A stretch of DNA of 64,000 nt from assembly GCA_001643675.2 (NCBI GenBank), contig LSRY02000048.1:434001-498000 (forward strand). Direction: 5' to 3'. Positions 1 through 64,000 of this stretch are shown piece by piece (within the stretch, counting starts at the first letter, position 1; the number at the start of each line of letters is the position of its first letter). A program made the translations under genes and the position numbers. The stretch is from Monocercomonoides exilis PA203. Its lineage: Eukaryota; Protista; Preaxostyla. The notes under the pieces were generated by a model that did not search any database, was not told the DNA's origin, and was given only the letters and a program-made list of their open reading frames with translations.

Positions 1-694
1 ATTGTTGGAGAAGCTGTTTTTTTTAAAAAAAAATTGTTTCGTTTTCAACATGTCGATTCCCGAAGAATCCGAGGCCCCCAAATCAGCTTGTCTGCAAATC
101 ATGGTTCTTCTGTTCCGTATTCTTTTCGGACGAAGTTAAATCGATAAGCTTGATTTTTCATTTTTAATAATCTGTTTTTTATTGCTTTTGCCAACAAGAA
201 TATCACAAACAATATCACAAACACCTTCAAATTAAAAGAATTGTGCAAAAATGCAAACCTCCAAAATCTTGCTCCCCCCACAGAAATGACTGAATCAACT
301 TCAATTAAAGACTTTTGCTTTTCATCAAAAAACAGTCTGTTTTGCCCTTTCCATTTCCTGATAAAAATTTTCATTGGAAACAATGGCCTCATACCTAAAG
401 TACAGAAAAATAATCAGGGGTTGTTTCCTCAGAATTTTCACACAAACAACATCCGAATTTTGATTTTTTCTTATGCAATTGATCACTCTAACGAAAAAGA
501 ATTTGCTTGATCTCCCAGCAAAACGCATTGAACAGGCTTTATTTAAGTTATTTTCTAACAAAGGCAAATATTTGTCAAGTGAATCTGCTTGGTTTATTTC
601 ATTTTCGCAGCACTTGTTTGACAAATAAAGATGTTTGTGTTTTTTGTGTTGTCTAATTTCAAACTTTGAGTTATTTTTCATATGCTCAGAACAA

Positions 695-2237
695 ATGATG
701 AACAAAAGAAGTGCGTCTGATCATTCTGAAGAGGAGGAAGAAGAAGGAGAAGAAGGAGAAAGTGAAGAAGATTTTGAAGAAGATATGGATTATTATGAAG
801 ATTATGATATGGATAATCTTGACGAATATTATCAATCAGAGCTTACAGAAAAGTTTTCAAGTATGCTTTGTTTGTTGCTTTTATAATGTTGCAAAAAAAT
901 CAAAAAATTTCAGATTTATTTTCTGAATTAGGAAATTGCTCTGAAGACAATCAAAAACAGAAAATCGAGGAAATGATAAGTACTGTAAAAGAGATGGATA
1001 AACTTGAGATTTTCTCCATTTTATCGATTGAAATGTACGAAGATATTGATGAGATGATTGGAAAAATGAAATTGCCATTGACTAACGCACTTGAGCTGTT
1101 GATACACATGGGCCAATGCAGAATATTTAACCTTGTATACTTCACGCACTTTGGTGAAACTTCTTTACACTTGAAATTAAAGAAGATGATTCTTGATGAA
1201 GAAACGAAGGGAAAGGAAGAAAAGAATGAAAAGCTTTTTATTTCCATTTGTGAATGCTATTTGTTGCATTATCACTATTTAATAAATAATAACTTACTTG
1301 TGATTATTGTTCCTTGTCTCTTGAAAGTTGCATTGAACAAAGAGGGAAATGAGGAAACGCAAAAAGAAGTGGAAATGGCTTTGTTTGCCTTGTGCAGCAT
1401 CAACAAACGACAAGTATCAACTTAATTTAATTTTTTCAATGAAATTTTAGATGCTAATGCTTATAATTTTTTATTTGGATATATTAGAAATTGAAGCGAA
1501 AACTGTTTGTGAATGAGATGTCAGAAATCATCCAATATCACCAGTCACATCGAAATCTGACGCAACTGGCATATCAATCAGCTTGGGAGTTCATGATGGA
1601 CAGATTCAACGATAATGATAATTTGAAAGATGCAATTGCGGATAAACTGCATTTCGTGAGTGAGGCAGCAAGAGAATTAGATGAACTGAAGAAACGCGTT
1701 GATTGGAAGAGAAAAAAAGAAGAAAATGAAAAAAGAAGAAAGGAATCGAAAGAAGAGCTTATTTTATTAAGATGGCTCAGAACATTGAAGTCTTTCTTTT
1801 TCTTCTTCCAATTGCGAAATGAAGAATTTGTTAGGATTATCAGCAGCATTGTGCAGGTGTTTCAAGCAGCAAAGGATCATCACAGAGAAATTGAAGAGCT
1901 ATGCGTTTGCATATTTGAAGTGGTCGTAAGAAAAAGAGCTGTGAAGACTGATGATTTGTTGAAAAGTGGAACAGTTGATGCTGTTTTTGAAGAACTTCAT
2001 CGACCACCATTAAATGACGAAATCATTTTGAATTGTTTGGGATTCTTTTTGAATCTCTCGAAAAGATTAAACGAAATAGCAGATGATGAAATGGAAGAAG
2101 CTAAAAGAAAAGAAGTTAAAATGGAATTATTTGAAAAGATGGAAGAAAACGGAAGCGAAGACCTTATCATAGGTTTATGTGAATCTCAACCTTCTTTTAG
2201 AAAATTAGTTTTTGATGTGCTGTCGTATTATTTATAA
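695..2237 (+). CDS. Lineage-specific helical (ARM/HEAT-like) family protein, copy 1, apparently intact; exons 695-860, 914-1413, 1488-2237 (~471 aa)
   Basis: Three ORF-track pieces join in frame through GT-AG introns 861-913 and 1414-1487. It carries the family motifs LFSEL..C...QKQKIEEM, PCLLKVA...EETQKEVEMALFAL, YHQ.HRNLTQLAYQSAW.F and FEKMEE.G.ED. Exon 1 is acidic. Confidence 0.8.
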
Positions 2238-3468
2238 TATTATGCTGCGAATGCTTGAGGAAATGTGACTCATCGAAATTTGTAACTCCAATTTTTATTT
2301 TTGATTTAATTTTTTTAGTTTTTTTAATAATAATTTCATATTTCAGCAATCATCAGAAGGATTTTTTGTTTCATTGAATCCATTTTTCGTTTTTTTCGTA
2401 CTTTTGCAAACAAAAACCAAAAATGTCCATTCATTTGGTCAATTCTCTTCTTTTCTTCATCAAAAATCTTCATCAATTCATTTTTTTTTTCTAGTTTCTT
2501 CTCTTCAAAAGTTCATTTTGAAAAAAAATCATGCTTATTGCAGAAACGAGAAGATGCTCAGCAGTAAATCTCATATTTCATTTCTTTGCATTATTTGTCT
2601 TTTCTCTAATGCAGCCTCAATTCCACTTTCGAAATTGTCAGTCGCTTTCGTTGTGAAAATCGCTTCCACCAGCTATTCTTACGTGTTTTTCTTCTGCGAT
2701 CCAATTTCAAGTTTTCATCCTTTTCATTTTTCATCTTTCTTCCATTCAGCTCAGTCGAATTTACGGTTTAAAATAATTTTCTTTAATCATTTGTGTTGCA
2801 TGAGGTATAATGAATGACAAATTTTTATCGAGTTTCTTTTTTTTCAACATATTGCTCAATCCTTAGCTTTATCCTTTCCGGTCCTGCTTCACAAAGCAGA
2901 AACGTGAACTTTTTCTTATGTTTGTTAAATATTTTGTATTTCAAAAGGCAACAATTGGAAATTTTTGCAATATGAATCGGAAATAATACATAACTTGATC
3001 ACGAAAATATTCATTTAAATAATTTATCGAATGTATTTCCTTCTTTGTTATTTTTTTTTTTTTTTTTGAAAAATTGCGTATTTTCCAGAAAGAATTCCAT
3101 GATTGATGATTTCCAGCCATCGATTTCCCCATTTTTTGAAATAATTCACATTAATGAGAGATAGAAAATGCATGATTATCTCTCATTTTGCAAAGGACTG
3201 TTATGTTTTGAAAAACAAAAAAAAAACTGAGCGATCTGAACTGCCATAACAACATTCGCCAATAATTTATGATTTTCTTCTTTATTTAAACCTTGCAAAA
3301 AATACCAATTCAAAAAATGATGGTTTGGCGACTGAAATTTAAATGGTTGTTTGAAGGATAAAAATTTTGTAAACTTCTTCAATCCAAACATATACGAATT
3401 TGATATGAATGATAAAATTTTGGATGTCTTCTGAATTAAATTCATTTTCAAAGAAGCAGGAGAATGAA

Positions 3469-4880
3469 ATGACTAAAAATGCCACAGGCTTGCGTTCATT
3501 ACTACAACGAATTCATGATATTTGCATTTCTTTCTTTTTTTTTTTTGAAGAATTGTTGGAAGAACTGAAAGATTGCTTTGAAGACAATCAGAAACAGAAA
3601 ATTGAAGAATTGAATTAATTGATTGATAGAATGAATAAAGATGAATTTGAATCTATTTTTTCAGAGGAATTGTTCAATAAAATCGATAAAATGATTGAAA
3701 ATAAAAACATGACATTGGACAATCCATTTTGCTGATGAAGCACATTGGATTTTGTGATGTGCTGAGAGGATTTTGGATTAATAGTTTTTATGAATTTCAT
3801 TGAGCAAAAGATTTGAGGCTTTAATAATTGATGAAAATGAGAAGAAAGAAGAAAAGAATGAAAAGCTCTTAGTTGATCTTTGCGAGTGCTATCTTTTGGT
3901 TGACAATGGAGTTTATGCAAAGTATTTATTGATCTGTGTGCCTTGTCTTGTGAAAGTTGCATGAAACAGAAAGGAAGACGGGATTACTCGAAAAGAAGTG
4001 GAAATAGCTTTGCTGGCATTGAGGGACATTTTCCAATTATATGTTTGAAAGCTGCTGACTTCATTTTTCATGTTTTTTTTTTTCTCTCTCGTTTTTTTTT
4101 AAATAGCAAGTTGGACAAGAGCATTTCTTGGGTAAGTTCAAAGAAATTTTCAAATTTCATCTAGAGAACAAAAATCTGACACTACTTGCGTATCAATCGG
4201 CATGGAAGTTTTTGTCAGACAGGTTTTGCAAAGAAAGAAGTTTGGGAGACGTGATAGTAAATGAGTTGCATTTTGGAAGAGAAGCAGCAAGAGAATTGGA
4301 TGAACTGACGAAATGCGTGGATTTGAAGAGAAAAGAAGAAGAGAAAGAAGAAAGAAGAAAAGATAAAAAAGAAGTGATTGCAACAGGGAGATGGCTCAAA
4401 GTGATTTAAGATTTCTTTTTATGGTGTAACTTTTGGAACGAAGAATTTGTTGGGCTCATCAATAGCCTTGCTCAGTTATTTCGAACATCAAAGAATTATT
4501 TCAAAGAAATCAGCAATCAATGCATTTATTTATTGAAAGAAGTGACAGAAAATAGAGCTATGAAAATTGATGGATTATTGAAAGGAGGAGCTGTTAACAT
4601 TGTTTTTGAGGAAATGAAACAATCAACTTTGGAAGATGGAATTGCATGGAATTGTTTGCATTTCTTTTTTGCAATTTCCAGAAAATTGAAAAGAAATACA
4701 AATGATGAAATTGAAGAAGCAAAAAGAAAAGCAGAAAAAATGGAGTTGTTTGAAAAGATGGAAGAAGAAGGATACGAAGACATCATCACAAGCTTTCATG
4801 AATTGATTACATATTATTTAAGCCCTTCAGAAAATGACCTTCCGTTTGAAGACTCGTCCAATTATTGTGTGTATTTGTGA
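3469..4880 (+). pseudogene. Same helical family, copy 2, degenerate
   Basis: Same motifs (QKQKIEELN, NLTLLAYQSAWKF, LHFGREAAREL, FEKMEEEGYEDII), but in-frame TAA at 3616-3618 and 4407-4409 plus several frameshifts. Confidence 0.8.
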
Positions 4881-5288
4881 AGCAAATTCTCTATCTGCTT
4901 TTATTCCTTTTGTTGAAGTATCAGAAAAGCAGAAGAAGAATGGAATGAAAAAGAAACAAAGATTCAGAAGAGACAGACAGAAGCAAATGAACAAACGAAA
5001 GAAGAAGAAGAAGAGAGAAGAGAGAAGAAAAGCTTTCATAATGAAGCAATGTCTTCGGCTGGACAATTCGAATATTCAACACAAATTGTGGATTCTTCAT
5101 TCTTTTAAATCATTCTTCTCATTATCATCTTCTGCTTATGCTTCGATCTCACACGCTTATTTCCACTTCAACATTCCATTCATCTTTCAATACTAAAATT
5201 AGTTTCGTATTCTTCATCTTTGTCACAGGGAAAACAACTTCTCTCTGCCTCTATCTTTCTGTTTATCTTTCTTTCTCTTTCTTTGATC

Positions 5289-5357
5289 TTGTTTTTGTAT
5301 TGTTGTTTTTGTATTGTTGTTTTTGTATTGTTGTTTTTGTATTGTTGTTTTTGTATT
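5289..5357. repeat. 14-bp tandem repeat TTGTTTTTGTATTG x ~5
   Basis: Read directly. Confidence 0.9.
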
Positions 5358-6336
5358 CATTGAAAAAACATCACATATATCAAATTCTTCACAAACAATC
5401 TCCCAACATTCATTAAAGATTCCTGATATTATTTTTCTTTGTTCTTCATATTCTTCACCCAACTTGCTTCCATTTTCGTTATCGTCTTTGTCGTCAAAAG
5501 AAAGCATAAGATTTTCAATCATTATTTCTTCTTTTTCTTTTTCTTCTTCTTCTGCATTTTGATGGAGAGACTGCATCCCTTCAAAATGCTTCAAATAAAA
5601 TGATGTTATCCAATGAAGCTGGGCCATCAAAAAAGGTTTTAAAAATTTCAAGAAAACCTTTGGACAGAGAATATAAGCCAGTTTCTTGGAATATTGTTTC
5701 TTTGTCTTCTTCGTTCCTTGAAAAGTCTTCTTTTCTTTTGCCCATTCAGAATTGGTTGTGGTTGTTTTATTCTTGAAGACTCTTTGCAGAAGAGCATTGG
5801 AAGAAGAAACAGGGAGAGAGAATGGGAAAGAGAACGTTGGTATTTGGGTATTGAATAGACAATCGATGCACCAATAATAGAAAAAATAACATAATTATCT
5901 TTCAATTCACATTCATCTCAAAAAATCCATAATCGTTCACTGAGTTTTGATTTCTCTTCTTCAACTCTCTGAAATCTCAATCAATTTGGAGAAATGAGGA
6001 AAGAAGCTGGACGAACACAAGACTGCTCAAAAGAGCTGAACTGAGACTTTCAAACGTGATGAGTGAACAAGTTTATATTGATTCTTCTGCTTGATGCTGA
6101 TGGACAGACAAGTCATTTGAGGAAGGCTATTGAAGAAGAAATGACAAAAATGTGAAATGAAGAAAATGCTATTTTTTGTGTTACTATTTTCTTCACTTTG
6201 TCAAAATTATGTATTATTAAAAACGAAATTCCGATAAAATAAATTTCAAATGAATGTTTGTTTTCGATTTTGCGAAATGATAAAAAAAAGGAAAATAAAA
6301 TTTTTGTGTTTGCAAGATTCAAAACGTCATATTTAA

Positions 6337-7783
6337 TCAAGTATTCACAAAATAATCAGAAGCAATAAATGGAAATCTAAAACCAAATTGAAACTGAACT
6401 TCAACAAGTATTTCAGGAAAGCTTTCGATGATGTCTTCGAATCCTTCTTCCTCAGTCTTTTCAAGCGCTTTCCTTTTCATCTCTTTCCTTTTCGTTTCCT
6501 CCTTTTCATCTTTCTCCTTTTTTTCCAATCGCCATGAAAGATTCAATAAGAATAATAAACAATGCAAGACAGTTTCGTTATTTAGTGTTGCTTGCTGAAG
6601 TTCTTCCAAAGCAATATCAACTGTTCCACTTTTCAACAAATCATCGGCCTTCACAGCTCCATTTTCTACTATTTTTCTCAAGAAATAAGTGTACACGCAG
6701 TTAGCATCTCCGTTATTCTCTTTTGTTGCTCGAAGCACCTGAACAATGCTCCCAACAAGCCCCACAAATTCTTTATCCCCAATTTTGTACGGGTCTAAGA
6801 AATATTCCAGTGGTTCGAACCATCCCATTAAGGCAAGTATGTCTTTAGCTTCTTTTTCCTCTTTTTCCTCTTTTTCCTCTTGTTTTCTCTTCCAATCCAC
6901 GCATTTAATCAGCTCATTCAATTCTCTTGTTGCTTCTCTCGCAAAATGCAATTCATACGTAATCACATATTCTAAACTTCTTTCACAACAGAATCTGCTG
7001 ACCAAAAATTGCCAAGCTAATAGATATGCAAGATGAGTGAGATTTCGGTGTTTCTGATGATACTTGATAATCTCTGTAATTTCATTCAAATATAGTTCTC
7101 TATCTATTTTCTATTTTTCAATTTGCATAATTTCCAATAAACCAAACAAAACAACTCAAGAAATCAAGTTATAAATAAATCAAACCTTCCATATACCAAC
7201 GAAACTCAAAGCCAGCAAAGCTATTTCTACTTCTTTTTGGACTTCTTCGCTGTTCTCTTTATTCGATGCAGCTTTCACAAGACAAGGCACACATATTAAA
7301 ATCAATTCTGAAGATGATCTGTTGTCGAGCAAAAGATAGTATTCGCAAAGATCGACCAGAAGCTTTTCGTTCTTTTCATCTTTTTTGTTTTCTTCTTCAG
7401 CAATCATCTTCTCGAATCTTTTTCTCAATGAAGCTTTGCTAAATCCGAAAATATTTATTTTTTTTCAGAGCTTCGCAACAGCCCAAATTTATTAACAGGG
7501 AAAGTGCATTTTCAAGTGATATTTTCTTTTCTTCAATCATTTTATCCATTTTGTTGAAATTTTCAACAGTGAAGACAGAATTGACTTCTTCATTGTCCAT
7601 TTTATCCATTAGTCTGTTCAGTTCCTCAATTTTCTGTTTCTGTTCAATTTTGGAGCAATTTTCCAGTTCTTCGAACAATTCTTCAAAAAATTAAAAATCA
7701 AGAAAGAAAGAAAGGAAAAACAGTAATCATAAATTCAAAAACAACATTTCTTGCAAACCATTGAACTTTTCGGTGATATTCAT
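6337..7783 (-). pseudogene. Same helical family, copy 3; one frameshift in an A-homopolymer near 7460 (pseudogene or assembly indel)
   Basis: Short exon 1 (MNITEKFN) at 7783-7759; exon 2 starts at 7680 and is split into ORFs 7439-7678 and 7180-7428; exon 3 is ORF 6337-7089, ending SDYFVNT. Confidence 0.7.
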
Positions 7784-9086
7784 CGTCTACGCTTTTATAA
7801 GTGAACCACCCAAAAAAAAAATTCAACATTTTCGTCGCACACAGAACATAAAGCAAAATCATTTGAAAAAATAAATTGAATGAAAAGGGAGTACATCCAT
7901 CAAAACATCAACTCTCATACCATCTTTTTTTGCATTTGCATTTGTGAGAAACAATTGTGAAGAAGAACAAAGATTTTCTTTCAGATCTGTTGTTATGGCT
8001 GTCATGATCGTTGTCATTTCTTTTTTCGAAAACAAAATTTTCATCCACAAAATGAGAGAACATCGGATATAAATCATCTCTGAATTGTGTGAATTTTTTC
8101 CGAAATTGGCAGGAGGAAATGGAAAGATATTAACAAATATGAATTTTTTATCAAATGTTTCAAATGAAAGATTCTTGAGGTAATCACAATAAACAAAAAT
8201 ACATTGAATTCAAATATTTGGATGAAAGACACAAGCAAGTTCATATTCATGTGGAAAGAATACATGAATATATTTTTTTTTAAAAAAAAAAAAAAAAAGA
8301 AGAAGAAGAAGAAGAAGAGAACTGTTTGGTATTCATTATGTGAAAATGAAATTATTAACCACTTTTAATTCCAAAGTGTTTCAAACATTTCCACAATTAC
8401 AAATATGATAAACAGAAACAATTATTTTGGTAATTTGTTTCTTTCATTATAAGTTGAGCTTCATATATCTGAACACTTTGACTCATCAAATTTGACACTT
8501 CCAAACAATAATTGTGCTTCGTTTCATATCTCTTTCTCAAAAATTCATCGTGTTGAAAATTATTATTCATTCGAAAAAACAAGGAAACAAAAATTCTCCA
8601 TTTTATTTAAATAAATATATATTTGTTTCAAATTTGAGTAATTTTTTTCCTAAATTGAATTATTGCTGAAGTATCTGTCAGTCTCTGAAAAGCCTTTGCA
8701 AGCTACTGAAAAAATGAATCAGGATAATATAAGAAGGTTAGTGGGAAAAAATCATAATTTTTATCTTATAAGCAGTTATAAAGCCAGAAAAAAATAAAAA
8801 TTGTTTTCAAAGAAGTTATGAAAATAGCATATTTCATTATTTCGAAGCCTCAAGACAATCAATTTCAAGTAAGAAATAATGATAAAAAAATTAAAGACTT
8901 CTTTTTCAAATAAACTTTTTTATCAACCCCTCTTTCAAATTTCATAATTTTCTGCAAATGAATATTCATTCGCGAAGTAACAAAGAGAGATTGAAAACCT
9001 GAAAAGATAAACATGAACTTTTGAAAAAGATTCTTGGATACAACACAAAAATATTTTCCAAATCACCCAAATATTTTCGTTGAAAT

Positions 9087-12000
9087 TCATTTGTTTATTC
9101 GTCGTTTATGCTTTCCTTTTGCAACCGCTTCAAATATGTCTAAATCTCCACCATCATCACTTGAAGTTAATGAATTATCGTTTTTTTCGGACGATAACTT
9201 TGTTTCATTTCTTTTTCGCTTCATTTTAATGTTTTTGACACTTGTTTTGTTTTCGCTATTCGAGTTCTTAGCTGTCTTCCTCTTCTTTTTAGCTGGTTCA
9301 GGCGTTCCTTCAAGCATAATCACCTCATCTGCAGTTAGAACACCTCTTCCTCGAACTGGAGTAGAAGCTTTGAAAAACGGATTCTTTTCATCAGCATTAT
9401 TTCGACGTGCTTGTTCAGGCGTGTGGAATTCATTCGACTCCTTGCTTGCAGCCAATGGGGAGGATGACATTTTTGACAGATGCGAACGAGAAGAAGCTGA
9501 TGAAGAAGATTTTCGAGCTGATGGAAGATCTTTGTCTGCCATCAGTATTGCCACAACTGATGATTTGTATTTTTTTCTCTCTGACTCTGCCGAAGATGCA
9601 CTCAACTCTGCATTCTCCTCTGCACCCTTCTGTATCCTCTCAATCTCATACTTCACTTCTGCCGCCAAAGTCCTGTCAGCCCCAATCATTTCAAACAGGT
9701 CACCGCCACACTGCTCCACGATTTGCCCCACGCACACCATCACGTCCCGCACCCACACGCTTCGCCGTTTCTGCAGCTCGTTCTTGGCACTCACCAGCAC
9801 AGGAATAACATTTTGTGCAATGTGCTTTTTGAGCAGCTGCCCTATCGCATCTTTTTCGCTCTTTTTCATCTTTTCCCGCCCTTCTTCAATCCACGTGTTG
9901 ACTTCTGCGCCTTGCAACAGAACTCCGTCTGTCTGTGTTTGTGAAAACTGGCTGTGAGGCTGCGATGCCGAACCTGAAGCGACTCTGTCTTTTTCCTCTT
10001 TCACGCTTATTACACTGGAAGCTGCACTCTTCATTGCCTTTTGTTGTTGTTGTTGTTGTTGTTGCTGCTTTTCGTTTTCTACTTCTCCGCCGGTAAGCAC
10101 GCTCGACTGCGAAGTGTTCAGGTTTGACAGGCGGATCTCAGCTGAACTCAGAATCACCAGACAATCCAAGAAGCAAGAAACAGAAGCAACAATTGGAGGA
10201 ACTGGCCGATCGGGGTAGATTCCAGATGAGGCATTGCGCGCAACTCGATACGCAAATGATGCAGATGAATCAGAAGAAGAAGAAGATGACTGATGCAGTG
10301 GCGTCATTCCAGTTTCTGCAGACACATACGATGGTAATATTGTTCCTCTTCGGACAAGTTGGATTTCTCCCTCTCTTCCTAATTCAACGCTTTGCATAGC
10401 GTCTGCGCTGAGCACTCTTCTGTGAAGCGGTGTGGGGGACATAAGCGACTGCACCCCTCGCGGAGTGGCCCTCACAACGTTCTGCATCTGCTGCCTGAAT
10501 GGCGACGAATAAGCGCTTGTTCCGTCCTGGCGGTAAGCAAGCGGCGTTTGAGGAAATCCTGTTCGTCTAAGCGGAGTAATCATCAACGAGGATGAACGTG
10601 GAGATGGAAATGGCGATTGCGATGGTAATGACGACTGTGACGCAGGAAGCGAAGTTACTGAAGAGTCAGGCTGCTTCTTGGCAAATGAATTGACACGCTC
10701 CTTTTGCAGGAGGATCTCCACATCCTCCTGCGGAGCAATCGGATTGAGCAGCGATGTGAGCGTAGCTGGAGGTGGTTTTGATGCAAAGGCAAAGCGTTTT
10801 TGTGTTGAAAGATAGCCAAACGCTGTCTCGTCATTCGATTCAGCAGGGCGATAGATCGAGAAGAACTGAGTCGCATAAGTCCCGGCTGAAAGCGGAGGAA
10901 GAGAAACAGACACAGAAGACGCAGAAAAGTCATTCACTGCAGCGAAATCTGTCTCACAAATAGGATCAATCACGTTCTGTGCGATGTGTCCAATCAGGTT
11001 GAACTTCTCTTTGTCGCTCATCTGGTTCAGAAGACTGGCATACACAACATACCGTCGCTCTGCATTCAGCGGGCCAGCCATGCGCAGAGGCAGCGGGCGG
11101 GAGAAGTCGATTTCTGAGGACGAAAAGGGAACTGTTTGCTTTGAGGAAGCAGAGGACGATGCATCAGCTTCGTCGTCAGGATCGATTATGTCAATCCCCA
11201 TCAGCCCCTTCGGAGGCTTTCTCACCTGATTGAACGCGTACAAGCACTGGATGAAGCAGTACGAAGCCAGCGATGGATTCTTTCTGTACAGCACGTCCAC
11301 CACAATCTGGTTGGCAAACTCTCTTATTGTCGGCGACGGGTCAGCCAGTGCAGCAATGATGTGCAGCAGCGGTGGTCCCCTCATTCGGATGATGTCTTCC
11401 TTCATCAGCGCCGACAGGATAGCCAGCGAAGACAGCCTGATCGAAGCGTCTGTCATGTCCTGTGCAAGCGCAGCCAGCGAAATGATTGCGCTGTCGCCAA
11501 CGCCGCTCATCCGCGCCATCAGCTGCCCGACAACGATAACTGCGTTGTTACGCAGCGACGTCAGAGGCGAATGCAGCTCCCTCACAAACACGCCAATTGA
11601 CGACAGGGCGAGCGAGCGACGGGTGCAGCACATCTTGCCCAGCGCAAGACACGCCTGTGCTCTGATATTCTCTGGTGTGTAGATGTGCGTCTGTGAGGGG
11701 ATAAGAGAAGGAGTTGTGTTTTGAATGGAAGATGGATCAAGTGAGGACAATGAAGAAGAAGAAGAAGAAGAGGAAGAAGAAATCGAAGGAGTTGTTGTGG
11801 ATTGAATAGAAGAAGCTGTGAAAAACGACGGAGCAAGAAATGCCTGGACGGACGTGATCAGCCGGGGAGGGATTGTTGAAGAGCAGAAGGAAAGATCGCC
11901 TGCCAAATAAAGCAGCCTCGCCACAACACTCGGTGTGAATGGAGGATCAAACATCGATTTCGCCTTGATCTCCAATTTCTCCTTCTTTTTCTGTGCTTCT

Positions 12001-15000
12001 CTTTCGTTGTCGCTGTGGCGGAGAGATGAGCGGCTGCGCGGTGCGAAGATGTGAGACAGTCGGGTTCCTCTGTCAATCACAGCAAACAGCAGCTCATCGC
12101 AGTGGCTGAGCAGCTCCTTCTGCATTTGTGCTACACGCGCCTCGCTGTCTTTGGCTCTGCTGCCGGATGATGCTTTTGATTTGGATGGGATTCTTCTGGT
12201 TTCTTTGCTTGCTCTTCTTTCTCCTTCATCATCTTCGTCATCATCACGATATTCCTCCTCCACGTCCATTTCGTTGTCTTCATCCTCGTTTTCTCTTTCT
12301 TCTTCTTCTTCTCTCAGAATCTTCCTCAGGAGCGAAAGGAATGCTGTGATAAGATCCGGCGAAGGCAGCCTCGAAGCCAGCTGTTTCTGTAGGAAAGACG
12401 CAAGCTTCTCCTTCTGCTGCCAGGAAAAGCGCGACGAAAGCGAAGACATTGTTTTGATTACGGAAAGGAGCAGAGAAAGGCGGTGTATAGACGAGTGTGG
12501 AAGGGCAAGGACAATCGGAGGAGCAGAAAAGGCAGTTGTTTCGGGTGCTGTTTTGGATTCAGCTGCACCTGGCTCGTTTGTTATTGATGGATGATTTGAA
12601 ATGTTTGCTTGATTAATAGCAGAAGAGTGAGGTGTTGTTGGAGGTGTAAGCAGAAAAGGCGAAGTGCGAGAAAGCGAATCCGTCGAAGGCGCGGCGAGCT
12701 GGCTGATGGACGAAAAGGGAGTCGCTGGAACGAGCATGACACGCGCCGATAAGGCAGTTGAGCTGAGTGTGGAAGGAAGGATCGTCAGGGAAGGTGTTGC
12801 AGGGACAAGAGAGATTGACGATGGGGAAGAAGATGTTGATGCTGATGATGGCATGACAGCATCCATTGCAACTGGAGAATAACGAGGAGCTGGCGATGCG
12901 AATGGATCGCTTCCTGTTTGTGCCATGGGCGTTGAAGGAACAGCATCCAAAGCAACTTTCTGTGTCTGCTCATCCAGCCTGCGCTGTGAAAGAAGCACCG
13001 CTTGTTGCTCTCTGATGATCCGCGACCGCTTTGCCAGTCCTTCCTGAATTGCCTCCCATCCTTCGAAAACGCTGCTGGCATCGATCGCCCTGGCCAGCTG
13101 CTTGTCGTGTGCAGCGACGTCGATCAGCACCCACACGCCTCTGTCTGTGCAGAACGAGTGGGCTGTGATGTTTTCGAGGTGCTCATTTTTGAGGCTTTTC
13201 ACCGACGCTGCAAGCATCCTGCAAAGTTGTTTGGCGAACATCCGGGGAAGAGGCAGGCGCTGCGCATAAGCTGCCACGTGGGTGTACACATGGCGCAAGA
13301 GATGAGAATCAGCAGAGCGCAGAAACGTCAGCACACACCGCACATTCTGCGGAAGGCGGTCGACTTCGAAGGAGAAGGAAAGAGGCTCAATGAAGACGCG
13401 CACAACAAGGTCAGATGTGATCGTTTTCACTGTCACATCCACATCTTCGGCAAGTGGAAGGACAGTTTCAGCCCACAAAGTCATCAGGCAATCCACTTCA
13501 TTCTTCAGCTCCAAAAGATTCTTCCGTCTTTCAGCCTCATTTTTGGGTGCAAAGTTAGATTCTTTTCCTGTTTCTGGCTTGTCTTCTTCCATCTGAATTG
13601 ATGAAGCTGCAGAACTCTCTTTGCACTTGCCTTCTCTTTCCACACACTCCACCGACGCCTCCAGAATCTGTGTGAGTGTTGATGATGCTTGTCTTCTAAC
13701 AGCTGGAGAAGGGTCAGCACAGCGCAGCGAAAGCGCCAGAATGTCCTCTTTCGACAGCAAACTTGTCAGAAGCGTCGTCTCACTCAGCCACGCCGACGAG
13801 CTTTGAGAAGAAGAAAACCCGCTTTCATCAGCCGAAGTGAACTCATTCTCATTCTGTGGCTGCTGCTGCTGATTCTCCATCAGCTTGTCTTCACATTCGC
13901 GTTCTGTCTGCAGTCTCTCTGCTTCTCTTTGCCCGACCCAGCCACGCAGCCCTGCGCAGGACGTCTTGTGCAGCGACTTCAGAAGAAGCAGCGCGGATCG
14001 CCTTACAGTCTCGTTGGAGTCGAGAAGACGGCTGTGGATGACGTTTCTGAGAGGAATTGGGTTGCTGAATGAAGGAAATGAGGAAGAGATAGAGGCAGAA
14101 ATTGAAGCTGAAAGAGAGGAGGAGGAAGAGAAAGAAGCTGATGCCAATGATGACGATGGTGCTGTTGATGGTAATGCAGCAGAGGAAGCCAACGAAGATA
14201 CAGCAAGTGATTTCCATTCTGTTTCAAAAGCAGGTGTTTCTTCAGACGACAGAAAATGCTGAGAGAATCTTTCGCAGAAGAGTGCAGAAAAGAGATCAGC
14301 CGGAATCCACTCAAACCCGACGCGGTTGAAGCGAACAGTCTCAAGCAGACTGGACAGTGTCAGAAGAGAACGCGAGCGCACAACACCAGACTTGTCACGC
14401 AGATGAGCAACAAGCTCGTCTACAATCTGGAAAAATATCTGCTTTAAAGCAGATGAGGGAGGTGAAAAGGAAGAAGAAGAGGAAGATGAGGTATTTGAAA
14501 TGGATTGTTGTTCGTTGTCTGAACTTGACATGTGTTGTATGTTCTGCTGCGCCAAAATAGGCAAGATTCTATCTGCCAACTCAGCAGAAAGCGAACGATG
14601 GGTTGGTCTGTCGTTGTTCATCAACTTGCACAAAAAGGAAGCAAATTGCATGACACGACGGAAAGGCTCGTTTTTCCTGTCAGAAACTGAAGTGGACGAA
14701 ATTTGATTCAACTGAGAAGAAGAAGAAGAAGTTGCAGAAGAAGAAGACGATGACATGAGAAATAGTTCATCGTCGCTGTTTGCTTCATTATCCTCTAAGC
14801 TCATTTTTCTCTTTCTTTTGCTGCCTTTCTCCCTTTTCGAGCTTCCTCTCTTTTCTTCGTCTGAGTGCTCTCCATCGTTCATTGCAACTGCATCGATTTC
14901 TTCTTCCAAAATTTGTTTTCTGTGTGATGTCAAAATACGGCTCACGGCATTGCAGCAGAGCTGCCTGTACTTCTGTGTGTCGTGGCATCCGATGCAAAGA

Positions 15001-15822
15001 TGCTCTGTTAAGACAAGTCCATAATGATCAATGAGCGAGTGGAGTGAATTGCTTTTTTGTTCTCGTAGATCAGTCCCTTCTCCAATTCCTTTCTTTTCAA
15101 AAAATTCATCCTCATCATTCTCATTTGATTGGTTTATCACCCCATCGTACAACGGAAAATCTGTTTCCAAATTCTCGCTTAGAAGTGAGCATACAAAGTT
15201 TAATACATTTTCGTGAATTGACTTTTGAGCGGATGTTACGTTTGAAGATAGAATTGTTTCTGAAAAGCAAATAAGTTTAAATCAAAAAAAAGATCTATTC
15301 CAAACTGTATGTTCCTAGAAGGTAAGGTATTAATGCACGAAATACTATTGGTACAGAGAGCACAGGTGGAACACCAGAAATTTGCAATATAATCAATTTT
15401 AGGGTTGACAGAGCGTGGCCAACCAATGGAGCAATACACAAACAATTCGCTAAAATTTGATACAATTTTATTGCAGAATTAATGTATGCATAAAAAAATT
15501 TAAAGAATTACAAACTTATTGAATTTACCGTAAATTGAAGAAGTTCAGGTCGTTTTTTTAAATATTGTTGGGATATCAATCTAGAAGCAACGTTCAAACT
15601 ATCAATTGCTTCATTAAATGGTCCAACAGCTTGTTCACTCAACACTAAGTATTATGATTCAAAAAATGAAACCACATTATTCATTTCTAAAAAGTCAAAA
15701 AATAAACCTGACAAATTTTTCATTGCTTTCATCATTGTTTCCTGATTGTCTGTTTGCATGGGTAAATCTCTTTCTTGCGTCAAATCGATTGGTTCTGGAA
15801 ATGTACCGATATTTTGGCTCAT
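9087..15822 (-). CDS. NCAPD3: Condensin II complex subunit D3 (CAP-D3, HEAT/Cnd1 domain); exons 15822-15708, 15644-15516, 15449-15306, 15259-9087 (~2186 aa)
   Basis: Cnd1-type block RAQACLALGKMC...RNNAVIVVGQL...LMKEDIIRMRG...LADPSPTIREFA...KNPSL...FN. D3-type downstream motifs GPLNAERRYVVYASLLNQMSDKEKF and KKHIAQNVIPVL...DRTLAAEVKYEI. Three upstream exons join in frame through canonical introns. Confidence 0.88.
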
Positions 15823-16042
15823 AAACCTGAAACTCCTTTTTGAAAAATAAAAATCAAAATTTCAGATAATAATTATGGCAAAAAATAAATAAATCATGGA
15901 TAGATCATCATTTTAAATTAAATATTGTTATTCACTGTTATCAGGCGAGTGACAAGGCTCTATATAAATGTGATGCATTTATTATTTGAATTTAAATTTT
16001 ATATGAAAAAAACACTCAATAATATTTTTTATTTACAACCAG

Positions 16043-19000
16043 GAATGTTCTTGAGAAGACAAAGCTAACACCACTGGAAAAGGAAGAGTTAGAAGAACGG
16101 AAAAAGCAGTTAGAAGACGGATGGAATAATGACACTCATGTGGATCCTTTGCCAAAAATTGAATCGATTTTTTCACCAACTAAAGAAGAACTTATCAAAA
16201 AGAAAAAGAAAAAGAAAAAGAGCCTTTTAAAATATCCACTTGAAATACCAGAAGAATTCTCTCAAATTCGATCTCATAAAAGATCGCTACATGAAGGGAG
16301 TATTTCAGAAGAGCCATCTTATCAAGAAGGAATTGCATCAGAGAAGAAATATAAAGAAGGAAAAATAGGAAGGACGCCAAGAGTTCTTTCCTCGCGGAAA
16401 ACCGAAAAAGATGATGCTAAAACACATAAGATAGCAAGACATTCTCCCACTAGAGTTGAGCGTCAAGCTTGGGACGATGAACATTTTAAAAAGCCAATAT
16501 CCGATAGAAGCCAATTACGCGATGAGCATACATTGAAAAAGAAGAAGAAGAAGAAAGTTGTATCAAATACAACAGGAAGCAGTCAAACAGCACGCACAGC
16601 TTCAGGAAAAGCTGATTCCAAGAGGGATATTCATGTATCTCCTAGACCTTCTTCAGACCGAATCAGAATGCGACATTCACCTTCTCCTCGGAGAAATGAC
16701 GCTTTAAACGAAAAGAAAATGAAGAAAACCAAACAGATTCGAGTTTCGCCTGAAAAGAAAATGAAGGAAAGATCGCCAGAGCGAATCAACAGTTCAAGAG
16801 AAACTTCAATGAAAAAACCGAAAAGCAAGGTGAGTCCTGAAAAGAGGAAGAGAGCTAAATCACCTGAGGGCAAAGCAGAGAGAGAAACAGAAAGAAAAGA
16901 GCGATTGCAGCACAAACACAAAAGGAAGAGCGATTTGAGTGATTCAGAAAGCGATGGAGAAGAAAAGAAACAGAAGAAAGAGAAGAGAAAAAAGAAAGAA
17001 AAAAGCGAAAAAGAAAGTGAAATGCAAAATTCTGAGCAACCACACAAGAAATCGCAGAAAAAGCCGCCTGAAGAACCGCCTTCCATCGAGCAGCTTGTGA
17101 TCACTGTTGAAGATTCCATTCAGCTTTCGCCTGAATTCATCAAGCTTCTGATGTCACTGCATAAGTCAGGGCAGTTGAAATCACCTGTTCACATTGAGAA
17201 AGCAAACACTTTGCCAAAGCAAGATGCTAAGAAAGGAACGAAAGGAACACAAAAAGGAGATGATGGAATGCTTCACTCAGAGCAAAATCATAACAAAATA
17301 CTGCCTTCTTCATATTTATCTTCTTCTTCTTCTTCTTCTTCTTTCCCTTCATCATCATCATCTTCTTCTTCTTCTTCACATCAACCAGATTCCAAGCCAA
17401 CTCTTTCGCAGCCCAACAGCATCACCTCCCATTCAATCCCTCGTATCACACCACAAGAGCCTCTCACAACACTCACGCCAATCATCATACACAGTGGAAG
17501 CAGCAGAGGAAGAAGTGAAAGAAATGAGAGAGAAAGATTAGAAAACAAAGAAAGAGGAGAAAGAGGAGAAAGAAGAGAAAGAGAAAATGATAATGTTCAG
17601 CCCTGGTCTGCTTTGACACAGCGCTCAGCTGCTGTTGTTGGGAGCGATGATCGTTCGAATTCTTCTCGTTTTGCACCTTCTTCTTCTTCTTCTTCTACCT
17701 CTTCTTCTTATCCTTTTTCCTCTTATCCTTCATCTCTTTCTTCTCCTCTTTCTTCCCATCTTTCTTCATTGACATCTTCACACCAGCGCCTCACCACACC
17801 TGCTGCTCATCTTCCGCTGCAGTCTGCTCAACAAAGATTTCACCAAGACACATTTCAAGCACGTTCTCAGTTTACTTCTTCTTCTTCTTCTTTTCCTTCA
17901 TCATCATCTTCTTCCTCCTTTTTGCCATCATCATCATCTTCTTCTTCTTCTTCTACTGCTGCTGCTGCTTATGATCGGCAAATCGAACCTTCTTATCTTC
18001 CTTCTTCTCGTTCATCAGAGTTGCCAATTTCGTATCCTGCTTCATTGCCAGCTCAATCTTATTCAGAAGATGTTTCAATGGAGCAATTGAATAACAGGCA
18101 AAGATATGGTCATCATCAACAACAGCAAATGCAACAGCAAATGCAAAGAAGGCAGCCATCCCTTCAAAACTATTCGTATCCTGCTGATCCTTACACTTCA
18201 TCCTCTTCATCCTCCTCCTCCTCCTCTTCTTCTTCTTCTTCTTCTTCTTTTCCTTCTTCTTCCCTTTCAGACGGACCAAACTCATTTATCCAGCCAACTT
18301 ATGTTCCAATCAGCACATCACGCACAACTTCCACAGCTTTCCCTTCTTCTTCTTCCTCCTCCTCATCTTCTTCTTTTGCTCCTCAAACTCTTCACAACTA
18401 TTCTTCTGCTCCTTCTTCTTCTTTTCCCTCTTCTTCTTTTCCCTATTCTTCTTCTTCTTCTTCATCTTCATCTTCTTTTGCTCCTTCCTTTGCCGTCTTT
18501 CCAGCAGATCCGCCATTTGCCCCTGGAATCATCCCTCCTCCACAGCCAGTTGCTTTATATCCACCTCACAACACTTCATTCCATTCAAATGCTTCTTCTT
18601 CTTCTTCTTCTTCTAATTCTTCCTCTTCCTCTTCTTCCTCCTCTTCTCCTTCGAATTCTTCTTCTTCTTCTTCTTCATTTCCTCAAAGTTCTCATAATGT
18701 TTCACAACGTTCATTTCTTCCTCCTCCGCCTCCGCCTTTCACTTCGCCAAGCTTCAAATTCGCTCCTCCATTTCAATCTTATTTGCATTCGCCTTCTTCT
18801 TCTTCCTCTTCCTCTTCCTCTTCCTCCTCCTCCTCCTCTTCCCCTTCTTCTGTTCCATATCAACATCAACGTCCTTCAAACAACAATCAGAATCAACTGC
18901 ATAACAAACAATATACTTATCCTCTCCAATCTCCTTATTCATCATCATCATCATCTTCTTCTTCTCCTTCTTCTTCTTCTTCCTCTTCCTCTTCTTCCTC

Positions 19001-22000
19001 TTTTCCTTCTTCTTCTTCTTCTTCTTCTTCTTCTCCTTCCTCAAAACATTCCTCTTTCCTTGCTTCTCCACCAAATGCGTCTTCTTCTTTGCTTTTGTCT
19101 TCAAATCGTCTGAATTCAGATGGAGAACTTTCGTTTACTGCTGCATTGCCAAAGACAGAAGAAGAAGAAGAAGAAGAAGAAGGAGAAGGAGAAGGAGAAG
19201 GAGAAGGAGAATGGGAAGAAGAAGAAGAAGAAGAAGAAATGGAAGAGGAAGGAGAATGGGAAGAAGAGGAGGAGGAGGAGGAAAAAGAAGAGGAAAAAGA
19301 AGAGGAAAAAGAAGAGGAAATGGAAGAAGAAGAAGAAGAAAGAAATGGTTTGTGGACTCCAAAAGAAGGAAGTGAAGGAGAAGAGGAAGAAGAGGAAGAA
19401 GAAGAAGAAAAAGAAAAAGGGAAAAAGAAGGAAAAGAAGAAGAAAATGAAAAGAAACATTGAAGATTCAGGCAAAAAACAAAAAGAAAAGAAAAAGGAAG
19501 AGAAGAAAAAGGAAGAAGAGGAAGAGGAAGAAGAGGAAGAAAATGAAGATGAAGAAGAGTGGGAATGGGAAGAAGTTGAAGAGGAAGAAATCAAACAAGA
19601 AGAAGAGGAAGAAAGAGAAGGAGAAGAAGAATCTGAAGAATCTGAAGGAGGAGGAGGAGAAGAAGAAGTTGAGAGACACAAAAATATGATACCTCCTCCT
19701 CAGCACACAATGTCGCTACCAGCATTGATGCCATTCAGTGAAGCAGAGAAAATGAAGAAGAAGGAGAAGAAGGGGAAGAAGGGGAAGAAAGATGAATATA
19801 AAGATGGAAAAGAAGAAGAAGAAGAAGAAGAAGATGATGATGATGACAGAGGAGATGAAAAGAATGAAGATAAATCGAAAGAATCGAAGAAGAAGAAGAA
19901 GGAGAAATCAAAACAGAAAGAAACAGAAAAAAAGCCACAAAAATCGAAAAGTTCCAATGAAAAAGGAAAAATCAATAATTCTTCCTCTTCTTCTTCCTCC
20001 TCCTCTTCCTCTCCTTCTTCCTCACCTTCCTTCACATCATCTTCTCCTTCTTCACCTTCCTTTTCCTCTTCTTCTTCTTCTCTTTCCCCATTCAACCAAC
20101 AACGTCTGTCAAAAACTTACTCTGCTTCTTCTTCCTCTTCCTCTTCCTCTTCTTCCTCTTCTTCCTCTTTTTCTCCTCTTTTCAAAGATTCTCCACTTGA
20201 AACACCGCAATTTCATAACAAAAATACAAAAAATTTGAAGTTTGTTTCGAAAACGCAGCAACCAAAAAGGAGAGAAAGAGAAAAAGGAAAGGAAAAGGAA
20301 GAAAATGAGAAAAAGAAGGGGAATGAAAAAGAAGAAGAAGAAGAAGAAGATGATGATGATGATGATGATGAAAAAGAAGAAGAAAAATTTGTGGAAGAAG
20401 AGGAAGAAGAAGAAGATGATGATGATGAATTTTCTGTTGTTTTGTCAGAGAAGAAAAAAAAGATGCAAAAGGAAGCATTGAAAGAAGCAAAGAAAGTGGT
20501 GAAGGATGTGATTGATAAACAGAAAGGAGGAAAGGAAGGAAAAGAAGAGGAGGAGGAAGAAGAAGAGGAAGAGGAAGAAAAGGGAGAAGAAGGGGAAGAA
20601 GAAAAGGAAGGAAAGGAAGAAGAGGGAGAGAAAGAAGAAAAGGAAGAAGGAAATAGTTGGGAAACAGAGAATGAAGATGGAATGGAATATGAAGAAGAAG
20701 AGGAAGAGGAAGAAGAAGAGGAGGAAGAGAAATGCATTGATGAAGATGATGAAAACTTCGAAGAAAATAGAAAAGGAAAAGAAGAAGAAGAAGAAAGCAG
20801 TGTAAATGAATCGAGTAATACTCCAGTCAGTTTTTCATCATCATCATCATCATCAGCTGTTCCATCAGCAGAAAGAGGAAGTCGTTCAAATCGGTTCAAT
20901 AAAAGTGTTTTGGAAACACCTTCGCCAAAAATGGCAGAGGAAGAAAGGAAGAAAGAGAAGGAGAGGGAGAAGGAGAGAGAAAGAGAAAGAGAAAGAGAAA
21001 GAGAAAGAGAAAGAGAAAGAGAAAGAGAAAGAGAAAGAGAAAGAGAAAGAGAAAGAGAAAGGGAAAGAGAAAGGGAGAAAAAGAAAGAGGAGAAGGAGAA
21101 GGAGAGGGAGAAGGAGAAGGAGAAAAAGAGGAAAGAGAAGAAAAACAAAGGAAGAAAGTTTGAAGATATTTTGATAGATTTTCATGATGATGATGATGAT
21201 GATGACAATGAAAAAGATGATAAAAGTTTTGACACAAAAAAGAATGAAAAACGCAAACCAGAAAGAAGAAATAACAGAGAAAACGATCAAAACAATGAAA
21301 TTTCTTCATTTCCTCAAAATTTTAAAGAAGAAATGGAACAAAATGAAGAAAATTTGAATGAAAAGAAAGAGATATGTGAAGATTCAATGAAAATGGGTGA
21401 GAAAGAAGATGAAAGAAGACAGAGAAATAAAGAGAATGACGTGAAAAAGAAGGAATTTGGTGAAAATGAAAAAGAAGAGGAAGAAAGAGAAAGAGGAAGA
21501 GGAAGAGAAAGAGAAAGAGAAGAAGAAAAAGAGCAAAATGAAACAAAAATTGCAAAAGAATCATCGAATATTCAAACCTCTGCTCCTCTTTCTTCTTCTC
21601 CTTCCTCCTCTTCCCCTTCTTCCCCTTCCCCTTCTTCCCCTTCTTCTTTCCCCTCTTCTTCTTCTTCTTCTTCTAATTCCAGCCTCACTCCAGATCAATA
21701 CCACCAACTGTACAGCACCACCCTTCACCCAAATTCCTGGCTTGCTCAACAAACAAACATAGAGCAAAATTCATCTTCTTCTTTTCCTTCCTCTTCTTCT
21801 CCTCTTTCTTCTTCTTCTTCTTCCTCTTCTTCTTCTCCTTCTTCTCTTCTTCTTCATCCAGTCGAAGATTCTCTTCTTTCTCCTCACTCTGAACATCTTC
21901 CATTTCTCTTGTCTTCACATTCACCATCTGGATTGCCTTTGCCTTTGTTGTTTGCTTCTCCAACAACTTCTTCTTCTGCTCCTTCTTCTTCCTCTTCTTC

Positions 22001-25000
22001 TTCTTCCTCTTCTTCTTCTTCCTCCTCAGCTTCTTTTTCTTCTACTACTACTGAGAAGATAGATGCATCTGATGCAAGCAAAGATGATTTTATTTCATCA
22101 CCTTTGAGCCAAAAAACTGTAACTCCACGACAAAATAATGGAATGGCGGACAAATTAAACAAGTCAGAAGGGAAAGAAGAGAAAGAAGAGGAAGAAGAGG
22201 AAGAAGAGAAAGACAAAAAAAACGAATCATTTAGTGACTCAAACTCGTCATTCACTGAAACAGACGAAGAAACCAGCATTCTTTCTTTTTCTCCTCGTTC
22301 TGTGAAGAAAAAGCAGTGGAAGCAGTTCAATGTGTCTTTAACACCCACGCGCTTTTCGTTTCCTATCACTCCACTCTCAGTCAAAACTGGCTATGTTTCA
22401 AAGGATTTGCTGGCTACACCTCAGCATTCGTTTGCTAATGCTTTTTATTCTTCTGCTTCTTCTTCTCTTTCTCCCTTTTCGTTTTCTTCTTCTTCTCCTT
22501 CTCCTTCTTATTCATCATCATCATCTTCTTCTTCTTCTTCCACCTCTTCTCCATTTCCCTCTCTCCACCCATCACACAACATCTCCTTCCTTCCTGTCAC
22601 ACATTTTTCTCCTTCTTTTCTTCATTCAAAGACATCTAAGCTTCATTTCCCCTCTTCTTTGAACAGTTCTTCATTGATCAGCACTCCACTGACTGACAGA
22701 GCTATGCCTGTCAAGTACAATGTGACACCACAAGAGACTCCTGTGAAGAAAGGAGGAAGAGGAGAAGAAGGAGAAGGGAGGGAAGAAGAAGGAATGAAAG
22801 AAGGAGGAGGAAGAGAAAAAGGAAGAAGAAAAGAAGTGAATCAAAAAGGAAACAAACAGAATATTAAGCAGAGCATCAAGCAAAGCCAAGCAGAAACACA
22901 TGGCTTTTTAGAGGAGATGAGAAACAAAGAAAATGAAGCGAGGCAAAAGACCGTGTATGCGTTGTTCAAAGAATGGAAGAGGCAGCAAAAGAGAGCAGAG
23001 GAGAGAATAAAGGAATTGAAAGAGGAGCATCAGAAGGAATGGACGAGATGGGAAGAAAGAAAAGAGAAAAGAAAAGAGGAAAAGAGGAAAAACAATGAAA
23101 ATGGGGAGAATGTGGAGAATGAAGCGAATTCAGCGAGAAAAAGGAAGAAATCCGAAGAAAAAGAAGACAAATTGTTCAAAAATGAGGTTGTTCGGCGGTG
23201 CAGAAAGATCAAAAAAGAAGCAAAAGAGCTGAAATTTGCTCTGAAGCAGACGCAGAAGGTGTTGGAGGATGAGGTTAGGAAAGTGCATTCATTGTCACTG
23301 CAGCGAATAAAACTGATAAACGAGCAAGAAATGATGATGAGGCAGCTCAGCAGCATAAGAGCGACTGAAGCACGAAATGACGAGAAGGAGAAATTTGATG
23401 AGAACGAGAGGAGGAAGAGAGAGAGGGAAGATTATGTTTCATTCAGCAAAAAATTGGATGAAGCAGCAGAGGAAAAGAAAAAGAAAGGGAAAAAAGAGAA
23501 AAACACATTAACAGCCCAAACAACCACACAAACAACACCAATAAGATCAGCTTCTGTGTCAACTGCGACTTCTCCAGTGCAGAGGAATGCTGTTATTTCG
23601 ACTGCTACATCACCTCTTATTGCTCGCTCTTCTTCCTCTTCGCCTTCTTCGCCTTCTTCCTCTTCCTCTTCTCCTTCTTCATTCACTTCTTCTTCTTCAT
23701 TCTTCCCCTCTTCTCATTCTTCTCCCCCAGTCTCAATAGAAACCCAAACCTCTCCTTTCTTCCGATTCGATGATGTCACTCCCACACACACCCATTCAGC
23801 CACAAATTCTGGTTTTCCCGTTTCAAATCTGAAAATTTCTCCTCCTTCGCCTTCTTCTCTTCCGCTCACACCCACAAAGAGATCGAATATTTACGATTTT
23901 GCTGCTTCATTGGTTTCTCCTCTTTCTTCTGCTTCTTCTGCTTCTGCTTCTTCTGCTTCTTCTTCTTCTTCTGCTGCTGCTCTTTCTGTGCAACAGGCAG
24001 AGGTGTCGTGTGCAGTGAATGAAGGAGAAGCTGCTGATGAAGAAAGAATGGGAACAATGGAAAGAGAAAGAGTAAGAGAAAGTGAAAGAATAAATGAGAA
24101 GAAGCCATTTACTCAAATGTCTTCTTCTTCTTCTTCTTCTTCTTCTTCTTCTTCTTCTTCTTCTTCTTCTTCTTCTTCTTCTTCTTCTTCTTCTTCTTCT
24201 TCTTCTTCTTCTTCTTCTTCTTCTTCTTCTTCTTCTTCTTCTTCTTCTTCTTCTTCTTCTTCTTCTTCTTCTCCCAAATCACCATCTTCCCCACTCAACA
24301 CTTCAAATTCTTCAATCAATTCATTCGCTTCACCAACTTCGCAGGCTTCACCCACTTCATCTTCTCTTTCTCCTATTCATTCAAATTCACTGAAATCTCC
24401 TTCTTCTTCTTACTCTTCTCCTTCACATTCACTTTCTTCTTCTCCTTTATCAACAACATCATCATCAATATCATCATCATCTTCTTCTTCTTCTTCTTCC
24501 AAATCTCTTCGCCCTCTTGTTCCTCCTCTAACCATCACAGGCCTCTCTCACCACATCCCCCGTATTCCTGATCTTTCTGATGATTCTCCTCTTTCTCCTT
24601 CTCTTTCTCCTTCTTCTCCTCTTTCTTCTTCTCCTTCCTCACTTTCTCCACCTTCATATCGAAGACGTCGTGATGATATGGAGAAAATGGAATTTTCTGA
24701 AGAAAGGAAAGAAAGAGAACAAGAAAGAGAAGAGGAAACAGAAAAAGGCAAAGACAAAGCAGAAAAATCAGAAAAAGAAAAAGAAAAAGCAGAAAAAGCC
24801 GAAGATGAATCAGAAGAAAGTGTGAAGCTGCCATTAGCAGACACTCCATCTGATGTGGATCTTGTGGTGTTGAATGTGATTGATCAAGAAGCGCAGTCAA
24901 TGTTATCACCCAGAGTGTCTCTGTTTAAGCAGTGTGAAGCATATATCAAGGAAGTGGAGCAAGACAGAGAGAAAGGAGAAGAGGAGGAAGAGGAGGAAGA

Positions 25001-26873
25001 GGAAGAGGAGGAAGAAGAAGAAGGAAAAGAGGAAGGAAAAGGGGAAGAAAAAGAAGAAATGGAGGTTAAGACGGAAGAAGAAAAAGCTGAAAACAAAATT
25101 GTTTCAGAATATTTGAATGACAACAAAGAAAACAACATGATTGAAAAGAAAGCAAAGAAGAGCAAGAGAAGGTCTTTATCAGGTGCTGAATCAAACACAC
25201 TGGCAAAAGCAAAAGTTTTAAAGACAGTTCAAGAGCAACTGCCTGATTACACAAAAGTATTTGTGTCTTTTCTTCAGTCAGCGCAGTTCACATCGATGGT
25301 GATTGATGCGATTTGGATTGCACATTCGTTTGATGCGCTGCAGAATCCGGGTATTTTGGAGACGGATGAGACGGATGATGAAGAAGATGACTTCAATTAT
25401 AATAACGATAATAACTGTGATAATAAGAACAACAACAATAATAATAATAATGTTGACAATAATAATCGTTTTTCTGCTTTGAAAAGAGGAGAAAACACAC
25501 AGAGCAATGCAACATCTCCGTTTTATCTTCCTCTTCCGTTCCAGTTCCGCAATGAAATCCTTCCGCAGATGCATCTGATTGTGCGGGAGATGCTCTTTGA
25601 GATACTTGACGGGCAAAGCGCCATCGAAAACAGCACATTCTCTACAGACAATGGGCAGCAGTCATCAGAAGGAGGAGGAAGAGATGGAGAAGATGGAGGA
25701 GAAGGAGCAAACAATAGAAGCTCTGCGCCTTTCTCTGCGAAGACGCTGGAAGAACTGCGGAAGGATCTGTTTGCAACACCTGTGCTGCCCACACAGCCAC
25801 CCACATTCACACAGCTACTCAGCCAGCAGCAGATGCTCCTTGTCTTCCACAACTTGAATGAGCTGCTGACAACACGAAGAGCCGATGCACAAAAGGCGAG
25901 CAAAGTTGGTGAAGCACTTGCAGCAAACTCTTCCTCTCCACAACACAGAATAACACTCTCAACCGCACTGGCTTCGGAAGATGCGCTGGACTCGCTGAGG
26001 GATCTGGTGGAGCTGGATCCGACTTCTGAATGTCGTGTTCTGCCTCCGCAGCTGCGTGACTTCTTTGCGAAGGAGCTGGAGGCTTTGGCTCCGCTGCAGC
26101 ACTGTTTGCCAAGGAATTACTGCGAAGTGAAGAAGCTGATGGCGAATGTGCCGCAGCACAAGATGGAAATGGCAGAGTGGCTGTGTGTGGAGAAGAATCG
26201 GAGTGCTGTGAGTGGAGTGGAAACTCCCATGGAAGAAGAGCAGATCATGTCTTTGCTGCACATCAAGACCATTCCTCAATCGATTTTCTCTTTGAAACTG
26301 CCGGTTTTGAATGAGAACTGTGCTGAAGTGAGAAAGGAAGGATGTTTGGATTCTGAAAGAGCTGGTGAAGCAAATGTGGATATCAACAGCCAGCCTTCAT
26401 TTGCCTCTGCTTCAATGATGACTTATCCCATTTCTTCTGCTTCTGCTCGTTCTTCAACCCCTCTTTCTTCTCTTTCTTCTCCGCTTGCTGTGCTCTGCCA
26501 CTTCGAGACGACGTCAGCGGTGTCTGTGAAGCGGCATCTGGTTGCGCTTCTTGATGCGGAGATTGCAGAGCTGGACAGAGGAATGGAGGAAGCAATTCAG
26601 ATGCCTGAGGAGATCGATGAGTTTGTGGATGAGCTGTTTGTGGACGCATTTTCAGAGGTGCTGCATGTCGTGGGAAAGGAGAAAAATGAGGGCGAAGGCG
26701 ATGCAGTGATGGAAACGAATAAGAGAGGAGAAGAAGGGAGAGGAGAAGATGATAGAGAAGAAGATGATGATGAGACGGAGGATGAGGAAAATGAGAGAGA
26801 AGAGGAAGAAGAAGAGGAAGAGGAAGAAGAAGAGGAAGAAGACGAAAATGACGATGAACTTTCTTTGTATTGA
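16043..26873 (+). CDS. Giant low-complexity Ser/Glu/Lys-rich coiled-coil protein (~3600 aa); possibly CEP350-like; true start not resolved
   Basis: 10.8-kb uninterrupted frame, open upstream of the GTG at 16140 to a CAG acceptor ending at 16042. Coiled coil at ~22900-23500; higher-complexity helical C-terminus at ~25200-26680. Confidence 0.8.
20976..21061 (+). repeat. (AGAGAA)n coding microsatellite encoding Arg-Glu repeats
   Basis: Read directly, about 14 units. Confidence 0.9.
24120..24272 (+). repeat. Perfect (TCT)~51 coding microsatellite (poly-Ser)
   Basis: Read directly. Confidence 0.95.
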
Positions 26874-27114
26874 TCATGTTGTATTTTTAGTTGATTTCTT
26901 TCATATTTTATTTATTTATTTTTTTAATTTCACAAAATTCAAACAAAAAACAAAAAAAATATCTTTTAAAAGTAAAATGAAGCTTCATGAAATAATGAAA
27001 TGTGTTGTGATGTGAAATACAAATGGAACAGTTTGAATGAATGGCATCACGCAAATAACAAACTCTTTCGAAGATTGAAGAGAGAGAAAGAGAAAGAGAA
27101 AGAGAAAGAGACAT

Positions 27115-28567
27115 TCAAAGAAGTGTTGTGTCTCCTGCCTCTTCGCTTTCATCTGCCATCAGCTCTTTTCCTTCTTCCTCGACTTCTCGTTTTCCCATCA
27201 CTTTCGCATTTTCTGCTCCGATTTCACTAAATTCACCATCTTCGCCATCTCCGCTGTCTGAGAGTGGAATGAAAGGTCGTTCAGATTGCTTCTTCTTGCA
27301 GCATTTGCAGCAGTATGTGCAGGAAGATCCTGAGCAGATGTGCTTTCTGTTGCGGAAGTGCCAGCAAAGCAGAAGCGGAAGAACGAACAAAAGCAAAAAC
27401 AGAGTGAACGACAAAGTGAAACACAGCATCCTCGTCTTTCCTGGTGGGAATATTGCATCCTTTTTATGAGGAGGAGTAAAAAAAAGAGAGAGAGAGAGAG
27501 AGAGGAAGAGGAAGAGGAAGAGGAAGAGGAAGAGGAAGAGGAAGAGAGAAAGAGAAAGAGAGAGAGAGAGAGAGAGAGCAGAAATCAAGGACATTGAAGA
27601 TATTAATTAAAGAAGGAACAAAAGATAATTGATGATGACATTTAGAAAGCTTGAAATATGATCTGAGATGTTCAAACGATTGCAACAGCATTGCAATGAT
27701 GCTCCTTTTCTGGCACTGAGATAATCATATAAGGTTCGTTTTTGCATGGTGATGCGCATGCAGAATCTTCTGGCAAATCAAAAGCTGCTAATTCTGCTCG
27801 AAATGATTGAAAAGGGAAAGTGTTATTCTCGCAATTTTCAAGGGCAAATGTGTAGGAGGCACTATTTGGTGAATTGAAAACTGTTGAAAGAGTTCCATTT
27901 GCTAGCGACAATTTTGCCAGCACTTGCGAAAAATTGTTCTGGTGAAAAGACGAAATGTTGATCAATAAGTTCAAAAAAAAAAGGTGAAGACAAACGTTTG
28001 GTGATATGAAGCCTTCGCAAGAGCCTGGGGGCTTCAAACTCCAGGTTATTTTTGTTCCGCGAACAAGATACAAGTCTACGTATTGCAAAAGATCAACTGA
28101 CGCAAAATGCTTTTGTAAATGGAAAAAATTGAATTGAGTCAAACCTTCAAAATAAGACTGTTTAATATTCCATTCCTTTCGAATAGGCTTTTTGAGCAAA
28201 GAAAATGGAACCTTGCTAGAATGAATATTGCATGTATCTGAAACAATCTGAAAGAGTTGAGAAATTGATATGGAGTTTTTAAAAGTAATAAAACTGTTGG
28301 ATCGTTCCAATGTTCATGTGCAACATCAAAATTCATTCCATCCAAAATTAGAATATGCTTAACAACTCCACTTTTCAGAGAGATAATTTCTGCAAGAAAA
28401 AACCCCGAACTTATGGATATAGCCAATAATATTGAAAAAACTATGATTGTGAAAAAAAGGCGAAGAGGAGATGTATCAAGCAACTTGTTTCATTTAAAAA
28501 GAAAAAAGAAAAAATATTAAAAAGAACAAAAACAAATGAACACCTTATCCTTGATAACTCCGCACAT
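27115..28567 (-). CDS. Six-exon membrane protein (~340 aa): N-terminal TM, luminal domain, second TM, Cys-rich cytosolic tail; exons 28567-28544, 28483-28295, 28247-28145, 28096-27996, 27938-27678, 27459-27115
   Basis: ORFs 28139-28483, 27672-28310 and 27115-27594 join in frame through GT-AG introns. Hydrophobic spans LFFTIIVFSILLAISISSGFFL and LCFTLSFTLFLLLFVLPLLLCW; tail CTYCCKCC. Internal splice choices are partly ambiguous. Confidence 0.65.
27486..27577. repeat. (GA)n/(GAAGAG)n compound microsatellite inside the last intron of the membrane-protein gene
   Basis: Read directly; lies in predicted intron 27460-27677. Confidence 0.85.
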
Positions 28568-28797
28568 TTTCGCAAAAATGAATGATGATAAAATTAAATA
28601 AGGGACAGTGGAGTGATTATCTTTGTTGTTAAAAATGGAAATCTACAATTGAAAAAGAGTTTTGAATATTTATTAAAAAATAAGCAATATTAAATACTTT
28701 TGTGAAATGATTTGAAATGATTTTTATCAGCTAAATTGTTGAATTTTCTTTTCTTTTATCATCATACAATCAATTCAATTATCATCGTTTATTGATT

Positions 28798-30053
28798 TCA
28801 GTTTGATTTCTTTGATTCTCTTTCAAGTTTTTTCCTTTTATATTCTTCCTCTTGTTCTTTCAAGCGTTGCAGTTTTGCGGTCGGATTATGGCTTCTGCCT
28901 CTCAAGCCACCCATCTGAATAAGGGCATCGTCTCCAGAGTTAGTCAAAAGCTCGAAGGGAGAAGGAGAGGGAGAAGGTGAAGGAGACAGAGAAGGCTGCG
29001 GAGAAGGCGAAGACGCAGGTGAAGGCGATGCAGAAGCTGTCTCTGAACACGTGCTTGAAGTGGTGTTGCTGAGAAGTGATGGATAGAGAATGGATGTACT
29101 TGAAGAAAATCGGGAATATGGCAAAGGTGAAGATGATTGAAGATGATCTGACATAAGAACAGATGGAGAGACAGAAGAAGCGATCATGCTGCTTGCAACT
29201 GGCTCTGGAATCGCACTAGAAACGTTAGCACTTCGTAATTTTTCTAATTTTTTAAGCTTTTTGCGCTCGCTCTTCGCTTCTTTTCTGAGTTGTTTTTCCA
29301 TTTTCTCTTTATGTTTAACTTCTTTGTGCTTTTTTTTATTATTATCTTGTTCTTTTTGTTTGCAAATCTTATTTTCTTCATTTCCTTCGTCCTTTTCGCA
29401 TGGTGGATGCTCTTTTTTATCTTTCTTTTTTTTTTCGTCTTTGTGTTTTTTATGATGCTTTTTGTGTTTCTTTTTCTCTTTGTGCGAGCTTTCTGAATTT
29501 TCCATTTCAACATCTTTTAATTTTCGTTTATGTCCCTGTACCCTATCCTTCAGACTTTCAGTAAAATCATTTGAATTATGCTCTTCGTTTTCTTCTTCAA
29601 TTGAAGGTTTCATTGGAGGTGGGCTTGGATCAATTCGTTTGGCGATATCTTCATAAAGCTTTTGGAGTTGATGCGATAAAATAAAAACTCATGTTGAAAT
29701 TAACAGTAACTCTAACCTTCTCGAACCAGTCTGCGGTTGAGTCCTTGGTGATAAATCGTTCTTGCTTAATTCCTACAAGGCATGCGGTTGGCCCATCTTC
29801 CTTCTTTCCCAAGCCAGAACCTCAACGTTAATAATAAAATAAAAAAAGAATTCTGCGATCAGTTGCTTGTTTGAATGATGAATTCTAACCTTCCTTCCAT
29901 CCAAGTTTTAAAAGTAATCTTCTTCCTAAATAATTGCGTAATTATAGAAAATTTTACAAATTGCTCGTGTTGAAATAATATTAACAAATCATGCGGCACC
30001 ACACCTAATGACCCTCTTGTAATTTCCGGCTTTGAAACTCCAACAGAAGCCAT
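28798..30053 (-). CDS. G-patch domain protein with Lys/Glu-rich tail (PINX1/Pxr1- or GPATCH4-like); exons 30053-30005, 29925-29890, 29820-29717, 29658-28798 (~349 aa)
   Basis: Spliced N-terminus MASVGVSKPEITRGSLGRRLLLKLGWKEGSGLGKKEDGPTACLVGIKQERFITKDSTADWFEKLYEDIA matches the G-patch consensus G.xxL.KxGW..G.GLG...G. It is followed by a KKE/D-rich region. Confidence 0.85.
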
Positions 30054-31049
30054 TAGAAATTGAAAAATTATTTTATGGCGCATCCCATATTTAAAATAAC
30101 AATTCATCATTCAATTTAGTCATTTTTGCAGATTTATTTTTTTTATATTAAACCTATTGCTGTCTTTATTTTGAGAGCGAAGAAGAATGAGAAAACCAGA
30201 TTTCTGTTCTTTTCAAAATTGGATAGAATTTGTGTAACAAAATTTCAAGAGAAAATTATCACAAACAATTAATAAATGCTTATTCCTGATAACACCAGTT
30301 TATTCTTATTAATACATCAACAAAATTTTTCTTGATCTTCAATTTTTCAACGAAAATGTAAAAAATTTTTATTGATTCGATTTGATTACACATTAATATC
30401 CATAAGATATTTATTTAAATATAATAAAGTCAAACAGTTATTCTCTCAAACAAAAAAGATATATCCTGTCGATATGAATGAAATGATTGGAGATCAAAAG
30501 GGGTAACAAGTTTCACAAACAATCGAAAAGATGGTATCTTCGAAAAAATGTTCAAATGATGATGATTTACAATTATTGATGAGTTTCGCTCAAAAATAGA
30601 AGAAGTTATTATAAATGAAGGAAGGGAAAGGAAATCGATTAATTATTCGGAAGATAAATTCGCAGAATAGTTTTTAAGTCGAAATTCAAATCTCTTTGCG
30701 AAAAAATAACTTCTTGGAAATTATCAGATTTGACAAGCTAAATCAGAACAGTAAACGAAAAAGAGAAGAGAATCAGTATTTGAGAGCATATTCGTGACAT
30801 GCACACTTTCGGTCACAAGTGACATCGAGACATACTTCAAAGTTGCTCCAGTCGCATTCAAAATGTTAAACTTTCAGTTTATTTCTTATTCTGCAATACA
30901 AGAAGGAGGATTATTATTTTTATATCCAAATCGAGCATAAGCATCAAATAATGGAATTTGTTGTTGTTTAATGTTTTTCCATGGAAGCAAATGCCTGGTC
31001 AATGATCAAAATGGCTGCGACATAATCTATACAGATTATTGAAATATCT

Positions 31050-31620
31050 TTTTTAACTCAGATAATCCGTTCTATAAATGTTACACAACAAACACGAATG
31101 AACAGAGAATGTGTTATGCATACAACTACTCGAATGCAGGTGCTTGGTCTCATCAGCACACAGAAAAGTGGATTTGGCTGAAGGACAATACGATCTATGT
31201 TTCTGTGAGTGGGAATGATACGTCTCCATTTTGCGGGGTAAACTTGTCATATCCGTGTGTGACAGTGAAAAAGGTTTTTGAAATGTGTGAAATACAGATA
31301 AGCTTTACAATAACTCTGATGAAAGGAAATCGCAAAAGCGAAAAAGCAACAGTTGAGATTGGATTAAAGAAGATTTCTGTCATTGGGATAGGCAAAGAGA
31401 AAAGTACGATTGGAACAAAAACAAATTTTATTCGTTCATTCTCCTCCTCTTCATTTGCTTATTATTTCTTCTTCTTCAACTTCCTTTTTTTCCTTTTCTT
31501 CAAATGCTTCAAATGCTTCAAATTCTTCTTTATCAATATTTTCTCACAAGCACTCTTCCAGAAACCTTTTCGCTTCTCCTCTTCATTCACTAACAAATCA
31601 TTGCTTTCTTTTTCTTTCCC
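31050..31620 (+). pseudogene. Fragment of the beta-helix surface-protein family
   Basis: IYVSVSGNDTSPFCGVNLSYPCVTVKK has the same CG...PC module as the 52.5-62.3 kb gene; the frame then decays with frameshifts. Confidence 0.65.
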
Positions 31621-32439
31621 ATTCCAAATCCATCTTCACGATGTGCTGTTTGGAAGAGATATAATGAATGAACGCAGCTTCCAAAACTCTCTTGTGATAT
31701 TCATGTTGAATAACTCATTCGAGGTGATTAAATACATAAAGATTTCAGCAGAGAAAGAGATGGAGCAGCCAGTGAATCTAAATTCAAGAAGAAATCATTG
31801 CGCATAGCTTCATGAATAAAGCAAAATGCTCAAAAATGTTAACAAGCCACACGTCACAATTTCTGCAATTTTTTTCTTCAACAGATTCAATCTCATGCGT
31901 TATTCTCTGAGCGCAGAAGAGGCATGTTGTCAATGGCCCTGATGCGGAAAGCACATCAATAAACCATTGACAGATTTGAAAGATGGATTCTGATATCTTA
32001 TCAAAATTCATTCTGAGCAATTGGTGAGCTGAAGGCAACAGAACGTTGGAACTAAGGAATACCAAATCATTTCTATTTGAACAGAACAGCAAGAATTTGG
32101 AATGCAAGACCTCAAAAGTGTGTATAGATGATATCTTCATTTGACGAAGCATCACATAAAAACATCACTTCAGCAACGCTGTTGTTGTTCTTTGATGAAG
32201 CTGAAAAGAATAAAAGAAAGAAAAGAAAAAGAAAAAGAAGAAAAAAAAACAAGAACAAAAGAAAACAAGTAAATTTTTGAAGGTGCTTCTCATTTATGGG
32301 AAAGATAAAGACGTTATAAGATGAATGTTAAGAGCAAAGGAAAAAAGCAAGAGAAAGAACTTGTATTGGAAGATTAAAAGAAGCATTCAAAGAATCAGGC
32401 AGTGTGAAAGAAAATACGGAAAGGAAGAAAGAAATTTCC

Positions 32440-33500
32440 ATGAGCAACAAACCGCTGCTCCTGTTGTGCACAATCAACCTCTCCAATAGATATGGTCAAT
32501 GCCACAGAACACCCTTCGTCATTATTATTTGAATACCAGTGTTGGATCAACTTATCACAATCATTGCATGTTGTGTATTGAATGTGTAAAAAGTGGTGGC
32601 ATGGAAGATAATATTTCACTACACAAATCCCAATTTGTCTCTTTTCACTGAGCATGTTCCAGCCGAATCAAGAGAAGTCTCATCAGCGGTGCTGAAAACT
32701 GGACTGAAATTAACACCTCCAATAAATCAGAGTCCATGTGTGGAATGAATATCCTATGCTCCAGCTGGCGGCAAATCTACAGATTGTGGTGAAAGGGATC
32801 ATCACTTCATGCATTACACCGATCTTCACATCCTCTGGGAAGGACAAAGTTAACTTAAACGAAGATCTGAAACCGTCACTCGAGGCACATCTCAATTTAA
32901 ACATCTGCTCGACAGTCAACAAAAAAATTGCTTGTTCTCCATCAAACATCATTTCGGTTTTGGTGTTTGCGCATTGAGCTCGAATGGGGAGACAGAGAAG
33001 GCAAAGATGTTATTCACAAAGCATGTGATGGGTACGCAGAAGGAAATAGAGAAGAGGATTAATGAAATCTTTGGGAATCAGCATTTATCTGCATATTCAA
33101 AGCTTCAATTCCATGATCTGTCTTGTTTTTCCAGTCAACGTTGAATATGAATTTATCCAATCCGAGTTCAAAGTTCACATTCCTTTCTCAAATACAAATG
33201 GAAGGCGAAACAGAAATGTCATTTGCGTCTCATTTTGAACTCCATCTGTGCTGATGGAAGCAAAGGGCATTCTAATGAAGCTTGATGCAGTTGAGCTTCT
33301 TAACAGTAAAGCTGCTTTGTATTTGTGCCTCAAGCAATTCTGCAATGATTTATTTTTTCCATGGAGGTTTTTTTAATTCTAATCTTTTATCATTTTTGTT
33401 CGCTTTCTGCATTTGCAACTTGTTGAAGCCATTGCAATAGCTTTTCAACTTCCGATCGCCTTTGTGGAACACTTGATCAGTTGCTTCACTGGAGGCAGGA
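32440..33500 (-). pseudogene. Heavily degraded coding relic, probably the same surface-protein family
   Basis: Higher-GC, Ser/Cys-rich broken frames with many stops; family assignment is weak. Confidence 0.3.
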
Positions 33501-33720
33501 TTTGGCAAACTTGTGATTCAGGTTTCCCATTTATGTATGCGAAAATTAAGGAACAGAGTGTGTGAAATGAATGCAAACAATGCGGCTCTATATACATTCA
33601 TTTCGCCTAATTTTCAAAAAAACTGAAATAAAACCGAATAATTTCTAAATTTAGTCTGTTATTTTTGAATTTGAATTCTAATTTTGTTTTCGGTTTAATA
33701 GTGATTTGTATGCTATTTTG

Positions 33721-34206
33721 GGCAAGATGCTACTTTAAGGGTACCCGATTTTTTCGTTAAATTTATGAATAAATAGCTAAAAAATTCAATGGAGAGATAT
33801 TATAAGTATATTAGGTTTATAATAATCAATTGATCAAAACTGAAAATGATTGAATGTTTTTTTATTCAAATCTTAAGTTTTACGAGACTTTTTTCAAACT
33901 TCATATCAGTGCTTGAATCGAGTTATTATCAACCCTAACAATTGCAAATAGCCCTTGAATACAAATTATGAAATCAAAAAATGACTTTTTATCATTATTT
34001 AATGAATTTATCAAAAAAAAATTTATTTAAAAATTTCAATTAGGGAACAGTTGTTTTCGAGAACGTAAACCCTAAAAAATATTAAATGAAAAATAAAACA
34101 TTCAGTCAACACCAAAGAGTGTTGATGAAAATTCAATTGGAAACATTTAGCCTTTTCATAAAGCTAATTTAAAATTTTTTAGGTACCCTTAAAGTAGCCC
34201 TTTGCC
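33721..34206. mobile_element. 486-bp non-autonomous DNA transposon (MITE), Merlin-like ends
   Basis: Left TIR GGCAAGATGCTACTTTAAGGGTACC (33721-33745) matches the reverse complement of 34182-34206, GGCAAAGGGCTACTTTAAGGGTACC, at 22/25. Exact 8-bp TSD CTATTTTG at 33713-33720 and 34207-34214. AT-rich non-coding interior. Confidence 0.9.
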
Positions 34207-34503
34207 CTATTTTGTTTCGTCTTCCAATGTGAATTATTATTTTTTTCAAAATTTTGAAACTATTTTTCGGTTGTTAAATGACGATCCAGAAAAAAGTCAC
34301 ACATAAAAAAGGAAGACACTATTTCTCCAGAACACAAAAGTTAAATGTAATCGAATATTCAAGTCAAAATGAAATTCATATGAAAGATTAGAATACCGGT
34401 TGCGTTTCATTTATTTTTAAAATTTGAAAAAAAATGGGTTTATTTATTGAAATACATGTGATGTCACACAACATGATGTTATTATATCAATGACATTTGC
34501 TTG

Positions 34504-34622
34504 CAGATATGAAAATCAAATTTATTTTGAAATCTGGTTATGTTTAATAATGTTGCAAGTGAAGCAGTTTTATCATGCTTTGTGCATTAAAAGCTTGAAA
34601 GTCCATATTTTCCCCCAAATGA
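34504..34622 (+). repeat. Dispersed ~120-bp non-coding repeat, copy A
   Basis: Collinear with 63879-63998; core TCATGCTTTGTGCATTAAAAGCTTGAAAGTCCATATTTTCC versus TCATGCTTTGTGCATAAAAAGCTTGAAAGTTCGTATTTTCC. Confidence 0.8.
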
Positions 34623-34913
34623 GTTCAACGAGCTTTTTAAAATTCAAAAGATTTAAAAAATATAAATAAAACAGATTTTTGATATCAAAAAATCGAGAAA
34701 TTCTTAATAGTAATTTTTGAAAAAATCTAAGAACTTTCATTTATTAACATATTCTTTTTTGACGAAAAATTAAGAAGTCCATCTTAAAAAAATACAATAA
34801 CTATTTTTTTCCACCTCGTAAAATTGAGTTTTTTGAAAAACATAACAATTTTCTAAAAAATTGTTCATTTGAAAAATATAAAGGGTTATGATCAAAAAAG
34901 AAAACTGAACTGA

Positions 34914-37257
34914 ATGTCAACGAACACGCAAAGAGTTAATATTTGCACTTTCAAGGAGGGGAACATTTCATTAAATCTGAATAATGATGATTGGATGAAG
35001 GGGGTTAAGCGAGGGCTTGCAGACAAATACGATGTTGATGCGCGTGATTTGTATTTCACTCAAAAGCAAAAGATAGTTTCTGACGATGCAAAAGTGCGAG
35101 ATGTTCTTGAAGTGTGGACCATTTCTTTTGTTTTCAACTTCTCTTTCTTGTCATTCTTTTCGTTATTTACAGAATAGTAGAGAAAGAATTTATTTTGTGA
35201 AGCGAAGATCTTCAGCTGGAGCGGCGGCCACAGCCACTGAAAATGAAGAGCCCTTGCCAAGAGTTGAAGAAAATCTTTCGCCCGAGCTGCGCAGCTCAAA
35301 GCCGTTTACTGTTAGCGTGACTGTTTGCAACAACGAAATGAAAGGGAAAGTGGTTTTGGTGGAAAATGTGAGGCCTGACGCAACGATTGACCAGCTTGCT
35401 ACTAGAATATTAGAGACCTCGAATATTCCTGTTGGAAGGATTTCAATTGTTTCAGAAATGGGTACAAAGTATTCAGGAACATGGAAAAGTGGGCGTCTCG
35501 AATGCCAGGAAATATCAGAAGAAAAATATGTATCTAAGCTAACGTATTGCGGGCAAAGTGGGTTGTCCTGCTGCATTTGTCAGTTGATTACAGCGAATTG
35601 TTTGCAAGAGCAGGCTTCTTCATCGACGCCTTCCTCATCCACTCCATCCTCTAACTCAAACCCATCAAATGTTGGATCAGAGGCTGCTGAGCAAAATGGA
35701 TCTCAAACGCTTACGCTGCAAATAGATTATGGCAAAGGAAATAAACTGTACATTGAAGCAGAAAAGGAGATGTTTGTGGAAGAGCTGAAGAAGATATTGG
35801 AACCGGAAGTGGGAATTTGTGCAGATAAGATGACGCTCGTTGGAGGAGGAACGATTATGGATAATGACAGGAATATTTCTTCATTCGGCCTTAAAGATGA
35901 AGATATGCTTTGTGCATATGAAAAAAACGAAGAAATGATTTTCATTTTCATCAAAAAACTTACAGGAAAAACTATTCCACTTTATGTTAATTCGAAGATG
36001 ACCATTGAAGAGTTGAAAGAAAGGATATTCGAATATGATAACACACCGCCAGATCAACAGCGGTTGATATTTGCTGGAAAGCAGTTGGAAAATGGTCGAA
36101 CTTTGAATGACTATGGAGTATATCGTGAATCAATTATTCATCTCACTTTGATGCTGCGTGGAGGGAAGAGCAATGACCTGTTTGTGATATCGCTCGGTGG
36201 GCAAACATTGAGATTTGGGATGGACGCAGCAGTGACAAGAGTGAGAGATGTGAAGCAGATGGTGGCTGAAAGAGAAGGGATTCCGGTAGAGCAGCAGAGA
36301 CTGGTGTGGGGGTTGAAAGAGCTGAGAGACGAGATGGAACTGGGTGAATATGGGATCGGGGACAAATGCACAGTGCATCTGGTGTTGAAGCTGAGGGGCG
36401 GGTTCAACCTGCAAGTGATGCATTTGGACGGGCGGGCAGTGAATGTGGAGGTGGATGGGGCAGAGTCAGTGGAGGATGTGAAGCGGAAGGTGACGGCAGT
36501 TGAAGGAGTGGATGTGAGCAAGATGCGGCTGGTATCGGCAGGAAGGTGGCTGAAAGACTGTCATGTGCTGGAAGATTTTGGGATTGGACCTGAATCAACA
36601 GTGCATCTGCTTCCAACAAGCAGAGGCGGGATGAGCGGACCAGCGCTTTCATTTGTGGATGTGACGAAGACTGATGCATTGGTGGAGAGTTCTTTCAGCA
36701 GCACAGCTCCACCTTGGCGTGTTGTGGAAAGTGGTATCAGCGTAGAAGGAATTTGCGAGAATGAGGGATGTCCTGCATTCAAGAAACAGGTAATTTGCCG
36801 ATGGAGAATGAAGACATTTGATTTGCATGGGAGCAAGCCGTTCTGCCCGTGCTGTCTAGAACAAATTGTGCCTCTGAAGCCGGGATTCTACGATTGCAGA
36901 TGGCGGATTTCATCGGTGAAAGAGGATGGGACAATGACTCACATGCCGTGGAAAGAGGCGGGGGATGAAAAATATACGACATACGACGAGAAGGAAGCCG
37001 GAACTGCAAAATTTCTTTTGCTGCAGATTGAGGCATTGCCCCGAGGGAGAGTTGTGAAGCATCCAACACTGCCATATGATGTGGCCGTGCCTAATTTGTG
37101 TGGAATTTGCCACAGAAGACAAGACGGATTCCCAATTCAAATATACAATTGTGGACACTCGTTCCATCGAAACTGCGGGAGTGACTGGGAAGAGACTGTT
37201 GGAGAGTGCCCAATTTGCCGGATGAAATTGAAGGATCAGCCAGCCCAATCTGCCTGA
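34914..37257 (+). CDS. Multi-ubiquitin-like-domain protein with Cys-rich domain and C-terminal RING-H2 (putative E3 ligase); exons 34914-35111, 35173-37257 (~760 aa)
   Basis: Ubl motifs IKKLTGKTI...[23 protein letters not shown]...[17 protein letters not shown]...LKLRGG and ...[10 protein letters not shown]...PTSRGG. RING-H2 CGIC-x13[10 protein letters not shown]10-CPIC. Intron 35112-35172 is GT-AG and joins in frame. Confidence 0.88.
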
Positions 37258-37703
37258 TTCGACAACTGAGAATAAATCATGAAAGATTCAAAATTTTAAT
37301 CAATTGATTTTTTTTTTCCTTTTACCTGGATGGAAAGCATTCAAACATTGTGGTTATTATTGTTATTTATTGAATGCTTGCTTTCTTTTGTTGATTTTAA
37401 TGTAATTTTATTTAATTTGGTTTTGTTAAAGTTCAGATTGATTTGTTTTGATTTGATTGAAAGAGAAAATGGTTGTTTCGCTTCTTTCTCTTTAAATAAT
37501 AGAGAAGGGTAAAGAAATAAATGATTTCTCGATAAATAAAATGCTTGTGATTTTATTTTTTATTTTATTTTTTTTTTTATTTTGGAAAGTTTTATTGGAT
37601 AATTTTCTGTTTTGTTTGATGTTGTGTTATTTTTATAAATCTATTGCGAATTTTTTATTAACATTTGATCGCTTGAAAAACTGATAAGAATGGAAGAGGA
37701 GCT

Positions 37704-37705
<2 letters not shown>

Positions 37706-37758
<53 letters not shown>
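37706..37758. repeat. Poly-T tract (~53 nt)
   Basis: Read directly. Confidence 0.95.
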
Positions 37759-38162
37759 AAGTGACTTATTTATTTCTTTTAAAACTTTATTTTTGTAAAA
37801 ATACTTTTTACGAAAATGTTTCGATTCCATTGAAAAATAAATTCTTTCTCCAAAAATTCTTTCCAAACATAAGCGATGAAAAGGGGAATGAGAATTATCA
37901 AACAAACAAATGAATGATCAGATAAATCGAAAAAACGATCAAAATAAAAGAAAATAAAAACATATATTCATATCGCTTTGTGGGTTATGAAAACAAAGAG
38001 AAAGAAGAAGATGATGATTGGGATAATTTGGATGCAGAGCATGTGACAGTGGAATACGACGCTGCAGCAACAGACGCCAAAGAGGAGAATGAAGTGAGCA
38101 ACATGCATCCAACAACAACTGGCCCAAATGAAGAAGACGCAAAGCAGCACCACAGCAACCAG

Positions 38163-38212
<50 letters not shown>
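38163..38212. repeat. (ATA)n microsatellite
   Basis: Read directly, about 16 units. Confidence 0.95.
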
Positions 38213-38499
38213 TGAAAGGAAAAGAAATGTTATTTTTTTTGAGTGTATGGCTGTTGTTTTGTTTATAAAAAATGCCAAAAACGTTTTGCGTGTTATCTTT
38301 TTCAATTCAATATTCCCTCTCTTTTCATTTTTCATCATCTCCGTTCATCTTTTCCCTTCTTTAACTTTATCAGTTTAATCTTTTCTCCCATCTCTCTTTT
38401 CTCTGCAAATTCTGTCCTTTTTTTGCATAAATCGTCTGTTTGTTATATTTCTTCTTTCTCAATTTCCTTTGTTTTCTTAGTCTCTTCACTTTTTCTACT

Positions 38500-40520
38500 G
38501 ATAGCCTCAAAATCTCATGAGTACGCATCTGAGAACAATATACAGAGAATTAATAACGATGGAGAAATATCCATCTACGTTTGATTTTCTCCGCTTTGAC
38601 ATTATCTTTCTGCTTCTTTTTCTTCAAATCATCTTTTTTCATTTTTCTCAATGAAAATTCTCCTTTTCATTAGATCTATTTGCATGTTTGCCGGAATAAT
38701 TGATTCAAGTGTTTTCTTCTTCTTTTCCCAAGGCTGATATCTTTTCAGTTTTCTTCTTTTCATCTGCTTTCTTCATTCTTCGTTCCATGAAAAGTGAACG
38801 AATCTTCAAACGAGATAGTTCGTCTTTTCTTTCTTTCTTCTATTCTTCTTCCTTTCTTCTCTTTCCTTCTTCTTTCACAATGGATTCAATTGCATCGTTT
38901 CCAAATTTTTCACTAAAAGTTCTTCAAATGACGCACCTATTTCTCTGCCTTTCTCTCTCTCTTCCTTTTCCTCTAATTCAGCTTGTTTTCTTCTTTCCAA
39001 TTTCTTCCTTTGTTGCATTCGCTTCCTTTCTTCTCTTTCTCTCTTATTCCACTTGCACTCTCTTGTGCCTTTTGTGTCTGATTCATTCATTCTGCCTTTT
39101 CTCTATTTCCCTCTCTCAAATTCTATTTTCTCTCTCTCTTTCTTTCTCCACAGGAATTATTCTCTCGCCAAAATTGTTAGGTTCTTGCTCTCTCTTCTCT
39201 TTTTTCTGTTCTTCCCTTCCTTCTTTCTCAACTCCACTTTCCTCGCTCAAAATGTTTTTTCCTTGTTTTTTCACAAATTCTCCATCTCCTTCCTTTCTCT
39301 TCTCCTTTTGGAAATCCTCCAACTCCAACTCAAATTCTGTGATTTCACCAGAAATTGCGAATTTTTCCATAAAAGCATCAAAATGGCTATTTCCATCAAA
39401 CCATTCTGGAAATGACGAAAAGGAATGGTTAATCGAATTAGAAGTTGTTTATCTTTTGAATGTAAATGCCCAGCAAGATCATCAGCCCTGACAAAAGAGT
39501 CGCTTCTGCAAAACACTTTCATTGCAAATATTCCAAACAAACTGCTTTTCTCTTTCAAGCTGTTAAGCATTGTCAGGTTATGTAACATACAAAATAGATG
39601 GTGGAAGTCATGAATGTCATCGTTGAATGCAATTCAATCAAGAATAATCTCAAAACATCTGGTTCTTTTGCAAAGGATTTCAGAGCTTCCCTCTCTTTGT
39701 GGCATTCCTGCTTGTAACCAATCTGCATTCATTGAAAGAACACCTTTATAGAAAAATGAATGAAATAAAAAAAGTCAAACCATCTTTTTTTTTTTGGCAT
39801 CGAAATATTTTCTCATCTCCAATGGATTGATAATAATCAGCCCAGCGGGTTTTCTTGCTCTCCAAAATTTCTTCTCAACTTCACAAAAAAGCAGACAAAT
39901 AGTCAATTAATGGCTTGCAAAGAACTTCATCGAACGCAAAGAATCCATTATGAAGCTGGCCATGATTACAAATGAAAATTCATATTCTCCAAATTAACGC
40001 CTTTTCAAAGACTTATTCAACTTCATGTCTTCGCTGACGGCATACAAGCAGAATTCTTTCAAAATGCAAATGCGATTGGTATTGATGCCTGCCGAGTGCT
40101 TCGTTCAACTAGCTTCCTCCATTGTCCAATCCCCAATTCCCTTTCTTTTTCCACAAAGCCAACCTTCCACCAACAATCACGCAAAACTAATCTTGAGCAA
40201 AAAGATATGCCAAACGAAACATATTTCCCTCGATATGAACAAGAGGTGAAATTCAACTTTTCTAACATTTCCCTCGCTTTTTTAGCATCTTGCTAAAGCT
40301 ATTTTTCATTCAAAATATCACAGTCAATATCGCATCATATGTTTTGTAATATATAACCAAGTCCAAATCTCATGCAATTTTCCTCCACCAATTCACTTTT
40401 CGCAAACAATATTGGAAAACAGCCACTCACTCCTTCATCTGTTAACAAAATTATTGCCCTTCTGCGGTGCTATAACTCGCATGGGTGCATCTGTAGCCGT
40501 TGGACTAAGCAGCTCAAACA
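38500..40520 (-). pseudogene. Degraded coding relic of unknown origin (weak DDE-transposase-like traces in 39600-40300)
   Basis: Chain of short minus-strand ORFs broken by stops and frameshifts, with a Glu/Lys-rich 3' part. Confidence 0.3.
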
Positions 40521-40789
40521 TGCTCTGGCCGCAGCAAATCATCAATCAAAAATCTTCACTTATAAAATTATAGGTTGGTCACCCTTATTAATTTGCATGA
40601 AAACAAGATCATTTTGTTTCATTGATTCATTTGTTTTGAGGCAAAAATCATTGATGACAAAAGAGGTTTCGAATCCTGTATTATTTAAAAAATTTTGATT
40701 TGGTATTTTTAATTCTATTACTTCTTTTGCACCATGAATATTTCAAAAATGAATTTGTATATTATTTTGGATTCATTTTGCTGTTTCGC

Positions 40790-42220
40790 AGTCTCCTTCA
40801 ACGAAACAAACATTTCAGGGTTTGCTTGAAGTTTTTTAGAAATAAATGATTTAATAAATAAATGCTTCTTTTTTCTCTTTTGATTTTTCAATTTTTAAGA
40901 GAAACTTTCGCAGTTGGAACAATTCACTGACGCTGAGCAGGAACAGAAAATCGGAGAAATGAATGAAATGATTGATGGAATGAATGCTGATGAATTGCTT
41001 TCTGTTTTCAACGAAGAAACGTTCAACAAAATTCACGAAATGATTGAAGAAAAGAAAATGTCAATGGAAAATGCAATTTTGCTGATGAAACATGTTGGAT
41101 ATTGTAAAGCGCTGAAAAATATATGGATATCTTGTTAGTTCTGTTCTTTGTTGAACAAAAAATTTGAGGAGATAATTTTTGAAGAGGAGAAGAAAAAGAA
41201 AGACAAAAACGAAAATCTACTGGCCAATCTTTGCGAATGCTATACAATGATACTCGAGAACACGCTTCCTGGAAATTTGCTTGAGATTTGTTTGCCTTGT
41301 CTTTTGAAAGCTGCTTCAAACAAAGGGGGAAATGAGGAAACACAAAAAGAAGTGGAAATGGCGTTATTGGCTTTGGCAAATATTAGCTGTCTGGAGGTTT
41401 GATAATGTTTTGTCAATTTTTATTTTTCATATGAGTCTTAATTATATTTCTGAAATAGAAAATTAAAAAAGAATTTTTTTACGAGGAGATTAAAGAAATC
41501 ATCCTATTTCATCAGGAGTGTCGAAATCTGACACGACTTGTGTATCAATCTGCTTGGTTTTTTTTGATCTCCAGATTGGACAATGATGAAAGCTTGAATG
41601 AAGTGATTATGAATGAATTGCATTTTGGAAGAGAAGCATCAAAAGAATTAGAATATCTGTGAAAGTGCATCGACTGGAAGAGAAAAAAAAAGGGAAAAGG
41701 AAAAGAAATGAAAGAAGTGAGAATTATCTGGAGATGGATTAAAAAAATTGGTTATTTCTTTAACTCATGCAGATCATGGAATGAAGAACTTGTTGGACTT
41801 CTCTGCAGCATTGTTCAGGTGTTTGGAGCATCAAGAGATAATTACGGAGATATGCATTATCAATACCTTTGTTCACTAAGAGAAGCAAAGAGGAACAAAG
41901 CATTGAAAATTGATGTCTTGCTGAAAAGTGGTGCTGCTAATGCTGTTTTGGAGGAGATGCATCGACGAACATTGAATGAGGGTGTGGCATATGAATGCTT
42001 GCAATTCTTTACGAATGTTTCATGTCGATTGAAAGAAAAGGAGAAAGATGAAAAAGAGGAAGTGAAAAGAAAGGCAACGAAAAGGAAGGTTTTTGGAAAA
42101 GATGGAAGAAGAAGGATACGAAGATATCATCACAAGCTTTCATGAAAAATTTGATTTTCTTCGACATAATTATTGTCATGATTTATTGTTGAATGTTTCT
42201 GATTATTTTGTTAACGTTTG
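40790..42220 (+). pseudogene. Same helical family, copy 4, degenerate
   Basis: Motifs EQEQKIGEMNEM and EETQKEVEMALLALAN, ending SDYFVNV. In-frame TAG at 41136-41138, TGA near 41660, frameshift near 42095. Confidence 0.8.
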
Positions 42221-42772
42221 AAAAAATTCATTGAATTTTAAATCACAATTTTCTTTTCTTTTCTTTTTCTTTTTTTCTATTAAAGTTTGTTCAAACTTTT
42301 CCAGGTTCATCTTTTGAAAATGGATAACACAAATTTATATGTAATATAGAAAAATTATATCTTTATCCCTTTTCAACTCTCTTTCTCATTAAACAAACAC
42401 TCTTTCTGATGTTTATCCAATTTTCAATTCTTATGAAGAAAATTCTATTAAAAGTTGTCTTTTTGGCCTGTTTCTTTTTTATTTCTTTATGTTTCGAATA
42501 TTTTCTTTTCGAAATTGTTCATTCTTTTTGAAAACTATAAATTTTTAACATTTATCCCTCAAAAAAAATCTTTTTTCGTCATCAGTTGCAAATTTCATAA
42601 TGCATAATTTTGTGCTCTTCTCTGTTATTATTTCACTTATTCTTTACAATTTTTGTTACATTCTTTAAACTTTTTTTCAAAGAACTTTTGGGAATAGTTG
42701 AACTTCAACAATTTGTTCCTCACAGATATTTTATTTAATTACTGCATTTTCATTCATCCATTAGAATGCGGT

Positions 42773-42970
42773 TTATTTTATTTTATTTTATTTTATTTTA
42801 TTTTATTTTATTTTATTTTTTATTTTTTATTTATTTTATTTTTTATTTTTTTTTTTTATTTTTTTTATTATTATTTTATTTTAATTTGTTTTGTTTTGTT
42901 TTGTTTTGTTTTGTTTTGTTTTGTTTTTCATTTTTATTTTTATTTTTTTTTTTTTTTTTTTTTTTTTTTT
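42773..42970. repeat. T-rich compound repeat (TTTTA)n/(TTTTG)n/poly-T
   Basis: Read directly. Confidence 0.9.
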
Positions 42971-43299
42971 GAGCAATGACAAATTTTAACATTTTTCTTC
43001 GTTATAAATCGAATATATTTGAAGTTGGTTGTCTTGAATTTTTCTTGAATTTTTTTTTTTTTTGTTGTGAGAAATCCATCAATGAAATTCTTTTTGTTAT
43101 TGAATTATATTTTTCTTGTTGATTGAACTTTTAAATTCGGAATGAAGATTGAAAAATGAAATTCAACAAATCATTTGTCATTGAACAGCGCCTGAAAATG
43201 AAAATATAAGAAAGGAACCTGTCTCTCCTCTTTTTATTCATGAATGAATCGCATTTAAAACTGCTTTCTTTTCCACATCTGTATTTTGCTTTTATCCAT

Positions 43300-44130
43300 T
43301 TCATGTGTATTTATCTTCTGAAGCAGTAATGTTCTTTGTTTTTTCAATGCTCAGAGACAATGCACCATCGCAAAACATAAACACATTACTGATCCTGGAA
43401 TGGATGTTGCGTTTGTGCCTCAGTTGTAGTTGCATCTTGGAATTTAAAAGAATCTCAAAAATAATCTTATTGTCGGAACAGCAAAGCCGTTTTCTCTTCA
43501 CCAATTGTGTTTAACATCAGCATCCACACAAGTTATCAAACTTTCGTGTTTCAGAACGAAAATGACATTAGAATGGGGAGAGATATTTGCAGATTATGCA
43601 GCTGGTAGTATCTTAAGCGAAAGAATGTAATGTGTTAATGTCGCTGCTGATTCAGTCTAATCGGGAATTCACAAGGTTGTGTGGCTGCATTGGAGCTTGG
43701 CGAATTGCTCCAAACAGGGGTGTTGTCTGCGTGTAAAAGGAGTGGAGCATAAATAGATGCTTTTCGTTCCGTTTGTTGCTCTGGCTTTTTCGGAAAGGTA
43801 TAAATAAATACAATTCGAGTGGAAAGCGGATCTTCACATCGTTGGATGTGAATTTATTTCCATCGATTTTCGATCTATAAAATCCTTCGATGCTGCCCTC
43901 TGTGATTGAGCAGCTCTTTTCACAAATGCATCAATCAAGGAATTTTGAGGGAAAGATGTATATTGAAATTACGGTGAGAAAAACAGTAGCGTGTGAAGTG
44001 GAGAGGAGACAGTGTAGAAGGAACTGGAGGAGATGGGGATAAGGATGGAAGACGAGGCTCTGCAGCATGCAGTGATAGCGCTGGTGGTGTTGGAGGAGGG
44101 AGGAGAAAAAGATGAGAAAAATTGAAAAAA
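43300..44130 (-). pseudogene. Degraded fragment, probably surface-protein family
   Basis: Ser/Thr/Cys-rich broken frames (e.g. SSNTTSAITACCRASSSILIPISSSSFYTVSS) with elevated GC. Confidence 0.3.
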
Positions 44131-44894
44131 GGAGTAGAAAAGGTGGAGCGAGAAGAGGAAGAAGAAGAAGAAAGTTGTGAGTTAGGTTTTTAATTATTCT
44201 TCTCATTTTCATTTGAATGTTAAAAATCATCATGATTTACTTGTTCTCTGAAATGCATTCTTGCATTTCTGCGATTTGCCCGATTTTGAAGATGTTTGAA
44301 CGAAGGAGGAAAAGAAGGAGGAAAAGAGAAAGGAAGAAAAAGAAGAGAAGGAGGAAGAGGAAATAGAAGGAGGAGGAGGAGGAGGAAAATGAGAAGTCAA
44401 TCGTTATATTATTACTTCAGTCAATATATTTTTGAAAAAGATTTTCATTCTTTTTCGTCGTCAGATTTTTTCTGTTATATTTTGAACAAAAGGTGTTGAA
44501 AACTGGATTCTTTAACGAACATTTCTTCTTTAATGCTTTTGCATTTTTCACCAGAAACTTCATCACATTCTTCTCCAAGAAATTGTTTGAAAATGAAGCG
44601 AGATGGAGAAAAAGAAAAACAAATAAAGAAAATACAAGAGACAAAAACTTAACAGTAAAAATCATTGTTCAAAATGAATCTTTTTGAAGAAGATGGATGG
44701 AAATAATCCATTCAATGAAGATTCATGATGGAACAAATTGAAAAGAAAAGAATGTCATATTTTTCACTTTTTTGAAAAAGGAAAGAAAATCAATAAAATT
44801 ATTCAATTCTTGTTTTCCTCCCATTTTGTGAAATGAATAAAAAAGAAAAGAGAATATAATTTTGGACTTTCAATTTTTATTGAAAAGAATTTGG

Positions 44895-46337
44895 TTAAAC
44901 ATTCACAAAATAATCAGAAATATTCAACGAAAAACCTTCAAGATGTTTTTCGTTTTGAAAAGACATGAATCCATAAAGGCTTGCAATTTCATCTTCAAAT
45001 CCATCTTCTTCCATCCTTTCGAATATCTTTCTTTTCAACACTTTTCTTTCTGCTTCTTCCATTTCGTTTTTCTTCTTTTCTTTCAATCTTTCTGAAATAT
45101 TCAAATAGAAATGCAAACAACTCAGCATCATATCATCATCCAAAGTCGATTGTTTCATTTCCCCCAAAAACAGATTAATAGCTCCGCTTTTCAACAAGTC
45201 ATCAATTTTCACATTTCTCTTTTCTGCTGCTCTTCTTAATGAAGAAAGGCAAAGTTGGCCTGCATCTGGGTCATAATCTCTTGATACTTGAAATAATTGA
45301 ACAATGCTGCCGATGAGTCCATCATTTCCTTCATTCATTAATGTGCAAAAGCCGAGGAAGTTAGTAATTTCATGAAGCCATCTCCTTATAATAGGCACTT
45401 CTATCCTTTCATTTCCTCTCCTTTTTTCTCTTCCAATCCATATTCCTTGTCAGCTCTTCGATTTTTCTTCTTGCTTCTTCCACAAAATGCAGTTCATTCA
45501 TAATCACTTCATTCAAGCTTTTGTCAGGGTACAATCTGAAAATCAAAAACTGCCAAGCAGACTGATAGGCAAGCTGAGTGAGGTTGTGATGCTCCTGATG
45601 ATATCCGATAATTTCTTTGATTTCATTAAAGTACAGTTTTTGTTCGATAATCTAATTAAAAAAATAAAAACAACTCAAAAATATGTGAAAAAATAAATCT
45701 GACCTTCCACATCACAATATTGCTCAACGCCAGCAACGCCACTTCCACTTCTTTTTGAGCCTCCTCGTTTCCCTTTTTCTTCGAGGCAAATTTCAGAAGG
45801 CAAGGCACAGGAATTGAAAGCAATTCATCAGGAATGCTTTTATCGCAAAGCAAAAGATAACATTCACAAATATCTGCCAGTATCTTTTCGTTCTTTTCTT
45901 CATTTTTCCTATCTTCATCAACAAGCATTTTCTCAAATCGATCACTCAAAAAAGATACACTAAATGCATAATCAAAAAAGCTTTTCTTCGTTTTGTAATA
46001 TCCAACATGCTTCAGCAGCAAAATTGCATTTTCCATTGACATTTTCTCTTCTTCAATCATTTGGTGAATTTTATTAAACAGTTCTTTTGTGAAAATTGAT
46101 ACAAATTCTTCTTCATCAATTTCAATAATCATTTCATTCATTTCCTTGATTTTCTGCATTTGTTCATCTTCATTGCAACGCTCCAGTTCACAAAACAATT
46201 CTGCAAATGGTATTCAAAAAAACAAAAATTATGTTCAGAATGGTTCAAAACAAATAAATGAGCAAACTTGAAAACTGTTCTGTTCTGGCCGTAGTCAGAA
46301 TTTCATATTCAGAATTTTCATCATTTGACAAACTCAT
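44895..46337 (-). pseudogene. Same helical family, copy 5; exons 46337-46268, 46200-45704, 45651-44895 with one frameshift/stop at ~45409
   Basis: Exon 1 MSLSNDENSEYEILTTARTEQFS; canonical introns; frame ends WKRKKERK* and resumes in the +1 frame to SDYFVNV. Confidence 0.78.
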
Positions 46338-46979
46338 TCTGCTTGTTTCAAAAAATATTCAAAAATAGGGGCAAAGTCTTGTTAACAACAAAATAAAAGA
46401 TAAATGCAAACATCGTTGATTATCTTGCGGTTCTAAAATGATCGCAATAAAAACGGTTTTGCTTTAGTTATATAAAAAGAAGTGCAAAAGAAAATTTGAA
46501 GAAGCAGCAAGGATTGGTTGTGTGAAGAGACAAATGGAAAATTTTTGTTTCTTTTTGATCAAACCAATATAATAATTAATTACGAAATAGATTTCGATTT
46601 TCTTTCACATTTTGCAAATTGAGTTTGTTTTTTATTGGTATGAAATTGGGTATTTCAATCACGAATATATGGTTATTGTCAGAAAAAAGAAAAAGAAATT
46701 TAACAATCAAATTCATAAAAGAAAAGGCTTTTTCGACTGTTTTCAAACAATGTTCAGATTGAAAATAATGAAAACAAATAATTGCATGCTCAATGAATTT
46801 CATTTGATCATTTTCTTGTTTTTCAATTTTCAGTTTTCATTCAAGATGATTCATCAGATTTGTGAAGGAAAAAAAAGACCAAAAATCAAAAAGGAATTGT
46901 CGATTCAATTCGAAAATCAGTCAAACAGCAGAATGAAATGACATAATGGTTTTTCAGAGAAATGACTTAATTTTGAAAA

Positions 46980-49260
46980 TTCTTGAAGGTCATCTCCAAC
47001 ATCAATGATGGCAGGACAAATGATTGGTGGAACAGCTACGATGAATGAAAAACACCTTTTTCTTTTGTTTTCATCAAACGCTTTGGGAAATCAGAAATCC
47101 ATATGACTTGGATTGAATGGAGATCAGATGAGAAATGTTGATAAGGCAGCTGTGCAATGAGAAGCATCTAGGAAGCACAAGAATTCAACAACACCTTCGA
47201 TTATTCATCAAAAACAAAATAGAAATGAATCAGAGAATTCTGCTGCTCAACCAAAAGAATGAAGAGGGAGGAAGGAAATTCATATTCACTGTCCGAATTC
47301 TTCCCTTTGCACACACTTTTCTCTTCTTGGAGCAAGCCAGAAACTCGTCATTGGACTTCAATGGCGGATGAGAATGTATGAACATCCCTTTTTGAATCTC
47401 TCTTCAACCCTGCCTTTTTCTCTTTTTGACAACAAACAGCACATCCATCAGAAGAAACGCCTGTCTTTTCACTCATTTCTCATCTGATACTCCCAGAATG
47501 TTTCATCTTCAGCTTTGTTTTCTCTTCAAAGATCATCTCTTGTCAAATCATCCTCTTTTGCAGTTGCTGAACATGCTGAAAAGACACGATAAATAAAAAC
47601 AGCTTCTTCAATGGTAATTGAAAGTAAGTTAAACATGCTTTGGGTGAAGCAAAAGAAAGAAGTCTTTTTTGTTGTGTTTCTTGAATTCAACTTTCATTTT
47701 ATGGTGGCCTTCTGAAGGATTTCTCCTCATCATCAACTTCTTTCTTTTTCTTCCTCTCCTTTTCAAACATTCTTCCTCATTGCTTTTGCTTTCTTCATTT
47801 GCATTTCTTGAAAGCAACTGGCAGATTTGTTTATTTATTGGATTCTGTTGCCTTCATAGTTAGATTTTTCAAATTATTCGAAGAAGAAGAAGATGATGAT
47901 GATAAAGAGGAAAAAGAAGAAAACAACGAATACGAAAGAGGATGAGAATGTGTGTGCAATTGAGAGGAAAAGAGGTGTGGATGGCTGTGTCAGTTTCGTG
48001 AAATGAAAGAAGGAGCAGGAAAAGAAGGAGAGGAAGAAGAAGATACTATTTAAGCAGTATAAAGCATGGCCGATACCGCCTATGCTAAAGAGGCAGGGAG
48101 AATACATGTCAGGTTGCATTGATGAAGTCATTGGTGTTGTAAAAGAAGAAGAAGAAGAGGAGGAGGAGGAGGAAGTGAAGAGGTAGAGGAAGAGGAAGAA
48201 GAAAGAAAGAACGAAAGAAGAAAGAGAAGTTGAAAGAGAAATGGAATGAAATGAGTTCAATGTTGCTTTTTCGAAGAAAGTTGAATAATAAAGGCAAACA
48301 GTACTCATTTGAAGAAAATGCAGACATTATAAACAGATTCGAATTTCATAACAGACAATAGCAGCAAGAAAAGGTTGATTTATTGTGTGTTGCAACATGA
48401 GAATATGATGGCTGTCCAAGCAACAAATTCTTAAATAAGAAGATGTTCTTTTCATCAGCCAAGCAATAATATCATCAATGAAGAGATCGAAGAAGAAGGA
48501 GAAGGAGAAGAAAACTCATTGCTCACCAAAATGTTGCTTGAAATGGATTGTCCCTGAGAATGACGCACAACATAAAAAAAATGCTGTTGGTTGAAATGGA
48601 AAAAAGATATAAAAAGGATATTAAAATAATTGGTTTTGCATCGATAATAAAAATTCCTCAAAAGAAAACACATACTCTTCCAATAACAAATGTAGAAAAT
48701 TGTTCAATCACCGATGCTTCCATTCTCCTTTTCCATTTTTTCCCTGTTCTCCTTTCTCCGTCATCCTTTTTTCCCCAATATCCTACTTTTGATATGGTCA
48801 TTAACTTTTACCTCCAAAGAAATTTATATTTTCTTTTCAAGAACAGTATTATTGTTAGCAACCTTCTTCTTTCAACTTCATCCATATTCTTTGAAATCAA
48901 ATTCGTTTTTCATCCACCGCTCCAATTGAACACAAATAATATTCAATTCCCATCTATCGATTGTATCTCGGCATCCGACTCTCTTCTGATGCTCACCTCA
49001 GAAAAACAAAGGAATTGGACATTTTAAAAATTAATCAGATTCTTGGACTCTGAGAAGATGGTTTATAAAAGCATCTTCTTCACAAACAGGAACAATAAAA
49101 AAATCACACATGCAAATATTTTGATTTTTAAAAAATAGAAGAATTACCTTCAAAGATGCTTTTCATAAAAATCATCTCCCCCAATTCCATCATCGACATC
49201 TCTCCGTCGCTGTCTCGTGCAACCTCTCAAAATAATATCGCCAATTCCGCAGAAAATATT
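46980..49260 (-). pseudogene. Degraded coding relic(s), family uncertain
   Basis: Patchy coding-like composition with many stops and no intact frame. Confidence 0.2.
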
Positions 49261-49479
49261 TGCTAACCGTCTCTAATTTTAGCATGGAATATTTTTGTTC
49301 TTTCAAATCTGATGATCTGAATCTCCATCACTTCAAACACAAAAAAAGATTTATCGTTTTTTCTTTCTTTCTTTCTTTGTAATGCCTTGCCAAATATCAC
49401 TAACAACGTAGAATGGCATAACAACTTATATTTTCATGGTTGCTTTGAGCTTATATTTTGCACCGATTTCTTCTTTCCA

Positions 49480-51080
49480 ATGATATCTGAATTCAAATCA
49501 AATGACGAATTTTCGTTGTTTTCTGTCTGCAATATGCTTTCAAAAATGCAGACAACAAGTGAAACTCAAAGGTTTAATGGTTTGTGCTCGTTGTTGTATT
49601 TGAATTGTTGGAGATTACATTTTTTGTTTATTTTTTTAAAGAATTGTTTTCTGAACTTGAGCATTGCAGCAACGATGAACAGAAACAAAAAATCGAAAAA
49701 ATGAATGAAATGTTGAATGAAATGAATGGAAAAGAATTCAGAACTTTTTTCGCAACAGATCTATTCAACAAAATAAACAAAATGATTGAAGAAAAGAAAC
49801 AATCAATAGAAAATGCATTGTTGTTGTTGAAACATATTGGATATCACAAAACATCCAAAAGAATTTGGATTGATAATTTTGTGAATTCATCGTTGTGCTT
49901 TAGATTCGAGCAGATGATTGTTGATGAAAATGAGAAGAAGAAAGAAAGAAAAAACGAAAAGCAACTGGCAGATCATTGCGAATGCCGTCTTTTGATAAAC
50001 GAAGGATTTTCTTCGAAATTACTTTTGATTTGCGCTCCTTGCCTTCTGGAAGCTGCATTGAAGAAAGATGAAAGCGAGGAGACTCAAAAAGAAGTGGAAA
50101 TGGCTTTGCTGGCTTTGAGTCATATTAACACATATTATGTATGTTTGCTTCTATTTCCATTTTGATACTTTTGCATTTTTTTCTGATTTTTATAAGGAAA
50201 TAAAACAAAAACTGTACTTGAAGGAAATCAAAGAAATTATCGAATATCATCAGGAGCATCACAACCTCACTCAGCTTGCCTATCAGTCTGCTTGGCAGTT
50301 TTTGATTTTCAGATTGTACCCTGACAAAAGCTTGAATGAAGTGATTATGAATGAACTGCATTTTGTGGAAGAAGCAAGAAGAAAAATCGAAGAGCTGACA
50401 AGGAATATGGATTGGAAGAGAAAAAAGGAGAGGAAATGAGCAAAGAAGAAGCGAAAGAAGAATTTGCATTGGTGAGATGGGTTGAAACACTTGAGATTTG
50501 TTTTCAAAGCTGTTGATTGAAGAATGAAGAACTTGCTATACTTATTGGAGGCATTATACAGACATATCGAGCAGCAAAGGATAATTGCAGAGATATTAGC
50601 TCTGAGTGCATTTATTCCTTGAGAAATGCAGCAGAAAATAGAGATGTGAAAATTGAAGACTTGTTGAAAGAAGGAGCTGTCGATGCTGTTTTGGAGGAAA
50701 TGCAGCGAGGAACAGTGGACGACAAAATTATTTGTAATTGCTTGTATTTCTTGATGAATATATCAAAAAGATTGAAAGAAAAGGAGCAAGATGAAACAGA
50801 GAAAGAGAAAAGAAATGAAAAGAAAAGAAAGATATTTGAAAAGTTGGAAGAAGAAGGATACGAAGATTCCATCATCGGACTGCACAATCGCGTGATTGAA
50901 GGAATGGGTTTTCCTTTTTTTTTTATTTCTTCTATTTTTGATTATTTTATTTGTGTGCGAGAAAAACGTTTTTTCTTGTTTCCACTTCATTTAATATTGA
51001 ACAAAAGACTTGTTCTTCTTTTTTCGATGGATTTCGAACGAGGAGTTTATTGTCAACACATAGCTTTCTTAAACTTCTAA
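49480..51080 (+). pseudogene. Same helical family, copy 6; stop/frameshift at 50437-50439 and in-frame TGA near 50514
   Basis: Exon 1 ...TQRFN; exon 2 ELFSELEHC...EETQKEVEMALLALSHI; exon 3 NLTQLAYQSAWQF...FEKLEEEGYED. Confidence 0.8.
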
Positions 51081-52565
51081 ATTTCATTTATTTAGTTTTT
51101 TCAGCGTTTCATGTGCGAAACAATTAGCCAAATGAAAAATGAGTGTCGATTGATTGCAACTTATTTCGAAACATATCAATGGTGAAGAAAACAATAGAAG
51201 TGCACAAGTTTGAATGCTTGGATGTTCGTTAAAAAGGAACAATTTTTTTTAAGAAAACAATTGTGTTATCCTTTTATAAAAATAATTGCTTTCGTTTGAA
51301 ATATTTTTGACAATGATACAAATCTTTTTTCATTGAATTTTTTGTTGATTAGAAATGGAAATTTATTATTGAATGTGATTGAAAACAAAAAAGAAAATAA
51401 TCACCAATTATGAAATATGGTTGAATGATCAATTTGGAAATGATTGTTGCTTGTATTTTGTGAGGTATGAAAGAGATCTTGTCTTTATTGTTTTGCAATC
51501 AATGGAGATTGAACACTTCTTGAGTCTGTAAGATTATTTTCTTGCGGGCATTGAAGCGATGTGCGATACTCTCCAAAGAATGAATGATGCCAATTACCGG
51601 CTTTCTTCGAAAATATCTGAGATGAAAGTCTCCCTTTTCGTGCATACATTATCGAAACTTTAATTTTTGCTTTTTTCAAAGTGATTTTCTTTTTGTTGTT
51701 TTTTTCTCTGAAGAATTTTGATGATTGATTCATTTGTATTTGATTCGTTTGTTTTTCAGTAATTTTGAAGATGTCATTTGCTTCCATGAAAATATGCCAC
51801 TGAGTTGATTTCGCTTCTTTTTCTTTTTTTCTTTTTTTCCTTTTTGCACCAATTCAACACATCGAGAAATATCGAAACAAGTTTTGTTTTGGCAAATGTG
51901 AATTTTTCTTATTTCGTGCAGCTCTAAATATTCCGATTTGCAGTTATGGAACGTGCCAGACAAATGAGCAAATATAGGGGAGAAAAAAGCTTCTTGGCAA
52001 AAAGAAAAAAGAAGTTTGAAGTCGTTTTTGTTTTCTGATTTTATCAAACATTTGAAACATGAAAATGAATGTTCCAATTTGAATCTGATTGCTGAATGAT
52101 GGCATCTTATATTTGAACAAGCTTTTCAATTTCTTGTGTGCGAGATATATTTGTCAGGGATGAGCAATGAAACGAATTTTGATTGTTATTTTCAATCTTT
52201 CAAATGAGATGAAAGAATAATTTTTCACAAAAAATCAGACAAACATCAAAGAACAATGCGAAAGCACTCAACAAAAGAGTTCACTTCCTGTGGAGTTCCT
52301 CTCAAAATGGAAAGAAAAAAAATGGTGATTTACTTATTATTGTGGAAAGAACTTTGCATCATCCATCAGTGAAGGCCTTTTGAATACACACGCGAGGTTT
52401 GTCAACTCTCTTCAATCCTTTTCATGACAAATTTGTCACATTCAAATTCGAAGAAATTATTCTCAACTAAAGACACGATTCGTCAATGATATTGATGTTT
52501 GTTCTATCTTTATAAAAAGTGATTTTTTATTCTCTCTCAATATTTGTTGAATTGATTTGTGCAAT

Positions 52566-55500
52566 TCAGCATGTGGAGTCTCCGCTGTCGTAGAAATACC
52601 CATTTGTGTCTTCAACATAATCAATTGCATCGGATGCTGTGACAATCATGACTCCTGGAGGGAAGCGCTGATATAGCTCCTTTTTCAAATTGAAGAGAGA
52701 TGGTCTGTCAGCGGGAAGCTGTGCCAGGCATTTCTTCGCCAGCTCTGCCAAGCAGGAATTCTCCATCCAATGCAAGTTTGGCCTTTCTCCATTCGCAATC
52801 TTCTGCCCAGCTGCCTCGGCATCATACTCCCCAAACGGAATTTTTAGAGTCAAGCACTCCCACAGTATCATCCCAACTGAGAATGCCACAGATTTCTTTG
52901 TTGCTCCCAACTTCGTGTTGATCAGCAGTTCAGGCGCCTTCCACCTCATGCATTCTTTTTTGAAAAGGCTCTCATCCTCAAAGGCAGACGAGGGCAGAGA
53001 GTCATCATCATCATCATCATTAGTTGCAGATGTCACAACAGTTGATGACGAGATGGAAGAAGAGTCAGAATCATCAGAAGAAAGGAGATCAGAGTGCATC
53101 ACAATGCAGATCACCATATGTTCTGAGAAAAGAACAACGTGAGGACTCAGATTGACCAATGACTGGAGTGGATTTTCCATTTCGTCAAGCGAGTGGAGTG
53201 CGAGATTAGCAACCCAGAACAGGATTTGGGCTGTTGTTTGTTCTCTCTCCTGCAAAGTCTCAATTGGCATTTCCTTCTTCTCATTCTTTCCATGCAACAA
53301 CATAAACAACGAATCCCTCAAATCCACAATCAGCTTCTCATGAGGAGATGAGCATGCCATTGCATCCACCAGATTCGACATCGACGAGGTGGTTGGACAC
53401 AAATCCTCCCCTCGAACAAATGTTGAATCTGAATCAGTTGTTGAAGTGGATGAAATGGAAGGTGATGGAGTCTGCTTTCTTATATCCTCTTCCTCAACCT
53501 TCTCCAATACCCATTCTGGAATCTTGTCCGAATCCTTTCCAAGAATGTATTCAGTCGATCCACTTTCAGACAGAAGGTGCTCTGATGACTCCGAGTGTTC
53601 CAAGCTCTTCTCATACACCCTCTTCTTGATCCTCTCCTCATTCTTCTTCTCAGCTTCTCTTTCCTCTCTCCTCCACTGCTCCTCAGGAGACATCTCCATC
53701 GTGACCATCTCAAATGCCTTCGGATCCTTCTTCACTGTGTCGTTCACAATCTCCTCCAGTTCTTCTGTTCGTCTCTTTGCCTTCCTCCACCGAACGACGA
53801 ACACAATAAGTCCGAGGAGGACGATAAAAAAGAGCAAGAGAAATACAATTATGATGATTAACGGAAAAGTCGAAATTGTGTTTGTTCCTTTGTTCGTCAA
53901 GCTTTCGTGTTCATTGAATGTTGATTTATTTTTGATGACGATAGATTCAGTCGATGAAAGACGGTCAAGGTTGCCGTACAGAATGGAAACGAATAAGTCG
54001 GTGTCACTTGGTGCTTCGTTGAAAACCGACAACGAGACGAACCCTTGAACCTCGCTTTCCGAAAGAAACCCTTTGTCAGAAAAGTGATGCTTTTGAACAT
54101 ATTCGACATTGCCTGCTTTTGAGGTTATCTGAAACGACAAATTGCAAGGCAGAAGAAGCGATCCGGTGAAAGAAAGTGTCAAATCGCTTTTCAATTCATT
54201 GGTTTTCACAGAATGCAGTCGTGGAATAAAGAATGGAGACGATCTTTCCTCTGCGATCCCAGAGACGTTGCATCCATTGTTCAGGATCCACATTGACGTA
54301 TTTGGAAGCAAGCCGTCTCCGCCTTTAAGACTGAGAATTGTCAGTGCCCCCGCATTGGAGCAAATGATGTTTCTTCGAGCAGATGGATACTGAGGGATGG
54401 ATGGATTGTTGTTGCAAAATCTTCCATCGGCCACAGAAACACTTCCACCAGAACAGGAAATCCCTCCAAACGGTGACTGCTCAACTGTTGTGTCATTTAC
54501 GATTGCCAAGCAATTGTCAAAGTGCACCAATGATCCATTCCAATTGCATATTTCAAGTTGACTGTTTCCATTTTGCGGGTCATAAGCATTTTCATCATTG
54601 ATGCTGCCTTGAAAAAGGCAGGACTCTACGATGAGCTTGTCGCAACATGAGAATGCAGACAAACTGCCAACTTCAGCAGCGTTTGAAGGGCAGCAGGAAA
54701 GAGTGCAATTAGACAGAGAGAGTTTGCATTCAGGTGCACAGCAATCAATGCATGAAGCAGGTGTCAACGAAGAGACGTTTGCGAAGGTGATATCTTTGAA
54801 AGAAAATGATTCCATTTTCGTCGATGACTCCATTGGAGATAAGTTAACAAGCTCGACGAATGACCCACCATTCATAATGCAGTTTGAAACCCCCAATTTT
54901 TCTATTGAACCGTTTGACTTCTTCACCAGCAACATGCTTTTGGAGGAACAGACAAAATCCAGCTCTAATCTGTGGATCATAATATTTCCATCTTCGCATT
55001 TGATCGTTCTCGGGCAATTCAAGTTTTGGATTTTCATTTCCTCCAAAATGAGTTCACAGTTTGTGGCAGAAACAAGAACTGGGGCGTTTGAACCGCTATC
55101 CGACTCGCTGCAGAATTCAGATGAAACAAGCGAAGCTCTTCCATCAACAACAGAAAATAATATTTCGTGGCTCGAGGGAAAAGTGAGGGGAAGGATAAAA
55201 CGCACACTTTCGATCGACGCTTCATTTTCTGCTGAAATCACGCACTGGCGAGTCATGCTGAGGGCAGAACGAAAAGTGATGTTTGCCTTCTCTCGTGAAA
55301 GAGATTTGATTTCCGTGTTTGTGATGTTGCATTCGTTGTCTATTTCGCCGAGGCCACCGATCAGAAGCCTTGCAGCGAAGTCAATCACAAGATGCTCCAG
55401 CCCGCGCCCAACAGTCAGACATGGTTGATCCACTTTCCCGCATTGCCGCCCATTTGATCCGTTTCTCTCTTGCAATGATGAAACAACGATGGTGCTTTGC

Positions 55501-58500
55501 TGGTAGACAGTCACATAATCCGTCAGATCAACCGGATTGTGATTTTGATTGTCGCATCCGAAGATTGCATCAAAACGATTGAACACATCTGGTCGAAGAT
55601 CCAGGAGAAATTGAGCTTCATTGATCTGGCTTTCGATGCTCCAGCACTCAACAAATATGTCTCTCCCTTTCCAAGCGCTGTTTCCTTTGAACTCGTCGTT
55701 CTTGAAAACAAAACCCAGAGATCCCTGCCCTTCGGTTTTCAAATATACACCTCCGCCTTTCCCATTTGAAAGAGAGCACTCACAATTTGTGATTCTGCTG
55801 TTGTTCACTTCAAATCGACCGCCAATTCCAAGCATGAACAGCATGGCTCCACCGTTTTCCGATGATTCGGATCTGCACATATCGAATGTCGAACCATTGA
55901 TCTGCATGGCTGATGGGGAGATTGAAGAACATTGCAGAATGCAAGCACCGTTCAAAGAAGAAGACACTTTTTGGAATGTTGAAGCACTGATCGTTATTGT
56001 TGGAACTTCATTTCTTTCTGGAAGATGGCCGTCAATGCGACGAATAAATCCTTTGTCTGTCACCATATTTGACAAAATGCATTTGCTCAGAACACATGGA
56101 CTGCCGCTCCAAATGGAAATCAATTCCAATTCGAAAGTCAACTGAAGAACTTCGAAGTTGGAAATGAGCAAAGGACCGCTTTGCATCTCAATGAAGATCA
56201 AGCTCTGGAAGCGGACAGAAACATCTGAGCTTAGTGAGCATCGTGCGAGGGACAGTTGCCCATTCTTGCTGCAAATAACAAATCCATCCACATCATCCAG
56301 TGTGACATCAAGGAAAATGTCGATTTGCAGGAATGACAGACTCCAAGAGTTTGAAAACAACCCATTTGCAAAATTATCCACTCCAGGCTTCTTCAGTACA
56401 AGTTTTGCCTTTGTTGGTTCATCTGACACACAATGAGTTGATGCAACTGAGTAGTTGGATAAATCAAACATATTTTGCACAAAAGAAGTGTTGTCAATGA
56501 ATATTTGTTTTTGGGCAGAACTTTGATTGATTTGGTTCATCCCCTTCCAAAATGTTGAGCAAGGGTCGTCCTCATTCCCACATCTCGTAACATCCATTCC
56601 TTTGCTGGAAATGAATATTGTGTTTGAAGAATACCCAATCAAAAAGCGGAACAGATCTGTGTTTTCATTCAGAGGATCGCTCCCAACAAATTCGTTTGGA
56701 TCATCAGCCAAAGAAGAGAAGTTGAAGTTGAAAGTGGTGCTTGTGACTGATCCATTCAATTCACGAGCTGCAATGAAAAGACTTTTTCCAAGATATGCAC
56801 TATTTCCTCGAAATATCACATTCTTGAAAGAAAAAGGTTGCGGTTCATTTGAAGATGAACAGTCTGCAAACAAGAAACCTCCTCTTCCATGTGTTTCTGA
56901 GCAACCACAATATTCTAATTCGCATTCTTGAAAAGACAACGAAAAATGTGTGGACACATAGCAAGCAACGACACCTCCTCTTGATCTGCCTGATGCTTTT
57001 CCTCCAGTGAAATTGCATTTATCAGCAGAAAAATCAGATCTGATAATTAATGGAACGTCTTTGAAGCTGCGAGGATCGAATGTGCACAGACTCAGATGAA
57101 CGAAACCTCCAGCGGAGCGAATGAGATAATACTGGCATGCACTGTCAAGAGAAGAAAGAGAAGAGAAGAATGAAAATGTGCAATTCTCGATTGTCAATCC
57201 TTTATCAGGAGAAGGAGCAGATTGGAGCAATCCAAGTTGTCCAGAAATGAAAGAAAGCGGAAGCGAAAAGCAGATCGATTCAAACGACAAAGCTTCATGG
57301 CTGCAAATAACATCATCCACCCTTCCATCAGATGAATTTGGATTGATTGTCAGAGAACATCCATTCAAAGGATCTGATGAAGCCACCTCAAATGATGACA
57401 AATCATATGAGTGGTCAACTGAAGCCCCATCGACAATGGTTATTTTCTTTTGCTGCTCGTCTGACAGGATGTTCTGAAACCCTCTTGCGAATGAGCAGCA
57501 GGGATATCTTTCACTTCCACAGCCGATCATGTCAAATCCTGCTGAAGAGATGATGATGCTTTGCGACTGAAACTGGATCAAGAACAAATACAGATCATGA
57601 TTTGAGTCCTTGAAGCAACTGCGGTCGCATCCCATCAAGTCGGCCGATCTCTGGCCATCGTCTGTCACCAATGATATCAAGAACTTGGATGGGCTGACAG
57701 AAGCATTCAAGTTGTCGCAAATCAGAAATAGGTCTTTGCCGCACTCTGCTGAGTTGCTTCTGAAAGTGATGTTTTCGAACAGGAAGTCGTTGTTTGCACC
57801 TTCGGGAAGAGAAAGGAAAACTCCGCCTCCTCTTCCAGTGCAATCAGCAATGCCACTGTTTGTGATGCTTGTATTTCCGAATCTCAGCATGCCTGCTGGG
57901 TGAAGACTGCATTTCGCGAAGCCTCCTTCTGCAGCCCTGGACTTGCAGCTGTCAAAAGCACAGTTGCCAGCCATTATCACGTTTGTGCAGCTTGCAACAT
58001 TCAATAAGGGCTTATTTGCTTCTGCGAATGACCAGTCTGAATTTTCAATATGAACCGAACCCTCTGAAACGGATATTATTCCACCGTCACCTGAAAATGA
58101 GAGATGAGCGATTTCTGTTTTTGTCAGTTGAATCACTCCTTTGTTTCCTCTGATGATGCACATATTCGTTGAAGTGTTTGTTCCAGATTCACCTCCGATA
58201 AGGCAGTCATCAACAAACAGACTCCCGCCTTGAATGGAAATCATTTGCCCGACAGAAGACTCCTGCGAAAGATTGAACCTCAAATATGAAAGCATCAGCG
58301 ATGCAGAATGGATCTCGGTTTTCAATGAAAAGCCCCCATTTGCGTCAATCGCGAATGAAGATCGACTTGTGGAAGAAATCCCACGAACTGTGAGCGACAA
58401 TCCATTTCTGTCCAGAACATCGTTTAAACTGCATGAGTCGAGAATATTGATGGCTGTTTGATCTGAACGCATTTTTCTGAAGCCAAACATCAGATCTCCG

Positions 58501-61500
58501 CAGGGCTCCAGGTCATCTCCGCACATGGCATTGCTGCTTCCACCGTTTTTGATGAAGACTGTGCTGATTTTGGGGGGAAACAGATAATACAGGATCGAAA
58601 CATTGGTGAGTGGATTATCCTCTGAATCCACGACCCATTTGTATTTGTTGTCTTCATCCTCTTTGGCAGATCCTTCCCATCGCTGGCTGGTGATGATATC
58701 TCGTGGATTTGGGCATATCAAATATACATCGTTCCCCAATGAAGCTTGATTGTCCAAAAAGAAAAGCTGCTTCATGGAGTACGCCACCCCAACCTCTGGT
58801 AACTTCAAATAAACAGCTCCTCCAACTCCAGTGTCTTTGTGCACACAGCATCCTTTCAGTGTGTTGTTCGAGAGCACGAATGATCCTGCGCTTTTCACTT
58901 CTGCATGAATGGCTCCGCCTGCAACGAAGTTTGCATCTGTGCACAAGCATTGGTCCACTGTGCAATTCCATAATGTTGATGATTTTCCTGCTCCAATTAT
59001 GCCATGCATCACACCTCCATTTCCGGTTTGCTTTTTGACACTTTTGAAAGACGTGCTCATGATGCTTATAGTTGTTGATTCTTTCAACCCAATAAAGCTG
59101 CTGGATCCTATGTTCAGCTCACTAATCTCCGAATTACATATTTCCAAAGCAGATCCATCTGAAACTTTTATTGCTGGGCTTGATGATTGAACAGCAATGT
59201 CTGCCCAGATCAAATTCTCGCACATGCATCTCGATTCGTCTCCTTCAATCGCAAGTGCAGAACGAGAACTGAAACACAGCCCAGTCAAAACCATATTTCT
59301 GATGTTTATGCATCCTTTTGAGGCAGTTGCAAGCGAAACATCAATTGCATTGGAATCTGAAGCAAACGAGCATTTTTCGAGAGACAGGTTTTTATCGCAG
59401 CAATGAAACACTGCGCTTATTGAATTGAGGAAAGATGAAGGAAGAGAGAAGCAAATGCTTTGAAAAGAGCAATCTGTTTTTGTTTGGATAATGTTTTCTC
59501 TGGCATCGCGTATATCTTGAGCTATTTTGATTTGTGATTTTTCTGGCATCGCTGTGAAGTCGGAAGGTTGTGTGTCAACAACAAGTGCACGATCAAGCAA
59601 AAATGGTTGAAGAAGGCATATTTGCCTCTTTTCATTTCGAAATCTCAGTGAAACGGCATATTCGATCGTGGAGCATGGATAATCCGAAAAGCCACATGCA
59701 GTGTAATCGTGGCCATCTGCTCCGGCAATGAATGCAGGAGATGTGAAGACTCTGAGATATGTGTCCAACGGAATTGGAAATGTTTCATTTGTTGTTGATC
59801 TCTCGTATCCTTCCAGCTGTGCAGAGTCTGAAATACCATTAACAATTTTGATTTTCTCTTTTTGGATGGTCAGCGACAGATCGTGGCAATTCACAAAAAT
59901 ATTTTGTCCATTTTCAGCTGAACAATCTGAGAAGACTGTTTTCATGAAAGCAATGTCTGGCACACTGTTGTCTTCTGCATATAAATATACTCCTCCTCCA
60001 AGACCGCCATTTCCTCCAGACATGTGAGAAGAGCACGAAACAAGTGAGGATCCTGCAGTCTCATTTTCTGGTTTTTCCATTCTGAAAGAAGATTCAGCTT
60101 GCATTCTCAAAGCGATTCCACCTCCATTGCCGCATTCAGAACTGCATTCTGAAAGCTCACCTCCTTCAACAACCAGACTTTTTCCAGCACCAACAACACC
60201 TTCAATCCCTCCTCCATTTCCTGTTTTTCGAGAAATTCCAGAAATCGATGAGTTGGCGAGACTTATCTCACAGCTATCTGTGAAAGTGATGGCAGCTTTG
60301 GAGAAGAAATGAAATCCAGTAATTACTGTCGAGTCAATCATTGTGTTGCCCGCACTTAATATAAACAGGGATTCCTTCAATGGCTCTTGCTCGCTGTGTG
60401 CAGAATCAGCTGAAATGGAGCACATTCGAAGTTGCAACGATCCGTGGGATGTGAGAGAGAACAATGAAGTTTCTGTCGACGATTTTGTTGTGTTGTGAAC
60501 AAAATCGAATGATGAGACTTTCAGAGAACCGGTTGAAACGGAAAACAATGAACCAGAAGAAATGGACGATATGATTGTAACTTTTGCGCTTCCAGAGTTT
60601 GTCAGTTCAATATTCCTTGTGCCGAAATTGCAGTTGCTCTCGATGTATGAAGATGGATCCACCGAAATGTTTGTTTGCGAGCTTTTGTCGGGATCGATCA
60701 CATTTGTCACAAAAGAGATGGATTTGCATTTTCTCTGATTCAGACCACATGCATAGTGGTCAAGTCCATCGACAGAGTTCACATAGAATTTGTCAAAAAA
60801 GCCAAGCTTGATCCAGCCGCTTTCATCATTTGATCCATACATAACCCTTTGAGTTCTGTTTGTCATTGTTCTGCATTCCACGAAAGAACCTTGGGTTAAC
60901 AACTGTATCCAGTTTTTCAGAATGCCCACATCCTGTCCATCAACAGCCGCTGTGTTGTTGTCGAAAAAGCAGAATTTGACAAACGAAGAAAGAAACGGAA
61001 AAGATTCACCATCATCTGAGAAAAGAATTGCACCACCTTTTTCATTTGTGGAGCAATTCGAAAATTGGCAATCAGAAATCAGATTCGGTCCTGTATCTCC
61101 AATCCAAACAGCTCCACCGCCAAATTCTTCAGAAGAGGCTGAATCAGAACAATTCTGAAATAATGTTTGTAATATTTCACATGAAGAGCCTCTGTTAAGA
61201 TGAACTGCTCCTCCATTTCTTTGTGCATGAATGGTGAAGCATGTGCAATCCTCAATTGTTATGTTGTTTACGCTATTAACTGCCAATGAAGCTCCGCCAA
61301 GTAAACCATCAATACATGAAAATGATGTATTGATGATTAGCAAAAAAGATGAATTTTCGCTGTGGATTGATCTTGCAGATCCATTTTGAAAAACACAATT
61401 TCTGAATGACACGTTTTGAGAAAAGTGAATATCAACTGCGTATGTTTCATTCACAGAAAAAAAGCAATCATAGAAAAGAATATCATTTTGAGATGATAAA

Positions 61501-62318
61501 TCAAGCATTTCTGTGTAAGAGTGTAAATATGTGGAAGTGTGATAGCGAGTGTATGTGCAGTTCAAAGCAGAAAACTTTTTGCAAAGGTGAATTCCCTGCA
61601 CAATCCCCCCATCAAAAGGTGAAGTTACTTCTGAAAATACACAGCAAGAGACGGTTGAATCGACATGTGATGTGAAGTCATTTCTATTTCCATTTTCTGT
61701 GTTCGAAACATTGTGAAAGTTGCAATTATCGATGGAAATATCATTTGTGAGGTGATTTCCAACAAGCGGATGTGAAGAGAAAGCAAAAGATGACAGTGTT
61801 GTTGACAACAGTGCAATTGAACCATGATGTTGCGAAAACGAAGGGCTCCCATGAAGTGTTTTTACGAGTGATAGAAGATGATGATTGTTGCATGAAAATG
61901 AAATATTTAGACAACCAAGAATGATATCTCCACCATCAGAGCTCAACAGCGGATGAGAGCTTTGCGCAATCACAACACAACAGGAATGTGCAATAAAAAC
62001 TGAAAAGTCATCAATGAAGGCAAAACCATTTTGAAGGTTTGGAATCATTGTTGTGTGCATCAAATGAACAGAAGCATTGTGCAAAAATAGAGCAGTTGAA
62101 ATCATTGTGTGGGGTTCAATGTGTTCTATGTGATGTGTGAAGCAATCTGGCAACATATCATCTTGATTTGACAGAAAGTGAGATTTTGATTTTTCGTTGT
62201 TGAATGAGCGATTTGCGAAATTATTGGTGGGAATTGATTTATTCCGATTTCTGTGCGATAAATCATTTTCTGTTGAAGAGGCATTCAGAAGAAGAAGAAG
62301 CTCTATCAAGAATGGCAT
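52566..62318 (-). CDS. Intronless ~3250-aa type I membrane protein: signal peptide, Pmp-like beta-helix repeats with six CG...PC modules, TM helix, degenerate TKL-type kinase C-lobe (receptor-like pseudokinase)
   Basis: First ATG at 62318 gives MPFLIELLLLLNASS. Many GGA(I/V) and FxxN motifs. TM FPLIIIIVFLLLFFIVLLGLIVFVV followed by RWRK. Kinase motifs RWKAPE, FSVGMILWE, GERP and CLAQLPADRPS. Confidence 0.9.
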   Translation of the reverse strand: MPFLIELLLLLNASSTENDLSHRNRNKSIPTNNFANRSFNNEKSKSHFLSNQDDMLPDCFTHHIEHIEPHTMISTALFLHNASVHLMHTTMIPNLQNGFAFIDDFSVFIAHSCCVVIAQSSHPLLSSDGGDIILGCLNISFSCNNHHLLSLVKTLHGSPSFSQHHGSIALLSTTLSSFAFSSHPLVGNHLTNDISIDNCNFHNVSNTENGNRNDFTSHVDSTVSCCVFSEVTSPFDGGIVQGIHLCKKFSALNCTYTRYHTSTYLHSYTEMLDLSSQNDILFYDCFFSVNETYAVDIHFSQNVSFRNCVFQNGSARSIHSENSSFLLIINTSFSCIDGLLGGASLAVNSVNNITIEDCTCFTIHAQRNGGAVHLNRGSSCEILQTLFQNCSDSASSEEFGGGAVWIGDTGPNLISDCQFSNCSTNEKGGAILFSDDGESFPFLSSFVKFCFFDNNTAAVDGQDVGILKNWIQLLTQGSFVECRTMTNRTQRVMYGSNDESGWIKLGFFDKFYVNSVDGLDHYACGLNQRKCKSISFVTNVIDPDKSSQTNISVDPSSYIESNCNFGTRNIELTNSGSAKVTIISSISSGSLFSVSTGSLKVSSFDFVHNTTKSSTETSLFSLTSHGSLQLRMCSISADSAHSEQEPLKESLFILSAGNTMIDSTVITGFHFFSKAAITFTDSCEISLANSSISGISRKTGNGGGIEGVVGAGKSLVVEGGELSECSSECGNGGGIALRMQAESSFRMEKPENETAGSSLVSCSSHMSGGNGGLGGGVYLYAEDNSVPDIAFMKTVFSDCSAENGQNIFVNCHDLSLTIQKEKIKIVNGISDSAQLEGYERSTTNETFPIPLDTYLRVFTSPAFIAGADGHDYTACGFSDYPCSTIEYAVSLRFRNEKRQICLLQPFLLDRALVVDTQPSDFTAMPEKSQIKIAQDIRDARENIIQTKTDCSFQSICFSLPSSFLNSISAVFHCCDKNLSLEKCSFASDSNAIDVSLATASKGCINIRNMVLTGLCFSSRSALAIEGDESRCMCENLIWADIAVQSSSPAIKVSDGSALEICNSEISELNIGSSSFIGLKESTTISIMSTSFKSVKKQTGNGGVMHGIIGAGKSSTLWNCTVDQCLCTDANFVAGGAIHAEVKSAGSFVLSNNTLKGCCVHKDTGVGGAVYLKLPEVGVAYSMKQLFFLDNQASLGNDVYLICPNPRDIITSQRWEGSAKEDEDNKYKWVVDSEDNPLTNVSILYYLFPPKISTVFIKNGGSSNAMCGDDLEPCGDLMFGFRKMRSDQTAINILDSCSLNDVLDRNGLSLTVRGISSTSRSSFAIDANGGFSLKTEIHSASLMLSYLRFNLSQESSVGQMISIQGGSLFVDDCLIGGESGTNTSTNMCIIRGNKGVIQLTKTEIAHLSFSGDGGIISVSEGSVHIENSDWSFAEANKPLLNVASCTNVIMAGNCAFDSCKSRAAEGGFAKCSLHPAGMLRFGNTSITNSGIADCTGRGGGVFLSLPEGANNDFLFENITFRSNSAECGKDLFLICDNLNASVSPSKFLISLVTDDGQRSADLMGCDRSCFKDSNHDLYLFLIQFQSQSIIISSAGFDMIGCGSERYPCCSFARGFQNILSDEQQKKITIVDGASVDHSYDLSSFEVASSDPLNGCSLTINPNSSDGRVDDVICSHEALSFESICFSLPLSFISGQLGLLQSAPSPDKGLTIENCTFSFFSSLSSLDSACQYYLIRSAGGFVHLSLCTFDPRSFKDVPLIIRSDFSADKCNFTGGKASGRSRGGVVACYVSTHFSLSFQECELEYCGCSETHGRGGFLFADCSSSNEPQPFSFKNVIFRGNSAYLGKSLFIAARELNGSVTSTTFNFNFSSLADDPNEFVGSDPLNENTDLFRFLIGYSSNTIFISSKGMDVTRCGNEDDPCSTFWKGMNQINQSSAQKQIFIDNTSFVQNMFDLSNYSVASTHCVSDEPTKAKLVLKKPGVDNFANGLFSNSWSLSFLQIDIFLDVTLDDVDGFVICSKNGQLSLARCSLSSDVSVRFQSLIFIEMQSGPLLISNFEVLQLTFELELISIWSGSPCVLSKCILSNMVTDKGFIRRIDGHLPERNEVPTITISASTFQKVSSSLNGACILQCSSISPSAMQINGSTFDMCRSESSENGGAMLFMLGIGGRFEVNNSRITNCECSLSNGKGGGVYLKTEGQGSLGFVFKNDEFKGNSAWKGRDIFVECWSIESQINEAQFLLDLRPDVFNRFDAIFGCDNQNHNPVDLTDYVTVYQQSTIVVSSLQERNGSNGRQCGKVDQPCLTVGRGLEHLVIDFAARLLIGGLGEIDNECNITNTEIKSLSREKANITFRSALSMTRQCVISAENEASIESVRFILPLTFPSSHEILFSVVDGRASLVSSEFCSESDSGSNAPVLVSATNCELILEEMKIQNLNCPRTIKCEDGNIMIHRLELDFVCSSKSMLLVKKSNGSIEKLGVSNCIMNGGSFVELVNLSPMESSTKMESFSFKDITFANVSSLTPASCIDCCAPECKLSLSNCTLSCCPSNAAEVGSLSAFSCCDKLIVESCLFQGSINDENAYDPQNGNSQLEICNWNGSLVHFDNCLAIVNDTTVEQSPFGGISCSGGSVSVADGRFCNNNPSIPQYPSARRNIICSNAGALTILSLKGGDGLLPNTSMWILNNGCNVSGIAEERSSPFFIPRLHSVKTNELKSDLTLSFTGSLLLPCNLSFQITSKAGNVEYVQKHHFSDKGFLSESEVQGFVSLSVFNEAPSDTDLFVSILYGNLDRLSSTESIVIKNKSTFNEHESLTNKGTNTISTFPLIIIIVFLLLFFIVLLGLIVFVVRWRKAKRRTEELEEIVNDTVKKDPKAFEMVTMEMSPEEQWRREEREAEKKNEERIKKRVYEKSLEHSESSEHLLSESGSTEYILGKDSDKIPEWVLEKVEEEDIRKQTPSPSISSTSTTDSDSTFVRGEDLCPTTSSMSNLVDAMACSSPHEKLIVDLRDSLFMLLHGKNEKKEMPIETLQEREQTTAQILFWVANLALHSLDEMENPLQSLVNLSPHVVLFSEHMVICIVMHSDLLSSDDSDSSSISSSTVVTSATNDDDDDDSLPSSAFEDESLFKKECMRWKAPELLINTKLGATKKSVAFSVGMILWECLTLKIPFGEYDAEAAGQKIANGERPNLHWMENSCLAELAKKCLAQLPADRPSLFNLKKELYQRFPPGVMIVTASDAIDYVEDTNGYFYDSGDSTC

Positions 62319-63298
62319 TCTGTTCTTCTCCAATCAAATTGAGTTGTTTTTTTGATGTGGATCAACCCATGTTTCTGAATAAATTCGGCTTCAAAAATTC
62401 AATATGGGAATTTATAAACTAATGAGGACTGATTTTCAAAGCATCAGTGTTTTATCGAAATGTGTTATTCCTCAAAATGGGCTTTTTTTTCTGAATAAGC
62501 TCACAATAACAGTTTGAAAGAGTGATAAAAAATATTCTTTCAATTCATTTGTTAGTAATCAAAAAACTTTGCTGAGTATGAAAATGCAATCATTATAATA
62601 TTTTTGTCTTTCGCTTGAATTATAAAAAATTTTATTTTCAATTCATATGGTGAGTAATTAATTGAAACACATTTTATTAAAGTGAACATTATATTTGCAA
62701 TGTCAAATCGTTTTTCTTCAACTTTTCTGAGATTATTTTTTTTTCTTTTTTATTTGTGTTAGAATAATTTTTAAGTTTTGTTTCATATTTATTTCATTTT
62801 TCAAAGACTTTACACTTGCAAAAATAACAGTGAACTTAACAATTCTAGCGTTCAAATAATTCCTTTTTTTTTTTTTTTGAAATTATTCACTTTCAAAAGT
62901 GAACAATGGAAATAATTCAAATTGCTGAACTTATTATAATGCAATAAACATATATGTTCGTGAAATATTTCCTTTCAAAATTCATGATGTAAGTAAATCT
63001 CAAATGATTTTTTCTTTTCGAAAAAAACTTTTTTGTGTCAGATTTTTTGATGCTCCAGGTTTTCTTGAACATAATATCTGAAAATAAAGGGATGTACCAA
63101 AGACAAAACTGAGGAACACTTTGCCTTTTTGAATACATTTATAATTATGAAAGTTCCTTGAATGTGTTCTTTTATTTCAAAAATCACAAAAAATATCAAA
63201 AACGAACAATTCATGAAAACAGTTAATAATTATCATATGAAAATTTGCTGACTTCGAAGAACAACTCACATTTGTGCCGAAATAATGAAAACATGAAA

Positions 63299-63300
<2 letters not shown>

Positions 63301-63342
<42 letters not shown>
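63301..63342. repeat. Poly-A tract (~42 nt)
   Basis: Read directly. Confidence 0.95.
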
Positions 63343-63344
<2 letters not shown>

Positions 63345-63593
63345 GGCATATGCACACTTAACAGCAATTTCTTATTCTTGCATATTTCGTTTGTTTGTTA
63401 CTTATAAACATCATTTGTAATGTTTTGAGTAGTTAAAAACATGCGGAAGTTTATTAAAATAAAATTTTAATTTGTCAAAAATTATGAAAATGGGTCGAAA
63501 ATTTTTCTAAAAAAGGGGGAAAAAATCATAATAAATAATCAAAAAAAATTAATAAATTAATAAATTAATCAATTAATAAATAAATAAATAAGT

Positions 63594-63770
63594 CTATCTT
63601 AATGAGTTTTCTGAAAACTCAGAGGCAGATAAACCATCGACTGGGTCAATATTGTCGGTTTCACTTGTTTCGCTGTCATCAGAAACAAGTAAATCATTTT
63701 CATCAGGTATTTCTTCTTCATTTGGGGCAAAATATTTCACTTCAGGCATTTTCATTGAAAAATTATGCAT
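63594..63770 (-). CDS. Small acidic ORF (58 aa) or terminal exon of a gene extending beyond the window
   Basis: MHNFSMKMPEVKYFAPNEEEIPDENDLLVSDDSETSETDNIDPVDGLSASEFSENSLR*, in a GC-elevated island, with a possible TAG acceptor at ~63774. Confidence 0.35.
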   Translation of the reverse strand: MHNFSMKMPEVKYFAPNEEEIPDENDLLVSDDSETSETDNIDPVDGLSASEFSENSLR

Positions 63771-63878
63771 TTTCTATTAACTTTTTCATGTCAAAAAGCA
63801 TAATAAAAATGTGTCCATTTTTTGACATTCGTGAAATATTGGAAAAGTATATGTTTTAATTTCTACGATGCCTGTTAA

Positions 63879-63998
63879 CAGATAAGAAAAACAAAGATTT
63901 TCTGAAATGTGATAAAATTTTAAAATGTTATGAGTGAAACATTTTTTTCATGCTTTGTGCATAAAAAGCTTGAAAGTTCGTATTTTCCACCATTTGAT
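63879..63998 (+). repeat. Dispersed ~120-bp non-coding repeat, copy B (may continue past the window end)
   Basis: Collinear with 34504-34622. Confidence 0.8.
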
Positions 63999-64000
63999 AA

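What the first reader, a model, noticed from the sequence alone, without database searches (positions are those of the whole stretch)
34914..37257. Self-contained ubiquitin-like polyprotein: divergent Ubls with cleavable RGG ends fused to a Zn-binding domain and RING-H2
Seen: up to six beta-grasp-like units. Three N-terminal ones are degenerate and lack GG. Three mutually divergent ones follow, ending LRGG (~36165), LRGG (~36403) and SRGG (36630). A Met begins right after the last GG, followed by a Cys-rich domain ([21 protein letters not shown]...FCPCC...CRWRI) and a RING-H2. Established: deubiquitinases cut ubiquitin precursors after LRGG, and RING-H2 domains are E3 ligases. Inference: processing would release novel conjugatable modifiers together with their own E3 in fixed stoichiometry, a candidate undescribed Ubl-conjugation (possibly defence) cassette. 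This is the strongest candidate for a new system in the window.
Basis: partly seen in the sequence, partly recalled or inferred. Interest (0 to 1): 0.8.

Follow-up and report, generated by a model that had tools for sequence, protein, structure and literature searches.

The report
Ubiquitin-like repeats fused to RING ligase
This two-exon gene of the protist Monocercomonoides exilis encodes ubiquitin-like domains, an undescribed cysteine-rich beta domain and a RING-H2 ligase; it belongs to a large, unstudied eukaryotic and giant-virus family whose most conserved feature is a ubiquitin-type Gly-Gly junction just before the ligase half.

Summary
The gene (34914-37257, one 61-nt intron) encodes the 760-aa M. 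exilis protein annotated "putative polyubiquitin". It has three degenerate Ubl units, three divergent Ubl units ending LRGG/LRGG/SRGG, a Cys-rich domain and a RING-H2.

It is not an isolated invention.
- The genome holds 11 intact copies.
- The Cys-rich domain matches 1157 protein clusters. Named sources include oxymonads, diatoms, Mucoromycota, rotifers and giant viruses.
- It has no Pfam model and no sequence relative among solved structures.

Across this family the Ubl next to the domain is only about 54% identical to ubiquitin. Yet G75 and G76 are its most conserved positions (95%), and Pro never follows them (0 of 113). This supports deubiquitinase cleavage at that one junction, as in Ub-eL40 or FUBI-eS30.

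The two inner GG sites are different.
- They are specific to Monocercomonoides.
- They drift to LPGG, LCGG and LMGG in paralogues.
- All three GG motifs are lost in one intact paralogue.

Release of three separate modifiers is therefore weakly supported. Conjugation and any defence role are untested. I rate it a new variant of a known kind, of moderate interest.

The parts
34914..35111 (+). Exon 1 (residues 1-66), the start of degenerate Ubl unit U1
   Evidence: Translation equals P0001 residues 1-66; ORF list
35112..35172 (+). Intron, 61 nt, GTGTGG...TTTACAG
   Evidence: Sequence read. Frames join exactly as in the database protein. No RNA evidence could be obtained.
35173..37257 (+). Exon 2 (residues 67-760 plus the stop codon)
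   Evidence: Translation equals P0001 residues 67-760; 100% identity
34932..35205 (+). U1, a possible degenerate beta-grasp unit (residues ~7-77, spans the intron), no GG
   Evidence: hhalign against the family Ubl profile: probability 19.6%, pairwise E 1.2e-3, collinear over 65 columns. Plausible only.
35302..35589 (+). U2, a degenerate Ubl-like unit with a C-terminal Cys-rich extension (residues ~110-205), no GG
   Evidence: hhalign probability 83.7%, E 8e-6, over the N-terminal half only
35707..35922 (+). U3, a Ubl domain without a C-terminal GG (residues 245-316)
   Evidence: hhalign probability 96.6%, E 6e-10; Pfam Ubiquitin_2
35935..36165 (+). U4, a Ubl unit ending MLRGG (residues 321-397), followed by Lys
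   Evidence: 46/74 identical to ubiquitin; Pfam ubiquitin best stretch. The tail drifts to LPGG, LCGG and QTGV in paralogues.
36166..36402 (+). U5, a Ubl unit ending KLRGG (residues 398-476), followed by Phe
   Evidence: 31/74 identical to ubiquitin. The tail is LMGG in L010 and KKGW in L011. omega is 0.16-0.28 in the four comparisons with closer paralogues and 0.52 against L011.
36403..36630 (+). U6, a Ubl unit ending TSRGG (residues 477-552), followed by Met
   Evidence: 28/72 identical to ubiquitin. SRGG is kept in all five long-form paralogues and is SRCGW in L011. This junction corresponds to the family-wide conserved GG.
36631..37098 (+). Cys-rich beta-rich domain ('bZn', residues 553-708), uncharacterised. 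Conserved pattern: FVDV..AP.WR..G..EG.C.N..C.A....CP.C....GF.NC.W....Y.TYDE
   Evidence: 1157 clusters at E<=1e-3. No Pfam match. No PDB sequence match. AF2 with a 126-sequence alignment: pLDDT 95.5, pTM 0.87. Invariant or near-invariant C594, C599, C624, C627, C641.
37099..37224 (+). RING-H2 finger (C709..C748, C3H2C3), with the conserved Trp738 and with Arg749 after the last Cys

Best explanation
The gene encodes a lineage-expanded member of a widespread, uncharacterised family with the architecture [degenerate Ubl domains]-[Ubl ending in a ubiquitin-type RGG tail]-[short Gly/Pro linker]-[Cys-rich beta domain]-[RING-H2].

Shown:
- The architecture.
- The family membership.
- The compact, confidently modelled bZn+RING module.
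- A complete RING-H2.
- Purifying selection on all parts.
- Family-wide constraint on the diGly junction.

Inferred:
- The protein is a precursor. Deubiquitinases cut after the GG that precedes the bZn domain (G552 here), as they cut Ub-eL40, Ub-eS31 and FUBI-eS30.
- Cutting yields a poly-Ubl N-terminal product with a free GG end, plus an equimolar bZn-RING E3. The E3 recruits an E2~Ub through its RING and probably binds substrate, or a Ubl, through the bZn domain.
- The two extra GG-ended units (U4, U5) are a Monocercomonoides elaboration. Their junctions may or may not be cut.
- Whether the released Ubl piece is then conjugated or is only a cleavable chaperone or regulatory pro-domain remains open.
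For: Identity of the gene: 100% match to the M. exilis protein.

Family size and spread:
- 11 intact paralogues.
- The bZn domain finds 1157 clusters, 379 of them at E<=1e-10.
- Named or taxon-labelled members: Streblomastix, Fragilaria, Seminavis; Mucoromycota and Rotifera clusters that superpose over 137-145 residues at rmsd 1.5-2.6; Barrevirus and Pandoravirus at Foldseek E about 3e-19.

The junction:
- About 150 of 171 listed proteins carry GG within a few residues before the domain, and about two thirds have a RING after it.
- The last Ubl ends in GG in 113 of 124 sequences. The tail is LRLRGG in 53.
- The Ubl body is only a median 54% identical to ubiquitin. Even so, G75 and G76 are 95% conserved, above the core positions K27 (90%), G47 (87%) and L50 (86%). 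K48 is 51% and K63 is 21%.
- Pro at P1' occurs in 0 of 113 sequences, against 12, 24 and 19 at P2'-P4'. Ub-Pro bonds resist DUBs (established knowledge).

Independence of the ligase half: some sequences begin directly at the domain, for example P0139 and P0206 and atlas clusters of 148-164 aa. These may be Ubl-free members, which would suggest the ligase half works without an attached Ubl; but several such entries (P0134, P0138, P0267) are visibly truncated models, so this is not established.

Model quality: AF2 models bZn+RING as one rigid unit with pLDDT 95.5.

Selection: omega is 0.1-0.5 in every region.
Against: - No experimental or RNA/proteomic evidence of cleavage.
- In this gene the U6 tail is atypical (LLPTSRGG: Pro71, Thr72, Ser73). 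Leu73 matters to many DUBs (established knowledge).
- Paralogue L011 keeps an open frame of more than 700 codons, the bZn domain and the RING. It has lost all three GG motifs and gained a 33-aa insert at the junction. Cleavage is therefore not obligatory for every copy.
- GG followed by Gly could partly reflect a need for a flexible linker.
- The function of the bZn domain is unknown.
Confidence: 0.55

Rival explanations
1. Unprocessed multi-Ubl RING E3. The Ubl units are integral domains, as in Parkin, UHRF1 or HOIL-1. They regulate the ligase in cis (autoinhibition, E2 backside or RING binding) or dock it to the proteasome or to UBD proteins. The RGG tails are inherited linkers.
For: - L011 is intact without any GG.
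- Inner junctions drift to LPGG, LCGG and LMGG.
- The U6 tail PTSRGG is a poor match to LRLRGG.
- In relatives with several Ubl units, inner units lack GG in 17 of 20 cases, so many Ubl units in the family are clearly integral.
- The closest solved RINGs (RNF165/Ark2C, RNF38) are known to bind ubiquitin non-covalently, shown by the titles of 7r70/7r71 and 4v3l.
Against: - Integral UBL domains do not normally keep LRLRGG.
- Here G75 and G76 are the best-conserved Ubl positions (95%), and Pro is excluded from P1' in a Pro-rich linker.
- Linker length varies from 0 to 19 residues, which argues against a fixed docked Ubl.
- Sequences that begin directly at the bZn domain exist, though some may be truncated gene models.
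Confidence: 0.3
2. U4, U5 and U6 are each released as separate new modifiers, activated by an E1, and conjugated by the co-translated bZn-RING E3. Together they form a self-contained (possibly defence) Ubl system.
For: - The three units sit head to tail with RGG ends and no spacer, as in polyubiquitin.
- U5 and U6 are under purifying selection: omega 0.10-0.49 against the four closer paralogues and 0.43-0.52 against L011.
- Family-wide, the E1 and DUB contact residues R42 (80%), R72 (74%) and L73 (83%) are better kept than K48 and K63.
Against: - Inner GG junctions occur essentially only in Monocercomonoides and are not conserved among its paralogues.
- U4, U5 and U6 have Met, Lys and Thr at position 72, where Uba1 needs Arg (established knowledge).
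- Released U5 and U6 would begin with Lys and Phe, which are N-degron residues.
- The 605-aa paralogues lack U5 and U6 entirely.
- U4 would stay attached to U1-U3 because no GG lies upstream of it.
- Nothing in the neighbouring genes (a condensin-like HEAT protein, giant ORFs, a kinase) points to defence.
Confidence: 0.12
3. An ordinary polyubiquitin gene that supplies the ubiquitin pool, as the database name says.
For: The name given by NCBI/UniProt and the Pfam ubiquitin hits.
Against: - M. exilis has separate true ubiquitin genes: three tri-Ub loci and two fusion genes, 92% identical to vertebrate Ub.
- U4 is 62% identical and U5 and U6 about 40%.
- The units differ from each other (20-30 identical residues out of about 74).
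- A 208-aa E3 module follows them.
Confidence: 0.01

Closest known systems
Ubiquitin/Ubl C-terminal extension precursors: Ub-eL40 (UBA52), Ub-eS31 (RPS27A), FUBI-eS30 (FAU)
   Same: An N-terminal Ub or divergent Ubl ends in GG and is fused in frame to a Cys-rich (inferred Zn-binding) protein. A GG junction that is never followed by Pro implies DUB processing into equimolar products. FUBI, like these Ubl units, is a divergent Ubl that keeps GG.
   Different: The extension is a 208-aa bZn+RING-H2 E3, not a ribosomal protein. The Ubl is not ubiquitin itself (median 54% identity). It is often preceded by extra non-cleavable Ubl domains. Cleavage has not been shown.
ISG15 and FAT10 (tandem-Ubl modifiers with a single C-terminal GG; ISG15 is made as a precursor)
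   Same: If cut only at the last GG, the released product would be several Ubl domains with one free GG end.
   Different: There are four to six units instead of two. The precursor extension is an E3. No dedicated E1 or E2 is known. Conjugation is untested.
Ubl-containing RING-type E3s (Parkin, UHRF1/2, HOIL-1)
   Same: Ubl domain(s) and a RING-type ligase sit in one polypeptide.
   Different: Those Ubl domains lack a conserved LRLRGG tail and are not cleaved. Their intervening domains are unrelated to the bZn domain.
Ubiquitin-'zinc ring finger' fusions catalogued in Bigelowiella natans and Guillardia theta (Mathur et al. 2019, PMC6332867), and database entries 'ring and ubiquitin domain containing protein' (Streblomastix, Barrevirus, Pandoravirus)
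   Same: Probably the same family: one or two Ub units followed by a RING. The viral entries and Streblomastix matched directly in structure or sequence.
   Different: These were only listed. There is no description of the middle domain, of the GG constraint or of function. I did not test the algal proteins themselves.

Membership tests
Ubiquitin family beta-grasp domain (PF00240) | Significant profile match over the ~72-residue fold | tested here: met
   E=5e-60 in 4 stretches (U3-U6). U3 hhalign probability 96.6%. U2 is partial and U1 weak.
Polyubiquitin gene (the database name) | Head-to-tail repeats of (near-)identical ubiquitin, each starting with Met and ending RLRGG, with only one or a few extra residues after the last unit | tested here: not met
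   The units are 37-62% identical to Ub and 27-40% to each other. They start with M, K and F. A 208-aa E3 module follows. True Ub genes lie elsewhere in the genome.
RING-H2 E3 ligase | C3H2C3 ligand pattern with canonical spacing | tested here: met
RING-H2 E3 ligase | E2-dependent ubiquitin transfer activity | not testable with these tools
   Needs an in vitro autoubiquitylation assay. The E2-contact Trp738 and Arg749 after the last Cys are present (read from the sequence).
Ub/Ubl C-terminal-extension precursors | A Ubl ending in GG joined directly to the extension, with P1' not Pro | tested here: met
   SRGG followed by M at 36630/36631. Family-wide: GG in 113 of 124 sequences and Pro at P1' in 0 of 113.
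Ub/Ubl C-terminal-extension precursors | Cleavage of the junction by deubiquitinases in vivo | not testable with these tools
   No proteomic or read data could be obtained.
Ubl-bZn-RING family (defined here) | bZn domain with conserved F, D, AP.WR, G, C-x4-C, CP.C, GF.NC.W and Y.TYDE, placed between a GG-ended Ubl and a RING-H2 | tested here: met
   The window protein carries every invariant and near-invariant column of alignments A2 and A3 and has the family domain order.
Conjugatable Ubl modifier (ubiquitin, NEDD8, ISG15 type) | Free C-terminal GG, E1 activation and isopeptide attachment to substrates | not testable with these tools
   Only the GG motif can be read. Position 72 is M, K and T in U4, U5 and U6, against Arg in ubiquitin.

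The most novel reading that the evidence does not exclude
The Ubl-bZn-RING family is a self-contained modifier-plus-ligase module. It is spread across eukaryotes and has been captured by giant viruses. DUB cleavage frees a divergent (poly-)Ubl that lacks the K48/K63 chain lysines. The co-translated bZn-RING E3 recognises its tail or body through the new bZn fold and attaches it to substrates. This would be a previously unrecognised Ubl conjugation pathway with built-in 1:1 stoichiometry.
Probability: 0.15. Interest if true: 0.8.

Novelty: new variant of a known kind. Interest (0 to 1): 0.55.

Why it matters
Ubiquitin-fusion precursors are classically known for two ribosomal proteins and a few oddities. 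This case is different: a family with more than a thousand sequence clusters in which a divergent Ubl with a strongly conserved, cleavable-looking diGly tail is fused to a RING E3 through a confidently folded domain. That domain has no Pfam model and no solved relative by sequence.

The family is missing from curated domain databases. Its members are mislabelled 'polyubiquitin' or 'ubiquitin'.

If the junction is cut, the family gives a natural system for asking two questions. Why would a ligase be made together with a Ubl? Can such Ubl units be conjugated? Its presence in Pandoravirus and a klosneuvirus hints at use in virus-host conflict.

For this window specifically, the result corrects the annotation. 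It also shows which of the three GG sites is likely to matter.

Tried and rejected
- Single-sequence AF2 of the C-terminal half gave pLDDT 37.6 and was unusable. It succeeded only with the 126-sequence alignment.
- A PDB profile search with the domain alone gave nothing below E 0.5.
- Pfam on 126 members found only RING families.
- An atlas feature search that excluded Ub and RING families gave no usable hit.
- The word-indexed profile search with A2 returned only 5 proteins.
- Literature searches for Ub-RING fusions found only the algal catalogue.
- The idea that the bZn domain is an autoprotease was considered and dropped, because it has no conserved His and only one Cys (C641) outside the two CxnC pairs (C594/C599 and C624/C627) that are presumed, not shown, to bind one Zn.
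- The spliced protein was never assembled by me. Searches used exon 2 by reference, or the identical database protein P0001.

Full report
WHAT IS THERE. The window is Monocercomonoides exilis DNA (G000:C45:434001-498000). The finding is a two-exon gene.
- Exon 1 is 34914-35111.
- A 61-nt GT..AG intron is 35112-35172.
- Exon 2 is 35173-37257.
Checked exon by exon, the two translations equal residues 1-66 and 67-760 of the database protein P0001, 'putative polyubiquitin'. Searches used exon 2 by reference or the identical database protein.

Pfam gives the ubiquitin family at E=5e-60 (4 stretches) and a C-terminal RING-H2. The layout in residues is:
- U1, about 7-77
- U2, about 110-205
- U3, 245-316
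- U4, 321-397, ending MLRGG
- U5, 398-476, ending KLRGG
- U6, 477-552, ending TSRGG
- a Cys-rich domain, 553-708
- RING-H2, 709-750

U3 is a clear Ubl (hhalign 96.6%), U2 is partial (83.7%) and U1 is only plausible (19.6%). U4, U5 and U6 share 46/74, 31/74 and 28/72 identical residues with ubiquitin, and only 20-30 of about 74 with each other.

IT IS NOT POLYUBIQUITIN. M. exilis has ordinary ubiquitin genes elsewhere. There are three tri-ubiquitin loci and two short fusion genes, all 92% identical to vertebrate ubiquitin. U4 of this gene is the next best match, at 62%.

PARALOGUES. The genome has 11 intact copies plus decayed fragments.
- Five are long forms like this one.
- Several 605-aa forms lack U5 and U6 exactly in register. 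In these, a canonical LVLRLRGG tail abuts the Cys-rich domain.
- The inner junctions are not stable. U4 ends LPGG in two copies and LCGG in L010. U5 ends LMGG in L010.
- The most divergent copy, L011 (51% identity), keeps an open frame of more than 700 codons, the Cys-rich domain and the RING. All three GG motifs are gone (QTGV, KKGW, SRCGW), and a 33-residue low-complexity insert separates U6 from the domain.
- All regions evolve under purifying selection (omega 0.1-0.5). U5, U6 and the Cys-rich domain are among the most constrained in most comparisons.

A LARGE UNDESCRIBED FAMILY. The Cys-rich domain alone (residues 553-708) was searched without a word index against 1.84 billion representatives. 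It found 1157 clusters at E<=1e-3 and 379 at E<=1e-10.

Of the 171 listed proteins, about 150 have GG within a few residues upstream of the domain. This is usually a ubiquitin-type ...LHLVLRLRGG tail followed by Gly. About two thirds have a RING after the domain by a strict pattern.

Named or taxon-labelled members:
- the oxymonad Streblomastix strix ('ring and ubiquitin domain containing protein') and the diatoms Fragilaria and Seminavis
- ESM-atlas clusters from Mucoromycota and Rotifera that superpose on the model over 137-145 residues at rmsd 1.5-2.6
- an Oomycota cluster and a Euglenozoa cluster, by features only, which are leads
- giant viruses: Barrevirus A0A3G4ZQ93 and Pandoravirus salinus S4W648, at Foldseek E about 3e-19 with 30% identity over about 210 columns

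The domain has no Pfam model and no sequence relative among solved structures.

With a 126-sequence alignment, AlphaFold2 models the domain plus RING as one compact, mostly beta unit (pLDDT 95.5, pTM 0.87). Structure searches with that model return only RING matches.

Five Cys are invariant or nearly so: C594-x4-C599, C624-P-x-C627 and C641. This is consistent with, but does not prove, a zinc site.

WHAT THE FAMILY SAYS ABOUT THE GG MOTIFS. In 124 representatives with a recognisable Ubl before the domain, that Ubl ends in GG in 113. The tail is LRLRGG in 53.

The Ubl body is not ubiquitin. Identity to ubiquitin has a median of 54% and a maximum of 86%. Yet G75 and G76 are the two most conserved positions of the whole Ubl, at 95% each. 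For comparison:
- K27 90%, G47 87%, L50 86%
- L73 83%, R42 80%, R72 and R74 74%
- K48 51%, K63 21%

The residue after GG is never Pro (0 of 113). Pro makes up 11-21% of the next three linker positions. Ub-Pro bonds are the one junction deubiquitinases cut poorly (established knowledge). Linker length from GG to the conserved Phe ranges from 0 to 19 residues. Some sequences begin directly at the domain, though several of these are visibly truncated gene models, so Ubl-free members are not established.

Together this argues that the junction before the Cys-rich domain is a processing site, as in Ub-eL40, Ub-eS31 and FUBI-eS30.

By contrast, in relatives with several Ubl units the inner units lack GG in 17 of 20 cases. 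The few inner GG motifs are almost all from Monocercomonoides. N-terminal regions of other members often hold further degenerate Ubl domains. So 'degenerate Ubl units + one GG-ended Ubl + domain + RING', which is the 605-aa form, looks like the general plan. U5 and U6 are a local addition.

MECHANISM, WITH ODDS.

Most likely (about 0.55): a precursor cut after G552 by cellular DUBs. This releases a poly-Ubl piece with a free GG and an equimolar bZn-RING E3.
- The RING is complete. It carries the usual E2-contact Trp738 and an Arg749 after the last Cys (read from the sequence). It most resembles the RNF165, RNF38 and AMFR RINGs.
- The bZn domain is presumably the recognition module.
- Caveats for this particular gene: the U6 tail (LLPTSRGG) departs from LRLRGG at positions 71-73, and L011 shows that a copy can persist without any GG.

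Rival 1 (about 0.3): no cleavage, with the Ubl units acting in cis.

The evidence against it:
- The inner GG sites drift among paralogues.
- Position 72 is Met, Lys and Thr in U4, U5 and U6.
- Released U5 and U6 would begin with Lys and Phe, which are N-degron residues.
- U4 could never be freed from U1-U3.

There is no evidence for a defence role. The neighbouring genes are a condensin-like HEAT protein, a 3577-aa ORF without domains and a giant kinase-domain protein.

KNOWN OR NEW. Ub-'zinc ring finger' fusions were listed without analysis in Bigelowiella and Guillardia (PMC6332867). Six literature searches found no description of the middle domain, of the GG constraint or of function. The library is incomplete, so prior work in subscription journals cannot be excluded.

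I rate it a new variant of a known kind: a Ub/Ubl C-terminal-extension precursor whose extension is a RING E3 with an uncurated domain. Interest is moderate. The window gene itself is one ordinary member of the family. The family-level pattern is the notable result.

LIMITS.
Splicing rests on the GT..AG intron and on identity to the deposited gene model.
It did not affect the reading.

Noticed in passing
window 36166-36630 (U5/U6), compared with L002, L006, L009, L010: Synonymous divergence between paralogues is 3-4 times lower in U6, and partly in U5, than in flanking regions. For example, L001 vs L009 gives dS 0.43 in U6 against 1.1-1.7 elsewhere. This suggests patchy gene conversion among the dispersed copies.
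   Followed up: partly
G000:C1:1992871-1994898 and C1:2078210-2080237; G000:C10:1705494-1707740: There are other poly-Ubl genes in the same genome. One is an inverted pair of 681-aa open frames with about 8 Ubl units (49-59% identical to ubiquitin). Another is a 951-aa frame with about 10 units. They are distinct from the true tri-ubiquitin loci at C11:1341030 and C36:404516/408147.
   Followed up: no
BFVD A0A3G4ZQ93 (Barrevirus), S4W648 (Pandoravirus salinus): Giant viruses encode full Ubl-bZn-RING homologues (Foldseek E about 3e-19, 30% identity over about 210 columns). This suggests capture from protist hosts.
   Followed up: no
ESM-atlas cluster, rotifer ART (PF01129) proteins of about 352 aa: A domain in rotifer arginine ADP-ribosyltransferase-family proteins superposes weakly on the bZn domain (TM 0.46 over 115 residues). 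It may mark a second architectural context for this fold.
   Followed up: no
L007 (G000:C17:526218-526835) and L008 (G000:C27:863261-863878); L012/L013 (C47:1651146-1651541): Two family copies carry a single in-frame stop (TAA, TAG). One locus is a heavily decayed fragment with five stops. The family is therefore turning over.
   Followed up: no
window 16140-26873 (+) and 52566-62333 (-): There are two giant open frames. One is 3577 aa with no Pfam match at all. The other is 3255 aa with only a C-terminal partial protein-kinase match. The frame at 9087-15170 (-) is a condensin Cnd1-like HEAT protein lying in the GC-rich (51%) stretch at 10-14 kb.
   Followed up: partly
window 37633-38378: Long homopolymeric coding-like runs (poly-Lys/AAG-rich and poly-Ile) lie just downstream of the gene, in the AT-rich intergenic region.
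   Followed up: no
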